In this document: piece after piece, positions 1 through 64,000 of the stretch
How positions within the stretch are numbered: position 1 is the stretch's first letter
Layout: every line of letters begins with the position of its first letter
Assembly (NCBI GenBank): GCA_045650045.1
Contig: JAZRQU010000075.1
Span: 32,043 to 96,042, forward strand
Direction of reading: 5' to 3'
DNA from: Candidatus Egerieisoma sp.
GTDB lineage: Bacteria; Bacteroidota; Bacteroidia; Bacteroidales; UBA932
Length of the DNA: 64,000 nucleotides
Program-made: the position numbers and the translations under genes
Notes under the pieces: model-generated
The model's database searches: none
What the model saw: the letters and a program-made list of their open reading frames with translations, nothing else
What the model was told of the DNA's origin: nothing

Positions 1-1
1 C

Positions 2-991
2 GATGATACATCCGCTGCAGTAATCAGGGATGAATATCTTCTATCAAACGTAATGGCAAGCCAGGAAGTTCACAGAAATTATGGTGGTGTTATTCCGGAG
101 CTGGCTTCACGTGCACACCAGCAGAATATACTTCCTGTAGTTGACCAGGCGCTTAAGAAAGCTGGAGTTACAATGGACCAGATTGATGCCATTGCATTCA
201 CCAGAGGCCCAGGCCTTCTGGGATCTCTATTGGTGGGTACTTCCTTTGCAAAAGGACTCTCTATCTCCACCGGCAAACCGCTTGTTGAGGTGAACCATCT
301 TCAGGGCCACATCCTCTCACACTTCCTTAAAGAAGAGGGCAAGGAGAACAGGTCACCTGAGTTCCCATTCCTTTCACTGCTGGTTTCCGGAGGTCACACT
401 CAAATTGTAAAAGTAACTGATTACCTTAACTTTGAGGTTATAGGACACACTATAGACGACGCCGTTGGCGAGGCATTTGACAAATGCGCCAAAATGATGG
501 GCTTGGGTTACCCGGGTGGCCCTATCGTTGACAAGCTTGCCAAAGAGGGTGACTCTAACCGCTTCAAATTCTCAAAACCGCACATCCAGGGTCTGGACTA
601 CAGCTTCAGCGGAATCAAGACCTCATTGCTGTATTTCTTGAGAGACCAGCTTAAGGAAAACCCTAACTTCATTGAAGAGAACAAGGCCGATATATGTGCA
701 TCCTTCCAGAAACACCTCATTGACATTCTTCTCGACAAACTTGTTAAAGCTGTAAAGGAGACCGGAATCAAGCAGATAACCATTGGAGGTGGTGTATCAG
801 CCAACTCAGGCCTTAGAGAAAGAATATATAATGAAGGTGTAAAGAGAGGCTGGACAACATTTATCCCTGAATTCAAGTTCACAACAGACAACGCAGCAAT
901 GATTGCAATGAGCGGATTGTGCAAATTCCGCCTTGGCATGACATGTCCAATAGATGCAGCCCCTATTTCAAGGGCAGCAGACATGAAATAA
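2..991 (+). CDS. tsaD: tRNA N6-adenosine threonylcarbamoyltransferase TsaD (Kae1/Gcp family), 5' end cut by window edge
   Basis: Frame is open from base 2 (DDTSAAVIRDEYLLSNV precedes the Met at 53). HRNYGGVIPELASRAH, VSGGHTQ and LGYPGGP are signatures of the TsaD/Kae1 family. Confidence 0.9.
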   Translation, partial: DDTSAAVIRDEYLLSNVMASQEVHRNYGGVIPELASRAHQQNILPVVDQALKKAGVTMDQIDAIAFTRGPGLLGSLLVGTSFAKGLSISTGKPLVEVNHLQGHILSHFLKEEGKENRSPEFPFLSLLVSGGHTQIVKVTDYLNFEVIGHTIDDAVGEAFDKCAKMMGLGYPGGPIVDKLAKEGDSNRFKFSKPHIQGLDYSFSGIKTSLLYFLRDQLKENPNFIEENKADICASFQKHLIDILLDKLVKAVKETGIKQITIGGGVSANSGLRERIYNEGVKRGWTTFIPEFKFTTDNAAMIAMSGLCKFRLGMTCPIDAAPISRAADMK

Positions 992-1026
992 CGGGTGGCG
1001 CAGTACACCCTTTTAACCAGCAATTT

Positions 1027-2604
1027 ATGAAAGAGGTAGAAGTTGTATTTCCTGCAAAGTTCAATCCTACAGACAAGGATATAATAGCCGCATGTGAAAA
1101 GGCATTGAGGGCCCGACCGGGCGCAGTAATCTCACACGAGGTAAGAAAACGCTCTTTGGATGCCCGCGGCGGAGACATCAAATTCAGATATAGGGTAAAT
1201 GTGGCGCTAAGAGGAATGGAACCAATTGAGCCATACAAACTTGCAGAATTTAAAGATGTTCATGACGCTGAGCCTGTAATTATTGTAGGATGCGGCCCTG
1301 CAGGGCTATTTGCAGCATTAAAACTTGTACAGCTCGGCCTGAAGCCAATTGTTCTTGAGCGCGGAAAAGATGTGCACCAGCGCAAATTTGACATGGCAAA
1401 ACTCTCCCGCGAGCAGAAAGTGAACCCCAACTCCAACTACTGCTTTGGAGAGGGAGGTGCAGGTACCTTCTCAGACGGAAAACTCTATACCCGTTCTACC
1501 AAAAAGGGTGACATAAGGGAAATACTCAATCTGTTTGTACACTTTGGAGCAGACCCTTCAATATTGATAGAATCCCATGCCCACATAGGATCCGACAAGC
1601 TTCCCCGCGTAATTGAAAACATGCGCAACTGTGTAATTGAGCATGGAGGGGAGGTGCATTTCAATTCACACGTAGTTGACTTTGTGCAAAATGGTGACAA
1701 ATGGGATTCCGTTGTGGAAGATGTAAATCTTCCCGATGGTGATTCGTCGGGAAGAAAAATATACTCCGCTAAAAATATCATACTTGCAACAGGCCACTCG
1801 GCAAGGGACATCTATGAATTGTTCAACGCCAAAGGGTGGACAATTGAGCCAAAAGGTTTTGCACTTGGAGTACGTGTGGAGCACCCGCAATCGTTAATAA
1901 ACAACATCCAGTACCACGGAAAATACCAGCCATACTTGCCTACTGCAGAGTATTCTCTTGTAGCACAGGTAGATGGCAGGGGTGTATTCTCATTCTGCAT
2001 GTGTCCTGGAGGAATCCTTGTACCGGCTGCAACATCAGAAGGTGAAATGGTTCTCAACGGAATGAGCAATTCTGCCCGCAACTCAAAATGGGCAAATGCG
2101 GGTGTTGTAGTACAGGTAAACCCGGAGGATGTTCCGGAGTATGCAGAACACGGCCCGCTTCAGGTATTGAGATTCCAGCAGGATGTGGAGCGCAAACTGT
2201 TTGCAAACAGCAACAGCATAATGGCTCCGGCACAGAGAATGGAAGACTTCTGCCGCGGCATTGTTTCAAAAGACCTTCCTGAGACATCATACAAACCGGG
2301 AGCCTATCCTGCCCCACTCCACGAGCTGCTGCCTCCGTTTGTAGCAACCCGTCTACAGAAGGCATTCCCCGAGTTCAACAAGAAGATGCGCGGCTACTAC
2401 ACCAACAAAGCCCTTTTGCTGGCTGTTGAGTCACGCACATCATCACCGGTAAGGATTCCAAGAGATAAAGAGACCCTGCAGCATGTCTCACTTCCAGGTA
2501 TATACCCTTGCGGAGAAGGTGCAGGCTACGCAGGAGGAATAGTCTCATCCGCCATGGACGGAATCAACTGTGCGGTGAAGATATTTTCCGGGGAAGAACA
2601 ATAA
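1027..2604 (+). CDS. NAD(P)/FAD-dependent oxidoreductase (COG2509-type FAD-dependent protein)
   Basis: ORF-track start 919 is a GTG overlapping tsaD; the first ATG at 1027 (MKEVEVVF) is the likely start. GxGxxG dinucleotide fold IIVGCGPAGLFAALKL and C-terminal CGEGAGYAGGI. Confidence 0.8.
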   Translation: MKEVEVVFPAKFNPTDKDIIAACEKALRARPGAVISHEVRKRSLDARGGDIKFRYRVNVALRGMEPIEPYKLAEFKDVHDAEPVIIVGCGPAGLFAALKLVQLGLKPIVLERGKDVHQRKFDMAKLSREQKVNPNSNYCFGEGGAGTFSDGKLYTRSTKKGDIREILNLFVHFGADPSILIESHAHIGSDKLPRVIENMRNCVIEHGGEVHFNSHVVDFVQNGDKWDSVVEDVNLPDGDSSGRKIYSAKNIILATGHSARDIYELFNAKGWTIEPKGFALGVRVEHPQSLINNIQYHGKYQPYLPTAEYSLVAQVDGRGVFSFCMCPGGILVPAATSEGEMVLNGMSNSARNSKWANAGVVVQVNPEDVPEYAEHGPLQVLRFQQDVERKLFANSNSIMAPAQRMEDFCRGIVSKDLPETSYKPGAYPAPLHELLPPFVATRLQKAFPEFNKKMRGYYTNKALLLAVESRTSSPVRIPRDKETLQHVSLPGIYPCGEGAGYAGGIVSSAMDGINCAVKIFSGEEQ

Positions 2605-2690
2605 GGGAGTTCTCCGTGCTTTTGTCCACGCAAAAATTCCCAAAAGGCTTGACCTTTGACTTGAGATACAGACAGCTATAACAAGATTTC

Positions 2691-2729
2691 AGTGTGCCAT
2701 CCGTTAAGATTCCCAACGGATGGCACACT
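2691..2729 (+). terminator. Perfect 15-bp-stem hairpin (AGTGTGCCATCCGTT / AACGGATGGCACACT, 9-nt loop) ~90 nt downstream of the oxidoreductase gene; possible terminator, no T-tract
   Basis: Inverted repeat read directly at 2691-2705 and 2715-2729. Confidence 0.35.
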
Positions 2730-2830
2730 TGCCATTTACTATAGTGTATTACAATAAGTGTAGAACGTGCCATCGTCTTGGAACTGGCATCAAAAATTAC
2801 TATATTGCAAAAAACACAGAAAACAATATT

Positions 2831-3826
2831 ATGAAAAAACTGGTTACATTACTTGTAATGGCCCTGTTTGCATCACAGGCCATGGCGCAAATCAATATGA
2901 AAGATTCTACTGTACAGGTAGTTGCATATTGGGAAAAGGGGGAGAAATACAATTACTCTTTAAAAACATATGACTACAAAATAACTGGGAATGATACAAC
3001 ATGGACATCCAGAACCAACAGTATCTTCAGTATAGAAGTAATTGACAGCACAGCTACCGGTTATTTACTCAAATACACATCCCTGGATGAGATGGGCACA
3101 TCATCGCTAAAAGGAGATGAAGACTTCTCAAAAAAAATAGAGAAACTGGCTTCAAATATTCCATTAATATTAAAAACTGATGAATGGGGGTATTTTGAAG
3201 GTATAGAAAACTTTGAAGAGTACCGGAAACAATTGAATCAAGTTATAGATCTTGCATTTGAAGAGGTTGAAAAGTTACTGGATGCCCAAAGCAAGGAGCA
3301 AAAACTCAGCAAGAAAGAGAAAAAAGAGCTAAAGGATCAGACAAGCACTATGGTAGCCAAACTGAAAACATTGTTCAATAATGAGAATTATGTGTACAAA
3401 TCCATTGAACCTCTAACCGCAATTCTTACATTTCATGGTGGTGAATTTGAAATAAGAAAAGAATATACAAGTGAAAGTAAAACCCCGTCACCTTTTGAAG
3501 AAGGGAAATCTTTGAATTCACATAACTCTTATGGTGTATACAGTTATAATCCCGAAAATAGTGTAACAACTTTTTTTCTGGAACAGGTATATGACAACAA
3601 TCAGCTCACTGAAGCCACTCTTGCAATGTTAAATAAATTACTGCCAGAAGATCAGAAACTTACAGAATTGCCTGAAAACCAGAAACTGGAAATGAGTATA
3701 TTGACCATGGTGGATGTACACACATACACCGGCTGGCCAACATACGGACTTAATGTACAATTGACAACATCCCAAGATGTGAAAAAAATCAAAAAATGGG
3801 AGGTTGATATAATCCTGGAGGATTAA
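2831..3826 (+). CDS. Hypothetical exported protein
   Basis: ORF-track start 2720 lies inside the upstream hairpin. ATG at 2831 gives the signal peptide MKKLVTLLVMALFASQAMA|Q. No recognisable catalytic motif; AT-rich. Confidence 0.7.
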   Translation: MKKLVTLLVMALFASQAMAQINMKDSTVQVVAYWEKGEKYNYSLKTYDYKITGNDTTWTSRTNSIFSIEVIDSTATGYLLKYTSLDEMGTSSLKGDEDFSKKIEKLASNIPLILKTDEWGYFEGIENFEEYRKQLNQVIDLAFEEVEKLLDAQSKEQKLSKKEKKELKDQTSTMVAKLKTLFNNENYVYKSIEPLTAILTFHGGEFEIRKEYTSESKTPSPFEEGKSLNSHNSYGVYSYNPENSVTTFFLEQVYDNNQLTEATLAMLNKLLPEDQKLTELPENQKLEMSILTMVDVHTYTGWPTYGLNVQLTTSQDVKKIKKWEVDIILED

Positions 3827-5082
3827 ATTGTTTCCTCGCAGATATTGCCAATCTTTGATTTGTCATACGGCCTCTCCACACGGATGTAGTTGCCGGTATA
3901 ACCATACATCATACCACCTTTCTGGGTTGACTCAAATAACACCCATTGGGTGGTATTTTTATGTCTTGCAACATACTCTTCGTGCAACTGCTCTGAGAGT
4001 TTTGTCAACGCCTCTACCCTTGCAGTCTTGGTTGCCTCGTGTACCTGGTCAGGCATTTCAGCCGCAGGAGTATTGGCCCGTCGGGAGTAAGGGAACACAT
4101 GGATGAATGCTGGTTTTATGGTGTTTTTCAAGAAGTTGTAGCATTTTTCAAACTCCTCGTCGGTCTCACCAGGGAAGCCTACTATTACATCAATTCCAAA
4201 GAAAACGTCTCCCATAATGCGGCGGACCATCCCAATCTTTTCAGCAAACATTGCTGTGGTATAGCGGCGGCGCATGACTTTAAGTACAGCATCTGAGCCG
4301 CATTGCAGAGGAATGTGGAAATGGTTCTGGAATTTTGTACCGCTGGCAATCCACTCAATTATATCTTCGCGCAAAAGGTTTGGTTCAATTGAAGAGATAC
4401 GGTATCTCTCAATTCCTTCAACCTCATTAAGAGCTTTTAGAAGATCAAGAAAATCTTCGCCGGTTGTACGTCCGTAATCGCCGGTATTTACACCTGTAAG
4501 GACAACCTCCTTAATACCTTTGGCTGCAATGGCTTTTGCCTCCTCTACCAATACTGAGATGGGTAGATTACGGCTCTTGCCGCGGGCCAGTGGAATTGTA
4601 CAGTATGAACAATGGTAGTTGCAACCGTCCTGAACTTTAAGGAAAGAACGGGTTCTCTCACCGCTTGAAAATGCAGGGAAAATGGTTTCAACTTCGTTGA
4701 TGGCACAAGAGTATGAACGGGCAGTGCCCTGTTTTGCTGGGAGTTCACTTACCAACTGGAACACATCCCCTTTACGGTCTGCTCCCACAACAAGATCAAC
4801 ACCCTCAATTGCCATAATCTCTGCAGGTTTCAGCTGGGCATAGCAACCTGTAACTGCTATAATTGCATCTGGGTTCTGCTTGTGGAGCTTCCTTATGGCC
4901 TGACGGCATTTTTTGTCGGCGTGCTCAGTAACGCTGCAGGTATTTATCACATAAATGTCTGCTGGCTTGTTCTGCGCAACCTTCACGTAACCGTTGTCGA
5001 GAAACTGCTGGGCTATAGTGGAAGTTTCTGAAAAGTTAAGTTTACACCCTAATGTTACAAATGCTACTGTCTTGTCTGTCAT
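3823..5082 (-). CDS. mtaB: tRNA t6A37 methylthiotransferase MtaB (radical SAM MTTase)
   Basis: N-terminal MTTase domain VAFVTLGCKLNFSE and radical-SAM CNYHCSYC (CxxxCxxC). Size and N-terminus fit MtaB better than MiaB. Confidence 0.85.
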   Translation of the reverse strand: MTDKTVAFVTLGCKLNFSETSTIAQQFLDNGYVKVAQNKPADIYVINTCSVTEHADKKCRQAIRKLHKQNPDAIIAVTGCYAQLKPAEIMAIEGVDLVVGADRKGDVFQLVSELPAKQGTARSYSCAINEVETIFPAFSSGERTRSFLKVQDGCNYHCSYCTIPLARGKSRNLPISVLVEEAKAIAAKGIKEVVLTGVNTGDYGRTTGEDFLDLLKALNEVEGIERYRISSIEPNLLREDIIEWIASGTKFQNHFHIPLQCGSDAVLKVMRRRYTTAMFAEKIGMVRRIMGDVFFGIDVIVGFPGETDEEFEKCYNFLKNTIKPAFIHVFPYSRRANTPAAEMPDQVHEATKTARVEALTKLSEQLHEEYVARHKNTTQWVLFESTQKGGMMYGYTGNYIRVERPYDKSKIGNICEETI

Positions 5083-5105
5083 ATTCTCTTGTTTGCCAAT
5101 TCAAT

Positions 5106-5456
5106 TTATAGATTCATGGTTACCCTTGAGGCGAATACCTGTCCTCCCAAAGGAGGATTGAGTTTTGAGATCTGTACCTGGGCACGCTCAATGTATGGGA
5201 ACTGAGCCTTTACGGCATCAAGGATTCTCCTTGCAACATGCTCCAACAGGTGTGATTTTATCTCCATCTGCTCTTTTATCACGTTGTATATCAACTGATA
5301 ATTTAGGGCATCTTCTATATTGTCTGTGGCAGCAGGTTTGCTTAAGTCTGCTTCTGCCCAGAAGTTTACAAGAAATTTATTCCCGATGATCTGTTCTTCC
5401 TCAAAACATCCGTGATATGCATAGAAATGCATGTCAATTAATTCTACTCTGTCCAT
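5106..5456 (-). CDS. folB: Dihydroneopterin aldolase FolB
   Basis: ORF-track start 5531 runs into the upstream hairpin; ATG at 5456 (MDRVELIDMHF) gives ~116 aa. YAYHGCFEEEQIIGNKFLV and ALNYQLIY fit the FolB pattern and size. Confidence 0.7.
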   Translation of the reverse strand: MDRVELIDMHFYAYHGCFEEEQIIGNKFLVNFWAEADLSKPAATDNIEDALNYQLIYNVIKEQMEIKSHLLEHVARRILDAVKAQFPYIERAQVQISKLNPPLGGQVFASRVTMNL

Positions 5457-5481
5457 ATAATTTATAATATTTGAGAAACAT

Positions 5482-5568
5482 TTTGAAATAGGGGACGACG
5501 CAGTCTCCTCTGCTTCGTCATTGCTTCGCAATAACTCGCAACCGTCGAATGAGGTCCCCTATTTCAAA
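5482..5568 (-). other. Long hairpin / structured element: 15-bp perfect outer stem (TTTGAAATAGGGGAC / GTCCCCTATTTCAAA) enclosing 57 nt, between the methyltransferase stop and the folB start
   Basis: Arms read directly at 5482-5496 and 5554-5568. The inner part has further short complementary runs. Function (terminator versus leader RNA) unresolved. Confidence 0.4.
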
Positions 5569-5607
5569 TTATTCCTCAATTCTTTTTCAATTATATTAAT
5601 AACTCTT

Positions 5608-6315
5608 TTAACCCAACAGCACGAATACACATGGCCTTTTGCCAATCTCCAGCGGAGCTTTCTTCCAGTCGGCAACCGACTTGGTGATGATTATCTGGGT
5701 TGGGAGTGTTATGTCTGCGGCTACGCAGATTCTGGTTTTTGGGGCGCAGGTTGAGAGCATGTCTGCAAACAGCTGGCCATTGCGGTAAGGGGTCTCAATA
5801 ATTATTTGAGACTGTTTAAGCTGCTGGGAAACTTTCTCAATCAGTTTGATTTTGGCTTTCCTTTCATCGGGCTTTACAGGAAGATAGCCTGTAAATGCAA
5901 AGCACTGGCCGTTGAGGCCGCTGCCCATAAGTGCCATCATCAAAGAGGAAGGTCCTACAAGAGGACAAACCTCAATGCCGTGTCTGTGAGCAAGGTCAAC
6001 AAGCTGTGCACCCGGATCTGCAACGGCAGGAAGTCCGGCCTCGGAGATTAGTCCTACATCATTGCCATCGAGAAGAATTTTAATATAACTCTCAATTTGG
6101 GCAATTGGGGTGTGCTCATTCAGTTCATACATCTGAAGCTGTTCAATACCCCCCTTCAGGCCTGCTCTTGAAAGATATCTCCTCACAGTCCTGAACTCTT
6201 CAACCACATAATGGTTGATATTGTGCAACAGATCCAACACATAAGAAGGAATTACCTCCTTAGGGTCATTGTCTCCAAGAGGAGACGGAATAAGATATAA
6301 TTTTCCTTTGCTCAT
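5608..6315 (-). CDS. SAM-dependent methyltransferase, tetrapyrrole-methylase fold (RsmI-like)
   Basis: ORF-track start 6324 is TTG; ATG at 6315 (MSKGKLYLIPSPLG). GLISEAGLPAVADPG and ETPYRN resemble RsmI-family motifs. Confidence 0.75.
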   Translation of the reverse strand: MSKGKLYLIPSPLGDNDPKEVIPSYVLDLLHNINHYVVEEFRTVRRYLSRAGLKGGIEQLQMYELNEHTPIAQIESYIKILLDGNDVGLISEAGLPAVADPGAQLVDLAHRHGIEVCPLVGPSSLMMALMGSGLNGQCFAFTGYLPVKPDERKAKIKLIEKVSQQLKQSQIIIETPYRNGQLFADMLSTCAPKTRICVAADITLPTQIIITKSVADWKKAPLEIGKRPCVFVLLG

Positions 6316-6353
6316 AGAAGACAAAGGTAGGGAAAAATATCTAACTTTGCAGT

Positions 6354-7145
6354 ATGGGAAAAATCACATTTTTAGGTACAGGAACATCTCAGGGCGTTCC
6401 AATGATTGGATGCAGCTGCCCTGTCTGCACATCGGAGAATCCAAAGGACAACAGACTCCGCACCTCTGCACTTGTAGAGGTTGACGGTTTCCGCATACTC
6501 ATAGATTGCGGACCGGATTTCCGCCAGCAGATGCTGCGTGAGAAAATAACTGATATAGACGCAGTTATCCTCACCCACCAACATAAAGACCACACAGGAG
6601 GCATGGATGACATCCGTGCATTCAACTACTTCCGCAAGGAGGCATTTCCCATCTACGCAGAGAGAAATGTGCAGGACTCCCTCAAAATGGAGTACTCTTA
6701 TGCTTTTGCAGAATACAAATACCCCGGAGTGCCGGAATACAAACTGCACACAATTGATGAAAATCCTTTCACAATTTCCAAGGTTCTTCCCGACGGAAAC
6801 ACAATATCCCTAACAGTCACACCAATAAGAGTTTTCCACTACATGCTACCTATCCTTGGATTCAGGTTTGGCAACATGGCATACATTACCGACGGAAGCA
6901 GGATACCAGAAGAGGAATTTAAAAAACTGAGAGGACTTGACCTTTTCATCATCAATACCGTACGAAAGGAGAAACACATTTCCCACTTCTCTTTGCCGGA
7001 GGCTCTTGATATAATAAAAAAGGTAGCCGCTCCACGCAACTACCTTACTCATCTGTCTCACCAGATTGGCACTTATGCACATCTGGAATCAATATTGCCA
7101 AGCAATGTACAGCCTGCCTACGACGGGCTTAAACTTGATTTCTAG
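6354..7145 (+). CDS. MBL-fold metallo-hydrolase (PhnP/GPMB-like)
   Basis: HQHKDHTGG (HxHxDH) metallo-beta-lactamase motif; 263 aa. Confidence 0.85.
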   Translation: MGKITFLGTGTSQGVPMIGCSCPVCTSENPKDNRLRTSALVEVDGFRILIDCGPDFRQQMLREKITDIDAVILTHQHKDHTGGMDDIRAFNYFRKEAFPIYAERNVQDSLKMEYSYAFAEYKYPGVPEYKLHTIDENPFTISKVLPDGNTISLTVTPIRVFHYMLPILGFRFGNMAYITDGSRIPEEEFKKLRGLDLFIINTVRKEKHISHFSLPEALDIIKKVAAPRNYLTHLSHQIGTYAHLESILPSNVQPAYDGLKLDF

Positions 7146-8416
7146 CGGCTTATAACACCGCTTCCAATCATCTCCTCCTCACCATGGGTGTACCACGCGG
7201 CAAACTGACCTGCCGAGATACCCCTCTGCGGTTTGTCAAACACTATGTACAGTCCGTCTTCCTCCCTGTAAAGGGTTGCCTGCTGAAGAGGCTGGCGGTA
7301 CCTGATACGCACCATATAGCGTCGGCGCTCGCCTACCTTAAGCTCCAGGTCTTCCCTTATCCAATGGATCTCCTCATTATAGATCTTCAAGCCTTTACGG
7401 TACAATCCGGGATGCGAATGTCCCTCACCAACATATATGATATTGTTCTCAATATCAATTGAAATAATGAAGATTGATTCCTTATGTCCACCAATATTCA
7501 ATCCACGGCGCTGGCCTATGGTATAGAATTGGGCACCGGTATGTTTTCCAATCACCTTGCCGTCTGCTGGGGTATAGGCTGCTGGGGCAGCAAGTTTCTG
7601 CAACTCGTCGGGAGTATAATCTATATATCTCTCTCCCAACTCATTAGGAGTTAGAATTACATTTCCTTCAAGGTCTGCAACGCACTCACCTGCTTTTAAA
7701 GCCTGCTGGGTAAACGGTTCCCTCTCCTGCTCGGTTGCAAAGATCTCCACAACATTTCCCTCCTTTGACTTAAGTTTCTGTTGAAGGAAAACAGGAAGGT
7801 CTACTTTACCTACAAAGCATATTCCCTGGGAATCCTTCTTCTCCGCACTTGGAAGTCCTGCCTCCTTGGCAAGTCGTCTTACCTCAGGTTTGTCAATGTC
7901 ACCTATCGGGAAAAGGGCCTTTGAAAGCTGCTCCTGCGAAAGCTGGCAAAGGAAATAGCTCTGGTCCTTGTTCTTGTCGTCACCGGCAAGGATACGGTAA
8001 ATCTTCTCACCCTTCTCATTTACAAACTCATCCTTCTTGCAGTAATGGCCGGTTGCAACATAATCCACACCAAGCTCAAGGGCGCATTTGAGAAAAGCAT
8101 CAAACTTTATCTCCCTGTTGCAGAGCACGTCGGGATTAGGGGTACGTCCCTTCTCATACTCGCTGAACATATAGTCCACAACCTTCTGGCGGTAGATGTC
8201 GCTCAAATCCACAAAATGGAAAGGAATGCCAATCTTCTTGGCAACCATCTCGGCTACAAACCTGTCCTCCTCCCATTCACAATCTCCATGGAGTGTGCCT
8301 GTGGTATCGTGCCAATTCTGCATGAACAACGCAACCACATCATGACCTGCCTTTTTGAGCAAAAGTGCCGCAACACTTGAATCAACTCCTCCCGATAATC
8401 CTACTGCTATCTTCAT
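7142..8416 (-). CDS. mnmA: tRNA 2-thiouridine(34) synthase MnmA (long form, ~55-aa internal insertion)
   Basis: PP-loop SGGVDSS, CNREIKF, and a conserved C-terminal barrel region; 424 aa. Confidence 0.9.
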   Translation of the reverse strand: MKIAVGLSGGVDSSVAALLLKKAGHDVVALFMQNWHDTTGTLHGDCEWEEDRFVAEMVAKKIGIPFHFVDLSDIYRQKVVDYMFSEYEKGRTPNPDVLCNREIKFDAFLKCALELGVDYVATGHYCKKDEFVNEKGEKIYRILAGDDKNKDQSYFLCQLSQEQLSKALFPIGDIDKPEVRRLAKEAGLPSAEKKDSQGICFVGKVDLPVFLQQKLKSKEGNVVEIFATEQEREPFTQQALKAGECVADLEGNVILTPNELGERYIDYTPDELQKLAAPAAYTPADGKVIGKHTGAQFYTIGQRRGLNIGGHKESIFIISIDIENNIIYVGEGHSHPGLYRKGLKIYNEEIHWIREDLELKVGERRRYMVRIRYRQPLQQATLYREEDGLYIVFDKPQRGISAGQFAAWYTHGEEEMIGSGVISR

Positions 8417-8418
8417 AT

Positions 8419-9432
8419 CTATCTAATTTTCTTTTTATTAAGTACTGCCTGATACTCTCTGGCATTCCTGTTGTGCTCTACAAGAGTTCTGGCAAACCTG
8501 TGTGTACCGTCCATTGAAGGACTCGCACAAAAATACAAATAATTATGCTTCTCATACCCAAGCACCGCTTCAATTCCTTTAATGCTTGGAATGGTTATAG
8601 GGCCAGGAGGAAGTCCAATGTTTTTATAAGTATTATAAGGAGAATCAACTTTCAGGTGCCTGAAAAGTATCCTTTTAATGGATGGATCCCCAAGTGCAAA
8701 TTTTACAGTAGGATCTGCATCAAGTTTCATCCCTCTCTTAAGCCTGTTCATATACACTCCGGCAACCCTTGGCATCTCCGGACCATAATTGGTCTCTTCA
8801 CAAACAATCGAAGCAAGTACAGAGACCTCCTGAGGAGTAAGGCCAATCTGGGAAGCTTTTGCAGTTCTCTCTGTGTTCCAGAACTTTTCATACTCCTTCT
8901 TCATCCTCTCCACAAACTTTTCCGGTGTAATTGTCCAATAAACCTCATAAGTATTTGGAAGGAACATACTCATAAAATTCTCCTTGTTGAACCCGCAACC
9001 TTTCCACACATCCTCCCTGCACAAATACTCCATAAATGCAGCAGAATCAGCTGCCAGTTTCTTTCCAAGTATTCCCGACAGTTTCTCCAATCCCCTGATA
9101 TTGCCGCTGAGAGTGAGCATCATAGGGTTCTCCCAACCCATTGCCAGTGTCCTTACAATCTCCTTGTTGGTTTTGTCGGGAGTAAAAATGTACCTTCCTG
9201 GTTTGAACTTTTCTTCAAGCGAAGCCCTTTGGGCAACCTTGCCGAATGACTTCATGTCTCCCACTGCTGTTGCAATGGAATCCAACATCTGTCCATAAGT
9301 GCTCTCCAGCGGAATATAGACTGTAGTTTTTTGGACAACACTTTTCTTGTACTCATTAAGGTATCTTGGAACTGCCACTGCTGCAACGCCTATAATGACA
9401 CCAATAATTGAGCCTATAATTATCTTTTTCAT
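8419..9432 (-). CDS. mltG: Endolytic murein transglycosylase MltG (YceG-like)
   Basis: N-terminal membrane anchor; LASIVCEET and YNTYKNIGLPPGPI YceG-domain motifs. Confidence 0.85.
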   Translation of the reverse strand: MKKIIIGSIIGVIIGVAAVAVPRYLNEYKKSVVQKTTVYIPLESTYGQMLDSIATAVGDMKSFGKVAQRASLEEKFKPGRYIFTPDKTNKEIVRTLAMGWENPMMLTLSGNIRGLEKLSGILGKKLAADSAAFMEYLCREDVWKGCGFNKENFMSMFLPNTYEVYWTITPEKFVERMKKEYEKFWNTERTAKASQIGLTPQEVSVLASIVCEETNYGPEMPRVAGVYMNRLKRGMKLDADPTVKFALGDPSIKRILFRHLKVDSPYNTYKNIGLPPGPITIPSIKGIEAVLGYEKHNYLYFCASPSMDGTHRFARTLVEHNRNAREYQAVLNKKKIR

Positions 9433-10341
9433 TTATTTAAGTTTCAGGCGGGTTCCTATTTTCAGTTCATTTGCCTTAATGCCGGGATTGAGCTTTTGGA
9501 TTTCTGCAACTGTAAGGCCATGCTTCCTTGCAATTGAATACAGGGTATCACCCTTTCTTATAAGGTAATATGCATTATCCTGCTGTTGCTTGTGGTGAGA
9601 GTTTTGTTGACTCTCTTCTGTTTGTTTTTGTATCCTGTTTCCTCCTGTAGCCTGTTCCGGTGCAGAACCGGCCTGATCAGGCTCAAAACCGGTAAATTTA
9701 TAATACTTGTCACTGGCCTTTTTAGCCTTTTTAGCCGCCTTTGCTGCCTTACGGTCCAACTTCTCCATCCTCATTTTAAGTCTCTGTGCACGTCGCTGTG
9801 CAAAAGTGCTGCTGTATTTCTCCGAATATTTCTGTTTTGAATCGTATTTGTACAGTTCATGCTCCTCAATAATATTGATAAGCAACTGTGCATACTTTGG
9901 ATTTGTAGCATAACCGGCAGCCTTAAGACCATGTGCCCAAGCCTTGTAATCCGTTAACGGGAGATCAAACAGTGAAGCGTAACGTGTACGGGAAGAGAGG
10001 AAATTAGAATGGTCAGTAAAAGAATCCTCTGCGTTCTTGTATTTTCTGAAACACTCCCTTTTTGCATCATCATCATGCCTGATTTTCTTTCCTTTCCAAC
10101 CGTCATGGCACTTTATACCAAAATGGTTGTTGGCCTTCTTTGCCAAAGTGGAATTTCCGTCGGATGATTCAAGACATGCCTGTGCAAGAATAATACTTGC
10201 AGGGATGTTGTGCCTGTACATCTGCCTGATGGCAATATCCTTGTATTTTTTAATATATTGCTCCCTGGTAAGATTCTGCGCACCAAGGCCAAAAGCTGCA
10301 AAAACAAAAAGCAGCACCAATGAAAATTTTCTGTAACTCAT
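9433..10341 (-). CDS. Glucosaminidase-domain protein with C-terminal LysM
   Basis: Signal peptide ...GLGA|Q. ILAQACLESSDGNSTLAKKANNHFGIKC (mannosyl-glycoprotein endo-beta-N-acetylglucosaminidase domain). C-terminal LysM YYLIRKGDTLYSIARKHGLTVAEIQKLN. Confidence 0.85.
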   Translation of the reverse strand: MSYRKFSLVLLFVFAAFGLGAQNLTREQYIKKYKDIAIRQMYRHNIPASIILAQACLESSDGNSTLAKKANNHFGIKCHDGWKGKKIRHDDDAKRECFRKYKNAEDSFTDHSNFLSSRTRYASLFDLPLTDYKAWAHGLKAAGYATNPKYAQLLINIIEEHELYKYDSKQKYSEKYSSTFAQRRAQRLKMRMEKLDRKAAKAAKKAKKASDKYYKFTGFEPDQAGSAPEQATGGNRIQKQTEESQQNSHHKQQQDNAYYLIRKGDTLYSIARKHGLTVAEIQKLNPGIKANELKIGTRLKLK

Positions 10342-10390
10342 TCAACAAAGGTAACAATAAAATGTATCTTTGCAGTAAAACCGCTGCACT

Positions 10391-10864
10391 ATGGAAGAAA
10401 AAGATATCAACATCAGCTACAAAGAATACAATTCAATTTGTGATCTTCCCGACAATTACAGGAACCTCCTGGAAAAGGCCATTGAAGCAACAAAATCCTC
10501 ATATGCACCGTATTCCGGATTCAATGTAGGTGCTGCCGTACTTATGGGCAACGGTGAAATTGTAACCGGATCAAACCAGGAAAATGCTGCATCCCCATCC
10601 GGCCTTTGTGCAGAAAGGGTTGCCCTGTTTGCAGCACACCACAACTATCCATCTTCTCCGGTAAAGGCAATTGCAATTGTGGGGAGCCAGGGAGGCATAT
10701 TGACCCCTGAACTCACCTACCCTTGTGCAGCCTGCATTCAGGTAATGGTGGAGAGCCAGAAAAGGGGTGGCGCTACTATTGCCGTAATAGTTGGTTCAGC
10801 AGGCAAGATTCAGGTAATGGAATCCATAGATGCACTGCTCCCGTTCTCCTTCAGCAGTTTTTAA
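10391..10864 (+). CDS. cdd: Cytidine deaminase
   Basis: Zinc-ligand motifs CAERVAL and PCAACIQVM; 157 aa. Confidence 0.85.
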   Translation: MEEKDINISYKEYNSICDLPDNYRNLLEKAIEATKSSYAPYSGFNVGAAVLMGNGEIVTGSNQENAASPSGLCAERVALFAAHHNYPSSPVKAIAIVGSQGGILTPELTYPCAACIQVMVESQKRGGATIAVIVGSAGKIQVMESIDALLPFSFSSF

Positions 10865-10870
10865 ATAAAG

Positions 10871-10901
10871 TTTGGGGATTATGAAAATTTTTCTACCTTT
10901 G
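10871..10901 (+). promoter_or_regulatory. Bacteroidetes-type promoter for SRP RNA (-33 TTTG, 19-nt spacer, -7 TACCTTTG)
   Basis: TTTG at 10871-10874 and TACCTTTG at 10894-10901, about 5 nt before the predicted RNA 5' end. Confidence 0.6.
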
Positions 10902-10904
10902 TGC

Positions 10905-11005
10905 CCGGGTAAGTCATATACGACCAGCTCCTGCAAAATTCCCCCAGGACCGGAAGGTAGCAAGGGTATGCGGTTGTAGCGGTGCGATATATCAAGCTTA
11001 CCCTT
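10905..11005 (+). ncRNA. ffs: Signal recognition particle RNA (small bacterial 4.5S type)
   Basis: CCCCCAGGACCGGAAGGTAGCAAGGG matches conserved SRP domain IV (GGAA tetraloop closed by ACC/GGT, AGG / AGCA symmetric loop). 5' GGGTAAG pairs with 3' CTTACCC. T7 tract at 11004-11010; canonical promoter upstream. Confidence 0.8.
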
Positions 11006-11092
11006 TTTTTGTGCCCATACGTCAACTTTCTCCCCTCCTCTCCGCTCCGATGCAGCAAAACATCCTTATTTAAGCCGCATTTCCAGGAAAAA

Positions 11093-11352
11093 CTACTACC
11101 ATAGAGGGGAAATGTCCTGGAAACAGCCACTTTTCCAGGAGAAAATACTGCCACAGAGAGAAAACGTCCTGGAAACAACAGCAAAACCAGGAGAAACCAC
11201 AGCCGCAGAGAGAAAATGTCCTGGAAACAACACCAATTCCGGGAGAAACATCAGCCGCAGAGGGGAAATGTCCTGGAAACAACAGCAAAACCAGGAGAAA
11301 CTTCAGCCGCAAAGGGAAAATGTCCCGGAAACAGCCGCAAAAACGGGAGAAA
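11093..11352 (-). repeat. 52-bp tandem repeat array 1 (5 units, reverse orientation; unit starts 11093, 11145, 11197, 11249, 11301)
   Basis: Each unit ends in CC(A/G)GGAGAAA with exact 52-bp register. The array ends one base before the stop codon of the S41 protease gene. More degenerate copies lie upstream to ~11010. Confidence 0.95.
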
Positions 11353-11353
11353 A

Positions 11354-12937
11354 TTACTTTCCGGAAAGGACTTCTACCGCTTTCAATATATCCTTATCGT
11401 CCTGATTGATGAACTGGATGAAACTGTTGAAATCGTATATTGAGCGGATAATCAACGCTTTAAAATACATCCTTATCTGTCCGCCTGAAATTTGCATATC
11501 ACCCTCAGCAGGTGTAACACCTTTCTGGGCGCAATAAACAAGGAATGCAGCAATGTCTTCGTCTGAGACATTGTATTTTTTAACAAACTGGTCTACTTTA
11601 GGATATTTCTTAAGTAAGGATGCCCTGTGGGTATCTGAATACTGGTTCATGTAATCGGTCAGCAATCCTTTTCTAATGATTTCGCCATAGAAAGGAGTAT
11701 AGAATGTGGTATCCTGAGGGATAAAGATATCGGGCATGATACCGCCTCCGCCGTAAACAGCCCTGCCCTGCTTCAGAGTTCTGAAAACGGCAGATGAATC
11801 TGCAAGGTGGATGCTGTCCCTGTTGAAGTTTTCACCTCTGGCATATCTCTCTACTACCTGCATGTAGTATTCATCTTTCTTGCCTTCCTCGTACGGACTC
11901 TGGATTACCCTGCCGCTTGGGGTGTGGTATCGGGCTACTGTAAGGCGCAACGCCGATCCGTCGGGAAGAGGAACCTGCCTCTGTACCAGGCCTTTGCCAA
12001 ATGATCTGCGGCCAATGATAACTCCACGGTCCTGGTCCTGGATTGCTCCAGAGACAATTTCACTGGCTGAGGCCGAACTTTCATCAATCAGGATTGCTAC
12101 AGGGATACTCTGCAGAATACCTCTACCGTCTGCATACTCTTCCATCCTTGGCATTGCCCTCCCTTCGGTATATACAATGAGATCTCCTTTCTGAAGGAAC
12201 TCATTGGCAATCTGGATTGCGGTTACAAGATATCCTCCGGAGTTGCCCCTCAAGTCAAGGACAATACCTTTTGGCTCTACTGCCAAGCTCTGCAGTGCTT
12301 TTAGAAGCTCATCAAAAGATGTAGCGGCAAACCTGGTGAGTCTGATATATACAATTCCATCCTTAATCTCGTAATAGGAATCAATGCTGTTCAACGGAAT
12401 CTTGTCTCTGGTAATTACAAATTCAAGAACCTGTGGTTCACCTTTACGGACTACGCCAACTTTAACTTTTGTCCCTTTTGGTCCACGGAGATATTTGTGC
12501 ACCCTCTCTATTGTAAGGGAAGTGCCCGCAATGGTCTCATCATCAACTGAAACTATCTTGTCGCCGGCCCTCACACCAACTTTCTCGGCAGGACCGCCAG
12601 GAATAGTGGCGTTGATTGTAAGGGTATCGTTGATCAACGCAAATTCTACACCTATTCCGTCAAAATTTCCAACAAGAGGCTCATCCATGGCCTGGATATC
12701 CTCTTTTGTAATGTAGGAAGAGTGTGGATCAAGTTCTGTTACCATTGCTGCCAACGCCTTATTGGCAAGAGTTTCAATGTTGGCCGTATCCAGATACATT
12801 TTCTGAATATAGTAAAGTGTCTGGCCCAATTTGTTGGCCTGCATGGAAAGGTTGTTCTGTTTCTGGGCTACAGCCAAAACAGATATCATGCAGAAAGAAA
12901 CGGCAAGCAACAGGCTTGATGTAGATTTGCGTAGCAT
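11354..12937 (-). CDS. S41 family C-terminal processing peptidase
   Basis: Signal peptide ...AVA|Q, PDZ region, GNSGGY and SASASEI catalytic-region motifs. Confidence 0.85.
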   Translation of the reverse strand: MLRKSTSSLLLAVSFCMISVLAVAQKQNNLSMQANKLGQTLYYIQKMYLDTANIETLANKALAAMVTELDPHSSYITKEDIQAMDEPLVGNFDGIGVEFALINDTLTINATIPGGPAEKVGVRAGDKIVSVDDETIAGTSLTIERVHKYLRGPKGTKVKVGVVRKGEPQVLEFVITRDKIPLNSIDSYYEIKDGIVYIRLTRFAATSFDELLKALQSLAVEPKGIVLDLRGNSGGYLVTAIQIANEFLQKGDLIVYTEGRAMPRMEEYADGRGILQSIPVAILIDESSASASEIVSGAIQDQDRGVIIGRRSFGKGLVQRQVPLPDGSALRLTVARYHTPSGRVIQSPYEEGKKDEYYMQVVERYARGENFNRDSIHLADSSAVFRTLKQGRAVYGGGGIMPDIFIPQDTTFYTPFYGEIIRKGLLTDYMNQYSDTHRASLLKKYPKVDQFVKKYNVSDEDIAAFLVYCAQKGVTPAEGDMQISGGQIRMYFKALIIRSIYDFNSFIQFINQDDKDILKAVEVLSGK

Positions 12938-12944
12938 AGTATAA

Positions 12945-13907
12945 TTATTTCTTCAGTTCAACTTCAAATTTTGTTCCTTCATTGGCAAGGACAGTGTTTG
13001 GGAAAACCTCCTGTGCTTCCTGCAACATCTGGTCCAAAGATTTGTATCTCTTTGAGAAATGTCCAAGAATCAGTTTTCCCGCTTCTGCCTCTTTAGCACA
13101 ACAAGCGGCGCCCTTAGAAGTTGAATGGAAACGTTTTTTTGCCAGATCTTCAAATTCTGAAGTATAGGTAGAATCATGATAAATCATATCAACTCCCTTA
13201 ATCCAGTTTGAAAGACGCTTGAACGGCATTGTATCTGTAGAATAGGCAAATGAACGTGGCTGGTAAGGAAGGTATGTAAGGTCTTCATTCTTCAGAACCT
13301 GGTCATACTCAACCTCCGAACCGTCGTCATCTATAAAGGTATCTTTCCTTATAATGTCACTACCCTCTTTGAGGCGGGCTATCTCATATAAAGAAAGGTT
13401 ATGGGCCTCAATAAGGTGCTTGTGCACATTACGTTGTGGCATCTTTTCCTTAAAGAGGTAACCATATGTCTCCACACGGTGCACAAGAGGGAATGCATAA
13501 ACTTCAACCTGTCGGGAATCAAATACCAAAACAGGCTCAGTGCATTTGATTGGGTGGAATTCAATTTTGTATGACAATCCTTCCCCAAACTGCTCCATAA
13601 AGAAATCGAGCATTTTGGTGAATCCTCCCGGGGCATAGATATGCAAATCTGCTGTTCTGCCGCCCAATGAGATGGTAGAAAGCAGGCCAAAGAGGCCAAA
13701 TACATGGTCCCCGTGCAGGTGGGAAATGAATATGTTGTCTATTTTGGCAAACGATACCCCGTACTTGCGCAATTGCATCTGCGTTCCCTCTCCGCAGTCT
13801 ATTAAGAACAAACGCTCACGAACCGTTAGGACGTGAGCGCTTGGGTATCGGTTGGCAGTGGGGTGGGCCGAAGCCGTCCCCATTGTCAGAAATGAAAATT
13901 CCATCAA
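12945..13907 (-). CDS. rnz: Ribonuclease Z (tRNA 3' endonuclease)
   Basis: HLHGDH motif in an MBL fold; ~320 aa short-form RNase Z architecture. Confidence 0.85.
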   Translation of the reverse strand: MMEFSFLTMGTASAHPTANRYPSAHVLTVRERLFLIDCGEGTQMQLRKYGVSFAKIDNIFISHLHGDHVFGLFGLLSTISLGGRTADLHIYAPGGFTKMLDFFMEQFGEGLSYKIEFHPIKCTEPVLVFDSRQVEVYAFPLVHRVETYGYLFKEKMPQRNVHKHLIEAHNLSLYEIARLKEGSDIIRKDTFIDDDGSEVEYDQVLKNEDLTYLPYQPRSFAYSTDTMPFKRLSNWIKGVDMIYHDSTYTSEFEDLAKKRFHSTSKGAACCAKEAEAGKLILGHFSKRYKSLDQMLQEAQEVFPNTVLANEGTKFEVELKK

Positions 13908-15761
13908 TTATTTTGAAGATTTCTCCATCTCGCTTTTTAGAGCTGCAAGAGCATCAATGTCACCAAGAGTAGTTTTCTCAATGTTAGCTTTGATTTTCTT
14001 CACAGCTTTCTGAGTTGACTCAGCCTCAGCAGCCTTCTCTTTGTTCTCTTTAGCCTCAACCTCTTTCTTCACATCCTCAGCGATTCTTGAGTGTGAAAGA
14101 ACGATTTTTTTGTTTGACTTGTTGAACTCAACTACTTTGAACTCCAGTTTCTCCTCAGCTTTAGCAGTAGTGCCATCCTCTTTTACAAGAGCTTTAGCAG
14201 GAGCAAAACCCTCAATACCGTGAGCAAGAGCTACAGCAGCACCTTTATCGTTGAATGAAACTACAGTACCCTCGTGAACTGAACCTACAGTGTAGATAGT
14301 CTCAAATACATCCCAAGGATTCTCCTCAAGCTGTTTGTGACCTAGGCTTAGTCTTCTGTTCTCTGCATCGATCTCTAGAACTACTACCTCAAGTTTCTCA
14401 CCGATAGCAGTGAACTCTGATGGATGTTTAACTTTCTTTGTCCAAGAAAGGTCGCTGATGTGTACAAGACCGTCAACACCCTCCTCTAGCTCAACGAATA
14501 CGCCAAAGTTAGTGAAGTTTCTAACAACTGCATTGTGTTTAGAAGCTACTGGGTATTTCTCGCTGATGTTAGCCCATGGATCAGCTTTAAGCTGTTTGAT
14601 GCCAAGAGACATTTTTCTCTCCTCTCTGTCTAGAGTAAGGATAGCAGCCTCAACCTCGTCACCAACTTTTAGGAAGTCCTGTGCGCTTCTTAGGTGAGAA
14701 GACCAAGACATCTCTGATACGTGGATAAGACCCTCAACACCTGGCTGGATCTCGATGAATGCACCGTAGTCAGCAAGAACAACTACTTTACCTTTAACTT
14801 TGTCACCTACCTGAAGGTTTGCATCTAGAGCATCCCAAGGGTGAGCGCTAAGCTGTTTTAGACCTAGAGCGATACGTTTCTTTGTATCATCGAAGTCTAG
14901 GATAACAACGTTGATCTTCTGGTCAAGAGCAACAATCTCCTCTGGATGGCTGATTCTGCCCCATGAAAGGTCAGTGATGTGGATTAGACCGTCTACGCCA
15001 CCAAGGTCGATGAATACACCGTATGAAGTGATGTTCTTAACTGTACCCTCAAGAACCTGGCCTTTCTCAAGTTTGCCGATGATATCAGCTTTCTGTGCCT
15101 CAAGCTCTGCCTCGATAAGTGCTTTGTGTGAAACAACAACGTTTCTGAACTCGTGATTGATTTTAACAATCTTGAACTCCATAGTCTTGTTAACGAATAC
15201 ATCGTAGTCACGGATAGGTTTAACATCAATCTGTGAACCTGGCAAGAATGCCTCAATTCCGAATACGTCTACGATCATACCGCCCTTAGTACGGCATTTA
15301 ATGTAACCCTTAACAATCTCGTCTTTGTCGAATGCCTCGTTAACTCTATCCCAAGATCTAAGTGAACGTGCTTTCTTGTGTGAAAGAACTAGCTGACCTT
15401 TTTTGTCCTCTGCGTTCTCTACATATACCTCTACTTTATCACCAACTGCTAGCTCTGGATTGTATCTGAACTCGCTAACAGGGATGATACCCTCGCTCTT
15501 GTAACCAATGTTAACAAGAACCTCTCTTTTTGTTACAGCTACTACAGTACCCTCAACAACCTCGTTCTCGATTACTGAAGAAAGGGTCTCTGCATATGCA
15601 GCCTCTACAACCTCTTTAGATACACCGTAGTCAGTGTCCTGCTCGAATGCATCCCAGTCAAATTTGTCAATAGCAACAGATGCGTTGCTTTTGCGTTTTT
15701 TAGTCTCAACTGCTACTGGAGCCTCTACCTCCTCAACAGTTACTTTAGTTTCGTTACTCAT
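13908..15761 (-). CDS. rpsA: 30S ribosomal protein S1
   Basis: 617 aa made of repeated S1/OB-fold modules (e.g. GQVLEGTVKNITSYGVFIDLGGVDGLIHITDLSW), with a lysine/glutamate-rich tail. Confidence 0.95.
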   Translation of the reverse strand: MSNETKVTVEEVEAPVAVETKKRKSNASVAIDKFDWDAFEQDTDYGVSKEVVEAAYAETLSSVIENEVVEGTVVAVTKREVLVNIGYKSEGIIPVSEFRYNPELAVGDKVEVYVENAEDKKGQLVLSHKKARSLRSWDRVNEAFDKDEIVKGYIKCRTKGGMIVDVFGIEAFLPGSQIDVKPIRDYDVFVNKTMEFKIVKINHEFRNVVVSHKALIEAELEAQKADIIGKLEKGQVLEGTVKNITSYGVFIDLGGVDGLIHITDLSWGRISHPEEIVALDQKINVVILDFDDTKKRIALGLKQLSAHPWDALDANLQVGDKVKGKVVVLADYGAFIEIQPGVEGLIHVSEMSWSSHLRSAQDFLKVGDEVEAAILTLDREERKMSLGIKQLKADPWANISEKYPVASKHNAVVRNFTNFGVFVELEEGVDGLVHISDLSWTKKVKHPSEFTAIGEKLEVVVLEIDAENRRLSLGHKQLEENPWDVFETIYTVGSVHEGTVVSFNDKGAAVALAHGIEGFAPAKALVKEDGTTAKAEEKLEFKVVEFNKSNKKIVLSHSRIAEDVKKEVEAKENKEKAAEAESTQKAVKKIKANIEKTTLGDIDALAALKSEMEKSSK

Positions 15762-15898
15762 TTTAATTTAATTAACTACTAGTGGGTTAAACAATATGTA
15801 TAGTCTCAAATAAATTTTGAGCGCGCGAAAGTAATGATAATTGCGGAGTTAACCAAATTTTTTCTCCATTTTCCCCTGATTTTCTTCCCGACAGATAA

Positions 15899-16246
15899 TT
15901 TCTCCCGAAATTGTGGTTGTTTCCGGGACATTTCTACTCTGCAGCCGTAGTTTCTCCCGGTTTTGGGGCGTTTTCCGGGACATTTCACCTCTGCAGCTGT
16001 GATTTCTCCCGGATTTGCGGCATTTTCCAGGACATTTCACCTCTGCGGCCGTGGTTTCTCCCGGTTTTGGGGCGTTTTCCGGGACATTTCACCTCTGCAG
16101 CCGTAGTTTCTCCCGGTTTTGGGGCGTTTTCCGGGACATTTCACCTCTGCGGCCGTGGTTTCTCCCGGATTTGCGGCGATTTCCGGGACATTTCACCTCT
16201 GCAGCCGTAGTGTCTCCCGGTTTTGGGGCGTTTTCCGGGACATTTT
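15899..16246 (+). repeat. 52-bp tandem repeat array 2 (about 6.7 units, forward orientation; unit starts 15899, 15951, 16003, 16055, 16107, 16159, 16211)
   Basis: Consensus TTTCTCCCGGTTTTGGGGCGTTTTCCGGGACATTTCACCTCTGCAGCCGTAG read directly with exact 52-bp register. A degenerate unit lies at ~15847-15898. The array sits upstream of the rpsA start. Confidence 0.95.
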
Positions 16247-16359
16247 CTATGCCAGGCAGCATTTGCTCCCCCAAAAACACCATTAATCGGGAGAAAATAA
16301 AACCCCGTTGCAACATTTAGCCCAGAAAATTGTTAATCAACAAGAAAATACCTCATACC

Positions 16360-16515
16360 ATGAAAAAGAAGATACTCCCAATCATCATCTCAATTTTTTG
16401 GATAGCATTTTTCAGTTATCTCACATATATCAAGATGTATGCAGTAGTAATACTCAGTCTCATTCTGCTGTCAATGACAATGGCAATGTCGGTATCAAAT
16501 GAGGCAGAAAACTGA
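16360..16515 (+). CDS. Possible small membrane protein (51 aa, two hydrophobic segments)
   Basis: ATG at 16360 (MKKKILPIIISIFWIAFFSYL...). No homology recognised, so it could be a chance ORF. Confidence 0.3.
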   Translation: MKKKILPIIISIFWIAFFSYLTYIKMYAVVILSLILLSMTMAMSVSNEAEN

Positions 16516-16587
16516 GCTGCCCAAAGAAATGAATAGCGTTTACTGTAAGAAAAAAAGGATGGTCCACCAGCTGGTGCCATCCTTTCT

Positions 16588-17166
16588 TTATTCTTCCTCA
16601 TCACTCCAATACTCCCTGCAGACATCTTCAATGTCAAAAAGGTTGTCTCCTCTGCAAATGATCCTGTAATATAGGTCAATGTCGCTGTCGGGAATACATA
16701 ACATCACATCTATGCAAAGATGGTCTTCATGCATGGCAATTGCCTTTATGGAACGGATATCATATCTGGAAAGTGACTGTAAATCATCCTTAAAAAAGGG
16801 AGCAAAAAAATCCCTGGTAAATCTCAACCTACTAAAGACATTGCCGTTACATGTTGCCAGCATATCTACTGCTGTTCCAGCAAAAGAGCTGTCATATCCT
16901 GCAGCAAACAGATCATTATAGAAGATGAGACTCACTGTGTACCGGCCGGTGCGGGTAACCACTTTAGGATAAGAGACATCCCTGTATAACTGCACGGAAT
17001 CTGCAGGCATTTTTGAGAACTGCCCACTTATGAGTTTTATACGGCTGAACACCGAATCCTTGAACTGGAGATGGTGCTGAAGTTCCAGATTATAGATCTG
17101 CTCTTGGGCAAAAGCACCGCTGCACATAAACAGAAGCAACACAATATAAATGACCCTTTGACGCAT
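16588..17166 (-). CDS. Hypothetical exported protein
   Basis: Internal Met at 17166 gives the signal peptide MRQRVIYIVLLLFMCSGAFA|Q. No recognised domain. Confidence 0.6.
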   Translation of the reverse strand: MRQRVIYIVLLLFMCSGAFAQEQIYNLELQHHLQFKDSVFSRIKLISGQFSKMPADSVQLYRDVSYPKVVTRTGRYTVSLIFYNDLFAAGYDSSFAGTAVDMLATCNGNVFSRLRFTRDFFAPFFKDDLQSLSRYDIRSIKAIAMHEDHLCIDVMLCIPDSDIDLYYRIICRGDNLFDIEDVCREYWSDEEE

Positions 17167-17264
17167 ACTCAAAAATATATTGTTACACAAAGATAGCACA
17201 ATTCCGGTTCCACAACTTTGCGCCAAAAGAAAATTACCCTTATTTTTGTAAATTAAACCATAAA

Positions 17265-18542
17265 ATGATGAAAAGAGTTTTCACACTTATAGCACTGTCA
17301 ATCCTGGCATTGGCAACAGCAATGGCGCAGCCCCGCCAGCAGAAGATTCAGGTGATCCTTATTCCCGACGATTCTGATGCTGTATACGATACCGGCAAGA
17401 AAGCCAAACTAAAGGTAATGGCTCTGCACCAGGGTGTTGCAATGGTAGATCCAACCATCAGCTACGAAATAAGCGAGGACCTTATGGCACCTCACACAAC
17501 AAAAGAGATTACCCTTAAGGGAACAGAAGGAACCATTGAGGCAGGGACAATGAAGAAGCCGGGTTACCTGAGAATAAAAGCAACCGTAACCCACGAGGGA
17601 AAGAAATACTCAACAACCAGCACAGTTGGATTCTCACCGGAGAAACTTCAGCCAACCGTAAAACTTCCAAAAGACTTTATGGATTTCTGGAACGGCAACC
17701 TTGAGAAACTCAAAAAAGTTGACCTCAAGCCAACCATGGAGCTCCTTCCCGACAGGTGTACTAAAGATGTAAATGTATACCATATCTCCTACCGCAACAT
17801 TGGAGGTACCAGAATGTACGGCATCCTTACAATGCCGGCAAAAGAGGGAAAATACCCTGCAATCCTACGATTCCCGGGAGCGGGTGTTGGAGAGAAAGGG
17901 GGCGACATCACCCACGCAGCACAAGGGGCAATCATCCTGGAGATGGGTATCCATGGAATAGCAGTGAATTTGCCAGGAGAGGTTTATTCAGATTTGGGCA
18001 ACGGCATCCTTAACGACTACCCAAGTATCAATCTTGGCAACAGGGACACATATTATTATAAAAGGGTATATCTTGGATGCGTTAAAGGAATTGACTTCCT
18101 TCTTTCATTGCCGCAGTGCAACGGCAATGTAGGTACATTCGGCGGCAGCCAGGGCGGTGCACTTTCAATTGTAACATCGGCATTGGACAGCAGGATTAAG
18201 GCATCGGTAGCCTACTTCCCTGCCCTATGCGACATTGAGGGGTACTGCAACGGCCGTGCAGGAGGCTGGCCACATACCTTCAAGGCAGAGAGCAACCGTA
18301 CCAAGGAGAACATTGAGATGATGCGTTACTACGATGTGGCAAACTTTGCAAGACATCTCAAGAACCCTATCCATTACCTTTACGGATACAATGACATTAC
18401 TTGTGCACCAACCAGCACCCGCGCAACATACAATGCTATCACAGCACCAAAACAGCTGATCATTGGCGAGAATATAGGCCACTGGACATACCCTGAGCAG
18501 ATGAATGCATTGTGGGAGTGGATTATCAGCACACTTAAATAA
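17265..18542 (+). CDS. Acetylxylan esterase / cephalosporin-C deacetylase family (CE7-like) with N-terminal Ig-like domain
   Basis: Signal peptide ...AMA|Q; nucleophile elbow GGSQGG; alpha/beta-hydrolase C-terminal half. Confidence 0.75.
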   Translation: MMKRVFTLIALSILALATAMAQPRQQKIQVILIPDDSDAVYDTGKKAKLKVMALHQGVAMVDPTISYEISEDLMAPHTTKEITLKGTEGTIEAGTMKKPGYLRIKATVTHEGKKYSTTSTVGFSPEKLQPTVKLPKDFMDFWNGNLEKLKKVDLKPTMELLPDRCTKDVNVYHISYRNIGGTRMYGILTMPAKEGKYPAILRFPGAGVGEKGGDITHAAQGAIILEMGIHGIAVNLPGEVYSDLGNGILNDYPSINLGNRDTYYYKRVYLGCVKGIDFLLSLPQCNGNVGTFGGSQGGALSIVTSALDSRIKASVAYFPALCDIEGYCNGRAGGWPHTFKAESNRTKENIEMMRYYDVANFARHLKNPIHYLYGYNDITCAPTSTRATYNAITAPKQLIIGENIGHWTYPEQMNALWEWIISTLK

Positions 18543-18586
18543 AACTGTCGGGAAGAAAACATTAACACGTAAATCATATAAAATTC

Positions 18587-19867
18587 ATGGGCAAAAAAGG
18601 ATTTGAAAGAAATTTTTGGGTAGCCATTATAATGGAGTTCTTTGAGAGAGGAGCATATTTTGGTGTACTCTCAGTGCTTTCAGTATATCTGATACTCAGT
18701 GGAGAAGAAGGTGGCTTGGGCTTCAGCAAGGCACAGGCAGGAACAATTATGGGAACAATACAGCCACTGCTTTACTTCTTGCCCATCATTGCGGGAGGTA
18801 TTGCAGACCGATACGGATACAGAAGAATCCTGTTCTTTGCATTTACTTGCATTACAGGTGGTTATGCACTTACATCAATTACTGAATCATATATTCCGGT
18901 ATTTGCTTCATTGCTTGTAATGGCGGTTGGTGCCGGATTCTTCAAACCGGTAATATCGGGAACAATTGCAAAATCAACTACCGAGGAGAACTCTACACTC
19001 GGATTTGGTATCTTCTACTGGTCAATCAACCTTGGAGCGTTCCTAGTACCGCTTATCCTGGTTCCAATGCTTAAGGCAAGGGATTACCACAACATTTTCT
19101 ACATGGCAGCTGCAGTGGGATGTATCCTTATGCTTATAAACACATTCTTCTACAGGGAGCCTGCAGCAAACCTTAACAACAAAGCTCAAAGCAAAAGCAT
19201 CAAAGAGCTGCTTATAGGAATTGTACAAGTACTCAAAGACTACAAATTCATCCTTCTCATCTTCCTTTACTCCGGATTCTGGATCCTCTACTTCCAGATG
19301 TACGGTACAGTGCTTTGGTACTTGAAGGAGTATGTAGACATGACCCCAATAGATAACGCAGTTAATTCATTCCTGGGCATCTTTGTAGACAACCCAAGCT
19401 GGAAATTTGATACAGAGCATGTTACAGTAATCAATGCAGGTGTGATCATCTGCCTTCAGCTGATAGTTTCAAAACTTGTACAGAACTGGCCTGCACTTCC
19501 TACCATGATTATGGGTATAGGATGCGGTACACTTGGTATGGCAATCCTCAGCATAGGAGGTTCACCATGGATTTTCATCGTAGGCCTTATGGTATTCACC
19601 CTTGGTGAGATGACAACCCATCCAAAATTCCTTTCATATATTGGAATCATTGCTCCTCCCGACAAAAAGGCACTTTATATGGGATACTCATTCCTTTACG
19701 GAGTAATTGGAAGTTCAATAGGATCTTTCCTTGGTGCAAGCCTATATGTAAGCATTGTGGAGGAGATGGGCAAACCACAGCTTTTGTGGCTGATTTTCAC
19801 CGGAATAGGTATATTGAGCATCGTTGGACTGTTGTTGTATAACAAGTTCATAGCAGCTAAAAAATAA
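18587..19867 (+). CDS. MFS transporter, proton-dependent oligopeptide transporter (POT) family
   Basis: EFFERGAYFG matches the POT ExxER motif; ~12 hydrophobic segments. Confidence 0.8.
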   Translation: MGKKGFERNFWVAIIMEFFERGAYFGVLSVLSVYLILSGEEGGLGFSKAQAGTIMGTIQPLLYFLPIIAGGIADRYGYRRILFFAFTCITGGYALTSITESYIPVFASLLVMAVGAGFFKPVISGTIAKSTTEENSTLGFGIFYWSINLGAFLVPLILVPMLKARDYHNIFYMAAAVGCILMLINTFFYREPAANLNNKAQSKSIKELLIGIVQVLKDYKFILLIFLYSGFWILYFQMYGTVLWYLKEYVDMTPIDNAVNSFLGIFVDNPSWKFDTEHVTVINAGVIICLQLIVSKLVQNWPALPTMIMGIGCGTLGMAILSIGGSPWIFIVGLMVFTLGEMTTHPKFLSYIGIIAPPDKKALYMGYSFLYGVIGSSIGSFLGASLYVSIVEEMGKPQLLWLIFTGIGILSIVGLLLYNKFIAAKK

Positions 19868-19897
19868 TTGTCGGGAAGAAAAATTTCTCAGAATAAA

Positions 19898-21013
19898 ATG
19901 AAAGTTCTTATTGTCTCGGATGCCACCAGCGTGCACACCCAGAGATGGGTGGAAGCCCTTAAAGGAAAAGGGCTGGATATAGTGCTGTACAGCATTGTGC
20001 CGTACAGTGGTGATTTCTATGCGCAACTGGGGGTGAGATGCCACTGCTTTGATCTTTTCAACTACAAAAGGGAGAAGAAAGGGCTGCTTTATCCTGTTAG
20101 GAGGCATCTGCAGGCAGTAAAGGACCTCAAAAAGGTACTGGAGCTGGAAAAACCCCAGTTGCTCCACTCCCACTATGTTACAAGTTACTCGCTTATAGCC
20201 GCGCTGAGCGGATTCCATCCACATATTGAATCGGTTTGGGGAAGTGATGTGTACCTGTATCCAAAAAAATCACCTCTGCACGCAGCAATGGTGAAATTCA
20301 CCCTAGGCAAGGCAGACAAGATACTCTCCACAAGTCATGTAATGGCCAAGGAGACAAGCAAGTACACCAGAAAGGAGATGGAAATTACCCCATTTGGAGT
20401 AGATACTTCCCACTTCAGGAAACTTGAGGTGGAGGAGCTACAAGCAGAAAATACTCCACACAGAAGAAAATTCACCGTAGGGAGTGTAAAAACCCTCCAG
20501 AACAAATACGGCAACGAATACATCATAAGGGCATTTGCCATTGTAGCAGCCAACAACCCTGATATTGAGTGCTCTCTGGAACTTGTAGGTAAGGGTCCCG
20601 ACAGGAAAAAACTGGAAAACCTTGCAGCAGAACTTGGAATAGCGGAGAAAGTGCATTTCAGGGGATTTGTCCCCAATAATCTCCTCCCGCTGGAATTTGC
20701 AAAGTACGATATGGCATGCTATATGTCAAATTCCGAGAGTTTTGGAGTATCTGCTCTTGAGGCAATGGCATGTGAGTGCCCTGTAGTGGCATCAGATGCA
20801 GACGGGTTTACAGAAGTTATAGAAGACGGGGTAAGCGGAATCATAGTTCCCCGCCGTAACCCGGAAGCTGCCGCTGCCGCACTGCAGAAATTCATAGACA
20901 ACCCGCAAATGAAAGAAAAGATGGGCAAGTCTGCAAGAGAGAGGGTATGCAAACTTTATGAATGGGATACCAACGTAAACCAGATGGTAGAAATTTACAG
21001 GAAATTCTCATGA
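19898..21013 (+). CDS. Glycosyltransferase family 4 (GT-B)
   Basis: ORF-track start 19868 is TTG; ATG at 19898 (MKVLIVSDATSVHTQRW). C-terminal SESFGVSALEAMACECPVVASD, an EX7E-type region. Confidence 0.85.
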   Translation: MKVLIVSDATSVHTQRWVEALKGKGLDIVLYSIVPYSGDFYAQLGVRCHCFDLFNYKREKKGLLYPVRRHLQAVKDLKKVLELEKPQLLHSHYVTSYSLIAALSGFHPHIESVWGSDVYLYPKKSPLHAAMVKFTLGKADKILSTSHVMAKETSKYTRKEMEITPFGVDTSHFRKLEVEELQAENTPHRRKFTVGSVKTLQNKYGNEYIIRAFAIVAANNPDIECSLELVGKGPDRKKLENLAAELGIAEKVHFRGFVPNNLLPLEFAKYDMACYMSNSESFGVSALEAMACECPVVASDADGFTEVIEDGVSGIIVPRRNPEAAAAALQKFIDNPQMKEKMGKSARERVCKLYEWDTNVNQMVEIYRKFS

Positions 21014-22467
21014 GCAACAGCACATTAAAGGAAAAGACAGCAAAAGGACTTGGCTGGGGCTTTATAGAGAGCTTTTCCGGCACGGGTCTTACAGCCATAG
21101 TGAGCATCATTCTGGCCAATATCCTTGCACCTGAGCAATTTGGTCTTGTGGGAATGGTTGCAATTTTTGTAACCCTTGGAAACTCCCTAATGGACAGCGG
21201 TTTCAGCGGTGCCCTCATAAGGAAATCAGATGTAACCGACAAGGATCTGAGTACAGTATTCTACACCAACCTTGCCCTTGGAGCAGGTATTTATGCAATA
21301 CTGTACATAATCTCCCCTTGGGTGGCATCATTCCTTGGATATGAGATACTTACCAAACTGTTGAGGGTCCTTTCACTCTCTGTAATCATAGTCTCTTTCA
21401 CCCAGGTGCAGAAGGTAAACTTCATAAGGAAAATAGACTTCAAGACCCAGGCCATCATCTCCCTTATAGCAGCCGTAACAAGCGGCGTTGCCAGTATCTG
21501 GATGGCCCTTACAGGTTGGGGCGTATGGGCACTTGTAGCACAACAGCTATCCAAACAGGCAATGATATCAATCCTCCTTTGGGTATTCTCAAGCTGGAAA
21601 CCTTCGCTGGTATTCTCGGTAAGGAGTTTCAGGGAGATGTTCAATTTTGGAAGCAAACTCCTTGCAAGTTCACTTATAAGCACTGTCTGGAACGAGATCT
21701 ACTCTTTTGTAATTGGCAAAATGTACAACCCGGTTCAGGTTGGATATTTTGTAAGGGCAGACAAGTTCAAGAGCCTCGTAACACAGAACATAGGCCAGGT
21801 AGTGCAGAAAGTGGGATACCCAGTAATGAGCACCATCCAGGATGACCCTACAAGGCAAGTGAGGGTATACAGCAGAATAGTCCGCCTTACCATGCTCATT
21901 ACCTGCACATTGGTAATGGGACTCCTCGGTTGTGCAGAATCCATGATTCATGTGCTCATAGGTGAACAATGGCTCCCAAGTGTGCCGTACTTGAGACTGC
22001 TTGGACTGTCGGGATTATTCTTGCCGCTAATTCTTGCCAGTGTGAATGTATTCAATGCCAACGGCAAATCGGAGGTAACACTCAAACTTGAAGTGATAAA
22101 GACCCTTCTGGCTGCCATTCCGGTAACCTTGGGTATAATTTATGACATAAACATGATGCTATGGGGAATGGTTGCCGTATCGGCCCTCTCCTACCTGGTA
22201 CATGCATGGTATGTTTCCAAAGAGATCCCTTACTCTTTAGTCCGTCAGGTAGCAGATATTATACCGTTCTTCGCATGTTCTGCCATTATGGGTGGAGTGG
22301 TATATGTGATTGGCAATGCAATTGAATTGTCACCGCTGCTAACCTTGCTTGTGCAGTTAGCTGCAGGATTTGTGATTACCGTAATTTCATACGAATTTAT
22401 CTACAGGGCAGAAGAATACAGATACATCAGAAACCAGGCCCTTAAAGTACTTAAACTTAAGAAATGA
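21010..22467 (+). CDS. Polysaccharide flippase (Wzx-like, MOP superfamily)
   Basis: ATG at 21010 overlaps the GT4 stop (ATGA). Multiple TM segments; typical N-terminus KGLGWGFIESFSGTG. Confidence 0.8.
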   Translation: MSNSTLKEKTAKGLGWGFIESFSGTGLTAIVSIILANILAPEQFGLVGMVAIFVTLGNSLMDSGFSGALIRKSDVTDKDLSTVFYTNLALGAGIYAILYIISPWVASFLGYEILTKLLRVLSLSVIIVSFTQVQKVNFIRKIDFKTQAIISLIAAVTSGVASIWMALTGWGVWALVAQQLSKQAMISILLWVFSSWKPSLVFSVRSFREMFNFGSKLLASSLISTVWNEIYSFVIGKMYNPVQVGYFVRADKFKSLVTQNIGQVVQKVGYPVMSTIQDDPTRQVRVYSRIVRLTMLITCTLVMGLLGCAESMIHVLIGEQWLPSVPYLRLLGLSGLFLPLILASVNVFNANGKSEVTLKLEVIKTLLAAIPVTLGIIYDINMMLWGMVAVSALSYLVHAWYVSKEIPYSLVRQVADIIPFFACSAIMGGVVYVIGNAIELSPLLTLLVQLAAGFVITVISYEFIYRAEEYRYIRNQALKVLKLKK

Positions 22468-23279
22468 GCAGAAAACTCTCCATAATAATAGTCAACTACA
22501 ACTCCAAAGGGATGCTGAAAGATTGCCTTGCCAGCATCCAGCAGCACCTTACTGTTGATTATGAGGTAATTGTAGTGGACAATGACTCTACCGACAATTC
22601 CATAGCCCTTTGCAGTGAATTTGAATCCCTTGAGAGGTTCAAAATTATCCGTGCAGCCGAGAATATGGGGTTTGCCAAAGGTTGCAACGTAGGAGCAGAC
22701 GCCTCCCGCGGAGAGATTCTCCATTTCCTTAACCCAGACACTGCCCTTCAACAAGGAGCAGACTCAGACTACGAGAAGGTATTTCTTAATCCCGACAAAG
22801 TATATGTAACTCCCCTTTTCAACCGCGACGGCTCAGTAGAAAACGCCCGCATGGAGATCCCGTTCCTGAAGGAGATATTCCTGTGGAACACCTGCCGAAG
22901 CAAAGCCAAATACTGGTGCAGAGGTGCATCTGTAATAATTTCAAGAGAAAACTTTGAAAAAGTAGGCCGCTGGAGCGAGGACTACTTCATATACGGTGAG
23001 GATATGGATCTGTTCTACTCATTCTGGAAGCACAATCTGGAAATCATCACTCTTGAAGTACCCGTATTCCACTACGGCGGCGGCTGCAGCCAGAATGTAT
23101 GGAGCAACCTGCAGCGCGAAATCATTGTGCAGAAATCCTTCCGCCGCTTCTTCCGCAGACACTCAAACATGCTGCACTATACTCTTGTGAAGATGTATTA
23201 TCTGATGTTCAATCTTATAAAGCATCCCAGCAGAGTACATACAGATATAAAAGCACTGATAAAATCTTTTGAAAAATAA
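22464..23279 (+). CDS. Glycosyltransferase family 2
   Basis: LSIIIVNYNS and VVDNDSTD GT-A motifs; 4-nt overlap with the flippase gene. Confidence 0.85.
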   Translation: MSRKLSIIIVNYNSKGMLKDCLASIQQHLTVDYEVIVVDNDSTDNSIALCSEFESLERFKIIRAAENMGFAKGCNVGADASRGEILHFLNPDTALQQGADSDYEKVFLNPDKVYVTPLFNRDGSVENARMEIPFLKEIFLWNTCRSKAKYWCRGASVIISRENFEKVGRWSEDYFIYGEDMDLFYSFWKHNLEIITLEVPVFHYGGGCSQNVWSNLQREIIVQKSFRRFFRRHSNMLHYTLVKMYYLMFNLIKHPSRVHTDIKALIKSFEK

Positions 23280-23290
23280 ATCTTCATATT

Positions 23291-24448
23291 ATGAACAACA
23301 AATTAAAAAAACAGATAAGCAAAGCAAAAAATATAATTGGAAGTGCAGCCTTCGGCATGATAATCACAGTTTTTATTTTTATGTATGAAACAAATCAGAA
23401 TACTGAAGAAACTGCTAAAATTGTAGATAATCTTACACAGATACAATATTCATTATCAACAAGGTATCTGGGTATTTTTCCCGAATACCTTGGAGGTATA
23501 AATGAGCTGCTTCATGAGGCAAATGAACATCATAAAACACATGAAACTAAAGATTCTGTTATCATATGCGAGGATGTTTTATACTATGGAGTACGCCGTG
23601 ATATGGCCGGATTTCAGGAGATGTTGAAAAATCTCACACTGCTATCTAGGGAAAATGTAAGCATAACCATTGCATTCTACGATATAAAAGGGGAACCTTT
23701 TAAAGAAATGATAAAAAACGGACAAATTTCTTCTGAAAACCAAAGTAAATACAACAATGAATTTACCACATACAAGAATCGTATAGAAGAGTTGAGGGAA
23801 TTCAGGAGAAATTTACCCAAGAATTTATCAAAAGAAGAATCTGATGCCATTATACAAAAAAAGATTAATGAAAATTTCAACAACTATCTCAAAAATACAA
23901 ATGGATTGAGCACCGAAAAACTGAGGTACAATCTTTATAATGAAGCATACATAGATTCAATATTATGTGAAAAATATTATAACCTTACGCGTTCAAATGA
24001 CAGCGACAAGTTTTCTAACAAGATAAAGGCCCTGCTCAGGCCATTGCCAAAATATGAAAATGCAACAGATGATGTAACATCAGGACTGAACAAACTGTAC
24101 TACAGTCTTGACAGCACAGCCAGAACTTACTTACAAAAGCCAATTGACAAGATATCTTATCATGATTTGGAATCAATGTACAAAAATTATTCAATACTGA
24201 TATTCAACTATTTAAAAGATCAGCCCAACATTGAACTTATTCAACTCCGTGAAGATATTGCCATGTGCTGTTGGATGAACATCCTAAACGGCAAAAGTAA
24301 AGCCATTATTGCTTTCCCAAGCAAATATTCTACTGATGAAATTGGTTTTATTTCTCAGGACGAGGCATTTTCCAAATATATCCTCACAATGCTGTCGGGA
24401 ATAAAGTTGACTCACGAGATACACTCTAAAGAGAGAAGCAAGTCTTAG
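23291..24448 (+). CDS. Hypothetical membrane-anchored protein (single N-terminal TM), AT-rich orphan
   Basis: Long uninterrupted ORF; N-terminal hydrophobic segment GSAAFGMIITVFIFMY. No motif recognised. Confidence 0.65.
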   Translation: MNNKLKKQISKAKNIIGSAAFGMIITVFIFMYETNQNTEETAKIVDNLTQIQYSLSTRYLGIFPEYLGGINELLHEANEHHKTHETKDSVIICEDVLYYGVRRDMAGFQEMLKNLTLLSRENVSITIAFYDIKGEPFKEMIKNGQISSENQSKYNNEFTTYKNRIEELREFRRNLPKNLSKEESDAIIQKKINENFNNYLKNTNGLSTEKLRYNLYNEAYIDSILCEKYYNLTRSNDSDKFSNKIKALLRPLPKYENATDDVTSGLNKLYYSLDSTARTYLQKPIDKISYHDLESMYKNYSILIFNYLKDQPNIELIQLREDIAMCCWMNILNGKSKAIIAFPSKYSTDEIGFISQDEAFSKYILTMLSGIKLTHEIHSKERSKS

Positions 24449-25392
24449 AACATCTTCCTGCGTCTGAAAAGGAACGAAGCAATACCTACGGAAACAAGCA
24501 TCACACCTACAACCATAAGGAAATCCCATTTCTGATTGAAGATAGGGAGACCTATATTCATACCAAAGATACCTGAAATGAGGGTTGGCGGCATGAAAAG
24601 CAATGAAACGTAGGTAAGGATCTTCATGATTTTGTTCTGGTCCAGGTTGATAAGACCCAGCACAGTGTTCTGAAGATACTCAAGACGCTCAAAGTTGAAG
24701 TTGGTATGGTTAAGAAGTGAGGCAATATCCTTAACAAGCACATTCAGTTTTGAATGCACATCACGTGGGAACTTGTCACTCTTTAGGATAGAGGAAATCA
24801 TTCTCTGCTTATCAATGATGTTCTCCCTTACCATCATGGTATTCTCCTGCAACTGATTGATATCCAAAAGGAAGTCTTCGCTCACAGTTTCGCCTGCACT
24901 TACGCTTTTGCTGAACTGTGCAATCTCCTTGGCCATGAGCTCAATCATATCCGCATCCAAGTCGATTCGGTTCTCAAGGATTGCAACAAGAATATGGTAG
25001 CCGGTAGGATACAATTTGTAGGAAACACCAATCCTTCTCTGCATATCTGTAAAAGTACGCAAAGGGACCTGTCTGATTGTTACCAGTATACCCTCCGAGA
25101 TGATGAACGACACTGCCTCCATTGAGTAGCTGTCGGGACCAGGAATAAGGAAGTTGGTATTGGCAAAAATTGTTGTGTCGGTTTCTGAATATCGCGATGA
25201 ACTCTCAATCTCCTCCGCTTGAGCACGGCTCTGAAGAGTTGTTTCCAAAAAGGCCTCAACACCCCTTTTTTCGTCGCCTGTTGGCTCAAAGAGGTCTATC
25301 CAAAGAACATCATCAAAACCAAGCTCATCCAAATAAGCAATGTCCTGTGATGTTATAATCTGTCCTTTTGATTTGTAGAAAATCTCAATCAT
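24445..25392 (-). CDS. corA: Magnesium/cobalt transporter CorA
   Basis: GMN signature (GIFGMNIG) before the last TM; 315 aa. Confidence 0.9.
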   Translation of the reverse strand: MIEIFYKSKGQIITSQDIAYLDELGFDDVLWIDLFEPTGDEKRGVEAFLETTLQSRAQAEEIESSSRYSETDTTIFANTNFLIPGPDSYSMEAVSFIISEGILVTIRQVPLRTFTDMQRRIGVSYKLYPTGYHILVAILENRIDLDADMIELMAKEIAQFSKSVSAGETVSEDFLLDINQLQENTMMVRENIIDKQRMISSILKSDKFPRDVHSKLNVLVKDIASLLNHTNFNFERLEYLQNTVLGLINLDQNKIMKILTYVSLLFMPPTLISGIFGMNIGLPIFNQKWDFLMVVGVMLVSVGIASFLFRRRKMF

Positions 25393-25470
25393 AGCTCAAG
25401 TTTTGGGACAATTTGGAAAAATATCCTACAAAATTAGTACAAAATGATTACAATTGCAAAAGTGCAAGTA

Positions 25471-25501
25471 ATAAAAAGGGCGGGAATCAGAAAACCCGCC
25501 C
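25471..25501 (-). terminator. Intrinsic terminator after pnuC (GGGCGGG / CCCGCCC stem followed by a T-tract on the minus strand)
   Basis: Stem arms at 25478-25484 and 25495-25501; A5 on the plus strand at 25473-25477. Confidence 0.65.
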
Positions 25502-25505
25502 AAAT

Positions 25506-26129
25506 TTATTGAATTCTTACCCCTTTACGCTTCCAGTGCAGATAGCCGTAGATGGAGGCCACTGCATTAACAAAATAGAGAAAAGCTGTAGGATAAAGTC
25601 CAATCCGCAGACACATGGTAACAGTGAATGTGTTCACAACCAGCCAGGCCAGCCACTGCTCCCTGTAGGATTTTGAAAGCCAGAAAGTTGCAATGGCACT
25701 TACTACAGTAATTGAACTGTCTGCAAAAGGCATTGGATCATCAGTATATTTGCCAAGTACCAGCACCATGAAAGATACCACCGCAGCGTAAATAAGCACA
25801 CTGAACAACAGCACTTTAAATGGCATTTTACGGTAAATTATCTGTGAAGTATCTGACTCAGTGACACCTTGCAGGCTTGCCTCCCCTGTTCCGGCCAAGA
25901 GTTTATCCTTCCCCCACTGCAAAAATCCATAAATGCTCACCAGTACATAATAAATCTGGAAACTCATGGAAGCATAAACCTCCTGCTGCCAATAAACCAC
26001 AGCATACACAGCAGCCATAAGGAAACCCACAAGCCACATCCCCTTCTTCTGCACAATCTCAAGATAGAGGTAAATGAATCCGAATACTACTCCAAAAAGT
26101 TCTAAAAGCATAAAAGTTCTTTTGTACAA
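25506..26129 (-). CDS. pnuC: PnuC-family vitamin transporter, probably the thiamine-specific PnuT subtype
   Basis: 207 aa, ~7 TM with Trp-rich PnuC-like segments. Lies 2 nt downstream of a TonB receptor gene that is preceded by a TPP riboswitch. Confidence 0.8.
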   Translation of the reverse strand: MYKRTFMLLELFGVVFGFIYLYLEIVQKKGMWLVGFLMAAVYAVVYWQQEVYASMSFQIYYVLVSIYGFLQWGKDKLLAGTGEASLQGVTESDTSQIIYRKMPFKVLLFSVLIYAAVVSFMVLVLGKYTDDPMPFADSSITVVSAIATFWLSKSYREQWLAWLVVNTFTVTMCLRIGLYPTAFLYFVNAVASIYGYLHWKRKGVRIQ

Positions 26130-26131
26130 AA

Positions 26132-28366
26132 TTAAAAATTATAACTCACCTTAAGCATGTAATTTACAGGTGCTTGCGCATAAAGCCCTTTCTCAACATA
26201 GGCATCGGAGCCGTCTGCAAAATGGGCCTGATAAATCCATCCGTAAGACCAGTATTTGTTGTTGAGCAGATTATCAATACTCAACGCCACATTCAACGCC
26301 CTTTCATTCTCTCCTATCCTGAAATTTCTGGAAACATTCAGTGCCGACACAAAATAAGAAGGGACCTCAGAGACCTTTGAATTCAAATTGTCCATATATT
26401 GCTTCCCGACAAATTTTCCATTTAGGCTGCATTCAAACCCACAACCCGGACGGGCTCTCAACTGAAGCATTCCAATCACTTCAGGGGAAAGGATAAGATT
26501 TGTCTTCTTGAAGAAAATCTCCTTCTGCGGAAGTGGATTCCAGTTCTGGGGATTATCATAAGTATCCACGCATGCGGTGTAGTCAAGTGCCTTGTTCTGT
26601 GATAGGGTAATGTTTCCCTCAAGGGTGAAAATGCGGCTGAGGTTCCAGGCTGCAGCCAACTCCACTCCCCTACGGTAACTGTGTGGAATATTCTCCTTAA
26701 TTACATAACCTACATCGGTAAGGCGGCCTGTAGCTACCAACTGGTCTTTGTATTCCATCAAATACATATTTGCAGAAAAGGCAAACTTCTCAGTATTAAG
26801 GCGGTAACCGAGTTCTATATCTACCAGTTGTTCGGCTTTAAGTTTATCTGCAGAGGCAGATTTGATGCTCTCCTTAATATCACTTCTGCTTGGCTCCCTG
26901 TGGGCAATTGCCACTGAAGCATAGATTCTGCTGTTGTCCCCGGGAGCATAGGTAAAACCAGCCTTTGGATTGAAGAAATTGTAGTTTTTCTTCCAGTTGA
27001 GGACTGCAAAATCCTTGTCGGGACCATCCAATTTATAAGAAACTCCCCTATACTGGAAATCTGCAAAAATTGTCAATTTGTGGGTAGGATTCCACTCGGC
27101 ACGTGCATAAGTGCTGAAATCTTTCTTAAGACCATTGTTTTTATACCAGCGGAAAGGCTCCTCTACTGTTGTGTGCTTGCACCAAAGGACATCTCCAAAA
27201 TGGTTTCCGTCATAGTAGCCGTAAGAGACTGCTGCTGAAGCCTTAAGAGTATTTGATGAATAATTGATATCCGTATTAAGCGCATAATAATCGTTTAACA
27301 TCGCCTGTTGGATAATGAAATCGCTCTTTGTTACAGAGGCATCGGGTGCCTGCATACCATATTTTGAAAACTTGGTATCTGCCTTGTAATTCTCATAGTA
27401 ACCGTCACCTCTGGTATAGTTCAAAGAGGTACTCCACTCAAGAGATTCATTGAACCTATGAGCATACCTGGCCTGCAGATGGTGCTGGGTATAATTGTCG
27501 GTCTCATTATCGTAGTAATGTACATTCCCCTGCTCATCATAATACTCTCCTGCAATATTGTAAGTGCGGTCAATATCATACATCTGCGGAGAGATTCCTT
27601 CCCATGTAATTCCTGTACACTGGTCTCCGTAAATGTAAGTGAGGCTCAAATCTCCCTTGTCTGTACGCAATCCGGCTATGGTATATAGAGAGTTGAGATC
27701 CGCCTTGGCATTCCTTATATAACCGTCTGATGTGCCGTGCGAATACACCACATTAAAATACAATCCCTGTTTGCCAATTCCCGTTGCCGCCGCCACCGAA
27801 CTGAGGTAAGTATTGTACGACCCCAAACTGAACGTTGCTGATGCTGAGGGAGTTGTACAAAGAGACGACGTAACTATAGAAACTATAGACAAATTGGCAC
27901 CAAAAGCGCCGGATCCTGCGGCAGAAGTTCCAACTCCGCGCTCCAACTGTACTGAGCTGGTGAACTGGTGAATGGAAGGCATGTTTACCCAGAAAACCTT
28001 CTGGCTCTCCGAGTCATTCATAGAAATGCCGTTCAAAGTAACATTGGTTCTGGTATCATCTGTTCCGCGGACAGAAAAATTGCTGTAGCCAAGACCAAGA
28101 CCTCCCTCGGTAGTAGCCACAACAGAAGGCTGAAGTGCCAGCATCATAGGAAGCGAATGGGAAGCGTTCTCCTTACGCATCTTGTAACCGCTCACCTCGG
28201 TATAAGTTACAGGGGTGTTTGTCCCTGCCCTATGGGCCTGAACAACAATAGAATCAAGACGATGATTGTCTGATAAAGTGTCGGAAGGCTGTTGCAATTG
28301 CTTCTGAACTGCAAAGCCCCACATTGGGAAAAATAAAATCCCGCAAAAAAGCATTAATTTTATCAT
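26132..28366 (-). CDS. TonB-dependent outer-membrane receptor (thiamine-regulated)
   Basis: Signal peptide, plug region, long beta-barrel ending in the aromatic terminus YMLKVSYNF. TPP riboswitch in the 5' leader. Confidence 0.9.
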   Translation of the reverse strand: MIKLMLFCGILFFPMWGFAVQKQLQQPSDTLSDNHRLDSIVVQAHRAGTNTPVTYTEVSGYKMRKENASHSLPMMLALQPSVVATTEGGLGLGYSNFSVRGTDDTRTNVTLNGISMNDSESQKVFWVNMPSIHQFTSSVQLERGVGTSAAGSGAFGANLSIVSIVTSSLCTTPSASATFSLGSYNTYLSSVAAATGIGKQGLYFNVVYSHGTSDGYIRNAKADLNSLYTIAGLRTDKGDLSLTYIYGDQCTGITWEGISPQMYDIDRTYNIAGEYYDEQGNVHYYDNETDNYTQHHLQARYAHRFNESLEWSTSLNYTRGDGYYENYKADTKFSKYGMQAPDASVTKSDFIIQQAMLNDYYALNTDINYSSNTLKASAAVSYGYYDGNHFGDVLWCKHTTVEEPFRWYKNNGLKKDFSTYARAEWNPTHKLTIFADFQYRGVSYKLDGPDKDFAVLNWKKNYNFFNPKAGFTYAPGDNSRIYASVAIAHREPSRSDIKESIKSASADKLKAEQLVDIELGYRLNTEKFAFSANMYLMEYKDQLVATGRLTDVGYVIKENIPHSYRRGVELAAAWNLSRIFTLEGNITLSQNKALDYTACVDTYDNPQNWNPLPQKEIFFKKTNLILSPEVIGMLQLRARPGCGFECSLNGKFVGKQYMDNLNSKVSEVPSYFVSALNVSRNFRIGENERALNVALSIDNLLNNKYWSYGWIYQAHFADGSDAYVEKGLYAQAPVNYMLKVSYNF

Positions 28367-28439
28367 AAAATTACTGTTTTTTATGCAGGAGGGTGTCTTA
28401 ATAAGACTCTATAAACCAACTGTAGAAGATGTGGAATTT

Positions 28440-28518
28440 TCCACGCTTTCCCTACGGCGGTACTAACCGCATCAGGTTTAAAGGGTATAATCTCAGCCGA
28501 ATGGCACCCCCAAGCAAA
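28440..28518 (-). promoter_or_regulatory. TPP (THI-box) riboswitch
   Basis: The minus-strand read is GCTTGGGGGTGCCATTCGGCTGAGATTATACCCTTTAAACCTGATGCGGTTAGTACCGCCGTAGGGAAAGC. It carries the THI-box core (GGGGTGC, CTGAGA, ACCC, AACCTGAT, GGTTAGTACC, GGGA) with P1 GCTT/AAGC, ~78 nt upstream of the receptor ATG. Confidence 0.85.
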
Positions 28519-28532
28519 ATGTTAATAAATGC

Positions 28533-28552
28533 TGTCGGGATTATTCCCGACA
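28533..28552. repeat. Palindromic hairpin TGTCGGGA-TTAT-TCCCGACA (member of the CTGTCGGG motif family)
   Basis: Read directly. It lies between the glutaminyl cyclase stop and the riboswitch, so it is a possible terminator for the cyclase operon. Confidence 0.6.
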
Positions 28553-28617
28553 AAATCTTCTGCAATTTCTTGCAAACTCTGCTGCAAATCTACAACATTT
28601 CTGCAAAATTGCAACAA

Positions 28618-29406
28618 TTACTTCTTCTCCACAAGTTTAACCTTGAACATCTTAGGCCAATATTTACCGGTCACATAGATATCTCCAGTGGCAGGATTCA
28701 ATGCAATACCGTTGAGTACATCGGTACCGGGTTTTCTCAAGGCAGCAGGCAACAGCCCTCTGCAGTCTACCCTTCCCTTAACTTTTCCTGTAGCGGGATC
28801 AATGATAAGAATATAGTCTTGAGTATAAACGTTAGCCCAAATCTCACCGTTAATCCACTCCAGTTCGTTGATAAACGGCACAGGCTGTCCGCCAAGTGTC
28901 ACCTCCTTGAACGAACGTACTGCAAACGTTTGCGGATCGAGGAAATAAATTTTGGTGGAACCGTCTGAAAGAATCAGGTCCTTACCGTTGGTTGTAAGCC
29001 CCCATCCCTCACGTGGATTGTAGAATTCTCCAAGAAATTTCCATGTAGCAATATCGTACACAAAACATTTGTGTTCCTGCCAGGTAAGGATATAAAGACG
29101 CCCGTCCAACACACAGGAACCCTCTACAAAATACCTTGCATCAAAATTCAATCTCCTCAAATCCTTGCCGGTTTTAAGTTGAACTTTACGGAACGACGAA
29201 CTTCCATACTGTCCACAACTCTCATAAAGATCCCCGTTATGGAAAAACAGCCCCTGAGTATAGGCACTCCTCTCATGCGGCAAACTCTCAACAACCTGAA
29301 ACTTATACTCTTTCACCTTCTGCGCACATCCCACAAGCGGCAACAACATAAAAACCGCAGCCAACATCACAATCCCATATTTTACTCCCGACAAATTCTT
29401 CTTCAT
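28618..29406 (-). CDS. Glutaminyl-peptide cyclotransferase (beta-propeller glutamine cyclotransferase family)
   Basis: Lipoprotein-like N-terminus LLPLVGCAQ; ESCGQYGSS and repeated propeller-blade pattern; 262 aa. Confidence 0.75.
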   Translation of the reverse strand: MKKNLSGVKYGIVMLAAVFMLLPLVGCAQKVKEYKFQVVESLPHERSAYTQGLFFHNGDLYESCGQYGSSSFRKVQLKTGKDLRRLNFDARYFVEGSCVLDGRLYILTWQEHKCFVYDIATWKFLGEFYNPREGWGLTTNGKDLILSDGSTKIYFLDPQTFAVRSFKEVTLGGQPVPFINELEWINGEIWANVYTQDYILIIDPATGKVKGRVDCRGLLPAALRKPGTDVLNGIALNPATGDIYVTGKYWPKMFKVKLVEKK

Positions 29407-29422
29407 ATCAATTCAAAAAAAA

Positions 29423-30718
29423 TTACAAATTATAAATATATTTCTCAGATTCACTGGTAATTACAAAATGACCGTCATCTGTAAACTTGATTGCAGACGG
29501 AGTCCACTTTATAGACTCCAACGCATCCAGCACCTTCTGCGGAACATTATGTGTATAAACACCTTTAGAGCATATTACAGAAATGCCGTTCTCTGTAAAA
29601 TAACAGTGTTTGGGCTTGCCGTACTGCTTCCTGGCTTTGGTGATATGCTCCATAATGGCCTCGGACGCATAACATTTGTGCTTGCTCACTACCGCCCACT
29701 CTCCTTTCATATTGAAACAGGCAGACTGCACATGATCGGCATTGGAAATATCCGACAAAGCCTTAACCATCCCAACGGGTCCGCCGTTCACGAAAAACTC
29801 ATAATAATCGTAAACTATCACATACGAACCATTGTCGAGAATATTGATATCCTCAAACTTTTTTACCGCACTGTGGACAAACTTCAGGTACCCTTTGAAA
29901 TCCTCAGGCAAATGTCCCTGCCAATAATAGCCATTTGTTCCAAAAGCAAAAACTCCTCCCAAAACCGGAGCCAGTGAAGCTACCCTGCAACGTCCATACT
30001 CTTCTATCTTACTGGCAATTTTAGCATATGGTGATGACTGAATCTTCTGCTGTACTCTCTTCCCGATAAATTCTGCAACCGGCTCCACAGGAAGCAACTG
30101 CTCACCAGTCTTCTCCTGCAGCAATTCCAATGCCGGTTTGACCAGAAACGAAGTATAAAGATAATTCATCAGGAAATTCTTCTTAGCCACCTGAACCGTT
30201 GCCATATCGGTAACTGCAAGACGACCAACGACATAAGTCTTTATCTCGTCGGGAGACTTTCCTTCAAGAGCAGGGTTTGAAGTTATGAAAGATTCCAGCG
30301 GCAGCACAATATTAAGAAGTGCAACAGTATCTCCATTATCTGTCAGAAGAGTTTCCCCCTGCAGTACCGCCTTATTGTTGGACAAGCTCTCATGATTCTT
30401 CAAAGCAACGCCAACATACGAAGTCTTTGGCTCACAGAACATCTCAACAAGCTTCATCACATCAGAAGAGGCACCATACTGCGCAATATTGATTGACATA
30501 TACGGTTTCTTGAGGGCATTCATCTGAAACTGAATGTCATAAATTGCTTTCTGCTGATAAAAATCATGCTCAAACGCCTGATCAAACGAAACAATATGCA
30601 CCTTATGGGCACTGTCAAATTCATACACCGCCTTTGCATTCTGCGCAATCTGCTTTGCCTGGGCAAACAGCCCCATGCACACCATCGAGAATACAACTAA
30701 TAATAAAAGCCTTTTCAT
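29423..30718 (-). CDS. Hypothetical exported protein (431 aa)
   Basis: Signal peptide ...GLFA|Q. No recognised motif. Confidence 0.65.
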   Translation of the reverse strand: MKRLLLLVVFSMVCMGLFAQAKQIAQNAKAVYEFDSAHKVHIVSFDQAFEHDFYQQKAIYDIQFQMNALKKPYMSINIAQYGASSDVMKLVEMFCEPKTSYVGVALKNHESLSNNKAVLQGETLLTDNGDTVALLNIVLPLESFITSNPALEGKSPDEIKTYVVGRLAVTDMATVQVAKKNFLMNYLYTSFLVKPALELLQEKTGEQLLPVEPVAEFIGKRVQQKIQSSPYAKIASKIEEYGRCRVASLAPVLGGVFAFGTNGYYWQGHLPEDFKGYLKFVHSAVKKFEDINILDNGSYVIVYDYYEFFVNGGPVGMVKALSDISNADHVQSACFNMKGEWAVVSKHKCYASEAIMEHITKARKQYGKPKHCYFTENGISVICSKGVYTHNVPQKVLDALESIKWTPSAIKFTDDGHFVITSESEKYIYNL

Positions 30719-30753
30719 GACATCATTGATCTATCAGGCAAAAATAGAAAAAA

Positions 30754-31548
30754 TCATCGGGAATCTGCTTTTTTTATATATACAGGTGCCCAAGCATATA
30801 TAGTTCTGAGCTTATACCTCTTGCATAACTTTTCAAAAAGATCTGCAATCTCCCTGAAGTACTCATCCCGGAATGTTACATTATCCAGCCTGCAATACTT
30901 GTGGATACCCATACCATAAACAGGATCATATTTCAAAATAATGTCATTCCTTATAGTGCGGCGCTGCCAACTTGAATAACATGTATCAATCTGCCAATCA
31001 GGATCTTTAGCATACTTGTCAAATATATCATACAAAGGAACTCTCAGATTCTTCAATACATCTTTGGAATCTTCGTCGTCTTTATAAAACGTTATAACCC
31101 TATAATGTTTATCTACAACTGAAAACATCCTTCTCAAATTGCTATATGTACTGATTTCCAGTTGTCTTTGAAGATCTTCACTAAGCCACTTCCCAAAAAT
31201 TATTGAATCTTTGAATGTGCAAACAATAGAACTGTCCGCAGGATCCATATACAGCTTCAGATTCTTTTTGTTCAACTTCATGAAATAGTAGAAATAAGAT
31301 GTGAACTTATCTTCTTTTTTCAACTCCTTTTTATTCTTCAGCAGGACATCAATATCAGTAAAATAATCACCGGTAGCACTGTTGAACATATAAATCCACA
31401 TCTGATCTTTAATCCACCTATTGGAATCCAATTGTCTGTAATCCTCAAGTGTATGAATTTTCAATAATTTACGTTCCTCCAATGTTAACTTATATGAGGT
31501 GCAGGAACAGCAGATGAGAATAAGTATAAGAGTTTGTTTCAGGCGCAT
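30754..31548 (-). CDS. Hypothetical lipoprotein, AT-rich
   Basis: ORF-track start 31554 is TTG; ATG at 31548 gives MRLKQTLILILICCSC. No recognised motif. Confidence 0.6.
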   Translation of the reverse strand: MRLKQTLILILICCSCTSYKLTLEERKLLKIHTLEDYRQLDSNRWIKDQMWIYMFNSATGDYFTDIDVLLKNKKELKKEDKFTSYFYYFMKLNKKNLKLYMDPADSSIVCTFKDSIIFGKWLSEDLQRQLEISTYSNLRRMFSVVDKHYRVITFYKDDEDSKDVLKNLRVPLYDIFDKYAKDPDWQIDTCYSSWQRRTIRNDIILKYDPVYGMGIHKYCRLDNVTFRDEYFREIADLFEKLCKRYKLRTIYAWAPVYIKKADSR

Positions 31549-31611
31549 AAACAAAGAATTGGAATTTTCTCAAAAATACACATTTTTAAAAGATTTTCCA
31601 CGTAAATGAAA

Positions 31612-31919
31612 TCCCTCATCCCGACAAAACATCCAGGAACAGCCTGCGAAACGTGGAGGAAATGTTCTCCGAGCGCAAAATATCCATGAATGGACATCAG
31701 AACGAGGAGGAAATGAGTACCATGAGCAAAACATCCATGAATACCCTGCGAGACGTGGAGGAAATCCCTCCGCAGAAGAAGAATGTCCCGTAAAACGCCA
31801 CAATTCCGGGAGAAACTGCCTCCGCAGAAGAAGAATGTCCCGGGAAACGGCACAATTCCGGGAGAAATGGCCACGGAGATGGAGAAACATCCTGGTTTTG
31901 GGGGTAATTTCGGGAGAAA
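31612..31919 (-). repeat. Repeat array 3 (reverse orientation): three 52-bp units at 31764, 31816, 31868 preceded by three diverged 51-bp units (~31612, 31663, 31714)
   Basis: 52-bp units end in CCGGGAGAAA / TCGGGAGAAA; 51-bp units end in GGAGGAAA. The array fills a divergent intergenic region. Confidence 0.9.
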
Positions 31920-32012
31920 AATGCACCCCACTGAAAATACTTGTAACAAAGTGCAATTTGTGTTATTATTTTTTGTATTTTTGCATGATTTTAACCAAAA
32001 TACGCTTAAATT

Positions 32013-32852
32013 ATGTTACTTATTGCCGACTGCGGTTCTACAAAAGTTGATTGGCGCGCCATTGCAGCTGATGGCACTGTCAAATCAGTAAATACTGAGG
32101 GTATCAACCCTGTGTTCCTTTCTTCGGAGGACATTTCAAAAATCCTTGAGGAGAAAGTTGTTCCAGCTATTGGAACTGACGTTAAAGAGATTTATTTCTA
32201 CGGTGCAGGTATCCTTGCTCCAGAGCTTGCAAAGGTTCTAAGTGATGCTTTTGACAAAGTGTTCCCTGGCAACAAATCATTTGTGGCTTCAGACCTTCTT
32301 GCAGCAGCGAGAGCACTTTGCGGTCACAGCGCAGGTATCGCATGCATCATGGGTACAGGTGCAAACACCTGTTTCTACGATGGCGAGGAGATTGTGAACA
32401 ATGTAAGAGCCGGCGGATTCATCCTTGGTGATGAGGCTTCTGGCGGAGTACTTGGAAAGAAACTTATGGCCGATTTCATCAAAGGCCTTCTTCCAAAGGA
32501 GATTGAGGAGGAGTTTGTAAAGAGATATGACCTTGACTACATGAAGATTGTACAGAAGGTTTACCGCGAGCCGCTTCCAAGCAAATGGTTGGCTTCATTC
32601 TCTCCGTTCATCTCTGAGTTCAGGGACAACCCTCACATCAACAACCTTATCAGAACCAGCTTTGACGAGTTCTTCAAACGCAACATCGTACACTACGATT
32701 ACAAGAACTACCCTGTAAACCTTGTTGGTTCAATTGCACACTACTACGAGGATATCCTTAAGGATGTGGCTGCACAGAACGGTGCAACCATCGGAAAGAT
32801 CATCAAGTCACCTATCGACGGTCTTGTTGAGTACCACACCAACGCTATCTAA
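32013..32852 (+). CDS. BadF/BadG/BcrA/BcrD-type ATPase, N-acetylglucosamine/N-acetylmuramic acid kinase-like
   Basis: ASKHA phosphate-binding motifs LIADCGSTKVDW and MGTGANTC. Directly upstream of murQ. Confidence 0.75.
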   Translation: MLLIADCGSTKVDWRAIAADGTVKSVNTEGINPVFLSSEDISKILEEKVVPAIGTDVKEIYFYGAGILAPELAKVLSDAFDKVFPGNKSFVASDLLAAARALCGHSAGIACIMGTGANTCFYDGEEIVNNVRAGGFILGDEASGGVLGKKLMADFIKGLLPKEIEEEFVKRYDLDYMKIVQKVYREPLPSKWLASFSPFISEFRDNPHINNLIRTSFDEFFKRNIVHYDYKNYPVNLVGSIAHYYEDILKDVAAQNGATIGKIIKSPIDGLVEYHTNAI

Positions 32853-32865
32853 TTGAGATTATTCT

Positions 32866-32909
32866 TCCCGACAGGGATTTCCGGTGAGGCCGTGGATTAT
32901 CTGTCGGGA
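32866..32909. repeat. Inverted repeat TCCCGACAG-N26-CTGTCGGGA just after the kinase stop codon (CTGTCGGG motif family)
   Basis: Arms at 32866-32874 and 32901-32909, read directly. Confidence 0.6.
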
Positions 32910-32943
32910 TTAAAATAGAAAAATACAAATAAAACATACAATC

Positions 32944-33759
32944 ATGACAAAAGTTACAGAGCAATCTTCAAATTACGCTAATTTGGATCAGATGACAACT
33001 GCAGAGTTGTTGCAGAACATGAACAAAGAGGACAAGACAGTTCCTGTTGCAGTTGAGAAATGTATTCCAGAAATTGAGAAACTTGTAGACGGTATCGTTG
33101 AGAGAATGAAGAAAGGTGGTAGACTTTTCTACCTTGGTGCAGGTACCAGCGGAAGACTTGGTATCCTTGACGCTTCTGAGATCCCTCCTACATACGGTGC
33201 TCCATTTGATCTTATCATCGGTCTTATTGCAGGTGGTGACACAGCTATCCGTAAAGCAGTTGAGAACGCTGAGGATGACTGGGATGGCGGTTGGAGAGAC
33301 ATGCAGCCTTACAACGTTAACGAGAACGACGTAGTTGTAGGTATTGCTGCCAGCGGTAGTACTCCTTACGTTATCGGTGCTGTTAAAGAGGCTAGAAAAC
33401 GTGGTATCCTTACAGGTTGTATCACTTGTAACCCAGGTGCTGCAGTTGCTGCTGAGGTAGACGTTCCAATCGTGGCTGTTGTAGGTCCTGAGTTTGTAAC
33501 AGGTTCTACACGTATGAAATCAGGTACTGCACAGAAACTTATCCTTAACATGATCTCAACTTCAACCATGATTAAGATGGGTCACGTTAAAGGCAACAAG
33601 ATGGTTGACATGCAGCTTTCAAACGCTAAACTTGTAGACCGCGGTACCAGAATGATTATGGGTGAGACTGACATTACAGATTACGAGTACGCAAAATCAT
33701 TGCTTCTTGAGCACGGTTCTGTAAGAAATGCAGTTGATTTCTATAACTCACAGAAATAA
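32944..33759 (+). CDS. murQ: N-acetylmuramic acid 6-phosphate etherase MurQ
   Basis: SIS domain with GAGTSGRLG and GSTRMKSGTAQK motifs; 271 aa. Confidence 0.9.
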   Translation: MTKVTEQSSNYANLDQMTTAELLQNMNKEDKTVPVAVEKCIPEIEKLVDGIVERMKKGGRLFYLGAGTSGRLGILDASEIPPTYGAPFDLIIGLIAGGDTAIRKAVENAEDDWDGGWRDMQPYNVNENDVVVGIAASGSTPYVIGAVKEARKRGILTGCITCNPGAAVAAEVDVPIVAVVGPEFVTGSTRMKSGTAQKLILNMISTSTMIKMGHVKGNKMVDMQLSNAKLVDRGTRMIMGETDITDYEYAKSLLLEHGSVRNAVDFYNSQK

Positions 33760-33780
33760 TTAAAACCAAAAAGACTCATT

Positions 33781-33810
33781 AAGGAGATTCTATAACGGAT
33801 TCTCCTTTTT
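33781..33810 (+). terminator. Intrinsic terminator after murQ (AAGGAGA / TCTCCTT stem plus T-tract)
   Basis: Stem arms at 33781-33787 and 33801-33807, followed by TTTTTGAGTTTT. Confidence 0.6.
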
Positions 33811-33833
33811 GAGTTTTATTCGTAAAAAATACA

Positions 33834-34448
33834 ATGTTCAAACAGAAATATTCCTCACAGTTATTGGAGAAGGCAGTTGATGAGTTTGCGTCGCTTCCCG
33901 GCATTGGAAGAAAAAGCGCATTGAGACTTGCCCTGCATCTTCTCAAGCAGCCTGTAGAGAATATTGAACGGTTCGGCAATTCATTCATTGCCTTGCGCAG
34001 AGGGGTTAAATATTGCAACACCTGCAACATGATTGCAGATTCCAACCTTTGCTCCGTTTGTGCAGACACCCGAAGGGACAAATCTGTGATTTGCGTGGTG
34101 GAGAGCATCAGGGATGTATTGAGCATTGAAAATACAGAGCAGTTCAACGGCCTCTACCATGTCCTGGGTGGAATCATTTCCCCAATGGACGGCATCGGAC
34201 CGGCAGACCTACCTATCGGGAAGCTGATAGAGAGGGTGCAGGAAGGGGATGTGAAGGAGGTAATCCTTGCTCTGAGTACAAGTATGGAGGGTGAGACTAC
34301 ATCCTTCTTCCTGTACAAGAAACTGAGTGCATTGAATATTAAAATCAGTACTATAGCACGTGGTGTGGGTTTTGGCGACGACCTTGAGTATACAGATGAG
34401 CTTACCCTTGGAAAATCTATCCAGAACAGACACCTGTTTAAACTTTAA
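33834..34448 (+). CDS. recR: Recombination protein RecR
   Basis: HhH LPGIGRKSALRLA, C4 zinc finger CNTCNMIADSNLCSVC, Toprim-like C-terminal half. Confidence 0.9.
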   Translation: MFKQKYSSQLLEKAVDEFASLPGIGRKSALRLALHLLKQPVENIERFGNSFIALRRGVKYCNTCNMIADSNLCSVCADTRRDKSVICVVESIRDVLSIENTEQFNGLYHVLGGIISPMDGIGPADLPIGKLIERVQEGDVKEVILALSTSMEGETTSFFLYKKLSALNIKISTIARGVGFGDDLEYTDELTLGKSIQNRHLFKL

Positions 34449-34458
34449 CTAACTTTTT

Positions 34459-35904
34459 ATGAATTCAACTATTCTGTTAATCACTTTTGTACTGTATACC
34501 TTGCTTCTTTTTGGTATTGCTTGGTTGACCAGCCGCAACGCCGACAGCAAGACTTACTTTACAGGTAACAAAAGCTCAAACTGGTTCCTTGTTGCTTTTG
34601 GTATGATCGGTTCATCAATGAGTGGTGTATCTTTCATGTCATTGCCGGGTAACGTTATCAACGAGAACTTCTACTATATGCCAATGGTATTTGGTATGTT
34701 CTTCGGTTACGCTATCATTGCAGGACTTCTGTTGCCATTGTACTTCAAATTGAACCTTACTTCAATTTACACTTACCTTGAGCAGCGTTTTGGAACTTTC
34801 AGCTACAAGACCGGTGCATCTTTCTTCCTCATTTCTAGACTTTTGGGTGCTACCGTAAGGACATTCCTTGTAATCTTTGTGCTTTACAACTTTGTGCTTC
34901 AGCCACTTGGCGTTCCATTCATTGTAGCAGCAATTGTATTTGTAGGTTTGGCTATCCTTTACACAATGAAGGGTGGTGTCAAGACCATCATCTACACAGA
35001 TACAATTCAGACAACATTTATGATCCTTGCAATTGTTGCTTCTTGCGTTGCAATCTGCGGACAGTTGGACTGGAACCTTGGCGATATGCTGAAGAATGTT
35101 CACGAGAGCCACTTCTCAAACATGTTCAACCATGATTCAGCAGCAGCAACCAACTGGATAAAGAGATTCCTTAGTGGTGTCCTTATCCCGATAGCAATGA
35201 CCGGTCTCGACCAGGCAATGATGCAGAAGAGCTTGAGCTGCAAGAACATCAAAGAGGCTCAGAAGAACGTTATGACCTCAATCCTTATGATGATCCCTAT
35301 CAACTTGCTATTTGTAACTCTTGGTGCTGTTCTTGCAATCTTTATGCAGGGTCATCCGGAGCTTATTGAGCAGGTTACAACTGCAGCCGGCAAACTTGAG
35401 GCAGACAAGATCTTCCCTACAGTTGCCCTTACACTTGGCCCAGTTGTAGGTGTTATCTTCTTTGTAGGTCTTATTTCAGCTGCATATCCTACTTGTGCAA
35501 ATGCCCTTACCTCACTTACAACTTCAACTTGTATCGACTTGGTAGGCATTGAGAAACACGGTTGGGATGATGACAAGAAGAAGAAAGTAAGAATGAACGT
35601 TACCTACATTATGGCTGCTTTGTTCGTATTGATGATTTGTGTATTCAACATCCTTAAGAACGACGCCGTAATCAACATGGTTTACCAGATTGCATCATAC
35701 ACTTATGGTCCGCTTCTTGGTCTGTTCATGTTGGGTATCCTTACCAAGGTTAAGATTCAGGATAAAGTTGTACCTTACGTTTGCGTGCTTGCACCAGTTA
35801 TCTGTTTCTTCATTGAGAACTACGTATTCAGCTTCGGTTTCTCATTGATCGCAGTTTGTGCAGGAATCACAATGGGTGGTCTTCTTCTATTCAGAAAGAA
35901 ATAA
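34459..35904 (+). CDS. Sodium:solute symporter family transporter
   Basis: 481 aa with ~13 hydrophobic segments; SSF-like organisation. Confidence 0.8.
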   Translation: MNSTILLITFVLYTLLLFGIAWLTSRNADSKTYFTGNKSSNWFLVAFGMIGSSMSGVSFMSLPGNVINENFYYMPMVFGMFFGYAIIAGLLLPLYFKLNLTSIYTYLEQRFGTFSYKTGASFFLISRLLGATVRTFLVIFVLYNFVLQPLGVPFIVAAIVFVGLAILYTMKGGVKTIIYTDTIQTTFMILAIVASCVAICGQLDWNLGDMLKNVHESHFSNMFNHDSAAATNWIKRFLSGVLIPIAMTGLDQAMMQKSLSCKNIKEAQKNVMTSILMMIPINLLFVTLGAVLAIFMQGHPELIEQVTTAAGKLEADKIFPTVALTLGPVVGVIFFVGLISAAYPTCANALTSLTTSTCIDLVGIEKHGWDDDKKKKVRMNVTYIMAALFVLMICVFNILKNDAVINMVYQIASYTYGPLLGLFMLGILTKVKIQDKVVPYVCVLAPVICFFIENYVFSFGFSLIAVCAGITMGGLLLFRKK

Positions 35905-35907
35905 TTT

Positions 35908-36501
35908 ATGACACAAATTGAGCTTCTGGTTCTTGCCATCAGTCTTACATTTGATACTTTTGCCGTATCAGTTGGTGGCGGAATCTCAATGCCAAATATG
36001 AAACTCTCAAGGAAGGCTATGGTTATAGCCTTCTTTGGTGTTTTTCAGGCAGCATATCTGTTTGCCGGCTGGTTTCTTGGATACCAGGCAGCCTCATTCA
36101 TTGTTGAATGGGACCACTGGGTAGCATTCGTAATCCTCACTTATCTTGGCGGCAATATGTTCCTTGGAGCTTTGAAAGGAGATGATTCCTCTGAATCCGG
36201 TGACGGCGGTGCCAGCAAACGCGATTTCCTTTGCATCAAGCGTCTTGCGGTACTGGCCACAGCCACCAGCATAGATGCAATTGCAGTTGGTGCTTCATTA
36301 GCAATGCTGGATATAGATCTGCAGAATATTGGTTTCACTACATTCTACACTTTTGTTGCTACAGCGGTTGCAGCCTATATTGGTTTGCAAGGCGGCAGCA
36401 AACTCGGCCACAAAGCCGGCAAGAAAGCCGAAATCTGGGGCGGTGTGATTCTGATTATCATAGGCATGAAGATACTCATAGAACACGTCATAACATTCTG
36501 A
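35908..36501 (+). CDS. mntP: Manganese efflux pump MntP
   Basis: Two DUF204 repeats (FDTFAVS and SIDAIAVG); 197 aa. Confidence 0.85.
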   Translation: MTQIELLVLAISLTFDTFAVSVGGGISMPNMKLSRKAMVIAFFGVFQAAYLFAGWFLGYQAASFIVEWDHWVAFVILTYLGGNMFLGALKGDDSSESGDGGASKRDFLCIKRLAVLATATSIDAIAVGASLAMLDIDLQNIGFTTFYTFVATAVAAYIGLQGGSKLGHKAGKKAEIWGGVILIIIGMKILIEHVITF

Positions 36502-36507
36502 TATCAG

Positions 36508-36536
36508 GCCCTCGGAGTTGCTCCGGGGGCTTTTTT
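36508..36536 (+). terminator. Intrinsic terminator after mntP (GCCCTCGGAG / CTCCGGGGGC stem plus T6)
   Basis: Arms at 36508-36517 and 36521-36530; T6 at 36531-36536. Confidence 0.75.
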
Positions 36537-36553
36537 GTTGCTGGAGGAGTGGT

Positions 36554-36850
36554 TTTCTCCCGGTTTTGTGGTGATTTCCGGGACATTTTCTCTCGGCGGC
36601 TGCAGTTTCTCCCGGTTTTGTGGCGCTTTCCAGGACATTTCCATTCCTTGGCAACAGTTTCTCCCGGAAATCCCCCCAGAATCAGGATGTTTCCCCTCCT
36701 ATACACAATTTCCTCCCGGTTTTGTGGCGCTTTCCGGGACATTTTCATTCCTCCGCAACAGTTTCTCCCGAAAATCCCCACAGAATCAGGATATTTCCCC
36801 TCCTGTACACAATTTTCTCCCGGTTTTGTGGCGCTTTCCAGGACAAATCT
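36554..36850 (+). repeat. 52-bp tandem repeat array 4 (forward; unit starts 36554, 36606, 36658, 36710, 36762, 36814) with two alternating unit subtypes
   Basis: Exact 52-bp register read directly. A-type units carry CCCGGTTTTGTGGCGCTTTCCGGG; B-type units (36658, 36762) read CCCGGAAATCCCCCCAGAATCAGGATGTTTCCCCTCC. Confidence 0.95.
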
Positions 36851-36861
36851 CTACACAGCAA

Positions 36862-36893
36862 CAAAAAACGTCCTTCGCTTCACGCGAAGGACG
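36862..36893 (-). terminator. Intrinsic terminator of rnpB (10-bp stem CGTCCTTCGC / GCGAAGGACG, T6 on the minus strand)
   Basis: Arms at 36869-36878 and 36884-36893; A6 on the plus strand at 36863-36868. Confidence 0.75.
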
Positions 36894-36897
36894 CTAA

Positions 36898-37325
36898 ATT
36901 GTGGGCGGATCTATAAGCCGAGTTCTGTACTTCAGACTGGTACCAGGAGGCACCCTAAGAAGTTCCTATCATTTATCTGTCGCAGCCTACCCCCCAGCAA
37001 CGGACGAGCAACCCTTAACTGCTGGTATACATGGCCTTGCAGGATGCAGTAGGATACCGCTATAATGTCGCCATCATAACCCGTGGGCTCTTACCCCACA
37101 TTTTCACCCTTACCGCAGTAATGCAGTCAAGCAACCCGAAGGTCTTCTGCTGCGCGCAAAGACTATGAAGTCTTGTAACAGGTACGTGACCTGACGCTTC
37201 TGCGGCGGTAATTTTCTGTTACCCTTGCATAAACTCATCGCCTATCTGTGCTTTCCACAGTGCAGTGCTCTACCCTGCCCGGACTTTCCTCCCAATTTCT
37301 TGAGCGATAGGACGACCCGCCGGTG
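36898..37325 (-). ncRNA. rnpB: RNase P RNA, bacterial type A
   Basis: The minus-strand read contains GGGAGGAAAGTCCGGGC and ACAGAACTCGGCTTATAG (the two P4 strands). It also has GCGGTAAGGGTGAAA..GTGGGGTAAGAGCCCAC modules and a P1 pairing GGCGGGTC/GATCCGCC. A -7 box TATCTTTG (plus strand 37326-37333) lies immediately upstream. Confidence 0.9.
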
Positions 37326-37387
37326 CAAAGATACATAAAATTCGTAAACCGCTACAATGAATAAGCGCAGGAGTAAATAGCGCAAAA

Positions 37388-38314
37388 CTATTTCTTTTTC
37401 CGTGTTGTGGTAATGGGGAACAATTCATCCAAAATACGTTCATCTATTTTTAGTATCCTCATAATCTGAGCATTGCTGGCATTGTAATCATACTTCATTA
37501 GCTTAGCTACATCCAATTTGTCATTTTTACCCAGCAATGAAGGATTTTTCATATCATACTTTTTTGCACAATGGCTGAAGATTGCGGCATATATCTCTTC
37601 ATCCGTGTAAAATATTGAATCACCCAACTCTCTGGCGATCTGCGAATAAGACTCTATCTGTCGGGAAATTGAACTGAAATAGTGTCTGGCGTCTCTAAAA
37701 AGGTTTTCTGCCAATTTAATATGACAGAAAGATGCTGGCGAGAAGTATCCCTGCGCTGGCAGAAATTTCAAATTTCCATTCAACCGGTATTCCCTGCATC
37801 TGAAAATTGATCTGATCTTTGAAATACTGAGTTCAGATATATCAATAGAAGTTTCCAGTTCACGGATTGGATTGAAAAAGTAACTATTGGCACCCCATGG
37901 ATAAGAAAACGGGGTGCTGTTTTTATCAACTAGATATCCGTTTCTATTTACATAACAAATAACAGCTTGCAAATGTCTTAAATCAGTAATTCTAAAGTGC
38001 TTGAACGATAATCCTTTCATATCTGAAACCCTTTCCTGCAACGACAAATATCTATGAAGTTTTTTAGTGAGAAAATTGACAAACCTATCCATCACCTCCT
38101 CCTCACACGCAACAACAAAATGAAAATGATTGCTCATTACTTCAAAGGTGAGCATTTTCATTTCATCAATTAAATTTACAGCAGACAAAGCAACCATATT
38201 CATCCCATAAACCAATTCATCTTTTGTCCTGAAAATGGCACTTTGATGTACTCCCGACGAACACAAATGCCATACAGGTCCCAACTCATAAAATTCATAC
38301 TCCTGCGGTGTCAT
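37388..38314 (-). CDS. IS200/IS605-TnpA-like HUH Y1 transposase homologue, REP-associated tyrosine transposase (RAYT)-like, with ~100-aa C-terminal extension
   Basis: HUH motif in SNHFHFVVACEE; ICYVNRNGYLVDKNSTPFSYPWGANSYFF resembles the Y..N(P)...YPWSS block of RAYTs. No tnpB partner. Flanked by inverted 52-bp arrays. Confidence 0.7.
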   Translation of the reverse strand: MTPQEYEFYELGPVWHLCSSGVHQSAIFRTKDELVYGMNMVALSAVNLIDEMKMLTFEVMSNHFHFVVACEEEVMDRFVNFLTKKLHRYLSLQERVSDMKGLSFKHFRITDLRHLQAVICYVNRNGYLVDKNSTPFSYPWGANSYFFNPIRELETSIDISELSISKIRSIFRCREYRLNGNLKFLPAQGYFSPASFCHIKLAENLFRDARHYFSSISRQIESYSQIARELGDSIFYTDEEIYAAIFSHCAKKYDMKNPSLLGKNDKLDVAKLMKYDYNASNAQIMRILKIDERILDELFPITTTRKKK

Positions 38315-38457
38315 AACAATTAAATTTAAGTTTCCGCAATACTAACTCCATATTTCCGAATATTAAAGTAAATGAGTAAAATCTTTTTTAGGAAAAAGAA
38401 AAACTTTCAGTGTTGCACTCTTTTTAAAAACAGCAATTTTTGAAAAAAGAAAAATTT

Positions 38458-38613
38458 CTGGATACATTGTGGTGAAATATCCTGAAAAATACCATAATTC
38501 CGGGAGAAAATGGTTCGGCGGTGGGGAAACATCCTGGTTTTGGGGGTAAATCCGGGAGAAAACGCTGCCACACAAAAAATGTCCTGGACAGCAATGCAAA
38601 TCCAGGACAAATA
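38458..38613 (-). repeat. 52-bp tandem repeat array 5 (3 units, reverse orientation; unit starts 38458, 38510, 38562)
   Basis: Units end in CCGGGAGAAA (38509, 38561) and CCAGGACAAATA (38613), with exact 52-bp register. Confidence 0.9.
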
Positions 38614-38654
38614 TCTTCAAGTAGGAAACCTCATCACTTGAGGCGTCACATATA

Positions 38655-40037
38655 CTATTTGCAAACCATTATATCAAGAATCATCTTGTCGGTGGTTTGC
38701 ATACCTTCGGCACCGATGCGGCCGAGGTTGCAGATGGTCTTCTCAATGCAGTCTTCAATGATACCGTCATTGGAAGAGATGCAGATGTTGTCCATTGCAA
38801 GGACGGCAGCCTGGATTGAAGAAGAAACACCGGAAGCAACTTTAAGGGCGCAGCCTACTTTTGCGCCGTCACAAACCATACCGGTGATGTTTCCTACCAT
38901 GTTCTTGATAGCAGAGCAAACTTGCTCATAACCACCTCCGTGAAGGTAAACAATACCACAAGACGAGCCGGTAGAAGCAATAACACAGCCGCACAAAGCG
39001 GAGAGCTTGCCAAGATAGCCTTTAATGTGGATGGCAATCAGGTGGCTCAACACAAGAGCGCGGGCCAGTTTCTCCTGGGAAACCCCCATCTTCTCGGCAA
39101 CTGCTATAACAGGCATTGTAACTGTAATTCCCTGGTTACCGCTGCCAGAGTTACTCATTGCAGGAAGGGTACAACCGGCCATTCTGGCATCTGAAGCAGC
39201 CGCTGTAGCAGCCATTGCGTAAGTCATTATAGATGAGCCAAAAACAGAAGCATGTTCAGAAGCAAGAATAGTCTTGCCAACCTTCAAACCGTAATCATTA
39301 CTCAAACCAGCCTCGGCTAACGCTTTGTTAAGTTTAACAGAATCCAGGATGAACTCAATATTCTCAAAAGAAGCCTCCTGTGCAAACTGAAGAATCTCCT
39401 TCACCGACAATTTATAATCCAATGTGGTCTTCTCCACAGGAGCAACCTCCCCTCCTACTGCAGTGCATGCAGAACCGGCACAATTGAGTGGGTTGATATG
39501 TGAATGGTCAAGCAAAGAAACACCGTCACGAACTACAGAAATGATTGAATCGTGATTGTTGGCAATCTCTGTCATTGCATAATGGGCAGGTTCAATAAGA
39601 CAATTCTGAGCACCAGCAGCACCAGCAGGCAATCCAGAATAAGCAGTAGCCTTAATATAAAGTTTCAATTGAGTATCAGCCAATACCACTTTAATGGCAC
39701 CAGCGTCAACCATTGCTTTTGCAGCATCAATTGCCTCTGGAGTAAGATCCTTCAAAACCTCCAGACCATAAGAGCTACGGCCACAAGTAACCGCCAATGC
39801 AGCAGCAATATGCAAGCCAACCATTCCGGTGCCGGGAATACCCACTCCCATACCGTTTTTAAGGATGTTTGCTGAAACCTCCACAACCACATTGCCAACC
39901 TCTGAACCAATTTCCTTCAAAGCTTCACAAGAACGGGCAACGGCCAAGGAAACGGCAATTGGCTCGGTACAGCCCAAAGCAGGTTTAACCTCTTTCTTAA
40001 TCAGTTCAATTATTTCAAGTTCTCTCTGTAAATCCAT
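38655..40037 (-). CDS. L-cysteine desulfidase family protein (UPF0597 / serine dehydratase alpha-like)
   Basis: N-terminal signature KPALGCTEPIAVSLAVA and glycine-rich C-terminal half; 460 aa. Confidence 0.75.
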   Translation of the reverse strand: MDLQRELEIIELIKKEVKPALGCTEPIAVSLAVARSCEALKEIGSEVGNVVVEVSANILKNGMGVGIPGTGMVGLHIAAALAVTCGRSSYGLEVLKDLTPEAIDAAKAMVDAGAIKVVLADTQLKLYIKATAYSGLPAGAAGAQNCLIEPAHYAMTEIANNHDSIISVVRDGVSLLDHSHINPLNCAGSACTAVGGEVAPVEKTTLDYKLSVKEILQFAQEASFENIEFILDSVKLNKALAEAGLSNDYGLKVGKTILASEHASVFGSSIMTYAMAATAAASDARMAGCTLPAMSNSGSGNQGITVTMPVIAVAEKMGVSQEKLARALVLSHLIAIHIKGYLGKLSALCGCVIASTGSSCGIVYLHGGGYEQVCSAIKNMVGNITGMVCDGAKVGCALKVASGVSSSIQAAVLAMDNICISSNDGIIEDCIEKTICNLGRIGAEGMQTTDKMILDIMVCK

Positions 40038-40054
40038 AATTCAAAAAAATAATA

Positions 40055-40088
40055 TTCCCGACAGAAATCTGAAAAAATCTGTCGGGAA
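40055..40088. terminator. 11-bp perfect palindromic hairpin TTCCCGACAGA-N12-TCTGTCGGGAA, 11 nt after the stop of the 1004-aa gene (CTGTCGGG motif family)
   Basis: Arms at 40055-40065 and 40078-40088. A T-rich run follows on the minus strand. Confidence 0.65.
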
Positions 40089-40098
40089 AACATTTATA

Positions 40099-43000
40099 TT
40101 ACTCTTGCTCAAAGAATTTCAAAATAGCACCAAACAAATCCTTATGATTGAAAGATCTCACAGCTTCAATTGGGAAGCCAAGACAAACTGTCTTATAGTC
40201 GCCTTTGTAGGCAACACCAGCAGAAATATTATTGTCTTTATATCTGAAGATTGTAAATGCCTCTTTGCAAGCAGGAACAAGTGCATCCGGTGACTCAACG
40301 CAGTAAAAATTTTCGTTAAGTATCTGACAGAAAGCAGTACCTTTTGCTTTTATGTATGGATTTGGAGCAGGATACACTAATCCGGATTTTGAAGCATATT
40401 CTGTCATCCATTTGTATTTAAGTACATCTTTGGCAAAATTCATACCCTCCTCTGTTACACCTGGAGCATCAAACAAGTCTGTAGCAATGTTGGCACCTGA
40501 AACAAGAAGGTTTCCTCCAGCCTCACAGAACTCCCTGATCTCTTTCTGAAGTGCAACAGGGAATACCTCATACTTGTAACCGTAAACGCCTCGGCCAACA
40601 ACAGTCTTGCCCTGTTTACCCATAATCATATCAACAATCTTGTAGTTGTTCATATCAACTTTTCCGGCTTTTACAGCACCTACTGAAGAAGAAACAAAGC
40701 TGTAACCGTTCTCCATAATTGCTTTACCATGGTCGTATGGATAATTGAAAGTATTTCCTGCTATAACATTATCCTCAAAATCTGAATAAGAAGCACCAAA
40801 TCCTGGAGCATCGTCATCCATCCATGGAACCTCACGGCGGAACTCGTGCATATCACCAATATAAGACCAGTCTGCTTTATATGGAACTCCTCTGTCCTTG
40901 ATATTGTTGAAACCTGCAAAAGTAGAATCGTTCTTCTCAAATACTGCAGGACCTGCAACTCTCTCAAAACCGTTCACAACCATAACCGGAAGTTTGCCTG
41001 CGGTAACTGCTACTGAAGAAACTCCAACTGAAAGCTCCTCTGAAGGGAATGAAGCACCACCGTCGTTCACAGCTACAACCTTATAGCTGTAGATGCAGTC
41101 TGGAGAAATTGGGAATACTGCTGTTGTATCTTTAACAAGAACACCATTATCAAATGCAGTATTATTCTTCATAGTGTACACAACATATGCAGTTGGCTCT
41201 GCTGTAGGCTCTGAAGGATCAGAAACCGGACTCCAAGAAAGCTTAACTGAATTATTGCCCTCAAGCTCTGCAGCAAAGTTCTTAACTGGAAGTGGCTGTA
41301 CAGTGTAAGGAAGGCCGCTGTCCATGCTTAAGTATTTAAGGATACCTTTATAGATTGCACGGCTCACTACAAAACGGTATGCTGGATCAAGACCATATGT
41401 CATATCAGCAAAGTTCTGGTGAGAAAGGTGCTCAAGGAGCATTGAAGGGACGTCGGGAGTACGTGACTCTGCATAAGAACGGTCCCATAGGCCTCTGCGG
41501 CTCCATTTAGGCTCAAAGGTTGCCCTTACATCATTAACAATCTCTGTCTGGATGATATCAGTCATCTCACGTGCACCCATTCTGCTCTTGCCATTAGGGT
41601 ATTTGTCCGAACCGTTTGAGTAACGTGTATAGATTGCAAGTGTACCTACAATGGAATCGTTAGGGAATGTACCTGCATCTGTATGGAATGCAAACGACAT
41701 GTCTACAGGAATGTTGTAACCCTCTGCATCCGGTTTAACTTTGCTGCCGCCAATAAGGGCATTCACCCAACGGCCACGGCTCATATAGTCGTCTGTATAA
41801 TCGTTCTTAAGATTTGTGTATGAGTAGATTGAATCAGCAAAACCGGCCCACTGCAACCAGTATCTTGCACCCTCAGTAAATCTTGGGTAACCGCTGGTAA
41901 CTGCCTCCACATTATAAGGTCTCTCCTGGGTAGGTTTTCTGGCAATGTTACCCATGCCGCCGCCAAACTTAACAGCGTCTGCAGTAACAGCAACACCTTC
42001 TTTGGTGCTCAAGTTGGTAAGGTAAACTCCCTCTTCAGTATTATTGTTGGAGAACTCAAAAGTACCAAGATAAATCCAGGTGCCGCCACCCATTTTCTGG
42101 TTAACCTTGAACTGGGTCTCACCACCTTTATGTTTAACAGTATAAAGAGCAGCTTCAGTACTGTTAGGCAAAGATTTGTAAGAAACATAAACAGCACACT
42201 CCTTGCCATTGAAATATTTTTTTGGGATCCATTTTGCAACACTCTCAACCGGCTGTTTTTTGCCTTTGGCAACAACTCCCTCTACAACTCTGTAAGTACC
42301 CATTGTGAAAGGGTTCTCACCATGCTCATAGCTCTTTTTAGGATTTGCAAAACCAACTTCACCTCTCTCCCACTGTTTGCTTCCCGACAGTTCCTCAAAA
42401 CCTCCCATCAATTTGTCATTGTCTACAATATACTCAAAGGTATTGATATCCCTCTCCCTTGGAAGAAGCACATTTGCACCTGCATTCTCCAACATTGGAA
42501 CCAAGAAAGGAACAACGTAGCTCTGGGTATAAAGGTCCTCTACAGTCTGAAGGATACGTGCCCTCTGCCACTCCCATCTCTCCAAAGACTGCTCATAGTA
42601 CCAGCCGTGGCTCTGCCACAAGGCAAGGTGGCGTCCGTTAAGGCCGTAAGTAACTTCGTATGGAAGAGACATGTTCTGAACCAAGATCTGTGGAGCAGCC
42701 TTTGACTTCTTCACTTTCTTTGGTTTTGCAGGCATCTTGTAAGAATCAGAGTAGAATTTGGATGCAAGCTCCTCTAGGGTTGATCCGTTTGCATGCAGGG
42801 TAACTTTCTTTCCTTTATAGCTGTCGGGAAGAAGTGCAGCTGCAATGCTGTACATATCTTTAACGGTGTTATCCCTGAAGAAGTAGTCACTGGTTCTTGA
42901 TGTAAGGTGGATATCAATATTGTTGCCGTTGATTACTGCAGAGTCTACTGCAACATTTACAACAATAGATGCAACCGGTGCCAGATAGGCATCCAGTGAA

Positions 43001-43113
43001 TCAGAAAGTTTTGCAAAGGCTTCCTTATCCTTTACAACTGTCTGTGCCTGCGCTGCTCCAAAAAAAGTGAGCATTGCGGCCGCAAATAGGGATAATTTTT
43101 TTAGAAACATCAT
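40099..43113 (-). CDS. Large exported multidomain protein: MurNAc-L-Ala amidase (Amidase_3)-like region, Fn3-like domain, unknown C-terminal domain
   Basis: Signal peptide ...AQA|Q. LALWQSHGWYY ... LENAGANVLLPRERD ... SFAFHTDAG resemble the zinc-ligand pattern of the amidase_3 fold. An Fn3-like SVKLSWSPVSDP...YSYKVVAVNDGG segment follows. The function call is tentative. Confidence 0.5.
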   Translation of the reverse strand: MMFLKKLSLFAAAMLTFFGAAQAQTVVKDKEAFAKLSDSLDAYLAPVASIVVNVAVDSAVINGNNIDIHLTSRTSDYFFRDNTVKDMYSIAAALLPDSYKGKKVTLHANGSTLEELASKFYSDSYKMPAKPKKVKKSKAAPQILVQNMSLPYEVTYGLNGRHLALWQSHGWYYEQSLERWEWQRARILQTVEDLYTQSYVVPFLVPMLENAGANVLLPRERDINTFEYIVDNDKLMGGFEELSGSKQWERGEVGFANPKKSYEHGENPFTMGTYRVVEGVVAKGKKQPVESVAKWIPKKYFNGKECAVYVSYKSLPNSTEAALYTVKHKGGETQFKVNQKMGGGTWIYLGTFEFSNNNTEEGVYLTNLSTKEGVAVTADAVKFGGGMGNIARKPTQERPYNVEAVTSGYPRFTEGARYWLQWAGFADSIYSYTNLKNDYTDDYMSRGRWVNALIGGSKVKPDAEGYNIPVDMSFAFHTDAGTFPNDSIVGTLAIYTRYSNGSDKYPNGKSRMGAREMTDIIQTEIVNDVRATFEPKWSRRGLWDRSYAESRTPDVPSMLLEHLSHQNFADMTYGLDPAYRFVVSRAIYKGILKYLSMDSGLPYTVQPLPVKNFAAELEGNNSVKLSWSPVSDPSEPTAEPTAYVVYTMKNNTAFDNGVLVKDTTAVFPISPDCIYSYKVVAVNDGGASFPSEELSVGVSSVAVTAGKLPVMVVNGFERVAGPAVFEKNDSTFAGFNNIKDRGVPYKADWSYIGDMHEFRREVPWMDDDAPGFGASYSDFEDNVIAGNTFNYPYDHGKAIMENGYSFVSSSVGAVKAGKVDMNNYKIVDMIMGKQGKTVVGRGVYGYKYEVFPVALQKEIREFCEAGGNLLVSGANIATDLFDAPGVTEEGMNFAKDVLKYKWMTEYASKSGLVYPAPNPYIKAKGTAFCQILNENFYCVESPDALVPACKEAFTIFRYKDNNISAGVAYKGDYKTVCLGFPIEAVRSFNHKDLFGAILKFFEQE

Positions 43114-43160
43114 TTTTTACTATTAAATTTGTGCAAATGTAACAAAAAAATACACACACT

Positions 43161-44144
43161 ATGGAAAAATTGGCATTGGCTAACCTCCCTACCAAGATTG
43201 AGAAACTTGAGAGACTTTCTGATGAGTGGGGAACTAACCTTTTTATTAAAAGAGACGACCATACCGGATCTGAGATTTCAGGCAATAAAGTGAGAAAGCT
43301 GGAGTACCTTGCAAAAGATGCACAGGACAACGGATATAACCTGCTTATTACCTGCGGCGGCATACAGAGTAACCACTGCCGTGCAACCGTTGCAGTAGCA
43401 ACCAAACTTGGCATGAAGAGCGCCGTGCTTCTAAGAATTGACGCACAGCCACCAGTAGTTGGAAACTACTTCCTCGACAAACTTATGGGCGCAGACGTAA
43501 AATTCTGTACCAGACCTGAGTACAGCAACAGCCGCGCAGAGATTATGGAGGCAATGGCTGAGGAATACCGTACGCAGGGCTACAAACCATATGTGATTCC
43601 AGAGGGTGCATCAAACGAGATTGGAACCCTTGGATACTACAACTGTATGAACGAGATTGTTGCTCAGGAGAAAGAGATGGGCATCACTTTTGACACTGTA
43701 GTTGTTGCAACCGGTTCAGGTGGAACAGCAGCCGGTCTATACCTTGCAAACGAGCTTCACGGCTACGGCAAACGCGTTGTGAGCATGGCTGTATGTGATG
43801 ACGTTGCATACTTTACAGAAATCATTGACCGTATATCAAACGGAGCAAAAGCATACCTTCCTGAGTACAAGGATGCACAGTTGAATAAGGAGAACATTGA
43901 GGTAATTGACAAATATGTTGGACTTGGCTACGCTATCAGCCGTCCAGAGGAACTTGAGTTCATCAAACATGTTGCACGTACTGAGGCTGTTATCCTCGAC
44001 CCTGTATACACCGGAAAAGCAATGTACGGCGTATACAACGAGCTTAAAGAGGGTGGCGCACTGGTTGGCAGCAAAAACATCCTCTTCATCCACACCGGCG
44101 GAATGTTCGGCCTGTTCCCTGTAAGCGAGCAGTTTGAGTGGTAA
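43161..44144 (+). CDS. PLP-dependent D-cysteine desulfhydrase / ACC deaminase family protein
   Basis: GNKVRKLEYL (PLP lysine motif) and GSGGTAAGL glycine loop; 327 aa. Confidence 0.8.
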   Translation: MEKLALANLPTKIEKLERLSDEWGTNLFIKRDDHTGSEISGNKVRKLEYLAKDAQDNGYNLLITCGGIQSNHCRATVAVATKLGMKSAVLLRIDAQPPVVGNYFLDKLMGADVKFCTRPEYSNSRAEIMEAMAEEYRTQGYKPYVIPEGASNEIGTLGYYNCMNEIVAQEKEMGITFDTVVVATGSGGTAAGLYLANELHGYGKRVVSMAVCDDVAYFTEIIDRISNGAKAYLPEYKDAQLNKENIEVIDKYVGLGYAISRPEELEFIKHVARTEAVILDPVYTGKAMYGVYNELKEGGALVGSKNILFIHTGGMFGLFPVSEQFEW

Positions 44145-44156
44145 AAGAAATGCCCC

Positions 44157-44187
44157 CCCCGCCAGAATAAACATTGTTCTGACGGGG
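44157..44187 (+). terminator. Terminator-like hairpin (CCCCGCCAGAA / TTCTGACGGGG) after the desulfhydrase gene
   Basis: Arms at 44157-44167 and 44177-44187 with one mismatch; T-rich sequence follows. The left arm is part of a C8 run. Confidence 0.5.
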
Positions 44188-44256
44188 TTATTATTTCATA
44201 TCAGCAACTTTTATAATAAATAAAATTTTATAACTTTGGCTGATATTACTTTTTGT

Positions 44257-45204
44257 ATGAAAACGGCATCTCATATATGTATTGCAATAATGGCATCAGC
44301 ATTGTTGTTTTTGTGTGGATGTACCCACAAAACTCTATGCTATGACCATAGCCATGTAAATGAGGTTGATGTGTATTTCGACTGGAGCAATGCACCAGAT
44401 GCCGAACCGGAATCTATGGGATTATTCTTATATCCGCAAGAAACAAAAAAACTGCTGCGATTCTCTTTTGGAAACCACCGAGGAGGCAAGGTGAGGTTGA
44501 AAAATGACATATACCATGCCATATGCATTAATGATAACACCAGGAACATTGCCACATTGAATATTAATGATTTCAATTCATTTGAAATAAACACAAAAGA
44601 CCAGGATGTGATTACTGGAATGGTAAGCCTCTCAACCAAATCCATTCCACGTGCAAAAGGAGCCGAAGAGGAAAGAATTGCAACATCACCCGAAATAGTC
44701 TGGAGCAACACTTCCACAGACAATGTGGTAAATATGTCCAACACCACAATTAGACTGCATCCAGAATGCAATGTAATAAAAAGTAGTGTAACTATAAACA
44801 ATGCTGAAAATTTAAGATGGGTAAAAAGTGTAAGTGCTACAATATCATCAATGGCTGGCGGTTATCTTCCGCAACACAAAAAACTTACAGAAGAGGAGGT
44901 AACATTAGTATTTGAATGTTCAACCAATCCCGACAAAAAACAAATAACAGGAAAACTAACCACATTCGGCTGTTGTCCATCTATAAAAAAGCAACACATA
45001 CTTACTATATACACAATATTGGCAGATGATACAAAATGGTACTACCAAATTGATGTAACAGACCAGGTACATGACAGAAAAGATCCATACAATATAATCA
45101 TAAACATAAACAAACTTCCTATACCAGAACCTGACCTTGGCAACGGAGGCTTCTCAGCAGGAGTTGACGAATGGAACGAAGTAATTTACGACATAAAAAT
45201 GTAA
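44257..45204 (+). CDS. Type V pilus anchor-like lipoprotein (Mfa2/FimB- or DUF5119-like), module 1
   Basis: ORF-track start 44236 is TTG; ATG at 44257 gives the lipobox LFLCGC. The C-terminal GNGGFSAGVDEW block is shared with the paralogue at 50695. A TAACTTTG -7 box lies at 44231-44238. Confidence 0.6.
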   Translation: MKTASHICIAIMASALLFLCGCTHKTLCYDHSHVNEVDVYFDWSNAPDAEPESMGLFLYPQETKKLLRFSFGNHRGGKVRLKNDIYHAICINDNTRNIATLNINDFNSFEINTKDQDVITGMVSLSTKSIPRAKGAEEERIATSPEIVWSNTSTDNVVNMSNTTIRLHPECNVIKSSVTINNAENLRWVKSVSATISSMAGGYLPQHKKLTEEEVTLVFECSTNPDKKQITGKLTTFGCCPSIKKQHILTIYTILADDTKWYYQIDVTDQVHDRKDPYNIIININKLPIPEPDLGNGGFSAGVDEWNEVIYDIKM

Positions 45205-45230
45205 ACAAAATATCAATAAAAAACATCCTT

Positions 45231-46796
45231 ATGAAAAAACTGTTAATCCTAGCAGGAATAGCCGGATCAATGGCTATTTCATCGTGTACCAAAGAACTGG
45301 TCACAACAGAAAACAAAGGCCGTCCAATTGATTTTTCAATAGTGGAAACCAAAGGTAAACCAGTAAGTGAGAATTATGACATTACAGACATTTTTGTAAC
45401 AGCATTTGATGAGAATGGTGCATACTGGTTTGAGAACAGCCACTTTGGAAGAAATGGTGATTATCTGTTCTCTGCAACAGACTATTACTGGCCTTCAAAC
45501 GGAAGTAACCTCTCATTTGTAGCATATGCTCCACAAGTAAACAACGCAAAAACAACAGCAATAATTACAGAGTCAAATATAACTGGACACCAGCTTACCG
45601 TTACAGACTTTACCCCTGATGAAAACATCAACAACCACATTGATTTCATAACATCTGAAGCAATTGGCAATGACACTGATGAGAGTGTAACCTTAAGCTT
45701 CAGGCACAGATTATCTAGAATAGCATTTACAGCTTTTGAGAACAATCAATATTCGTACGAAATAAAAGCTGTAAAAATTGCGAATGTATATGGAAAAGGA
45801 ACTTTTACACTATCATCATCTATCAATACAGATGAAAATCAAAACAAATATGTAACAGCTGGAAATTCTGCTTGGAATTTGTCGGATCAACCCAAAACCT
45901 CATACCAGCTGGAAATGAACAAAACAGTAACTTTATCTAATGGTATAACCCAATATCTGACTCTTAAAGATGTTGAAGAATATGTAGATAGCGACAACTA
46001 TAACGACGCAATGATTATTCCACAGACAGTTACAGTTTGGAATCCAGCAGAAACTAACAATAATGGTGCTTATATTGCAGCTTTAATTCAAATAAAATCA
46101 GAGAGTGGTGACCAGATTTATCCTGAAACCTCAGGCGGGTTCGGTTGGGTTGCTATACCTCTACCAGCTGACAATGAGGGTAAATTTACATTTGTAGAAG
46201 GAAATAAATACACATTTTCTCTTAATTTCACAAATGGTGCAGGTTATAAAGAGCCTGAGGGTGGTAATGTCAGCAATCCAGTGCTGGGTGATGGAATCAA
46301 ATTTGTGAAGGTTAAAGTAAATCCTTTTGATGAAAATTCAGAGAATGAAGCGAATATGCAGAAAGATCTTGAAGGAAGATGGCTTGCAAAAAAAGTTGAA
46401 GTAACATTCACTCCAAACAGTAATTTTAGTGATGGCCAATACGAACATGCACCATTCATAAAAGAAACAGAATCAGAGTTAAAAGAATGGTACAATAACA
46501 ATGGTTTCTACCAGTTCACTGTAGACCACAACTACAACATTTTCACTACAACTCCTTCGGGAGCAACAAGCAAATCTTCTTTCTATGTTAAAGAGGAAGT
46601 TGATGAGAATCAAAAAACGCATATGAAGATTTATCTTGAGGCATTCAAATACGGCAATAGTTATCAGATAGTGCCTGAGGTATACAGTTTGGACAGACAA
46701 AACAACACATGTATTATTTACTTACTTAATGAGAACTGGTATGCAGGAGAAGACAGGCACCAATATATGCACTACGAACTATTATCAAGCAATTAA
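45231..46796 (+). CDS. Fimbrillin-family lipoprotein (type V pilin-like), 521 aa with C-terminal extension
   Basis: ATG at 45231 with lipobox AISSCTKE. DYYWPSNGSNLSFVAYAP and LSFRHRLSRIAFTAF motifs are shared with the other pilin-like genes here. Confidence 0.65.
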   Translation: MKKLLILAGIAGSMAISSCTKELVTTENKGRPIDFSIVETKGKPVSENYDITDIFVTAFDENGAYWFENSHFGRNGDYLFSATDYYWPSNGSNLSFVAYAPQVNNAKTTAIITESNITGHQLTVTDFTPDENINNHIDFITSEAIGNDTDESVTLSFRHRLSRIAFTAFENNQYSYEIKAVKIANVYGKGTFTLSSSINTDENQNKYVTAGNSAWNLSDQPKTSYQLEMNKTVTLSNGITQYLTLKDVEEYVDSDNYNDAMIIPQTVTVWNPAETNNNGAYIAALIQIKSESGDQIYPETSGGFGWVAIPLPADNEGKFTFVEGNKYTFSLNFTNGAGYKEPEGGNVSNPVLGDGIKFVKVKVNPFDENSENEANMQKDLEGRWLAKKVEVTFTPNSNFSDGQYEHAPFIKETESELKEWYNNNGFYQFTVDHNYNIFTTTPSGATSKSSFYVKEEVDENQKTHMKIYLEAFKYGNSYQIVPEVYSLDRQNNTCIIYLLNENWYAGEDRHQYMHYELLSSN

Positions 46797-46819
46797 CAAG
46801 ATATACAGGAGGAGCTGAA

Positions 46820-47968
46820 ATGAAAAAGACAATATATACATTAATGGCCACTTTAGCAATTGTATCATGCACTAAAGAGGATATTCAAGACATCAATAAA
46901 GGAAACGAGATTGATTTCTACACGTCAGTTACACGTGCTACAGAAACCACATTGGATAATCTTGAAAGTTTTTATGTTTCATCTGCTATTGGTACTGTTG
47001 GAGAAACTGGGACTTCTGTAAACGACAATGACTATTTTACAGATATTGAATTCAGCAGAAAAGGCAACTACTACGAATCAGAGGAAAAGTACTATTGGCC
47101 TACTGCAAGCAATTCTTTTGTTGATTTTTATGCTTACGCACCTAGTAAAGAAAACATGGGCGTTGATGAAATAACCAGAAACAACTTCGTTGGATTTACA
47201 CCAGCAACAACAATTGCAGATCAGAAAGACATCATTATGGCATACGCCAGAGGAAGCAAATCTGAATCAAGCGATGGTGTAGAACTTACATTCGACCATA
47301 TCCTGTCACAAATAGAAATACAGGCATACAATTCCAATCCTGGCTATGTAATCAAAGTGAAAGGCGTCCGTATCGGCAAAGCATGTAACACTGGTGATTT
47401 TTCATACGCACAAGGCCAATCATGGGAGGTGGACAAATATAAATCGGCAAAAAACATGGAAAACTATCAAGTGGAATATGCAGCTGACAATAATGATGAG
47501 ACTGAAGATGTATATACACTTACTTCAGATGCCATTTCAATTATGTACTCACCTAATGCCACAGATGAAGACAAGACAAAAGCCAATGCAATGCTTATTC
47601 CACAGGGTCTAACCCCATGGGATGTTGAGAAAACAGGTGAAGAGGATGTACCTGGAGCATACCTTGCAGTATTGGTCAACATTACAACCGCATCTGGTGC
47701 CGATGTATTTCCAGGCAACGGCAACTATGAATGGATAGCTACTCCACTTAACGGAGCATGGGCTAAAGGATACAAGTACGTATATAAATTGGATTTGAGC
47801 ACTGGCGGTTACGTGGCACCAGACTCTCCAAATATCCCAGAAGATCCAGATAACCCTAATCCAGACCATCCAAAACCTGGAGATGATGTTCTTGGAGGCA
47901 AAATCCAATTCAAAACGAGTTATTACTCATGGAATAATATGAATAATATGGAGGTACAGAACAATTAA
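46820..47968 (+). CDS. Fimbrillin-family lipoprotein (type V pilin-like)
   Basis: Lipobox AIVSCTKE; YYWPTASNSFVDFYAYAP and LTFDHILSQIEIQAY motifs. Confidence 0.65.
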   Translation: MKKTIYTLMATLAIVSCTKEDIQDINKGNEIDFYTSVTRATETTLDNLESFYVSSAIGTVGETGTSVNDNDYFTDIEFSRKGNYYESEEKYYWPTASNSFVDFYAYAPSKENMGVDEITRNNFVGFTPATTIADQKDIIMAYARGSKSESSDGVELTFDHILSQIEIQAYNSNPGYVIKVKGVRIGKACNTGDFSYAQGQSWEVDKYKSAKNMENYQVEYAADNNDETEDVYTLTSDAISIMYSPNATDEDKTKANAMLIPQGLTPWDVEKTGEEDVPGAYLAVLVNITTASGADVFPGNGNYEWIATPLNGAWAKGYKYVYKLDLSTGGYVAPDSPNIPEDPDNPNPDHPKPGDDVLGGKIQFKTSYYSWNNMNNMEVQNN

Positions 47969-48007
47969 CACAAGAGAGGCCGGACAAAGAATTTTGATCC
48001 GGTCTCT

Positions 48008-49285
48008 TTACTTTTTATACCCTAACAACCAAACAAGAGAAACCTCAGCTTTAGTAGGACCTATCAATTGTCTGTCTGCAGTCCTCTGCCATACATAATG
48101 ATCATCTTCCGGAAGGTATTCCTTAACCTCACCCTTAAGATATCCTAAGCCTAAATTAAGGTCTATATTAAGCTTATTAGAAACCGGAAATGAATACCCA
48201 TATTCTACACCAGCTCCAAAAGTCCATTTCTCCCCCATAAAACCTCTTTTCCCAAGATTAAAGTCAAATGTCATCATCTGGCCATAAATACCAAGATGAT
48301 GACCAGTAAAACGTTTATCTGAAAAGTTATTGCCAAACCATCTTCTTAAAGCGACATCTCCTCCATAAATTCTCCAAGTATAGTTCTTGGAATCCTTATT
48401 CCACCATGAATACATCCAATTACCGGCAAAACTGACTTCGTCAGACAAATAAAATTCAACACCCAAATTAGGTACCAGAGAAATATCATATAGCATATTA
48501 GTCTTAATTGCTAAAACAGGCTTATAACCGCATTTAGATAAAACAGTCTGCCTTTGATATGGTAGTGGTATCTCAACTTTATTAAAATTACTCTCTAATT
48601 TCTGTACAAAATGAACATTTACATGCCCAACTTCATTTTTTAACAGAACATGTTCTTTTTCAGCAACCTTTTCGGTTGCTGAAACTGGTATTACAGACAA
48701 AATAATTTCAATCTGTGCTATCCTTAACCTATCAAGGAAATTAGACTTTACATATCTGTAAAGATCGGGATTACTTCTAAAAGCATTATACTTCTCTGAA
48801 TATGAAAGGCTCGTATTATTTAATATAGCACACATCTCATCTTTATATTTGACAGATGGATCATCAGCAATAAGATAAAGTAAATTCTCCCACATATTTG
48901 TTTTGCTGTCAGCTACAACAATATTGTGATCAAGATGTGGAAACAAATTTTCAAGCAGCTGTATTGTATTCAGCGCACGTAATCTGGCAATATATCTGTT
49001 CACAGATAAAGTACCATCAGGAGAAGCAGAGGCCATAATTGATATGGATTTTACTTCTAGACTGTCACTAGAAGAAGAGCGTGACATATCATCAATCAAC
49101 TGAATGATGGTTTCTTCATTATTTTTGAATTCCTTATTTACTTTTGTTTCATTTATCTTAAAGTAAAGAGTGTAGGATTTTAAAATCACTTCAGTCTCTT
49201 GAGCCATAAGAATATTGCATGCGGAACATACAAACATGAAAACAAAAAATATAACTGAATATCTTGTTATTTTATAAATCATCAC
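48008..49285 (-). CDS. OmpA-like N-terminal region plus DUF3575-like outer-membrane beta-barrel protein
   Basis: Signal peptide ...LMA|Q. SASPDGTLSVNRYIARLRA resembles the OmpA-family peptidoglycan-binding pattern. The C-terminal half has alternating aromatic beta-strand patterns. Paralogue of 49448..50695. Confidence 0.6.
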   Translation of the reverse strand: MMIYKITRYSVIFFVFMFVCSACNILMAQETEVILKSYTLYFKINETKVNKEFKNNEETIIQLIDDMSRSSSSDSLEVKSISIMASASPDGTLSVNRYIARLRALNTIQLLENLFPHLDHNIVVADSKTNMWENLLYLIADDPSVKYKDEMCAILNNTSLSYSEKYNAFRSNPDLYRYVKSNFLDRLRIAQIEIILSVIPVSATEKVAEKEHVLLKNEVGHVNVHFVQKLESNFNKVEIPLPYQRQTVLSKCGYKPVLAIKTNMLYDISLVPNLGVEFYLSDEVSFAGNWMYSWWNKDSKNYTWRIYGGDVALRRWFGNNFSDKRFTGHHLGIYGQMMTFDFNLGKRGFMGEKWTFGAGVEYGYSFPVSNKLNIDLNLGLGYLKGEVKEYLPEDDHYVWQRTADRQLIGPTKAEVSLVWLLGYKK

Positions 49286-49447
49286 AAATACAAATTATCG
49301 TAAAATATGCTTCTAGCGTATCACAAAGGTATGAATTAATTAAAATTATCAATCAATTTCAGAAAAATTATACTAAAATTAAAATTATATATTTAACTTT
49401 ACAGGGTGAATTTAATCAGGACACAAGCTTAATGATCTAAAATAAAA

Positions 49448-50695
49448 ATGCGCAACAACTGGATAAAAGTGAGGATACTGCTGTCTGCTACCCTTTTCCT
49501 GCTAACTATCTTTAACTTATCAGCACAGGAAAAAGTAAAGGTATACTTTAAATTTGACGGTTCAGACATGCTTGTAGACTATATGGCAAACAAACACTCA
49601 CTCAATATGCTGTTGCACAAAATTGACAGTATTGGGGTAAATTCTCTCGACTCCATTGTAATTGTTTCACAAACTTCTCCCGACGGAGTTTACGAACACA
49701 ACATACTCCTATCAAATAAACGTGCATCAGCATTAAAGAAATATCTGGTATCACAACGCCCAGAAACGTCAAATCTTATCAAAACAGATAGTCGTGGAGA
49801 AGCATGGGATGAATTGAGAGAACTGGTACTTTCAGATAATAAAATATCAGATAAAAGCAGAAATAGCGTAATAGCCGTCATTGATGCCAATATAAATACC
49901 GGTACTAAAAAATGGAGACTGGAGCAACTTCCTATCTATAGATATTTGCGTATTACCCACTATAAAGAACTTCGCAATTCAAATTATTGCCTTTTCTATA
50001 TAAAACAACAGGAAGTAAAAGAACAAGTGCAAGTAGAGAAAGTGGTAGAAGAGGTTGAGCCTATAAAACAACAGGAAGCAATTGAAGAAGTTAAAGTTGA
50101 ACCGGATAAGACTACTGTTACAACTGTAGAAAAAGAAGAAACATTTACAGTTTCTGAAATATCCAAAAATGAGGCATTTTTCATAAGGAGTAACCTGCTT
50201 CTGCCTCTTTTGAACTTTGGAATTGAAGTTCCTATTGGAACAAAATGGTCTGTAGGTGCTGATTATTACTTCCCATGGCAAAAGCGCGATAAAAGCAACA
50301 AAAACTGTACTCAAGTCCTAATGTGGAATCTGGAAGGAAGATACTGGTTTGGAAAGGACAGGACAAAAGATTACTTACTTGAGGGTCACTCTATTGGATT
50401 GAACACAATGTTTGGGTTATACGATCTTGAGAAAGATTATACCGGACATCAGGGAGAATTTGTAAACTTTAGCGTAGACTACACATACGGCATGCCAATA
50501 TTCAAGGATAAATTACATTTGGAATTTACAATTGGACTTGGATACTTATTCTCTAAAGCAGAGAAATATAATGTTTTAGAAGAAGGTGGCAAAGGCTATA
50601 AAAAAAGCTACAAGGAAAATATCCATTGGGTTGGACCAAACAAGCTAGGAGTATCTATTGTAGTTCCAATTAACATAAAAGGGAGGAGCAAATAA
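49448..50695 (+). CDS. OmpA-like N-terminal region plus DUF3575-like outer-membrane beta-barrel protein; first gene of pilus module 2
   Basis: Signal peptide ...LSA|Q; QTSPDGVYEHNILLSNKRASALKKYL; E/K/V-rich linker; C-terminal beta-barrel-like half. Confidence 0.6.
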   Translation: MRNNWIKVRILLSATLFLLTIFNLSAQEKVKVYFKFDGSDMLVDYMANKHSLNMLLHKIDSIGVNSLDSIVIVSQTSPDGVYEHNILLSNKRASALKKYLVSQRPETSNLIKTDSRGEAWDELRELVLSDNKISDKSRNSVIAVIDANINTGTKKWRLEQLPIYRYLRITHYKELRNSNYCLFYIKQQEVKEQVQVEKVVEEVEPIKQQEAIEEVKVEPDKTTVTTVEKEETFTVSEISKNEAFFIRSNLLLPLLNFGIEVPIGTKWSVGADYYFPWQKRDKSNKNCTQVLMWNLEGRYWFGKDRTKDYLLEGHSIGLNTMFGLYDLEKDYTGHQGEFVNFSVDYTYGMPIFKDKLHLEFTIGLGYLFSKAEKYNVLEEGGKGYKKSYKENIHWVGPNKLGVSIVVPINIKGRSK

Positions 50696-51735
50696 TGAAG
50701 AAAGTGTTCAAATATACAATATATGCACTTCTGCTGATTGCTTCACTGCAGGGGTGTACAAGAATGGAATTGTATGAACTGTCAACAAAAGTGAATCTTA
50801 AGCTCAATATGAATCTGCAGATCAACAGCAATATTGACTTAAAGATAGATCCAGAACTGGACGTTGAGTTCAAAAACAAGATTAACGGCATTATGCCAAA
50901 ATATATGGAAGTATTGTTCTACGATGCCGAAAACAATTCGAGAAGAGCTTCATTCATATTGCCGGTTGAAGGTGGCATAATAAATATTGAACCGGGAGAC
51001 TATAACATAGTTGCATATAGCTTTGGAACAGAATCAACACAAGTAGGTGAATTGGGAAATTTGAATAGAGCAAAAGCATTCACAACCAATATCACCAAAG
51101 CAATGGCATCCAAATTCAAAGCAGCAATTACTAATGCCAAACCTGAAAGCGAAAGTACCCAAAGTACAAAAGGATATGAAGATGATCCAATTATCCATGA
51201 ACCTGACCACCTATATGTTGCTAATGAAAGGATGATAAATATTCCTTCTGTAACACACCAGAATGAAGATATTACAATACATGCAACAGCCAACACCATT
51301 ATAGACATATATAGTCTGGAAGTTTTGGGTGTAACAGGATGTGAAAACATTGAAAAAGTAGAAGCATTTATCACAGGGCAAATAAAAGAGAACTACTTTG
51401 GTTCAGAGTTGAGAGGATCTGATCCTGCAACAGTATATATTACGCTAAAACCAGACGGAAACAACAACAGACTATATACAGTATTTGGCACCTTTGGAAA
51501 ACTTCCAGGGGCAGATAACAAAATATATTTGGATATAACAGTCACAAATACCGGCGGAGGCCAGTACAGATACGTATATGATGTAACAGACCAGTTTGAA
51601 GATATTGAAAACATTAACAACAGATTGATTATAAGAGACTCTATCAACATCTTGCCGGGAATACAGGGTGGTGGCGGACTTGATCCATCAGTAGATGAAT
51701 GGGATAAGGAAGAAATAGATATCCCACTATCTTAG
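50695..51735 (+). CDS. Type V pilus anchor-like lipoprotein (Mfa2/FimB- or DUF5119-like), module 2
   Basis: Start overlaps the upstream stop (TAATG). Lipobox SLQGCTR; C-terminal GGGGLDPSVDEW block is paralogous to 44257..45204. Confidence 0.6.
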   Translation: MKKVFKYTIYALLLIASLQGCTRMELYELSTKVNLKLNMNLQINSNIDLKIDPELDVEFKNKINGIMPKYMEVLFYDAENNSRRASFILPVEGGIINIEPGDYNIVAYSFGTESTQVGELGNLNRAKAFTTNITKAMASKFKAAITNAKPESESTQSTKGYEDDPIIHEPDHLYVANERMINIPSVTHQNEDITIHATANTIIDIYSLEVLGVTGCENIEKVEAFITGQIKENYFGSELRGSDPATVYITLKPDGNNNRLYTVFGTFGKLPGADNKIYLDITVTNTGGGQYRYVYDVTDQFEDIENINNRLIIRDSINILPGIQGGGGLDPSVDEWDKEEIDIPLS

Positions 51736-51778
51736 AAACAATTAAAACTAATATACAAACCATTTAAAATCAACTCTC

Positions 51779-52687
51779 ATGAAAAAATTATTTTTGTTGG
51801 CAGCTTCAGCAATGATGGTATTTGCTAGTTGCAGTAAAACAGACATTATCTATCAAGATGAAACCCCACAAGAGATTGGATTGTTCCCAGTTGCTAAAAA
51901 ACAGACCAAAGCAGCAATTGATGGTACAGAATTCAGTTATACTAATATGATGGTAGCAGCATACCTAGCTGCAGGAGACGGTGTAACACCAGGTGCATAT
52001 TTTTCAGGAACCACATTCGAAAAAGGGAATAGTAATTTCACTGGTGGAAAATATTGGCCTATTCAGAATTCTACACTTAACTTCCTTGCAACAGCTCCTG
52101 TAGAGGATGGTATTTCAACTGAAATTAATGCAGAAACAGGTGTAGCAACTGTTACATTGACAGATAATCAATCAAATCAATATGACGTTATGTACGCAGT
52201 AGCAAGAGCTTCAAAATATAACAAAGTAACTCCAGTAGTAGGAATGACATTTGAACATGCTCTTGCATGGGTAAAATTTAAAATTACAGGTACAAATGAA
52301 ATAACCATTAACAAAATTACAGTTAATGGAGCAAAATACAATGGCACACTAACTGTTACTACTACAAATTGGACGGAATCGACAAATGACAAAGAGCTAA
52401 CAGCTGATTTTACTTGGACTGATGGTGAAACTATGGATAACATAACCGTCCCAACCGACGGATTGCTTGTAAGACCATGTGATGCTACAAGTTTTGTTAT
52501 CAATTATACAGTAACAAACGGTAATGATGTTCATGTATATAATTATACATATAATCCTGATGAATGGATTCAAGGTAAGAAATATATATATAACATAACC
52601 ATGAGTCTTCAGGGTATTGAAATCGCACCAGTAATAACAGATTGGACTGATACTCCAACACCTGACAATGGTATAACAATTCAATAA
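51779..52687 (+). CDS. Fimbrillin-family lipoprotein, candidate major stalk pilin (302 aa)
   Basis: Lipobox VFASCSKT; KYWPIQNSTLNFLATAP and MTFEHALAWVKFKIT motifs. Followed by two strong hairpins. Confidence 0.65.
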   Translation: MKKLFLLAASAMMVFASCSKTDIIYQDETPQEIGLFPVAKKQTKAAIDGTEFSYTNMMVAAYLAAGDGVTPGAYFSGTTFEKGNSNFTGGKYWPIQNSTLNFLATAPVEDGISTEINAETGVATVTLTDNQSNQYDVMYAVARASKYNKVTPVVGMTFEHALAWVKFKITGTNEITINKITVNGAKYNGTLTVTTTNWTESTNDKELTADFTWTDGETMDNITVPTDGLLVRPCDATSFVINYTVTNGNDVHVYNYTYNPDEWIQGKKYIYNITMSLQGIEIAPVITDWTDTPTPDNGITIQ

Positions 52688-52696
52688 TAAATATCC

Positions 52697-52729
52697 AATC
52701 CTACAGGACTAATTTAGTCCTGTAGGATT
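52697..52729 (+). terminator. 16-bp perfect palindrome (AATCCTACAGGACTAA / TTAGTCCTGTAGGATT) after the 302-aa pilin gene
   Basis: Arms at 52697-52712 and 52714-52729, read directly. Confidence 0.6.
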
Positions 52730-52764
52730 AATACCATCCAGCATCAATGACTGGATATGCAGGT

Positions 52765-52790
52765 TATAAGGGGTTGAATGTCCCCTTATA
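52765..52790 (+). terminator. Second hairpin (TATAAGGGG / CCCCTTATA, 8-nt loop) in the same intergenic gap
   Basis: Arms at 52765-52773 and 52782-52790. Confidence 0.45.
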
Positions 52791-52811
52791 GCTACTAAAT
52801 TAAAATAAAAT

Positions 52812-53873
52812 ATGACTAACGTGCGCATAATATATTTTTCACTTATAGCATTGCTTGCTTCAATGACTGTTGTTTCTTGTTCAAAAGAGGAACTTGGAAA
52901 TGACAGCAATAGTTATGAAATAAATTTCAATTGTAATGAAATTGGAGTAAAATCAGCAACTGATGCAACTGTTGAGGATTTGAAGAGCGGGTTCAAAATT
53001 TATGCGCACACTACATTTGAACCGCAAAGCTCAACTCCCACTACAGCATCTTCATTTCAAAGAGAAGTTTATCATGATGGTCAGAAATGGACATACGAGA
53101 ATACAATGCTTTGGATTCCAGATGCAACTTTTAATTTCAGAGGCTACTTTCCCGCTGATGCAGTTACAATAAATGAAACTGGTTACAATGAATATGAAAT
53201 GTTCTACACAAATATTGCAGACAAAAGTGACCAGGTAGATTTGCTTTTTGCCAGTGCAACAAAATCAACAGCACAAGCAAAACAAGACAGCTATGCAGCT
53301 GTATCACTTAATTTTAATCATATTCTCTCCAGAATAAACATTAAAGTAAAAGTTGATGCTACCGGTAATGTTCCAAAATTGGGAGCAATTGTAAAAGGAG
53401 TAGGATTAAGCGATATTGCAGATAATGCAAGATTTACAAATGGGCAATGGACTGATTTCTATGGTTCAGCAGATATTGGACATAATGCAACCTGGCTGAT
53501 TGGTGAATCTAAAATTGTAGAAAAAGGTGACCAGTATGAAATCAATCTAGATTATCCAGAAGGTGAGAAACTATTTGAAGATGAGGATTCTTTTTTAGTT
53601 ATACCCCAAAAGTTAAATGATAAAGTAGCAGCATTGAGAATGTATGTTGATATCATTACTCCCCCTGTCAAAAATGCAGAAGGAGAATATGAATATGAAA
53701 TTTTGATGCAGGATCAGCCTTTAGTTTGTAACATTCCGGCTATAACATGGGAAAAAGCAAAGCAATACACATACATAGTAACTATAACACAAAGTTTCTC
53801 TATAAATATTGAAGAACCGGAAATTGAAGACTGGGAAGATTCAAAAATGTCGGGAACCATAATTATTAGATAA
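52812..53873 (+). CDS. Fimbrillin-family lipoprotein (accessory pilin-like)
   Basis: Lipobox TVVSCSKE; LNFNHILSRINIKVK motif. Confidence 0.65.
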   Translation: MTNVRIIYFSLIALLASMTVVSCSKEELGNDSNSYEINFNCNEIGVKSATDATVEDLKSGFKIYAHTTFEPQSSTPTTASSFQREVYHDGQKWTYENTMLWIPDATFNFRGYFPADAVTINETGYNEYEMFYTNIADKSDQVDLLFASATKSTAQAKQDSYAAVSLNFNHILSRINIKVKVDATGNVPKLGAIVKGVGLSDIADNARFTNGQWTDFYGSADIGHNATWLIGESKIVEKGDQYEINLDYPEGEKLFEDEDSFLVIPQKLNDKVAALRMYVDIITPPVKNAEGEYEYEILMQDQPLVCNIPAITWEKAKQYTYIVTITQSFSINIEEPEIEDWEDSKMSGTIIIR

Positions 53874-53874
53874 G

Positions 53875-54924
53875 ATGAGGAGTAAGTTTACATATTTGCT
53901 GATAATTTTTGCAATGGCTTTCATATCTTGTGAAAAGATTGGCAGCGATAGTGAGGAAATTGACTTGTCTCAAAAGGCTGGTTATATAAAGTTCTCTTCC
54001 AGCGTTTCAACCAAGGCTCCAATAATAACGAGTTTACGGGGGGACGCATTTGGCGTTATAGGATTTGAGTATCCCAATTATCAAAGCTGGTCATCTGCAC
54101 GATCATTGGCAACGCCAAATCTTTGCCATGAGCTGGCAGTAGAGTGTGATGAATATGGCTCATGTTCATACGACACAGATCCAAACAATTCAGGCAAGCA
54201 ATATATGTTATGGGATTTGTTAAATAACCACACATTTTTTGCATATTATCCTTTAAGGACAAATAACAATGGTATAACAATAAGTGGCAGCAATAATCTG
54301 AACACACCATACATAATTTATGATATTCCATTAGGCAATGGAGAAAATGCTGTTGATCCCGACAATCTTCTGGATATAATGACGGGATATGCAGTGGACC
54401 AGACCGTACGAAGTGGCGAAGTTGGATTCAAATTCCAGCACCGATTGACCTGTATTGATGTTATTGCCAGAAACTTCAATGATAATACCCAACAAATTTC
54501 AAATTTATCTATTGAATTGAATGGGATACAATACAATAGGATAAAAATTCCTATGCAGAAAGGAGACAGCCAATTTGATGTTGAACGCAGCATAAAAACA
54601 GGCACTACTATTCCTGCAACAGTACGATTCAATATATCTTCAGACGAAATTGTAGAAATAAGCAAGAACCAGGTTATAGGATTAACTGGAAATGAAAATG
54701 AAGAAAAGAATATAATAATCATACCTCAAGATAACCATATTTCAGGAACTGCACATTTTAAAAATAATGGTGAGACCAAGAGTATGACCTTTAATTCAGA
54801 ATTCGAACTGGAAGAGGGTAAGAAATACAGTATAATTATAAATTTCACAGGTGATGACATTATTGTGCTTATGGTAGAATCTGGAGCTTGGGAAGTAGTA
54901 CCTGTAAAACATGATTTTGACTAG
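53875..54924 (+). CDS. Fimbrillin-family lipoprotein (accessory pilin-like)
   Basis: Lipobox AFISCEKI; FKFQHRLTCIDVIAR motif. Confidence 0.6.
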   Translation: MRSKFTYLLIIFAMAFISCEKIGSDSEEIDLSQKAGYIKFSSSVSTKAPIITSLRGDAFGVIGFEYPNYQSWSSARSLATPNLCHELAVECDEYGSCSYDTDPNNSGKQYMLWDLLNNHTFFAYYPLRTNNNGITISGSNNLNTPYIIYDIPLGNGENAVDPDNLLDIMTGYAVDQTVRSGEVGFKFQHRLTCIDVIARNFNDNTQQISNLSIELNGIQYNRIKIPMQKGDSQFDVERSIKTGTTIPATVRFNISSDEIVEISKNQVIGLTGNENEEKNIIIIPQDNHISGTAHFKNNGETKSMTFNSEFELEEGKKYSIIINFTGDDIIVLMVESGAWEVVPVKHDFD

Positions 54925-54927
54925 ATT

Positions 54928-57591
54928 ATGAAGAAAACGTATATATATATTTCATTATTGGCAATTACTTTTGCTGTTTTAGCAGGTTGTACTTTAACCG
55001 ATATGGAGCTTAAAACCGGTTCTGGTATTGTTACTGTAATGGGTACAGCTGCAGAGTTTAAAGGAATAACTGTTAGCACTAAAGCCGTTGAAGAAGATGA
55101 AAAGAAAGTTAGTGAGATTACAATGGCTATCTTTGATTCAGATGGTAATGTTGTAGGCCGTATAGTTAACATTCATGCTTCAGAAACTAACCCTGTATTT
55201 GTTATTGACACAAAATTCAGGGATAATAACGGCAATCTGAAACCATATATACTAGCTGGTGATGAGACAATCTATATAACTAATGATCAGACTTTACTGA
55301 ACTCCTGCAATATTTATATGATTGCCAATAGCTGGGAATATATTCCAAAAAACAATGAAGGTATCCCAACAATTACTAAAGAGTCTGAATTATTGCAAAT
55401 ACAGATTCCTGTAAATGCAAGTAATCTTACTATTCCCGATAATGGCTTCAATGGATTTCCTATGATTGGAAAATCTGGGAACATAGACTTAAGCGCAGAT
55501 AGATCTGGTGCTACCCAAATGGAGGACATAACTATGCTCAAATTGTATGCTAAAATTAATGTAAGCATACAAATTAATGCGGAAAACGTTATTACAAATC
55601 CTAAATTTACACTTACAGGCTGGAAGGTAAGCAATGTCCCTACAGTAGTAAAACTGGGAGAGCCGGCAAATAATGAAGAAACAATATATGCTAATGGTGA
55701 TAAATCCAAGTTGTTCGAATCTTACGAATCTAAAGTTTTATCATCGGGAAGTCTTAATATAAGCAACTCAATATCACTGGACAATCCAGATAAGATGCAA
55801 TTTACATTCTATATTCCTGAACATAGAGTTATTGCAGACAATGAAATCATTTATCCGGATGAAATTAATATTAGTACAGATACTGAACATACTATAAAGC
55901 AAAGGTACAAACCTTTATTGTGCTCTGATGGAAAAAATCCATTATATGTTACAATTAATGGTATTTATACTGACCATCAAAATCAGATGCATACAGTTAC
56001 ATATACAATATATCTTGGACAAGACAGTTATTCTGATTTCTGTGTAAACAGAAACCAACAATTAAATAATATTGTAACAATAAAAGGTGTTACAAACAAC
56101 AATCCTGGATTTGACGAAGATGGTAAGCCTATTTTCAATATTTCAGCAGACTATAGAGTAGAAGTAGAATCTAATGGCAACTATGTAGTAAAAGTAGAGC
56201 GTGATGCCCTTCTTGATTCTCATTTTGAAGTTCGCCCTTTGGATGTGTACATAAACGGTGGCGGTACTGTAAAAATATCTGTAGTAGATGCCTCCAGCAC
56301 AGATGCTACTGATAAATACAGAATATGGTTAAGAATGGAAAACGGAGGAACCGGGGATGACTATATAGGCACAAAAGGTGTTAGAAAATATTTTACAACT
56401 GATCTTGTAACTAACACTCTTAAGAATAATACAACTATAGAAATCAATTCTAACGACGCCAATAGTACGTTACAAGAAAGAATATGGCTTTACTTTGATG
56501 AAAACCCAAATGTATTTGACAGAACCGAACCAAATAATGATGAATTAAATAAACAATATAGGGATATCACTATAAGACTGGAGTACTATAATCCTAACGG
56601 AACAAAGGATGACTCGCAAACCAGGAACATAACATTCCGTCAAATGAATTTATGGAGGCTATGGTCATATACTGATGAAACAAAGACTACTAAAAAAAGA
56701 TTCTATGATATAGAATACCATGAAGAATACCTGAATAACTATGCATCAGACCAACCATTTGGACAAACCACAGATGGATTACCATGGGGTTTGAATGGAT
56801 TATCATTGTCAAAACACTATGAAGCAACAGATTTGGGAAATACCGGCACAGGCTGGTGGGATTATATACTAGATATTTTTGGAGCATCATTATCTCCTTA
56901 TTATGATTACAGTTTGGATACTGATAGGAATTATCTAGAACAAATAGATAAGTTTAAGGATATTGATATAGCAACAACTCATGAATTTGCAGGGTTAAAT
57001 TTCACAAAACAAATAGCATACATAGGCGAAATAAGTAGTAAAATGAAGGACATGACCCTAAATGTGAGTGCAGAGACTGCAATACAGTATTGCTTAAATA
57101 AAAATAAAAGAAATAGTAACGGAGAGATTCCAATTAATAATGATAATACACCAAATTACGCTTCAGACTATGTGCATTGGTATTTACCATCTATAGATGA
57201 AATTCAAGAAATTGTTGTTGCCGGATATCAGGATTTTGAAGTATTTCAAAACAAATTTTACTGGTCATCACAACCAGCTTATGAAATAGCATCTGTTTAT
57301 CAGTACTCAGATTTATGGGGGAGGGAAAATACACTGAAAGGATATATGTTACAAGAGAATAATGAATATGCAAGAGCAACAAGTGCTGTTTATAACGATG
57401 GATGGACATTTAAGAAAAATGGTATAAGAGGAGAGTCATACCATCATCAATTAGTTTATTTTTTGGGAACGTACGATAAAAATAATTCCCATGAAATCGA
57501 AGTATCAAATGATCTTATAGACGAAGGATACATGCCACGATCAAATGTCAACCGTATCCGCTGCATACGTAATTCAGGAACATATCAATAA
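54928..57591 (+). CDS. Large pilus-associated lipoprotein (887 aa), candidate tip adhesin (DUF4906-like) with DUF1566-like C-terminal module
   Basis: Lipobox VLAGCTLT; last gene of the pilus operon. C-terminal WYLPSIDEIQEIV...FYWSSQPAY resembles the W.LP...E....YWSS pattern of DUF1566/Fib_succ-type domains (recalled from memory). Confidence 0.55.
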   Translation: MKKTYIYISLLAITFAVLAGCTLTDMELKTGSGIVTVMGTAAEFKGITVSTKAVEEDEKKVSEITMAIFDSDGNVVGRIVNIHASETNPVFVIDTKFRDNNGNLKPYILAGDETIYITNDQTLLNSCNIYMIANSWEYIPKNNEGIPTITKESELLQIQIPVNASNLTIPDNGFNGFPMIGKSGNIDLSADRSGATQMEDITMLKLYAKINVSIQINAENVITNPKFTLTGWKVSNVPTVVKLGEPANNEETIYANGDKSKLFESYESKVLSSGSLNISNSISLDNPDKMQFTFYIPEHRVIADNEIIYPDEINISTDTEHTIKQRYKPLLCSDGKNPLYVTINGIYTDHQNQMHTVTYTIYLGQDSYSDFCVNRNQQLNNIVTIKGVTNNNPGFDEDGKPIFNISADYRVEVESNGNYVVKVERDALLDSHFEVRPLDVYINGGGTVKISVVDASSTDATDKYRIWLRMENGGTGDDYIGTKGVRKYFTTDLVTNTLKNNTTIEINSNDANSTLQERIWLYFDENPNVFDRTEPNNDELNKQYRDITIRLEYYNPNGTKDDSQTRNITFRQMNLWRLWSYTDETKTTKKRFYDIEYHEEYLNNYASDQPFGQTTDGLPWGLNGLSLSKHYEATDLGNTGTGWWDYILDIFGASLSPYYDYSLDTDRNYLEQIDKFKDIDIATTHEFAGLNFTKQIAYIGEISSKMKDMTLNVSAETAIQYCLNKNKRNSNGEIPINNDNTPNYASDYVHWYLPSIDEIQEIVVAGYQDFEVFQNKFYWSSQPAYEIASVYQYSDLWGRENTLKGYMLQENNEYARATSAVYNDGWTFKKNGIRGESYHHQLVYFLGTYDKNNSHEIEVSNDLIDEGYMPRSNVNRIRCIRNSGTYQ

Positions 57592-57597
57592 CACAAG

Positions 57598-57621
57598 GAA
57601 GCCGGATAATAATCCGGCTTC
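57598..57621. terminator. Bidirectional terminator hairpin (GAAGCCGGA / TCCGGCTTC) between convergent genes
   Basis: Arms at 57598-57606 and 57613-57621; T-rich sequence follows on the plus strand. Confidence 0.65.
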
Positions 57622-57643
57622 TCTCATTTTATATAAATAATTT

Positions 57644-58774
57644 TTACACCTCTACAAGTTCATACTCCCTACAACCAAGCCCAATTTCCTGTGCGTACTG
57701 AAGTCCGCTCTCCCAATCGGTATCGGGGTGGATGTGCTTGAAGAGCTCATCATGCTGATGGACGTCTTCGCAGCCACAACTGCAGTGCTCTTCTTTTCTC
57801 CAGCCGTTGATTACTGGGGCTTTGTTTACAAGGTCTGCACAAGCCTGGTCCAGGGCTACGGGATCAAATGAGGCCATCATGCCAAGGTCTGGTACTAGTG
57901 GAACGTCGTTGTGGCCCCAGCAGTCGCACTCGGGTGAGACGTTCATGATCAGGCTTATGTGGAAGTTAGGTTTGTCTTTCAGTACTGCTTTGGTGTACTC
58001 AGCTATCTTGCAGTTGAGCACCTCTGAGGTGTCCCACTCGGCAAGGACTGCTGCTGCGTATTGGCAAAGGGCTACGCATTGGCCACAGCCTACACATTTG
58101 CTGTAGTCTATTACAGCTTTTCTGTCGGGATTAACAGAGATTGCTCCGTGGTTGCAGTTTTTCTCACAGATACGGCAGCCTATGCAGTTCTTTTCATTCA
58201 CTTTTGGCTGTGATGATGAGTGAAGCTCAAGCTTGCCCGCAATTGAGGCGCAACCCATTCCAAGGTTTTTCAATGCACCGCCAAAGCCTGCCTGCTCATG
58301 CCCCTTAAAGTGGCTGATTGAGATTACTATGTCTGCATCTGCCACCGCCTGTCCAATTTTTGGTGCAGGGCAGTATTTTGCCCCTTCAATTGGAATGGCA
58401 GCGTAGTTGGTACCTTTAAGGCCGTCGGCAATAATTACATTGGCATTTACAGCTATTGGATTGAATCCGTTAACCATAGCACTTTTAAGGTGGTCTACGG
58501 CGTTGTCTCTCCTACCCTTGTACAGTGTGTTTGCATCGGTAAGGAAAGTCTTGGCGCCAAGAGAATTAAGCAGGTCAACAACTGTTGCCACATAGTTTGG
58601 TCTGATGTAGGCCATATTGCCCGGCTCACCAAAGTGAAGCTTTACGGCTGTATACTGGCCTTCAAAATTTATCTGCTCTATACCGGCAGCCTTAACAAGG
58701 TTGCGGAGCTTCTTCAATAGATTTACCCCCGGCTTGCAGCGGAGATTACTGTAATAAACTTTAGATTTTTCCAT
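57644..58774 (-). CDS. DUF362-domain protein with 2x[4Fe-4S] ferredoxin insert
   Basis: CIGCRICEKNC and CVGCGQCVALC CxxCxxCxxxC motifs within a DUF362-like frame. Confidence 0.8.
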   Translation of the reverse strand: MEKSKVYYSNLRCKPGVNLLKKLRNLVKAAGIEQINFEGQYTAVKLHFGEPGNMAYIRPNYVATVVDLLNSLGAKTFLTDANTLYKGRRDNAVDHLKSAMVNGFNPIAVNANVIIADGLKGTNYAAIPIEGAKYCPAPKIGQAVADADIVISISHFKGHEQAGFGGALKNLGMGCASIAGKLELHSSSQPKVNEKNCIGCRICEKNCNHGAISVNPDRKAVIDYSKCVGCGQCVALCQYAAAVLAEWDTSEVLNCKIAEYTKAVLKDKPNFHISLIMNVSPECDCWGHNDVPLVPDLGMMASFDPVALDQACADLVNKAPVINGWRKEEHCSCGCEDVHQHDELFKHIHPDTDWESGLQYAQEIGLGCREYELVEV

Positions 58775-59637
58775 TATTTTACCCTTACAATTCTAATTCC
58801 ATCGTTGCTTTTGCGCGAGTTCACATAATTGTGAATGCTTTTCTCATCAATAACCACTTTACCGTCTCCTTGCGATGCATGGATAAAGCCTACCTCACCG
58901 TTCTCCTTATGGTAAACAATTGCCACATGAGCAATATCCAACCCCTCTACAGATGAGTTGAAGCATAGGATATCGCCATCTTTCAAAAGGTGGTCCATCT
59001 TGTTCACAACCGCTTTAGGGATAACGTAATAATCTGAGAATGAGTTCAAATAGTCCTCCATTTTGGAGATTCTGGCAACCTCTGCAGGGTTATCTTTCAA
59101 CTGTTTGTACGCAGAGGAGTGCTTGCTCATGTATGAGAATCTTTGTCCCGACAGATTATCGGCACTCAACACATCGGTAATCTCCTCAAAGATGCCTCTC
59201 CCCTCTCCTTGTCTGATCCACTCGCTGGTGTAGTGGATACGGCTTGCGTAACCATCAACTATGCCGTTGCGGTAGCGGGTGCGCTGGATGTATGCACATA
59301 GGCTGTCGGGAGAATCATAACCTTTTTTTGCATTCATGGCCATTGCCATGCAGGTCTCCACAAAAAGGATGCAGTCTGTCTCTACAAGGGATACTTTAAG
59401 CTGCTCGGGAACGAGTTCAAGCGAGCCTGCAACATACTCTGTTCCAAGCATCTGCTTTGCAGCAATCACCATCAGTTCCGGTACGGTCTTGTGGTTGTTC
59501 TCCAAAAGCACTTTTGAAATTTCAGCGTATTTGGCCTTGCTCTGTGCATCCATTGCTGTCTGTGCACTCAACTGGCCGGCAAATGTAATCATACACATTA
59601 CAAGTGCCACAACTAGAATCTTTGTTATATTTTTCAT
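58774..59637 (-). CDS. DUF1460-like exported protein (amidase/NlpC-like fold family)
   Basis: Signal peptide ...LSA|Q. The family assignment rests on recalled resemblance (ETDCILFVETCMAMA, GDILCF...HVAIV) and was not searched. Confidence 0.55.
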   Translation of the reverse strand: MKNITKILVVALVMCMITFAGQLSAQTAMDAQSKAKYAEISKVLLENNHKTVPELMVIAAKQMLGTEYVAGSLELVPEQLKVSLVETDCILFVETCMAMAMNAKKGYDSPDSLCAYIQRTRYRNGIVDGYASRIHYTSEWIRQGEGRGIFEEITDVLSADNLSGQRFSYMSKHSSAYKQLKDNPAEVARISKMEDYLNSFSDYYVIPKAVVNKMDHLLKDGDILCFNSSVEGLDIAHVAIVYHKENGEVGFIHASQGDGKVVIDEKSIHNYVNSRKSNDGIRIVRVK

Positions 59638-59666
59638 TGTAATAGAGTTTATACAAATTTAATATG

Positions 59667-61586
59667 TTAATTGAAAATCTCAAATGTAAATTTCACCCCT
59701 ATCCTGTCCCATTTGTCAACTTCTCCTCCCCAGAATACACCCATATTGAAGATATTGGTACCTATGCCGTATCCCATCTCCACATATGGGCTCATTGTAT
59801 CTACAAGAAGCAGGTTGCAGTAAAGGCGCTCCTTTGTTATGAATTTAACCTTTCTCAAGAGCGTTGGTACCAGCAGTAAAGGGGCATCATATTGCACATT
59901 GGCCCTTAAATATTTATCTATCTCATGGTATTTTACTGATGAGAGGAGGTTGAATGTACCACCTATATCATCATCCCAGCCATGAGGCAAGTGATTGTCC
60001 TTAAGGTTCTTGAACTGTACAAAGTAGAGATAGTTATAATCCATGGCAATGCCAAAGCCCGCCCTGTAGGTGAGCGAGTGCATTGGCCCCACTTCTATCT
60101 GGTGCTGCATATCAACCTCCAATCTGCCAAACTCCACATCACTGCCAATGATCCCTTTAATTGAGTGGGCATACCTCAGGGTAAAGGTTGGGTAGCCTTT
60201 TTTGCTGTACTGGAGCTCAACTTCAGGGGCAAAAGTGGTAAATGAAGTCTTGTCCTGAGAATGCGCCTCCTTGTTGTGCCAGGTGTAACGCAGCTGGGCT
60301 GCAGTAGCCGTAATGGATATATTGTCCATTATATTAATGGAGTGGCCCAATTTGGCATAAGATGTCCTCAATTCCTGCGGCACCCCGTTCCCCGCCTCTA
60401 TGAAGAATCTGCCGCTGGTGGATGGAGAATAGAGCCAGTTGCCTTTTACAGCCCAGTAAAACTCCTTGTATTTGAAGTTATAGCCAACAAGCGGCGCAAC
60501 GCTGAACATCTTCTCTTTTGGGAGTTGACGTGTATATTTCAGCTTCTGGGTATACGACAAGCCGCTATTTGTGCTATAATGGAACAGAAGCGGGCTCACC
60601 AGCGGTGCCATGTAGAGTGATCCCTTGTCATTGAGATTCATGGAACGGCTTTTCACAAGGAAATATCCTCTTTGCGTCTTCTTTTGCCCGGTGGTGACAG
60701 TATCTTGTTGGGGCTGCTCTGCAAATGTACTGTCGGGATAAAAATTATGGTCCCCAATACGTGTATAGGCGAACTCCTGTGTGCATTCGGCATTAATTTT
60801 GGTACCCAGGAAGTTACCTTTGAAATTCACCTGCAACTGGATTGGCAGATGCTCCTGAAGGCTCCCCTGCTCCCCCATCTGCACAATATTGCAATACTGT
60901 CCAAACTCCATATTTCCGGCAATATGCATATCCTTTACAGACAAATTGTCCTGGGTAACTGTGATATACCCCTCCACAAACTTGTAATTGGTGATTTTGG
61001 GAATAAAAGCAATCTTGTAATGGAGACTTCCCCTTTCTACCCAAGTAGAATCCAATGAGAAATCATAATATTTTCCCGACAAATATGCCAACGGCGAGTA
61101 TATGTTCCCGTATATATACTGCGAATAGACATTTATATTCTGTGCCAGGGAAGTAATATGCTCTGTGAATTCCTTAACAATCAGACTGTTATCCTTGCCA
61201 ATTGAAGTAAGTGTGGTAGTGGTGCTATCCTGTGCAGTGTGCTTGAGTGTACCTGTATATTGCTGTGTAAAACTTCCCTCACTGAGCTTTGCCCTGTTAA
61301 GGTATGGCACTAGCGCCGGAAAAAGCCCTTTATGGAGAACATCTACCTGTGAAAATATCTGCAGATTTGCCTCGTAATCCTGTTTTTCAGCCGTCCTTTG
61401 CTGCGCATAATGCCGGAGACTGTCGAGAATTTGAGGAAGGCTGTATTGTGTGGCTGGCTGATGCCTGGTATGGTCCTGGGTGAGGGCATGGATGTGGGTG
61501 TGGGTGTCACATACGAGAACCTCCGGGCATAACATACCCATAAAAGCTGTCAAAAAAAATATGCACATCCTCCAATTCATCTCCAA
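59667..61586 (-). CDS. Hypothetical outer-membrane-type protein (possibly DUF5686-like, without the usual N-terminal carboxypeptidase-regulatory domain)
   Basis: 639-aa ORF with an N-terminal hydrophobic segment and an aromatic-rich, beta-strand-like C-terminal half ending in ...KFTFEIFN. Confidence 0.5.
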   Translation of the reverse strand: MEMNWRMCIFFLTAFMGMLCPEVLVCDTHTHIHALTQDHTRHQPATQYSLPQILDSLRHYAQQRTAEKQDYEANLQIFSQVDVLHKGLFPALVPYLNRAKLSEGSFTQQYTGTLKHTAQDSTTTTLTSIGKDNSLIVKEFTEHITSLAQNINVYSQYIYGNIYSPLAYLSGKYYDFSLDSTWVERGSLHYKIAFIPKITNYKFVEGYITVTQDNLSVKDMHIAGNMEFGQYCNIVQMGEQGSLQEHLPIQLQVNFKGNFLGTKINAECTQEFAYTRIGDHNFYPDSTFAEQPQQDTVTTGQKKTQRGYFLVKSRSMNLNDKGSLYMAPLVSPLLFHYSTNSGLSYTQKLKYTRQLPKEKMFSVAPLVGYNFKYKEFYWAVKGNWLYSPSTSGRFFIEAGNGVPQELRTSYAKLGHSINIMDNISITATAAQLRYTWHNKEAHSQDKTSFTTFAPEVELQYSKKGYPTFTLRYAHSIKGIIGSDVEFGRLEVDMQHQIEVGPMHSLTYRAGFGIAMDYNYLYFVQFKNLKDNHLPHGWDDDIGGTFNLLSSVKYHEIDKYLRANVQYDAPLLLVPTLLRKVKFITKERLYCNLLLVDTMSPYVEMGYGIGTNIFNMGVFWGGEVDKWDRIGVKFTFEIFN

Positions 61587-61630
61587 ACATTGATTTTATT
61601 GTAAAGATAACAACTTTTATGCAAAAAAAT

Positions 61631-61661
61631 TTTGCAGAACCAAAAAAACCTCCTATATTTG
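61631..61661 (+). promoter_or_regulatory. Bacteroidetes-type promoter of the tRNA pair (-33 TTTG, 19-nt spacer, -7 TATATTTG)
   Basis: TTTG at 61631-61634 and TATATTTG at 61654-61661, ~33 nt before tRNA-Arg. Confidence 0.6.
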
Positions 61662-61693
61662 CATCCGCAAAGGCAAACAGCTAATGCGGGACT

Positions 61694-61767
61694 GGTCCAG
61701 TAGCTCAGCTGGATAGAGCAACAGATTTCTAATCTGTGGGTCAGGGGTTCGAATCCCTTCTGGATCA
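61694..61767 (+). tRNA. tRNA-Arg (anticodon TCT)
   Basis: Hand-folded cloverleaf: acceptor GGTCCAG/CTGGATC, D-arm GCTC..GAGC, anticodon stem ACAGA/TCTGT with loop TTTCTAA, T-arm AGGGG-TTCGAAT-CCCTT. 74 nt; CCA not encoded. Confidence 0.9.
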
Positions 61768-61779
61768 CTTAACCAGTCC

Positions 61780-61852
61780 GACTCGCTAGCTCAGCTGGTA
61801 GAGCACGACACTCTTAATGTTGGGGTCCAGGGTTCGATCCCCTGGCGGGTCA
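61780..61852 (+). tRNA. tRNA-Lys (anticodon CTT)
   Basis: Hand-folded cloverleaf: acceptor GACTCGC/GCGGGTC, anticodon stem CGACA/TGTTG with loop CTCTTAA, T-loop GGTTCGATCC. 73 nt. Confidence 0.9.
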
Positions 61853-61859
61853 CTAGGAT

Positions 61860-61902
61860 ATCGCAATCACTTGTTAATCAAGCGGTTGCGATTTTTGTTT
61901 TT
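61860..61902 (+). terminator. Intrinsic terminator after the tRNA pair (ATCGCAA...TTGCGAT stem plus TTTTTGTTTTT)
   Basis: Arms at 61860-61866 and 61886-61892, with additional inner pairing; T-rich tract at 61892-61902. Confidence 0.65.
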
Positions 61903-62200
61903 CGGAAAAATTCCGCAATTTTTCCACTAATTCCTTCTTAACTTTCTATATATCAATCTGTTAACTAATTTATTCATAAACGATTGTAATACAATTGTCT
62001 ATAATATATTATGTTTCTGTGGATTACACTAATCAACAAGTTCTATTATTGGAAAATTTAGTGACTCTATACAGGTCACATACCAAAATATTAGAATAAT
62101 TTTTTGGTATTGAATTTCTGATGCGCCTTCGTTTTTCTGAATTATTCACAAAATGGAAATGTATTACTAAATTTACAAGTGGAATTTATGATATTACAAT

Positions 62201-63811
62201 ATGGAAACGAATATATCTTCAAATCAAAGTCAGCTTCAACAAGCAGCTACGGGACAAGAGGTGGAACCTAAAGGAATAGTTCTCAATAGAATGTATACAG
62301 GCAGTTACCTGTCTACAAATCTTGGTCATGAGGTTATCAATATGTTTCAGGCTGATAATGGAAAGCATTATTTGTATTTAAATGCGAGAGGAAATTTTAG
62401 CAAAGAGGGTAAGCAAGTTAATACTATGCTTCTCGTGCGACATATTGGAGGAAGCACAGTAGAGGCTGTTGGCATGGCAAAGAATCTTAAGCCGATAGAT
62501 AGCGCATGCTGCACGCTCCCAAGAGATATAGGCAGAATTAATCAAAAGGTGCGAAATGAACAAGAGGCTTTTCTCAAATCAACGGATCATAAGGTTGAAT
62601 ATGGTGAAGTCCCTATTATAAAGATTTTTGGAGATAAGGGACAGCAAAGTGTGTATGTATCGTATTGGGTGGAAAAAAATGATTTTTTTATACCGGCTAA
62701 GAATATAAATATAAGAATTGAATTTCCTCCATCAGATGAAAATAAATTGGACGATTATAAGAAAAAAGCACTGAAAGAAGAAATAACAGTATGTTCAGAA
62801 GAGAAGCAAAAAATTACAACTACTATTGTAAGGATGAAAGAACATAATTTTTCTTCTACATCCTTGCATCAATTTATTTTTGAGGGGGAAGATTTTAAAA
62901 ATCTATCTACTCTGTGCAATGAGAATGGTATAAGTTTGTGGGAGCAAGATAACACTAAAGTTGATAAGCTTAAAGATAATTCAGCAGTGGATAAGAGAGA
63001 GATATCTTTATTCGATATTTGCCAGATTCAGAAAGATGAAAACAGGATTTCTAATGCCTTAAGTTATTTTATTGACAAATATCCAAAGTTGTGGCACACG
63101 TTTTTTTCTGAACAATTATCACCCTTTGAACTTGGAGAAATCGAATCAGTAACGAGAGAAGAAAATACAAAAATAAAAGAAAATAATTCTACAGGAGGCC
63201 GTATTGATTTGCTGATTCGTACTAAAAATTGCTATATCATTATTGAAAACAAGATTGATTCTGAAATAATTATTGAAAATAACGTTACTCAGTTACAACG
63301 CTATTATAATTATGTTAGTATTCTCAAAACACAGGAGAGTGACAGATTAGATAAAGAAAAAACACAACTAAATAACGACTTAGAAAAGTATAAGAAATAT
63401 TACGAAGACCCTAATAAAAAACATTGGAAAAATAGGAGCAAGTGGGAGCAAAAAATTAATGAATTAACCCTAAAGTTTAAAAATGTAGAGCAAGAGTTGC
63501 AAGATGTTGAAAATAGAAAAATTGAAGGATTTGTTTTAACGCCAAACTATAATCCTCCAAAACTCAATCTACTTGAAGTAAATAATGATTTTTGCTTTAA
63601 ATGGTTATCATATAAAACAATATATGAATGGCTTACCAAAAATGAGGATGCTAAGTGTTTAATAGAAAAAGATGCCAACTTTAAAGCATTCTATAATGTA
63701 ATTAAAAGACATACATACGAGTTTGAAAGTTCAATGTTATACGAAGAGATGAAGAGCACCTTCTTTACTCGAATAAAAGAACTTAATCATACATCACCAT
63801 CAACCAAATAA
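62201..63811 (+). CDS. PD-(D/E)XK nuclease-family fusion protein: unknown ~330-aa N-terminal region, nuclease core, coiled-coil insert
   Basis: GGRIDLLIRTKNCYIIIENKIDSE followed by VTQLQRYYNY gives a D...E.K...QxxxY pattern typical of PD-(D/E)XK (PDDEXK_4-like) nucleases. K/E-rich heptad-like stretch at aa ~405-450. Markedly AT-rich gene. Confidence 0.65.
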   Translation: METNISSNQSQLQQAATGQEVEPKGIVLNRMYTGSYLSTNLGHEVINMFQADNGKHYLYLNARGNFSKEGKQVNTMLLVRHIGGSTVEAVGMAKNLKPIDSACCTLPRDIGRINQKVRNEQEAFLKSTDHKVEYGEVPIIKIFGDKGQQSVYVSYWVEKNDFFIPAKNINIRIEFPPSDENKLDDYKKKALKEEITVCSEEKQKITTTIVRMKEHNFSSTSLHQFIFEGEDFKNLSTLCNENGISLWEQDNTKVDKLKDNSAVDKREISLFDICQIQKDENRISNALSYFIDKYPKLWHTFFSEQLSPFELGEIESVTREENTKIKENNSTGGRIDLLIRTKNCYIIIENKIDSEIIIENNVTQLQRYYNYVSILKTQESDRLDKEKTQLNNDLEKYKKYYEDPNKKHWKNRSKWEQKINELTLKFKNVEQELQDVENRKIEGFVLTPNYNPPKLNLLEVNNDFCFKWLSYKTIYEWLTKNEDAKCLIEKDANFKAFYNVIKRHTYEFESSMLYEEMKSTFFTRIKELNHTSPSTK

Positions 63812-63819
63812 CTTCAACA

Positions 63820-64000
63820 ATGCCTAAATTCTTCACCAAATCCGCATTCAGCATGGCCTTGGAATGTCCGAGGAGGCTTTATTATGCATATGACAAGAAT
63901 GAGTATGCTAATCAGAACTTGGATGATGAGTTTCTTAAGTCGCTGGCTGAAGGAGGTTTCCAGGTTGGGGAGTTTGCCAAGCTGTGTTTTGGAATTGGCA
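63820..64000 (+). CDS. RecB/Cas4-like (DUF2779-like) protein, N-terminal 60 aa only (cut by window edge)
   Basis: ATG at 63820, 8 nt after the upstream stop. MPKFFTKSAFSMALECPRRLYYAY resembles the N-terminus of the DUF2779 / PD-(D/E)XK family (recalled pattern; too short to be sure). Confidence 0.4.
   Translation, partial: MPKFFTKSAFSMALECPRRLYYAYDKNEYANQNLDDEFLKSLAEGGFQVGEFAKLCFGIG

Follow-up and report, generated by a model that had tools for sequence, protein, structure and literature searches.

Among bacterial mobile DNA that is 'resident', long-lived and vertically inherited, the REP/RAYT system is the best-known example, and to our knowledge it has been studied almost only in Proteobacteria. 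Other repeats of comparable size, such as MIRU and the pneumococcal BOX elements, are dispersed units of ~45-100 bp that form intergenic tandem arrays and vary in copy number between strains; BOX elements have boxA and boxC end modules, and we know of no dedicated Y1 transposase gene that is associated with MIRU or BOX. Single copy, vertical inheritance and absence from mobile replicons have been used as the criteria that separate RAYTs from insertion sequences (PMC5581495), and there are reports of REPs repeated in tandem and of REP stems of only 5 bp (PMC3733652). For Bacteroidetes, TnpA-REP subclass 2.6 (average length: 179 aa; motifs: NH[LIV]H and YIH[QN]NP) was described through genes flanked by 'atypical secondary structures' with copies elsewhere in the genome (Quentin et al. 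2018, PMC6006769); the word 'tandem' occurs 0 times in the main text of PMC6006769. BrickBuilt of Porphyromonas gingivalis is a minisatellite-bearing MITE with a 23-nt unit, framed by a conserved leader and a conserved tail module whose ends are inverted repeats (PMC4596501).

The DNA analysed here is a 64-kb stretch (64,000 nucleotides; the window), in which tandem repeats were called by Tandem Repeats Finder and by an nhmmer profile built from six units of array 2. Tandem Repeats Finder reported four period-52 arrays (11083-11352, 15920-16245, 31767-31867 and 36554-36845) and one period-51 array (31625-31765). The nhmmer profile recovered all of these on the strands given by the sequence-only reading, added array 5, and found nothing else in the window at E < 0.3. 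Period-52 arrays thus occupy five intergenic places (Table 1). The sequence-only reading had described five 52-bp-phased intergenic arrays with about 27 units (~1.4 kb, ~2% of the window), and it was borne out: the two programs between them called all five arrays, every unit start it listed was reproduced when the arrays were laid out in 52-nt rows, and the units counted were 25 canonical and 3 diverged (~1.38 kb, 2.1% of the window). Register is exact, with no indels between canonical units. All 48 of the 16-mers that occur at least three times in the window lie inside the arrays, which places these far beyond chance. Every occurrence in the window is a head-to-tail array of at least three units, and no singleton repeat was detected by the unit profile (E < 0.3).

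Table 1. Arrays and neighbouring features in the window (positions count from the first letter of the window).
Feature	Position	Strand	Description
Small SRP RNA gene (Bacteroidales)	10900-11007	+	
Array 1	11041-11352	-	6 units of 52 bp: 5 well formed, last degenerate
S41 peptidase gene	11354-12937	-	
rpsA	13908-15761	-	
Array 2	15899-16246	+	7 units, last truncated after second arm
Diverged unit after array 2	~16262-16297		inverted orientation
Array 3	31612-31919	-	3 canonical units (31764-31919, first is type B) and 3 diverged 51-bp units (31612-31763)
Intrinsic terminator of MntP	36506-36532		
Array 4	36554-36849	+	6 units, type A and type B alternating
Intrinsic terminator of RNase P RNA	36895-36867		
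Class A RNase P RNA	36898-37323		
RAYT-like Y1 HUH transposase homologue	37388-38314	-	308 aa; between arrays 4 and 5
Array 5	38458-38613	-	3 units
Serine dehydratase gene	38655-40037	-	

The units contain the inverted repeat TCCCGG-N14-CCGGGA that had been proposed from the letters alone; the CTGCAG palindrome, which had been attributed to canonical units in general, is confined to array 2. Only two parts of the unit are conserved between arrays, positions 1-10 (TTTCTCCCGG) and approximately positions 25-35 (CCRGGA and a T-run); each array has its own version of the 14-nt spacer and of the 16 nt at the 3' end. The conserved 5' flank of the inverted repeat is TTTC or TTTG. A conserved GTAG or CGTC tag at the foot of the palindrome was not found, GTAG occurring only in some units of array 2. 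The diverged 51-bp units of array 3 have the arms TCCAYG/CATGGA. Four units, starting at 36658, 36762, 31868 and 38510, carry the inter-arm spacer in reverse complement (type B); in spacer letters the comparison is AATTACCCCCAAAA versus AAAACGCCCCAAAA, and AAAACGCCCCAAAA is the reverse complement of the usual TTTTGGGGCGTTTT. Array 4 has a super-period of 104 bp, with 92% matches as against 64% at period 52. T-runs in the window's repeat family start at unit positions 1, 11, 21 and 33, that is, in helical phase; judged by eye, such phased T-runs are not evident in the consensus units of the other repeat families described below, and DNA curvature was dropped as a general property of the repeats.

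The stem predicted for the window's family is 6 bp long with a loop of 14 nt. Pairing between the arms is 90.7% in the window's units and 89.0% in shuffled controls. The central pair is mismatched in 9 of the 25 units, and across 60 units it was C-G in 29, C/A in 13, T/G in 7 and T-A in 6 (about a third mismatched), with essentially no signal of covariation of the stem within a family. Folding z-scores for single-stranded DNA ranged from -1.6 to -2.2 in the window's family and from -1.1 to -4.2 overall. These values lend slight support to the alternative hairpins that had been suggested for the arrays; taken together, the short stem, the long loop, the small excess of pairing, the mismatched central pairs and the modest z-scores count against a classical hairpin substrate.

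The Bacteroidales-type small SRP RNA and the class A RNase P RNA show the window to be Bacteroidales DNA. Relative to ORFs with Pfam support, the arrays are all intergenic. Array 1 immediately follows the S41 peptidase stop codon, and its other end is some 35 nt from the 3' end of the SRP RNA if the degenerate unit is included and some 75 nt if it is not. Array 2 lies 138 bp upstream of rpsA, just distal to conserved promoter-proximal sequence, and array 3 lies between divergent genes. Array 4 is placed between the intrinsic terminators of MntP and of RNase P RNA. Array 5 lies downstream of the serine dehydratase gene, between it and the 308-aa ORF, 144 bp upstream of the latter and co-oriented with it. 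The 3'-side flank of this RAYT-like gene is array 4, which is inverted relative to array 5 and lies on the far side of the RNase P RNA gene. Three proteins encoded next to arrays 4 and 5 were looked up by exact sequence and gave no match.

Several identities were considered for the arrays and rejected. CRISPR was dismissed, as it had been from the sequence alone, since the units abut without unique spacers and their variable parts are homogeneous within an array. The repeats are likewise non-coding, in agreement with the same reading: 52 is not a multiple of 3, so that ORFs through the arrays rotate through the frames, and array ORFs in related contigs have no Pfam match. A known RNA family was rejected because Rfam gave no match, whether gathering scores were applied or the cut-off was relaxed to E ≤ 1. 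Terminator-like or sigma-70 promoter sites are not enriched in the arrays, by a scan whose promoters are of the sigma-70 rather than the Bacteroidetes type. A modular MITE of the BrickBuilt or BOX type was rejected for want of a shared leader or tail: the 150-nt flanks of the five arrays have in common only chance 9-10-mers (E ≥ 0.15). Like BrickBuilt, the arrays are a dispersed, intergenic, variable-copy tandem repeat without spacers in Bacteroidales; the unit, however, is 52 nt rather than 23 nt long, and the earlier comparison with the minisatellite-bearing MITE of Porphyromonas therefore fails. The end modules of BOX are absent from the window's arrays as well.

The ORF between arrays 4 and 5 had no match in Pfam at the default cut-off. 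Its relatives were collected from a large protein collection (449 at E ≤ 1e-20), and five of these homologues bear the JGI name 'REP element-mobilizing transposase RayT'. When thresholds were relaxed, Y1_Tnp (Pfam) or REP_Tyr_transpos (NCBIfam) was matched in every member tested (E-value: 0.003-0.1), at scores of 12-18 bits that lie below the curated cut-offs of 23 and 80 bits. The protein divides into an HUH fold of ~140 aa at the N-terminus (H62-F-H64, Y120-V-N-R-N) and a conserved helical domain of ~170 aa at the C-terminus. In an alignment of 42 sequences reaching down to 37% identity, H62, H64, Y120, N122, R123 and N124 are invariant, with the two histidines in the context S-N-H-F-H-F. 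The family profile aligns this HUH motif to that of ISDra2 TnpA, as a weak match among PDB sequences (E-value: 0.08). The AlphaFold2 model of the protein (pLDDT: 88; pTM: 0.81) was searched with Foldseek, for which the best PDB match was 4ER8, a complex of E. coli TnpA-REP with a REP hairpin (probability: 1.0; TM-score: 0.58 on the target; 139 columns), followed by the TnpA proteins of ISDra2, IS608 and IS200. A fold search with the C-terminal domain alone gave no significant match, the top ones being DnaA and small HTH domains (E ≥ 0.8). By these sequence and structure comparisons the 308-aa protein is assigned to a distant clade of the Y1 HUH family, and the invariant HUH and tyrosine residues point to retained catalysis on DNA. 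An exhaustive profile search returned 409 clusters (50% identity) at E ≤ 1e-30 and 1100 at E ≤ 1e-10, nearly all of ~300 aa, which makes this a large protein family that Pfam does not name.

The association of gene and repeat was examined in ten contexts, the window and nine further contexts of homologues. Tandem repeats with a period of 50-52 bp were found beside the gene in 10 of 10 contexts, on both sides in eight of them, with 2 to about 20 copies per array. The homologue at 89% protein identity to the window (L019) has the 52-bp family and the arrangement of the window. At 63% identity (L017, L018) a different 51-bp family with arms GCGGGA/TCCCGC stands on both sides. At 56% (L020) a 50-51-bp family forms one array just downstream of the gene and one, mutually inverted, 1.9 kb upstream past a neighbouring gene, and at 50% (L022) a third 51-bp family is present in 8 and about 20 copies. 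Two homologues at 44% (L023, L025) have 51-bp arrays on both sides with arms TTGTCACG/CGTGACAA, and another at 44% (L030) has about 16 copies upstream, two units downstream and a further array 2.5 kb away. At 41% (L027-L029) 5-11 copies of a 51-bp unit with arms TTCATCCACA/TGTGGATGAA are confined to the downstream flank; upstream of these genes stands an 81-bp array that is unrelated. The most distant homologue, at 38% (L031), has two 52-bp units on each side with arms TCCAAGGAA/TTCCTTGGA.

In all, nine repeat families have unrelated sequences and a common period, each tied to its own protein lineage. Seven of the nine share one layout, with a T-rich 5' flank, an arm of 6-10 bp, a 10-15-nt spacer and the complementary arm; in the remaining two (L020, L030) the inverted repeat is less clear. 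Across lineages the arms read TCCCGG/CCGGGA, GCGGGA/TCCCGC, GCYCGGAA/TTCCGCGC and the three further pairs given above. By our estimate (51 x 7 / 4^6), ~9% of random 51-mers would contain a perfect inverted repeat of 6 bp or more with a spacer in this range, so that its recurrence with different arms amounts to a compensatory pattern at the level of families. In the window, the commonest 12-mers are present in both flanks of the RAYT-like gene. The second family (GCGGGA/TCCCGC) flanks its own gene in L017 and L018 and also occurs at the rpsA-upstream site of other contigs (L011-L013), and is therefore both gene-flanking and dispersed. The window's repeat, too, occurs in related genomes, as expected of the dispersed family proposed at the outset; pattern scans gave only 5 stretches from species-representative genomes and 1 from JGI metagenomes. 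Two of the MAGs with the repeat carry Firmicutes labels (Butyrivibrio; Ca. Egerieisoma). Many homologues of the protein are found on contigs of 1-2.5 kb that break at the repeats.

The RAYT-like gene has one copy in the window. Lineages with 50-89% protein identity retain the gene order serine dehydratase, array, RAYT-like gene and RNase P RNA, and no match to the protein was found among 72,556 plasmids and 50,697 phage records. Read against the criteria of PMC5581495, these observations identify it, as far as sequence comparison reaches, as a domesticated gene rather than an insertion sequence.

Orthologous contigs for array sites were sought through the window's proteins, and the highly conserved S1 protein was the only one to yield any, with ten contigs encoding an S1 identical to that of the window. 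At the rpsA-upstream site, where the window has 7 units, the related contigs have 5 (L006), 3 (L007) or 2 (L016) units, or a decayed relic only (L008, L009, L015). The array of L006 equals that of L007 with two internal units added. In L010 and L013, arrays of the second family stand beside an old relic of the first. Several of the S1-identical contigs end inside the array. Copies spaced at super-periods of 104, 153/156 and 306 bp resemble one another more closely than single units do, from which we conclude that arrays grow by block duplication. Compared with L018 and L022, the window has undergone, or lacks, an inversion of a 4.6-kb segment (31933-36547), at the two ends of which lie the mutually inverted arrays 3 and 4.

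With a RAYT-like ORF standing between arrays and with relatives that are always accompanied by 50-52-bp arrays of their own, the repeats are placed in the REP/RAYT class. We consider it probable that the RAYT-like Y1 (HUH) protein has the 52-bp units as its cognate repeats and that the locus is a REP/RAYT-type system. No Rfam family matches the repeat, but to regard it as an undescribed kind of element is an overstatement, the RAYT-like ORF having been overlooked. The likeness to REP/RAYT systems consists in a single-copy (here, one copy in the window), vertically inherited Y1 HUH homologue whose nearest solved structure is 4ER8, in a gene whose flanks carry a short extragenic repeat that is also enriched in the intergenic DNA nearby, and in a repeat sequence that co-varies with the protein lineage. 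The differences are as follows. The protein family is ~310 aa long with a conserved extra C-terminal domain, has the tyrosine motif Y-V-N-R-N-G in place of Y-I-x-x-N-P, and falls below the thresholds of Pfam Y1_Tnp and NCBIfam REP_Tyr_transpos. At the loci examined the repeats form only head-to-tail arrays with a strict 50-52-bp period, whereas those of REP/RAYT systems are singletons or inverted doublets (REPINs, BIMEs); their inverted repeat has short arms (6-10 bp) and a 10-15-nt spacer, and the GTAG/CGTC tag is absent. The usual REP is an imperfect palindrome of 20-40 bp that folds into a stable stem-loop, to which the inverted repeat seen in seven of the nine families may be a counterpart. 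The separation of array 4 from the gene by the RNase P RNA gene is a further point against the REP/RAYT reading. Subclass 2.6 shares with the window a Bacteroidetes Y1 protein whose gene has flanking repeats dispersed in the genome, but the protein of the window (308 aa; NHFH and YVNRNG) differs in length and motifs from the published description of that subclass. No published description of the ~310-aa clade or of its 51-52-bp arrays was found in the part of the literature that was covered. The system is thus probably REP/RAYT-like, with a strictly phased tandem organisation and a distinct protein clade.

We infer that the repeats are mobilised by the RAYT-like protein. In such a system the enzyme would recognise the inverted repeat of each unit, either as a single-stranded DNA hairpin or as a duplex palindrome through the extra C-terminal domain, and would nick and rejoin DNA at a fixed position relative to the repeat. 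These reactions could seed units at new intergenic sites and might also add or remove whole units in register. Arrays would then expand and contract by block duplication and deletion, to which recombination and slippage would contribute, and could themselves serve as substrates for homologous recombination. More tentatively, the unnamed large clade of ~310-aa Y1 HUH enzymes (409 clusters at 50% identity, E ≤ 1e-30) may build and maintain phased 51-52-bp head-to-tail arrays, either by in-register excision and reinsertion of unit-length single-stranded circles or by binding of a dimer to duplex DNA every five helical turns. This would constitute a mechanistically distinct 'tandem-REP' system in which the period itself is selected; we regard it as a possibility with the balance somewhat against it.

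A model in which the arrays are binding sites on duplex DNA stays in play, given the weak hairpin features, a conserved period equal to about five turns of the helix and the extra C-terminal domain. The palindromic unit would be bound by a dimer of the RAYT-like protein, through its C-terminal helical domain, or by a host protein; the ~51-52-bp period would set successive sites on one face of the helix, and the arrays would be structural or regulatory loci and not mainly mobile DNA, with nucleoid organisation, topological barriers and promoter-upstream elements as candidate roles. Such binding is compatible with the REP/RAYT explanation and may be its rival or its complement. It accounts for a 50-52-bp period kept in all nine families despite unrelated sequences, which simple descent with free indels does not predict, and it fits half-sites of the CCNGG type in which the central base is free and non-covarying, a 10-15-nt spacer that is long for the hairpin loop of a Y1 transposase, and the tolerance of spacer-inverted (type B) units. 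The helical phasing of T-runs in the window's family and the conserved ~170-aa C-terminal helical domain, whose best fold matches are to DnaA and small HTH domains, agree with it as well; yet those fold matches are not significant, the phasing is not evident by eye in the other families, and the invariant HUH and tyrosine residues point to retained catalysis. On this evidence we hold duplex binding as the principal nature of the arrays to be rather unlikely. A lower probability still attaches to ordinary minisatellites (VNTRs, MIRU-like) shaped by slippage and unequal recombination only, with the transposase-like gene as a bystander. Five loci in the window and variable copy number at the rpsA site do agree with the definition of a dispersed minisatellite, and the polymorphism at that orthologous site, the block duplication shown by the higher-order periods and the failure to find a target-site duplication or a conserved leader or tail all speak for such an origin. 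What makes it improbable is that equal-period arrays accompany the protein family in every context examined, that the repeat differs in sequence from one protein lineage to the next but retains the arm-spacer-arm layout, and that one family sits at five unrelated intergenic sites in 27 kb, for which slippage alone is insufficient.

Two further explanations are judged very improbable. The arrays could act as RNA, terminating transcription, stabilising mRNA or yielding small RNAs, effects that are known for E. coli REPs (PMC3733652). No terminator separates array 1 from the S41 peptidase stop codon that it adjoins, so that this array is probably transcribed as a 3' UTR. Array 4, on the other hand, is enclosed by a convergent pair of intrinsic terminators and probably escapes transcription, and the arrays as a whole occur on the upstream side of genes, on the downstream side and between them, in either orientation, are not enriched in terminator-like sites, show weak covariation and have no Rfam match even at E ≤ 1; RNA-level roles are therefore unlikely as their general function. 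The gene and its flanking arrays could instead be an autonomous IS200/IS605-type insertion sequence, of which the other arrays would be decayed ends. Direct-orientation repeats on both sides of the gene in several lineages, resembling the left- and right-end hairpins of IS200/IS605, and the many homologues on 1-2.5-kb contigs broken at repeats would suit such an element. Its hallmark is a multi-copy transposase gene at variable locations, with left and right ends of its own; here the gene is single-copy in the window, its synteny is conserved at 50-89% protein identity, plasmid or phage copies were not found in the records searched, and arrays far outnumber genes.

Beyond the window, the locus is a pointer to a sizeable protein family of uncultured gut Bacteroidales that goes unnamed in current domain libraries. 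The arrays have practical consequences, in that they break short-read assemblies, with many contigs ending at them, and are miscalled as genes of 130-300 aa; they also mark sites of copy-number variation and inversion that could serve for strain typing. The period of ~51-52 bp is fixed while the repeat sequence turns over completely, which offers a testable handle on how Y1 proteins recognise and propagate their repeats and on selection for length or helical phasing.

A 4.6-kb block of the window (31933-36547), running from a 279-aa ORF through MntP, is flipped in orientation relative to L018 and L022, two contigs that carry homologues of the RAYT-like transposase gene. Both ends of this block coincide exactly with 52-bp repeat arrays 3 and 4, which are themselves mutually inverted, and this coincidence suggests that recombination between the arrays produced the inversion. 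Next to array 2 and to an ORF for a small membrane protein lies a further difference: a segment of ~630 bp (16589-17216) is present in the window and missing from its close relative L007; it contains a 212-aa ORF without a Pfam match. Elsewhere in the window, a TPP riboswitch (28432-28521, - strand, 73.6 bits) was found upstream of a 744-aa ORF (26132-28366, - strand).

Within the arrays, the spacer of the units designated type B matches the usual spacer at 10 of 14 positions as reverse complement, versus 3 of 14 when compared directly, a pattern that suggests either that small segments between the arms were inverted or that the site is recognised symmetrically. In the 52-bp consensus, T-runs are located at positions 1, 11, 21 and 33 (window 16055-16106 is one example), and since their spacing is ~10-11 bp and the 52-bp period is near five helical turns, the arrays could be intrinsically curved. 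By eye, no such phasing could be made out in the other repeat families.

Coordinates of repeat units, arrays and predicted ORFs
Feature	Location	Strand	Remark
212-aa ORF	window 16588-17226	-	no Pfam match; within the ~630 bp missing from L007
Type B units	window 36658-36709, 36762-36813, 31868-31919, 38510-38561		14-nt inter-arm spacer reverse-complemented relative to other units
81-bp-period array	L027 3204-3555
81-bp-period array	L028 2715-3066
Array-spanning predicted ORF	L007 14425-14916
Array-spanning predicted ORF	L017 3813-4208
Array-spanning predicted ORFs	L018 1927-2358, 4256-4606
Array-spanning predicted ORFs	L022 4354-4899, 6448-7341

The arrays also affect annotation and appear to cause assembly breakage. 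Gene callers predict "proteins" of 116-297 aa running through the arrays in L007, L017, L018 and L022; these ORFs had no Pfam match and are almost certainly spurious. Short-read contigs often end inside or at arrays (L011, L012, L014 and L016), and many RAYT-like homologues are found on contigs hardly longer than the gene itself (P0001-P0005, 1.4-2.5 kb).

Beyond the window, an array following MntP in L018 (9256-9442) includes a unit (TTTGTCCCGG...CTGGGAC) that belongs to the window's family, and the RAYT-like gene of L018 is itself flanked by the second family; the two families thus coexist in one genome. Distant RAYT-like homologues in L027 and L028 have an unrelated 81-bp-period array upstream (4.3 copies, 91% matches) and a 51-bp array downstream. 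The 52-bp family was also found on L001 (JAZRKG010000104.1) and L004 (JAZRCK010000001.1), from MAGs labelled Butyrivibrio and Candidatus Egerieisoma, names placed in Clostridia by NCBI taxonomy. These labels could reflect mis-binning, or the 52-bp family could truly be present outside Bacteroidales.

Follow-up and report, generated by a model that had tools for sequence, protein, structure and literature searches.

A Y1-HUH enzyme family of gut and rumen Bacteroidales with arrayed cognate repeats, apparently a new variant of the RAYT/REP partnership

The function of RAYT-type enzymes and the spread and persistence of REP-like repeats have been debated for decades. To our knowledge, almost all work on RAYTs and REPs has been done on Proteobacteria. 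Here, we analysed a stretch of 64,000 nucleotides (hereafter the window) from the chromosome of a member of the Bacteroidales from gut or rumen, which carries a hitherto undescribed gene related to the REP-associated DNA-nicking enzymes (RAYT/IS200-type). The gene lies between two tandem arrays of a 52-bp repeat, and the question raised by this locus is whether gene and arrays belong together and, if so, as what. We propose that they are best explained as a REPtron-type module, that is, a vertically inherited, domesticated chromosomal Y1-HUH enzyme that nicks and joins single-stranded DNA, accompanied by a cognate repeat family of its own. We hold this reading to be probable rather than secure, and biochemical activity is known for no member.

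The gene (37388..38314, minus strand) is an ATG-initiated open reading frame for a 308-aa protein with a core of approximately residues 1-135 and a family-specific helical domain (residues 140-300). An earlier note on this DNA had pointed to an HUH motif and an ICYVNRNGY block, and both can be read in this frame. The HUH motif, here of the form NHFH, lies in SNHFHFVVACEE, with the codons for His63-Phe64-His65 at 38120..38128 (minus). The tyrosine block reads ICYVNRNGY...FSYPWGANSYFF, with the codons for Tyr121-Val-Asn-Arg-Asn125 at 37940..37954 (minus) and that for the putative catalytic residue Tyr121 at 37952-37954. In this Y-V-N-R-N-G motif, the asparagine at position Y+4 (Asn125) is retained and a glycine takes the place of the proline of the class 2 motif YIxxNP. 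The family comprises 413 clusters (50% identity) at E<=1e-30, is annotated by NCBI as 'hypothetical protein' and, judged by the taxonomy of the homologues, is found in Bacteroidales only. Residues H63, H65, Y121, N123, R124 and N125 are invariant in an alignment of 40 homologues; that H-U-H, tyrosine and the Y+4 asparagine are all retained in 40 members of a family of several hundred clusters argues that catalysis is used. The dN/dS of the gene is 0.09 between the window and the homologous locus L001.

An AlphaFold2 model (pLDDT 87.3) predicts the element order beta-alpha-beta-beta-alpha-beta-alpha, with the HUH motif on strand 3 (64-69) and Tyr121 and N125 on a helix (112-129) that follows strand 4 (104-109). 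In a Foldseek comparison with the PDB, the best match was 4er8, the E. coli REP-associated tyrosine transposase (TM 0.57 over 156 columns), followed by ISDra2, IS608 and Sulfolobus TnpA; 4er8, 2xm3, 2ec2 and 2a6o were all matched with a probability of 1.00 and E values of 1e-3 to 7e-3. Sequence profiles agree on the Y1 family weakly and below threshold. The Pfam model Y1_Tnp (PF01797) gave 16.3 bits (E = 0.011) over residues 49-90 only, which is under its 23-bit gathering threshold, and matched 20 of 40 homologues weakly (best E = 5e-4). A PDB profile search returned ISDra2 at E = 0.05, the NCBIfam model REP_Tyr_transpos gave 12.2 bits (E = 0.12) and did not reach its equivalog cut-off of 80 bits, and searches with PHROGs and PADLOC gave no matches. 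The earlier note had read the protein as TnpA- or RAYT-like and had named the lack of an HUH/Y1 fold as an outcome that would refute its reading. This outcome is absent: the predicted topology is that of a Y1-HUH protein and the closest structures are 4er8 and then the IS200/IS605 TnpAs, with weak, sub-threshold profiles pointing the same way. We thus regard the modelled fold and the set of catalytic residues as established, with catalysis itself inferred. The gene was also correctly described as lacking a tnpB partner, as the ORFs of the window contain no tnpB-like ORF; a second HUH paralogue was looked for in the 64-kb window and none was found.

The protein length given by the earlier note is right, but the extra C-terminus is longer than the supposed 100 aa. 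Approximately 170 aa follow the catalytic core, and they have no recognisable fold. Pfam searches with C-terminal halves found nothing, including no Bac_DnaA_C, HTH_23 or HTH_28 domain, and a separate AlphaFold2 model of the C-terminal part (pLDDT 83) matched the PDB in Foldseek only through small, non-significant HTH hits (best E = 0.58). Conservation within the C-terminal part is highest in a terminal three-helix element, which resembles known folds only through HTH domains, likewise without significance. A helix-turn-helix in the C-terminal domain is therefore only suggested by the models.

The window contains five arrays, of which two flank the gene. Array 4 (36554..36850, plus) consists of 5.7 units of 52 bp in two alternating subtypes, has a higher-order period of 104 bp (92% identity), and bears out the long, phased 52-bp arrays with two unit subtypes that had been described. 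Array 5 (38458..38613, minus), with about three degenerate 52-bp units (among them those at 38478-38507 and 38580-38609), lies upstream of the HUH gene, approximately 145 bp from its start codon. The other three arrays are dispersed: array 1 (11083..11354, minus; ~5 units) starts 76 bp past the small SRP RNA gene, array 2 (15847..16314, plus; ~7-9 units) is the largest and most homogeneous, and array 3 (31625..31938, minus) combines three B-type units of 51 bp with several A-type units of 52 bp. With up to two mismatches allowed, the unit core TCTCCYGG-N12-TTCCRGGACA has 24 occurrences in the window, all of them within the five arrays, against an expectation of 0.00 from 100 shuffles. The site of array 3 is occupied by an array in L001 and L002 too, with a different copy number, and such retention of position between related genomes indicates persistence and not ongoing transposition. 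A metagenome scan with a strict pattern of the window unit gave no matches in a collection that barely contains this organism, and with a loose pattern 15 matches, mostly isolated and probably due to chance, and one real 52-bp array (L093) were obtained. Rfam at a relaxed threshold returned only noise for the one array searched. The possibility that the arrays are coding repeats (51 bp would be 17 codons) was rejected, as the period here is 52 bp and the arrays are intergenic and occur in both orientations; ORFs through them are a consequence of the repetition itself. An RCR plasmid or ICE origin with iterons was likewise rejected, since the arrays are spread over many sites of the chromosome and relatives on plasmids or phages are missing.

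Is the pairing of gene and arrays a property of the family? Among 80 homologous loci, phased cognate inverted-repeat units were detected in 97 of 150 gene flanks and in 18 of 646 control windows, an enrichment of approximately 23-fold. With 57 of 70 loci positive by these units, the physical association of gene and array is near-universal across homologous loci, and the co-occurrence that the earlier note had proposed to test is seen in the direction from homologue to array. In 42 of 80 loci, TRF detected arrays with a period of ~51 bp at a distance of no more than 700 bp from the gene, compared with just 14 such arrays in ~1 Mb of distal flank. The period of the near-gene arrays is 51 bp in 55 cases, 52 bp in four and 50 bp in one, and in most loci the start codon is preceded by an array at a distance of ~160 bp. 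The units are arranged head-to-tail, each with the layout arm(8-9)-spacer(14)-arm(8-9)-linker(21-22), and this layout recurs with unrelated arm sequences. The unit geometry is thus constant despite complete sequence turnover. The spacer has the composition W4-S6-W4 over 22 arm families and the consensus of the inner arms tends to CACA; a conserved GTAG or CGTC tetranucleotide is absent from the units. Distal arrays of the same repeat family were seen in L059, L063 and L049, and the intergenic sites at which dispersed arrays lie vary in context. The GC-skew of spacer and linker, used to look for a unit polarity shared across families, was too noisy, and by eye the units have no fixed orientation with respect to the gene. 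Gene-bearing contigs are mostly 1.1-1.5 kb long, which indicates that assemblies break in the arrays; in practice, metagenome assemblies must be expected to be fragmented near HUH genes. Arrays 4 and 5 match each other best in inverted orientation, so that the inverted bracket which had been taken as the layout of the system holds at this locus, as it does in L002, L003 and L006, but not for the family, in which flanking arrays are direct in 44 and inverted in 10 of 54 informative loci.

The sequence of the arms follows the protein clade. Members of a protein cluster have arms in common, protein pairs of at least 70% identity share 8.0 of 9 arm bases compared with a background of ~5 of 9, and paralogues in one MAG have different arms. 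Arm distance and protein distance correlate with a Mantel r of 0.31, a value reached in 0 of 2000 permutations. This covariation of arm and protein clade is partly confounded by the common descent of whole loci. It weighs, together with the ~23-fold enrichment beside the gene, against a mere coincidence of neighbours, in which the arrays would have arisen by slippage like any ordinary tandem repeat and have nothing to do with the gene. Generic unequal recombination does act on the arrays, as indicated by the higher-order periods (104 and 153-156 bp) and by orthologous sites that differ in copy number. Against coincidence stand the arms that are specific to clade and paralogue and the 51-bp geometry, which dozens of lineages with unrelated repeat sequences have in common, and we strongly disfavour such a coincidence. 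Taken together, the family is a new Y1-HUH subfamily, invisible to Pfam and with arrayed cognate repeats, for which the mechanism is inferred and not demonstrated.

A complete gene for the bacterial class A RNase P RNA, rnpB (36898..37323, minus; Rfam RF00010, 169.8 bits against a gathering threshold of 100), lies between the HUH gene and array 4, 64 bp downstream of the stop codon and on the same strand. As the earlier note had it, rnpB has its own signals, namely an intrinsic terminator (36867..36895, minus; a 12-bp stem with 7 GC pairs, then a T-run), just 3' of which array 4 lies, and, by reading of the sequence, a TAnnTTTG box of the Bacteroidetes type just upstream. The linkage of gene and rnpB is kept in eight other loci (with the order seen in L001-L007) at protein identities from 88% down to 44%, and the enclosure of rnpB by the bracket is conserved in one orthologous clade and is no accident; in most members of the family, the arrays are direct and rnpB is missing. 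In L002, the gene-rnpB segment (window 36856-38460) is inverted relative to collinear flanks, and L006 has the cassette in the same inverted orientation relative to a conserved neighbour gene. The placement of the essential rnpB in such a module and its inversion between species mean that the arrays shape local chromosome architecture. One might speculate that this is their main role, with the arrays as recombination substrates of an invertible cassette that is flipped by the HUH enzyme or RecA, as the inverted flanking arrays of the window, L002, L003 and L006 would allow. However, the inversions are fixed species differences and switching has not been shown, flipping has no evident consequence for the expression of an rnpB with its own terminator and TAnnTTTG box, and the direct arrays and missing rnpB of most members do not fit, so that we give this explanation very little credence.

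Could the gene and its flanking arrays instead be an active, autonomous insertion sequence of the IS200/IS605 type, with end hairpins amplified to arrays? Direct arrays in 44 of 54 loci resemble the same-strand left- and right-end hairpins of such elements, several paralogues are present per genome, in L003 the module lies elsewhere relative to conserved neighbours, and the L002 HUH allele has a saturated dS compared with 0.11-0.42 for the neighbour genes, suggesting that this allele was replaced. On the other hand, paralogues of one genome are only ~40% identical and differ in their arms, near-identical gene copies were not seen (complete genomes were not included), no homologue was found on plasmids, and only two matches were obtained in 2.9 million viral contigs. 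A tnpB partner is missing, arrays of the same units exist without any gene, and the linkage to rnpB holds to 44% identity. An active insertion sequence is therefore very unlikely in our opinion. We conclude from gene comparisons that the enzyme is domesticated, i.e. of low copy number, vertically inherited (synteny at 88%-44% identity) and under purifying selection (dN/dS 0.09), with the L002 allele as an exception. We also take as established that the arms are specific to clade and paralogue, that units are dispersed in the window and that rnpB synteny is conserved.

The alternative that deserves most discussion concerns the form of DNA that is recognised. The arrays could be duplex-DNA sites, such as operators or iterons, for protein dimers that build a cooperative nucleoprotein structure, autoregulate the gene and insulate or organise the DNA nearby, such as that 3' of RNA genes with high expression, with the HUH activity providing at most topological nicking. 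The arm centres lie ~22-23 bp apart, which is two helical turns, and the 51-52-bp period of five turns would place all dimers on one face of the DNA; both geometry and strict period are retained through complete sequence turnover. The position of an array upstream of the start codon is that of an operator, two of the five window arrays come after ncRNA genes, and the most conserved C-terminal segment matches HTH domains only, although without significance, and neither Pfam nor a significant Foldseek score identifies an HTH family. The potential for single-stranded hairpins is also weak in the genome of the window. The earlier note had assumed a TCCCGG-N14-CCGGGA hairpin, but as ssDNA this unit, with a 6-bp stem and a 14-nt loop, is no more stable than shuffled sequences (z = -0.4 and -1.3), so that hairpin recognition is not self-evident here and a duplex-bound dimer fits the geometry equally well. 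Other arm families, however, form strong hairpins (z = -2.2 to -5.4), the catalytic residues H-U-H, Y and N(Y+4) do not vary among the 40 aligned homologues, and the spread over many varied intergenic sites is more REP-like than operator-like. A strand-specific wobble test of hairpin against duplex (85 A·C vs 49 G·T, A-rich strand) was uninformative, since base composition alone predicts the A·C/G·T ratio. In our opinion, duplex binding as the main role is unlikely.

For the REPtron-type module that we prefer, we propose the following mechanism, all steps of which are inferred. The variable outer arms would be the specificity determinants and be read by variable parts of the protein, and the inner arm and spacer, which are conserved, would be read by those parts of the protein that are conserved as well, among them the three-helix element at its end. 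The enzyme might nick and rejoin DNA at the units, as RAYT and TnpA proteins do on hairpins that become single-stranded during replication, and thereby seed, maintain or homogenise the arrays. The invariant unit length could be set by a fixed reach of the enzyme from the palindrome. Unequal recombination or multi-unit events would also enlarge the arrays, and the multi-unit periods of 104 and 153-156 bp indicate that such events act as well. In one orthologous clade, rnpB lies in the gap that separates the stop codon from the array downstream of it, and recombination between the flanking arrays might have flipped the gene-rnpB cassette in some lineages. We further speculate, in what is a rather unlikely extension, that each 51-nt unit is itself mobile as a single-stranded element with one palindrome, which the enzyme cuts at fixed distances to both sides of the palindrome, circularises and re-inserts beside a copy of itself. 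If true, the protein would be a molecular ruler, which would explain the exact 51-bp period among unrelated repeat sequences, no smaller enzyme-defined transposable units would be known, and the family would provide a naturally occurring matrix of specificities between enzyme and arm. In any case, the strict constraint on unit length demands a structural explanation, and the many paralogues, each with its own arm on a constant 51-bp scaffold, come close to a ready-made specificity code. This family lives in abundant, uncultured Bacteroidales of gut and rumen and escapes the Pfam and NCBIfam thresholds.

Among known systems, the E. coli REPtron, with TnpA-REP (RAYT, YafM; 4er8) and its REP/BIME repeats, is similar in the Y1-HUH fold, of which it is the best structural match, and in combining a low-copy chromosomal gene with palindromic repeats of its own that flank it and occupy many intergenic sites. 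The clustered repeats of alternating subtype described here are reminiscent of E. coli BIME-2 arrays. However, the present protein is twice as long due to its 170-aa C-terminal domain, has YVNRNG where the E. coli RAYT has YIxxNP, and misses the NCBIfam RAYT cut-off. Its units are direct, head-to-tail repeats with a strict length of 51-52 bp, palindrome arms of 8-9 nt and a 14-nt spacer, whereas REPs form inverted pairs, and they have no GTAG/CGTC tag. In P. fluorescens SBW25, REPIN clusters adjoin each of three RAYTs and tandem REP arrays occur too (PMC3116915). Both systems thus have several paralogous enzymes per genome, each by its own repeat cluster, as well as vertical persistence, and ordered tandem arrays (GI/GIII arrays) exist in SBW25 (PMC3116915). 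The replicative unit there consists of two REPs in inverted orientation, and arrays, with a period of ~184 bp, are exceptional (PMC3116915), whereas the present family as a rule has arrays of single palindromic units, with a period that is conserved family-wide.

Class 2 TnpA-Y1 proteins with a C-terminal HTH and TIRYTs flanked by their own repeats have been described (PMC6006769, PMC3733652). The TIRYTs, or TnpA-Y1 subclass 2.1 ('TIRtrons'), are similarly longer RAYT-like proteins with an HUH motif of the type NH[YF]H and a C-terminal extension resembling DNA-binding domains, and their short flanking repeats can form dispersed families, with several genes per genome whose repeats differ (PMC3733652, PMC6006769). 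The present protein differs from them in its tyrosine motif and in having no Bac_DnaA_C, HTH_23 or HTH_28 match, and its family is restricted to Bacteroidales. In place of one terminal inverted repeat per side, it is flanked by arrays of internally palindromic 51-bp units, in whose arms GGGGWSAS is not general and whose inner arms tend towards CACA. With the IS200/IS605 TnpAs (IS608, ISDra2), it shares the fold, the catalytic residues and, in most loci, same-strand repeats on both sides. In contrast to these, the present gene is not a multi-copy insertion sequence, has no tnpB, lies under the Pfam threshold and shows conserved synteny, and its ends are arrays and not single subterminal hairpins. 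Set against the RAYT/REP (or TIRYT) partnership of an enzyme and its repeats, the gene and arrays described here appear to be a new variant.

The window encodes an HUH-Y1 enzyme that evolves under purifying selection. It lies within a dispersed family of phased palindromic units and covaries with them. The enzyme is encoded by the HUH gene (37388-38314, minus strand), an open reading frame of 308 aa that holds SNHFHFVVACEE and the block ICYVNRNGY...FSYPWGANSYFF. Together with a complete class A RNase P RNA gene, rnpB (36898-37323, minus strand; Rfam, 169.8 bits), and the intrinsic terminator of the latter (36895-36867, minus strand), it is bracketed by array 4 (36554-36850, forward) and array 5 (38458-38613, reverse, approximately three degenerate units), which are mutually inverted. 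Across the whole window, Tandem Repeats Finder (TRF) and a repeat finder placed these two arrays in one 52-bp repeat family with array 1 (11083-11354, reverse), array 2 (15847-16314, forward) and the composite array 3 (31625-31938, reverse). The core TCTCCYGG-N12-TTCCRGGACA, with at most two mismatches, has 24 matches in the window against none expected, all of them inside arrays 1-5. Neither a tnpB-like open reading frame nor a second HUH paralogue was found in the window. The region reads as the earlier note had described it with respect to the HUH/Tyr-block reading frame, arrays 4 and 5, the position of the complete rnpB gene and its terminator between array 4 and the HUH gene, and the lack of a tnpB partner.

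Several further features of the window can be mentioned here. Array 1 begins 76 bp past a Bacteroidales small SRP RNA gene (10900-11007, plus strand), and two of the five arrays, 1 and 4, lie directly 3' of non-coding RNA genes, namely those for SRP RNA and RNase P RNA. The 64-bp gap between the HUH stop codon and rnpB contains a TAtcTTTG box (37324-37345, minus strand) directly 5' of the RNA gene. This box matches TAnnTTTG, the Bacteroidetes -7 consensus, and would fit a separate promoter for rnpB, a reading that rests on sequence alone. Long multi-frame open reading frames across the arrays and rnpB (36231-37052 and 36535-36897, plus strand; 38363-38620, minus strand) were dismissed as artefacts of repetition. 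The TPP riboswitch and the two tRNA genes of the window (28432-28521, minus strand, and 61694-61852, plus strand) are unrelated to the HUH gene and arrays; the riboswitch served as a synteny marker between the window and the rnpB-linked relatives L001, L002 and L006.

The HUH-Y1 fold proposed in the earlier note is borne out more clearly by the alignment and the predicted structure than by profile scores. The protein scores 16.3 bits against Pfam Y1_Tnp (cut-off 23) and 12.2 against NCBIfam REP_Tyr_transpos (cut-off 80), a profile of 40 homologues matches ISDra2 TnpA with E = 0.05, and weak Y1_Tnp matches occur in 20 of the 40 homologues, so that sequence profiles by themselves give marginal support. 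Clearer evidence comes from the alignment, in which H63, H65, Y121, N123, R124 and N125 are invariant, and from the structure. Along with the HUH pair and the tyrosine, the protein has a polar Y+4 residue, a feature of both TnpA (Y-x3-Q) and RAYT (Y-I-x-x-N-P). AlphaFold2 predicts an IS200 topology (pLDDT 87.3) in which strand 64-69 carries HUH and helix 112-129 carries Tyr121. When this model was searched against the PDB with Foldseek, the E. coli REP-associated tyrosine transposase 4er8 ranked first (TM 0.57 on target, 156 columns), followed by the ISDra2, Sulfolobus and IS608 TnpA proteins. Residues ~140-300 form a helical domain, which was modelled alone with a pLDDT of 83; Pfam finds no match in it, and its structural matches are not significant (best E = 0.58), amounting to scattered overlaps of 36-41 residues with HTH domains. 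The terminal segment (...YNASNKQIxRILKLD...LFP) ranks among the best-conserved parts of the family.

The family comprises 413 clusters at 50% identity (E<=1e-30) and occurs in Bacteroidales MAGs of rumen and gut (Egerieisoma, Cryptobacteroides, Coprenecus, 'Rikenellaceae' and 'Muribaculaceae'). Its members are labelled 'hypothetical protein' at NCBI, and some are labelled 'REP element-mobilizing transposase RayT' in IMG. No relatives were found on plasmids, and among 2.9 million viral contigs in IMG/VR there were only two matches, L081 and L082, with no arrays detected in the available DNA; in L081 the matching region is at the contig end. Public contigs with family members are mostly ~1.1-1.5 kb long and consist of the gene plus array stubs, a sign that the flanking arrays routinely interrupt metagenome assemblies.

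At 42 of 80 homologous loci taken from species-representative genomes, TRF detected arrays of ~51-bp period no farther than 700 bp from the gene, compared with only 14 such arrays over ~1 Mb of distal flank. A geometry test was also applied, which called for two or more units with like, inverted arms of 9 nt, a spacer of 12-16 nt and a phase of 50-53 or 100-106 bp. It was positive for 97/150 gene flanks versus 18/646 control windows of 1 kb placed at least 3 kb away, and for 57 of 70 loci; most of the negative loci either carry TRF arrays whose geometry deviates slightly or have truncated flanks. Across the family, HUH homologues and repeat arrays co-occur. The distance between array and gene is ~160 bp on the upstream, start-codon side and ~30 bp on the downstream, stop-codon side; arrays typically begin with a left arm and stop directly past a right arm. 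The inverted bracket applies to the window but is not a family rule, as the two flanks are in direct orientation at 44 and inverted at 10, the window among them, of the 54 loci with flank-to-flank similarity.

Near-gene periods were 51 bp (n=55), 52 bp (n=4), 50 bp (n=1), 93-94 bp (n=4) and 112-113 bp (n=2). The longer periods (L011 9027-11592, L072 9393-9742, L078 9502-9743, L057 1-1778) belong to clades in which each unit contains two inverted repeats of the GGGCAC or GGCCAC type. A layout of arm (8-9), spacer 14, arm (8-9) and linker 21 recurs across completely different sequences, for example with the arm pairs GGAGCAGA/TCTGCTCC, TTGTGCAG/CTGCACAA, GGGGAACA/TGTTCCCC, TTGTCACG/CGTGACAA, CCGGCCACG/CGTGGCCGG and GTCTGTCCACC/GGTGGACGGAC. 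In 22 arm families, the spacer composition W4-S6-W4 is held and the inner four arm bases lean to CACA/TGTG. The 51-bp period stays exact although the sequences turn over completely, which points to a length constraint imposed by the protein.

Arm sequences match protein clusters, with a mean of 8.0/9 arm bases in common at a protein identity of at least 70% and ~5/9 otherwise (Mantel r = 0.31; 0/2000 permutations as high). Single MAGs contain up to three paralogues of ~40% identity, each with different arms, such as L027 (arm TTGTCAC), L034 (arm GGGGAACA) and L076 in SUYX01, or L011, L015 and L024 in JAZNUM, and identical paralogue-arm pairs are found again in different MAGs. As whole loci share descent, which adds to the correlation between protein and arms, we consider it supportive, not conclusive.

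One clade kept rnpB within the module. In the window and L001-L007 (protein identity 88% to 44%), the RNA gene lies 3' of the HUH gene and shares its strand; it is 1.4 kb away on the opposite strand in L017 and is absent at the other 71 loci. In this clade, the downstream array starts just past the rnpB terminator, so that rnpB fills a slot that is ~30 bp long in other paralogues. Between the window and L001/L002, the neighbouring genes are far better conserved (RecR 99.5%, a transporter 99%, a CdsB-like protein 96-98%) than the HUH gene (88% in L001, 75% in L002), which has a dN/dS of 0.09 against L001. Against L002 (10001-10915), synonymous sites of the HUH gene are saturated, whereas neighbour dS is 0.11-0.42 and rnpB is 96% identical in nucleotide sequence, suggesting allele replacement; judging from these comparisons, either replacement of the HUH allele or its far faster evolution than that of its surroundings is likely. 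The arrays adjoining the L002 gene (9543-9838, 11606-11926) are B-type. In the window, B-type units occur only in array 3, which combines three 51-bp units (ATCCAyG...GTGGAGG arms) with 52-bp A-type units, indicating that both unit types coexist in these genomes and that the gene-flanking type switched. The HUH-rnpB cassette (36856-38460) is inverted in L002 (9856-11564) between collinear flanks, and also in L006 as judged against the CdsB-like gene, and in L003 the whole module occupies another place with respect to the conserved neighbours. Array sites are common to the window, L001 and L002 and vary in copy number, with array 4 differing by 104 bp, or two units.

We infer that the enzyme would recognise the palindromic units and nick and rejoin DNA there, as RAYT and TnpA do, and that this activity may seed or maintain the arrays. 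Unequal recombination is inferred to shape them too, as the higher-order array periods indicate. The substrate could be a single-strand hairpin, but phased dimers on duplex DNA would also suit the data, since arm centres are ~two helical turns apart, the period equals five turns and the folds of the window units are no more stable than those of shuffled controls (z = -0.4 and -1.3); other arm families, however, fold well as hairpins (z = -2.2 to -5.4).

The observation in the earlier note is real, and its REPtron-like interpretation is supported. The literature that was searched gave no account of this HUH family, nor of any Bacteroidales arrays with a 51-bp period. In function and layout, the system resembles REPtrons and REPIN-RAYT systems, in which several enzymes per genome each lie beside their own repeat cluster, and tandem REP arrays are known from SBW25 (PMC3116915). 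A further resemblance is to TIRYTs and TnpA-Y1 subclass 2.1 with their C-terminal HTH extensions (PMC3733652, PMC6006769). The present system differs in that the protein misses the thresholds of the RAYT and Y1_Tnp models and has YVNRNG in place of the RAYT motif YIxxNP, the units lack the GTAG or CGTC tag of REPs, and the repeats form head-to-tail arrays instead of the inverted REP doublets of REPtrons or the single terminal inverted repeats of TIRYTs. We regard the family as a large subfamily of domesticated Y1-HUH enzymes from Bacteroidales that lacks annotation and whose cognate repeats are arrayed and strictly phased; this subfamily and its repeats are new, whereas the general RAYT/REP-type pairing was already known.

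Follow-up and report, generated by a model that had tools for sequence, protein, structure and literature searches.

A drop in GC directly behind a tRNA gene, followed by two closely spaced nuclease genes, raises two questions: whether the DNA was inserted there as a genomic island, and whether the nucleases act together against phages. An earlier note, made from the window (the whole 64,000-nucleotide stretch that was analysed), had suggested an affirmative answer to both, namely an island with a candidate defence cassette. The segment is indeed a bounded, accessory genomic island of low GC, 7.9 kb long (C75:93896-101788), of which the window covers only the first 2.1 kb at the left end. The source is a gut/rumen Bacteroidales bacterium, and its tRNA-Lys gene hosts the island, which is of the mobile type. 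The island carries a four-gene module, and the chances are about even that the first two genes, ORF1 and ORF2, act jointly as a DNA-degrading defence.

An island at the 3' end of a tRNA-Lys gene

The left boundary lies in a tandem pair of tRNA genes, and these two tRNAs are all that Rfam detects on the island sequence. The boundary features are as follows.

61694..61768, + strand: tRNA-Arg(TCT) (ARAGORN; Rfam tRNA, 69 bits)
61780..61853, + strand: tRNA-Lys(CTT), the integration target (ARAGORN; Rfam, 61 bits)
61838..61854, + strand: attL core of 17 nt, TCCCCTGGCGGGTCACT, comprising the last 16 nt of tRNA-Lys plus one (exact-repeat search)
61860..61892, + strand: island-type terminator of the tRNA, consisting of a hairpin (arms of 14 nt, 86% complementary) with a T-run behind it
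C75:101772-101788, equivalent to 69730-69746 and outside the window: attR, an identical copy of the 17-nt attL core (exact-repeat search)

With the contig extended, the search for a direct repeat of the tRNA-Lys 3' end, which had been proposed, succeeds 7.9 kb downstream, the exact 17-nt copies lying at 3838-3854 and 11730-11746 of the extended locus (L001), and a hairpin homologous to the terminator at 61860..61892 also stands 3' of attR. G011, G036, G010 (with three extra copies) and the metagenome contig L222 share the repeat, and in all four of them it delimits inserts at tRNA-Lys over 16-17 nt.

Measurement bears out the AT-rich character of the DNA behind the tRNA genes: GC falls from 42-50% over 57500-61750 to 28-37% from 61750 on. 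The genome averages 44.3% GC (SD 3.0) and the island as a whole 35.5%, which places the island in the lowest 0.9% of 7.9-kb genome windows and makes it a genome-wide compositional outlier. Low GC is also seen elsewhere in the window, at 33-38% over 44000-57500, and is hence not peculiar to the island.

Comparison of related genomes, which had been recommended, yielded an empty site as well as alternative inserts. The same tRNA pair with the same flanking gene is found in the congeners G020, G011, G036 and G010. In G020 the site is empty, tRNA-Lys being only 107 bp from an esterase gene, and the terminator hairpin there differs from the island-type one. Repeat-bounded inserts of 2 kb (G011), 8.4 kb (G036) and 8.1, 26.7 and 1.5 kb (G010) occupy the site in the others, those of G010 forming a multi-repeat array, and one segment in G010 and G036 holds ordinary pst and two-component genes. 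A second repeat-bounded version of the same island, 7.3 kb long, is present on L222. The tRNA-Lys site is a hotspot, which in relatives is vacant, holds other cargo or has tandem arrays. ORF1 was found in only one of the 36 congeners searched, and so was ORF2. The direct repeat, the empty site in a congener, the rarity within the genus and the composition together give the genomic-island reading strong support.

The integrase that had been expected downstream did not appear, even with the extended contig: a profile search with PF00589 gave no match on C75 or in the G010, G036 and G011 inserts, and none at the tRNA-Lys locus of five genomes. No other recombinase is seen among the island ORFs, PF00589 being the one recombinase profile that was searched by itself. 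As no integrase is found on the island, the element has either decayed or depends on mobilisation in trans, and its mobility is putative. The locus provides a clear-cut natural case of a repeat-bounded tRNA hotspot that lacks an integrase, and the empty, single and tandem-array states within one genus make it useful for following cargo turnover in rumen and gut Bacteroidales. Beyond the module lie fragments of ATPase genes, a gene for a GNAT toxin and a PADLOC PDC-M13 candidate system in decay. The GNAT domain is matched at 4.5e-8; 10 nt upstream of the gene, where a toxin-antitoxin pair of the TacT/AtaT type would have its DUF1778-type antitoxin, lies a 52-aa ORF with no Pfam match, and the FDCG..LN.FL motif of the protein is one that we take to resemble AtaT.

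The leader and the two nucleases

Within the window, the island continues behind the terminator with a leader, the whole of ORF1 and the beginning of ORF2.

61854..62200, + strand: gene-free leader, 347 bp, 27.1% GC
62080..62110, no strand: near-perfect palindrome ATACCAAAATATTA/TAATTTTTTGGTAT (inverted-repeat search)
62201..63811, + strand: ORF1, 536 aa, orphan N-terminal domain and PDDEXK_4-type nuclease with a coiled-coil insert
62270..62950, + strand: N-terminal domain of ORF1, aa 24-250 (alignments A1 and A3)
62984..63322, + strand: PD-(D/E)XK core of ORF1, aa 262-374 (alignment A1; PADLOC; PF14281 in homologues)
63323..63520, + strand: coiled-coil insert of ORF1, aa ~375-440 (alignment A1; AF2 helices 364-401 and 409-437)
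63820..64000, + strand: 5' end of ORF2, Cas4-like Fe-S PD-(D/E)XK and probable DEDDy exonuclease (DUF2779)

The leader had been described as about 300 bp long with a 9-bp inverted repeat; the repeat is real and longer than stated, the arms measuring 14 nt (93% complementary) around a 3-nt loop. The palindrome occurs once in the window and folds with a z-score of -2.85, 3 of 200 shuffles folding equally well. It is possibly an operator. It is specific to this genome, having no conserved counterpart upstream of the ORF1 homologues in other loci, and a conserved regulatory element can be dismissed, as the leaders of the other module-bearing loci are unrelated to this one.

ORF1 is the 536-aa PD-(D/E)XK-type protein of the earlier note, and its catalytic motif is invariant: E320, D336 (in GGRIDLL), E349-x-K351 (in IENK) and Q364 are kept in all 28 sequences of alignment A1, in which the coiled-coil insert is confined to the long forms of the family. 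The gene has a GC content of 31.9%. Its nuclease core is matched by the PADLOC profiles PDC-S26 (5e-9) and Cas4_II (6e-4). This copy has no Pfam match at E <= 0.01, and PF14281 is matched by many full-length homologues and by relatives found through the N-terminal domain. That domain contains the invariant motif IVLNRMYxGxYLxxxLGHEVINMFQA..HYLYLN..GN, and its profile retrieves 867 clusters at 50% identity, the members checked carrying PDDEXK_4 at the C-terminus; all organism-labelled loci of the family that were recovered belong to Bacteroidales. With the whole ORF1 model, no Foldseek match at E < 0.02 was obtained in PDB or BFVD, and the N-terminal domain therefore remains an orphan. A role of ORF1 in target recognition is accordingly a guess, the domain having no recognisable fold relative. 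Sequence searches of the PDB with ORF1, ORF2 and the profiles of their families brought up no meaningful match, and NCBIfam and PHROGs offered nothing useful for ORF1, ORF2 or the two small proteins of the module, p93 and p143.

The second gene, whose N-terminus had been likened to RecB/Cas4-like DUF2779 proteins, starts at 63820, 8 nt after the stop of ORF1, and encodes 695 aa, extending past the window to C75:97949 (window-equivalent 65907). The likeness holds: ORF2 matches the whole of Pfam DUF2779 (PF11074; 4e-24, 85.7 bits against a gathering threshold of 23.3, positions 1-126/126), and Foldseek places it with Cas4 (7mi4_A, prob 0.99), MGME1 (0.91-0.97) and RNase T (~0.85). Invariant in the family alignment are the nuclease motif D103, E116-x-K118, the cysteines C16, C281, C284 and C303, which, to judge from the sequence, could bind an Fe-S cluster, and the exonuclease residues D415-x-E417 and Y672-x3-D676; the third acidic residue is putatively E495 or D542, assigned by eye.

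Coupling of ORF1 and ORF2

ORF1 and ORF2 are followed by the two small convergent genes p93 and p143, which complete the module. The tight coupling claimed for the nuclease pair finds support beyond this genome. In a clade of gut Bacteroidales the two genes recur in the same order, in operons where the stop codon of one overlaps the start codon of the next, and p93 and p143 move with them: a DUF2779 gene lies directly 3' of ORF1 homologues that are 69%, 51%, 46% and 31% identical to ORF1, with an 8-nt stop/start overlap in several of them. Natural single-chain fusions of both full-length proteins also exist, P0134 (1191 aa, 2 member sequences) and P0151 (1192 aa, 5).

ORF1 is far more divergent than the rest of the module. 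ORF2, p93 and p143 are 84-96% identical across loci in which ORF1 is 31-51% identical, there is a mosaic breakpoint within the 3' end of ORF1, and clusters at 90% identity hold 2 members for ORF1, 20 for ORF2, 43 for p93 and 58 for p143. ORF1 alleles have been swapped separately from ORF2, and both families mostly occur alone, about 40 of the 45 ORF1 genome loci having no ORF2 homologue directly downstream and none of 60 more distant DUF2779 genes having an ORF1 neighbour. Since the distant DUF2779 genes have no such neighbour, the pairing is lineage-restricted and could be mere co-location. The solo occurrences and the allele swaps favour a reading in which each nuclease works as a single-gene system of its own, or the two have nothing to do with each other, and they stand side by side, with no functional coupling, only because genes of this kind gather in variable islands. 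Against it speak the recurrence of the 8-nt overlap or gap in several lineages, the two different in-frame fusions, and a co-occurrence that persists across ORF1 divergence down to 31% identity, and on balance we regard independence as unlikely.

Genes of the p143 type adjoin ORF1 homologues in nine contexts, in five of which ORF2 is missing. The p143 of this island is truncated to 143 aa, the other cluster members listed having 174 aa.

What the module may do

Under the reading with about even odds, ORF1 and ORF2 would jointly degrade the DNA of invading phages or plasmids. ORF1, the fast-diverging part, would recognise and cut the target, leaving ends that ORF2 would then resect in both polarities; ORF1 may in turn be regulated or held in check by the p143-like proteins, which are also found next to solo copies of its gene. 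Because the two genes travel together and are sometimes fused, an anti-phage, DNA-degrading system is plausible. A more specific version is tentative and, in our estimate, falls somewhat short of probable: ORF1 and ORF2, at times as one chain of 1190 aa, might form a defence of gut Bacteroidales against phages or plasmids that has so far gone undescribed, in which the fast-diversifying ORF1 would make the first cut by way of an orphan, near-invariant sensor domain and pass the DNA ends on to the conserved ORF2, which would serve as a dual-polarity exonuclease, with p143-like proteins as regulators. A literature search found no published phage-protection test of DUF2779, PDC-S26 or PDC-M13. If the pair is a defence, it would provide the first biological role for the widespread, uncharacterised DUF2779 family with its Cas4-like and DEDDy domains, and would define a new family of two-domain nucleases with an N-terminal domain of which no fold relative is known.

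The setting has features of a defence locus: PDC-M13 candidate genes and the GNAT toxin gene share the island with the module, ORF1 relatives are missing from IMG/VR viral contigs, and next to ORF1 homologues there are Fic, ART-PolyVal/NADAR, PDC-S01, PDC-S04, PD-T4-6 and mad6 genes. Defence candidates make up roughly 7% of the 149 nearest neighbours, the commonest neighbours being BspA-type LRR surface proteins, and because the defence-gene signal around the 41 ORF1 loci is modest, this enrichment is not taken as strong support. PADLOC families of the PDC type are themselves no more than candidates.

Rather than its host, the module might serve the island itself, in replication, recombination or transfer of the element's DNA, or as an addiction device in which a toxic ORF1 is curbed by p143. 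Phages often have exonucleases of the Cas4-like and DEDD kinds in their modules for recombination and replication. The contexts are also of the mobile-element type, being a tRNA island here and, in L082, Bro-N with strings of small co-directional genes; an integrase adjoins a solo ORF1 in L085, six ORF2 relatives are on IMG/VR viral contigs, and p143-like genes track ORF1 even where ORF2 is missing. On the other side, no recombinase, annealing protein, replicase or transfer gene stands beside the module in the loci examined, PHROGs gives no matches, and IMG/VR viral contigs contain no ORF1 relatives. The truncation of p143 next to an intact ORF1 argues against p143 as an essential antitoxin. 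A role in the service of the island has perhaps one chance in a handful.

It is very improbable that ORF2, alone or jointly with ORF1, works as a housekeeping enzyme of DNA repair or end processing that came to lie near a tRNA gene by chance. Both of its domains have classic folds of repair-type exonucleases, and a DUF2779 protein of the minimal Mycoplasma JCVI-syn3.0 is quasi-essential (PMC13621843), so that the family may serve DNA maintenance. In this genome, however, ORF2 lies inside a repeat-bounded insert of atypical composition that is missing from most congeners, and of 197 high-quality genomes from the order only 25 (13%) have DUF2779, as do none of 14 control (model) genomes, a distribution that largely refutes a housekeeping role.

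The idea that ORF2 is a solo Cas4 working in trans in CRISPR spacer acquisition could appeal to the Cas4 of the Cas4/Cas1/Cas2 complex among its best structural matches and to DEDDh exonucleases, which trim prespacers in some CRISPR systems, yet it is ruled out for practical purposes by the absence of a detectable Cas1 (PF01867) from the assembly, which is 94% complete, and of cas genes from every module-bearing locus.

Comparison with known systems

With joint DNA degradation by ORF1 and ORF2 as the preferred reading, the locus can be set against several described systems. As a tRNA-targeted genomic (defence) island with tandem accretion it is typical in its use of the tRNA 3' end, its 17-nt repeat, its atypical GC and the array in G010; it differs in having no tyrosine integrase in or near the inserts examined, and the segment shared by G010 and G036 differs in its ordinary pst and two-component cargo.

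The PDC-M13 candidate is abundant in rumen MAGs (PMC13356809). All three of its component genes (DUF3791, DUF3990 and a small third protein) are on the island, with matches of 8e-29, 3e-29 and 3e-18, but the DUF3990 gene is cut to 100 aa and covers profile positions 1-90/152, whereas the intact copy on L222 has 156 aa. The island copy of the system is for this reason probably defective. As both p143 and the DUF3990 gene are truncated, the island is in decay, and its module may have lost part of its function.

ORF1 has the general layout of Type IV/IIS-like restriction endonucleases such as MspJI, an N-terminal domain being followed by a C-terminal PD-(D/E)XK domain. MspJI and McrC are among its top structural matches, which are weak and not significant (E >= 0.36, TM about 0.14); in the N-terminal domain neither an SRA fold nor that of any other known DNA reader can be detected, and no methyltransferase gene was seen beside ORF1 in the module-bearing loci read. 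Another counterpart is the single-gene PADLOC candidate PDC-S26, also of the PDDEXK_4 type, true members of which are found among the neighbours of ORF1 homologues. When both proteins were checked with PADLOC, as had been advised, ORF2 had no match and ORF1 matched in its nuclease core only: aa 262-374 hit three PDC-S26 profiles at 5e-9 to 7e-8, at 34 bits and over positions 29-139/413 rather than over the full length, and the profiles, themselves those of a candidate, do not cover the 250-aa orphan N-terminal domain or the coiled-coil insert.

The nearest counterpart of ORF2 is the DUF2779/UU173 family, which includes MMSYN1_0389 of JCVI-syn3.0 and is family F.17 in the classification of the RNase H-like superfamily. 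DUF2779 has been placed in a clade of 3'-5' exonucleases with a DUF83/Cas4-like partner domain (PMC3985635; PMC13621843), and ORF2 has the same two-domain build, with a Cas4/DUF83-like PD-(D/E)XK domain at the N-terminus and a probable DEDDy 3'-5' exonuclease at the C-terminus. It reaches only 19 bits with the NCBIfam UU173 model against a cut-off of 225. In the DUF2779 literature found there is no mention of pairing; ORF2, in contrast, is borne on an island, is paired or fused with a PDDEXK_4 protein, and has four invariant cysteines where the Mycoplasma protein has only two.

The island at tRNA-Lys(CTT)

Directly downstream of tRNA-Lys, the GC content drops from 42-50% (window 57500-61750) to 28-37%, as the earlier note had described. 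Since a second low-GC block (33-38%) occupies window 44000-57500, low GC is a mark of accessory DNA generally in the window, and not of this site alone. The window (G000:C75:32043-96042) ends within the AT-rich segment, and the contig runs on for 8.2 kb past it; locus L001 covers C75:90043-104228, a window position being the L001 position plus 58000.

Features at the tRNA-Lys site
Window 61694-61768, tRNA-Arg(TCT)
Window 61780-61853, tRNA-Lys(CTT)
Window 61854-62200, leader, 27.1% GC
Window 62201-63811, ORF1, nuclease gene, 536 aa, 31.9% GC
L001 5820-7907, plus strand, ORF2, 695 aa, Pfam DUF2779 (4e-24)
L001 7879-8160, minus strand, p93, 29-nt overlap with the ORF2 3' end
L001 8262-8693 (C75:98304-98735), minus strand, p143, outside the window
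L001 8953-9165, minus strand, PDC-M13C-like gene, 70 aa (PADLOC 3e-18)
L001 9218-9520, minus strand, truncated DUF3990 gene, 100 aa (3e-29)
L001 9517-9735, minus strand, DUF3791 gene, 72 aa (8e-29)
L001 ~9836-10276, minus strand, AAA/DUF4143-type ATPase fragments, by eye like the intact ATPase gene of the congener G011
L001 10451-10981, minus strand, GNAT acetyltransferase, 176 aa, with a 52-aa ORF 10 nt upstream
L001 ~10981-11730, non-coding stretch, ~580-750 bp
L001 11838-12128, minus strand, STAS-like DUF4325 gene, past attR
L001 12136-12444, minus strand, truncated histidine-kinase-like HATPase fragment, past attR
L001 12938-13654, plus strand, esterase gene, kept in congeners

The AT-rich segment is almost certainly a genomic island. 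Its left boundary, attL, consists of the 3'-terminal 16 nt of tRNA-Lys and the next base (TCCCCTGGCGGGTCACT; L001 3838-3854), and the direct repeat sought downstream was found as an exact copy, attR (L001 11730-11746). The two bound 7,893 bp and are each followed by homologous hairpin terminators. The GC content of the island is 35.5%, against a genome mean of 44.3% (SD 3.0) in windows of the same size, 0.9% of which have a GC content as low. The flanking genes, which encode a 639-aa DUF5686-type protein on the left and the esterase on the right, are both present in congeners, in which the site is differently occupied. It is empty in G020, where 107 bp and a different terminator separate tRNA-Lys from the esterase; in G011, a repeat-bounded insert of 2 kb contains an unbroken AAA ATPase (448 aa), G036 has a repeat-bounded 8.4-kb insert, and in G010 segments of 8.1, 26.7 and 1.5 kb are bounded by three additional copies of the repeat. 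A related metagenome contig (L222) holds a repeat-bounded, 7.3-kb version of the G000 island, with ORF1 in two pieces (198 and 326 aa), ORF2, p93, p143 (174 aa) and an unbroken set of the three PDC-M13 genes. The search of 36 congeners found ORF1 in one genome and ORF2 in another. Given this rarity, the differing occupancy and the atypical GC content, these are not core genes of normal composition. No tyrosine integrase was found on C75, where the earlier note had proposed to look for one, nor in the G010, G036 and G011 inserts.

The leader is gene-free and contains the expected inverted repeat, a palindrome at 62080-62110 whose arms are longer than had been stated (14 nt, with one mismatch and a 3-nt loop). 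It lies ~90 nt upstream of ORF1, has a fold z-score of -2.85, occurs once in the window and is peculiar to the G000 genome. A second, perfect 9-nt inverted repeat directly follows the tRNA terminator (window 61904-61925). ORF2 starts 8 nt past ORF1, at window 63820, in accordance with the earlier reading, and continues beyond the window.

The ORF1 family

The homologue search with ORF1 returned 599 proteins at E <= 0.001; among the 120 listed, coverage of the query is mostly 94% or more, and many contain PF14281 (PDDEXK_4). In the alignment, an N-terminal motif is strikingly invariant (IVLNRMYxGxYLxxxLGHEVINMFQA..HYLYLN..GN), and the nuclease signature comprises E320, D336 (GGRIDLL), E349-x-K351 and Q364, while a coiled-coil insert (aa ~375-440) is found in long forms of the family only. 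The N-domain profile alone retrieved 867 clusters at 50% identity, and most of the 150 listed are ~400-530 aa long; PDDEXK_4 follows the N-domain in six of ten relatives checked, and the two-domain architecture looks to be a fixed one. The AF2 model of ORF1 (pLDDT 82.4) has no significant structural match in PDB and BFVD, its weak matches being restriction-endonuclease folds, such as MspJI, McrC, R2 RLE, Hjc and Cas4.

The 45 genome loci recovered with ORF1 homologues all come from MAGs of Bacteroidales or from a scaffold of Prevotella sp.; the guts of ruminants and other animals are the source of many. No relatives were found in IMG/VR. The family has no description past the bare Pfam listing of PDDEXK_4, whose function is given as unknown (PMC3424549). 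The PADLOC check proposed for both proteins matched the nuclease core of ORF1 (PDC-S26, 5e-9; Cas4_II, 6e-4) and left ORF2 without a profile match. Membership of ORF1 in the candidate defence family PDC-S26 was rejected because the match is confined to this core (profile positions 29-139 of 413).

Among 149 nearest neighbours of ORF1 homologues, surveyed at 41 loci, are BspA-type LRR (10), DUF4230 (5), DUF2779 and TerB (4 each) and PDC-S01 (3) genes, together with PDC-S04, PD-T4-6 kinases, mad6 and PDC-S26 (2 each). Fic (L079), ART-PolyVal/NADAR/YAcAr (L081) and, at L085, an integrase with HATPase_c_3 and AAA_14 genes also lie near homologues. The neighbourhood is accessory and conflict-flavoured, with a modest defence signal.

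ORF2, a Cas4-like DUF2779 protein

The likening of ORF2 to Cas4-like DUF2779 proteins is supported by both its Pfam match and its predicted fold. The AF2 model (pLDDT 83.4) matches Cas4 of the Cas4/Cas1/Cas2 complex (probability 0.99), MGME1 (0.91-0.97) and RNase T (~0.85). Invariant in the alignment are a PD-ExK motif (D103, E116-x-K118), the residues D415-x-E417 and Y672-x3-D676, consistent with DEDDy motifs I and III, and four cysteines (Cys16, Cys281, Cys284 and Cys303), which, by comparison with Cas4, are a candidate site for an Fe-S cluster. This domain reading agrees with the literature, in which DUF2779 falls within a 3'-5' exonuclease clade and co-occurs with DUF83 (Majorek et al., 2014; PMC3985635), and MMSYN1_0389, quasi-essential in JCVI-syn3.0, is described in a 2026 analysis as a Cas4-like and DEDDy fusion of unknown role (PMC13621843).

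Association of ORF1 and ORF2

ORF1 homologues of 69% (L077), 51% (L079), 46% (L082-84) and 31% (L126) identity are directly followed by a DUF2779 gene, several of these pairs overlapping by 8 nt, and p93 and p143 move together with ORF1 and ORF2 as a single module. In two metagenome proteins, P0134 (1191 aa; junction ...RIKEYRQR-KYFTKSAF...) and P0151 (1192 aa), a full ORF1-like half is seamlessly fused to a full ORF2-like half. Since the usual 8-nt overlap is out-of-frame, a frameshift is required for either fusion; sequencing error is an unlikely source, as the two alleles are distinct and are represented by two (P0134) and five (P0151) member sequences. The rival reading, that ORF1 and ORF2 are co-located only, has to be weighed against these operons and fusions, which support a tightly coupled nuclease pair in one lineage. 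Elsewhere, most members of either family are solo: ~40 of the 45 ORF1-homologue loci, mostly short forms of 30-37% identity, lack an ORF2 homologue as the next gene downstream, and ORF1 adjoins none of the 60 more distant ORF2 homologues (40-53% identity). The two genes are hence associated in a lineage-specific way, within gut Bacteroidales, and functional coupling of the two proteins is probable.

L001 and L079 share 95% nucleotide identity from L001 5671 on (the last 47 ORF1 codons, ORF2, p93 and p143) and just 68% over the remainder of ORF1, a pattern repeated in L126. At 90% identity, the clusters of ORF1, ORF2, p93 and p143 have 2, 20, 43 and 58 members, respectively; the components of the module evolve at very different rates. 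Swapping of ORF1 alleles before a conserved partner would resemble specificity components under diversifying pressure. Nine contexts have a p143-like gene adjoining an ORF1 homologue, and in five of these ORF2 is missing, which points to a link between p143 and ORF1.

Other cargo and neighbouring inserts

PDC-M13 is an abundant, unvalidated PADLOC candidate in rumen MAGs (PMC13356809), and in the G000 copy its DUF3990 gene is truncated. The p143 of G000 is C-terminally truncated (143 aa, as opposed to 174 aa in the remaining listed proteins of its 90% cluster), and separate island copies are broken in separate genes, p143 in G000 and ORF1 in L222. The GNAT region (C75:100493-101191; L001 10451-11149) lies outside the window. 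The N-terminal FDCG...LNDFL motif of the acetyltransferase is reminiscent of AtaT/TacT-type toxins; the 52-aa ORF has no family match, and the two may form a toxin-antitoxin pair stabilising the right end of the island. In G011 and G010, the adjoining ~300 bp of non-coding DNA at attR show 96-99% identity. The 1.1-kb stretch of G000 from attR to the esterase (C75:101789-102910; L001 11747-12868) opens with a second island-type terminator hairpin and is probably what remains of another, older insert that has lost its distal repeat.

The segments from tRNA-Lys to the first 16-nt repeat in G010:C43 (L075 3079-11158) and G036:C70 (L074 1385-9760) contain ordinary-looking pstSCAB, porin, response regulator and histidine kinase genes and one further protein, Bro-N-like by eye. 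The histidine-kinase end of this pst block in G020, and the whole block in L222, lie on the opposite side of the esterase, so that chromosomal genes seem to have been shuffled through recombination at the att repeats. DNA past the esterase is not alike among G000, G011, G036 and G020. The repeat-bounded 26.7-kb insert of G010:C43 at the same tRNA (L075 11159 to L076 17874) encodes, by eye, SIR2-like, ADP-ribosylglycohydrolase-like, DUF1810-like and caspase-like proteins, a sigma/anti-sigma pair and large TPR proteins; its right end carries the same GNAT gene and ~1.4 kb that are 96% identical to G000.

Possible role of the nuclease pair

The island, the domain content and intact catalytic motifs of both proteins, the operon layout and the fusions are established directly. 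Whether the pair acts in defence, as the earlier note proposed, is an evenly balanced matter. In such a role, ORF1 would recognise and then nick or cut invading DNA, with its N-domain as the putative module for sensing or recognition, on the model of restriction enzymes that join a recognition domain to PD-(D/E)XK; ORF2 would subsequently degrade the DNA from its ends in both polarities, and p143 may modulate ORF1. This specific division of labour between ORF1 and ORF2 is rather doubtful. As a rival to defence, the module may serve to maintain the element or act in addiction. Two other readings, housekeeping repair and CRISPR adaptation in trans, are largely excluded, the former because of the patchy distribution of DUF2779 (25 of 197 good genomes of the order and none of 14 model genomes) and the latter because no cas1 was found in the 94%-complete G000 assembly. 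The literature searched yielded no mention of a DUF2779-PDDEXK_4 pairing. tRNA islands that carry nuclease-based candidate defence genes are, as such, a familiar theme.
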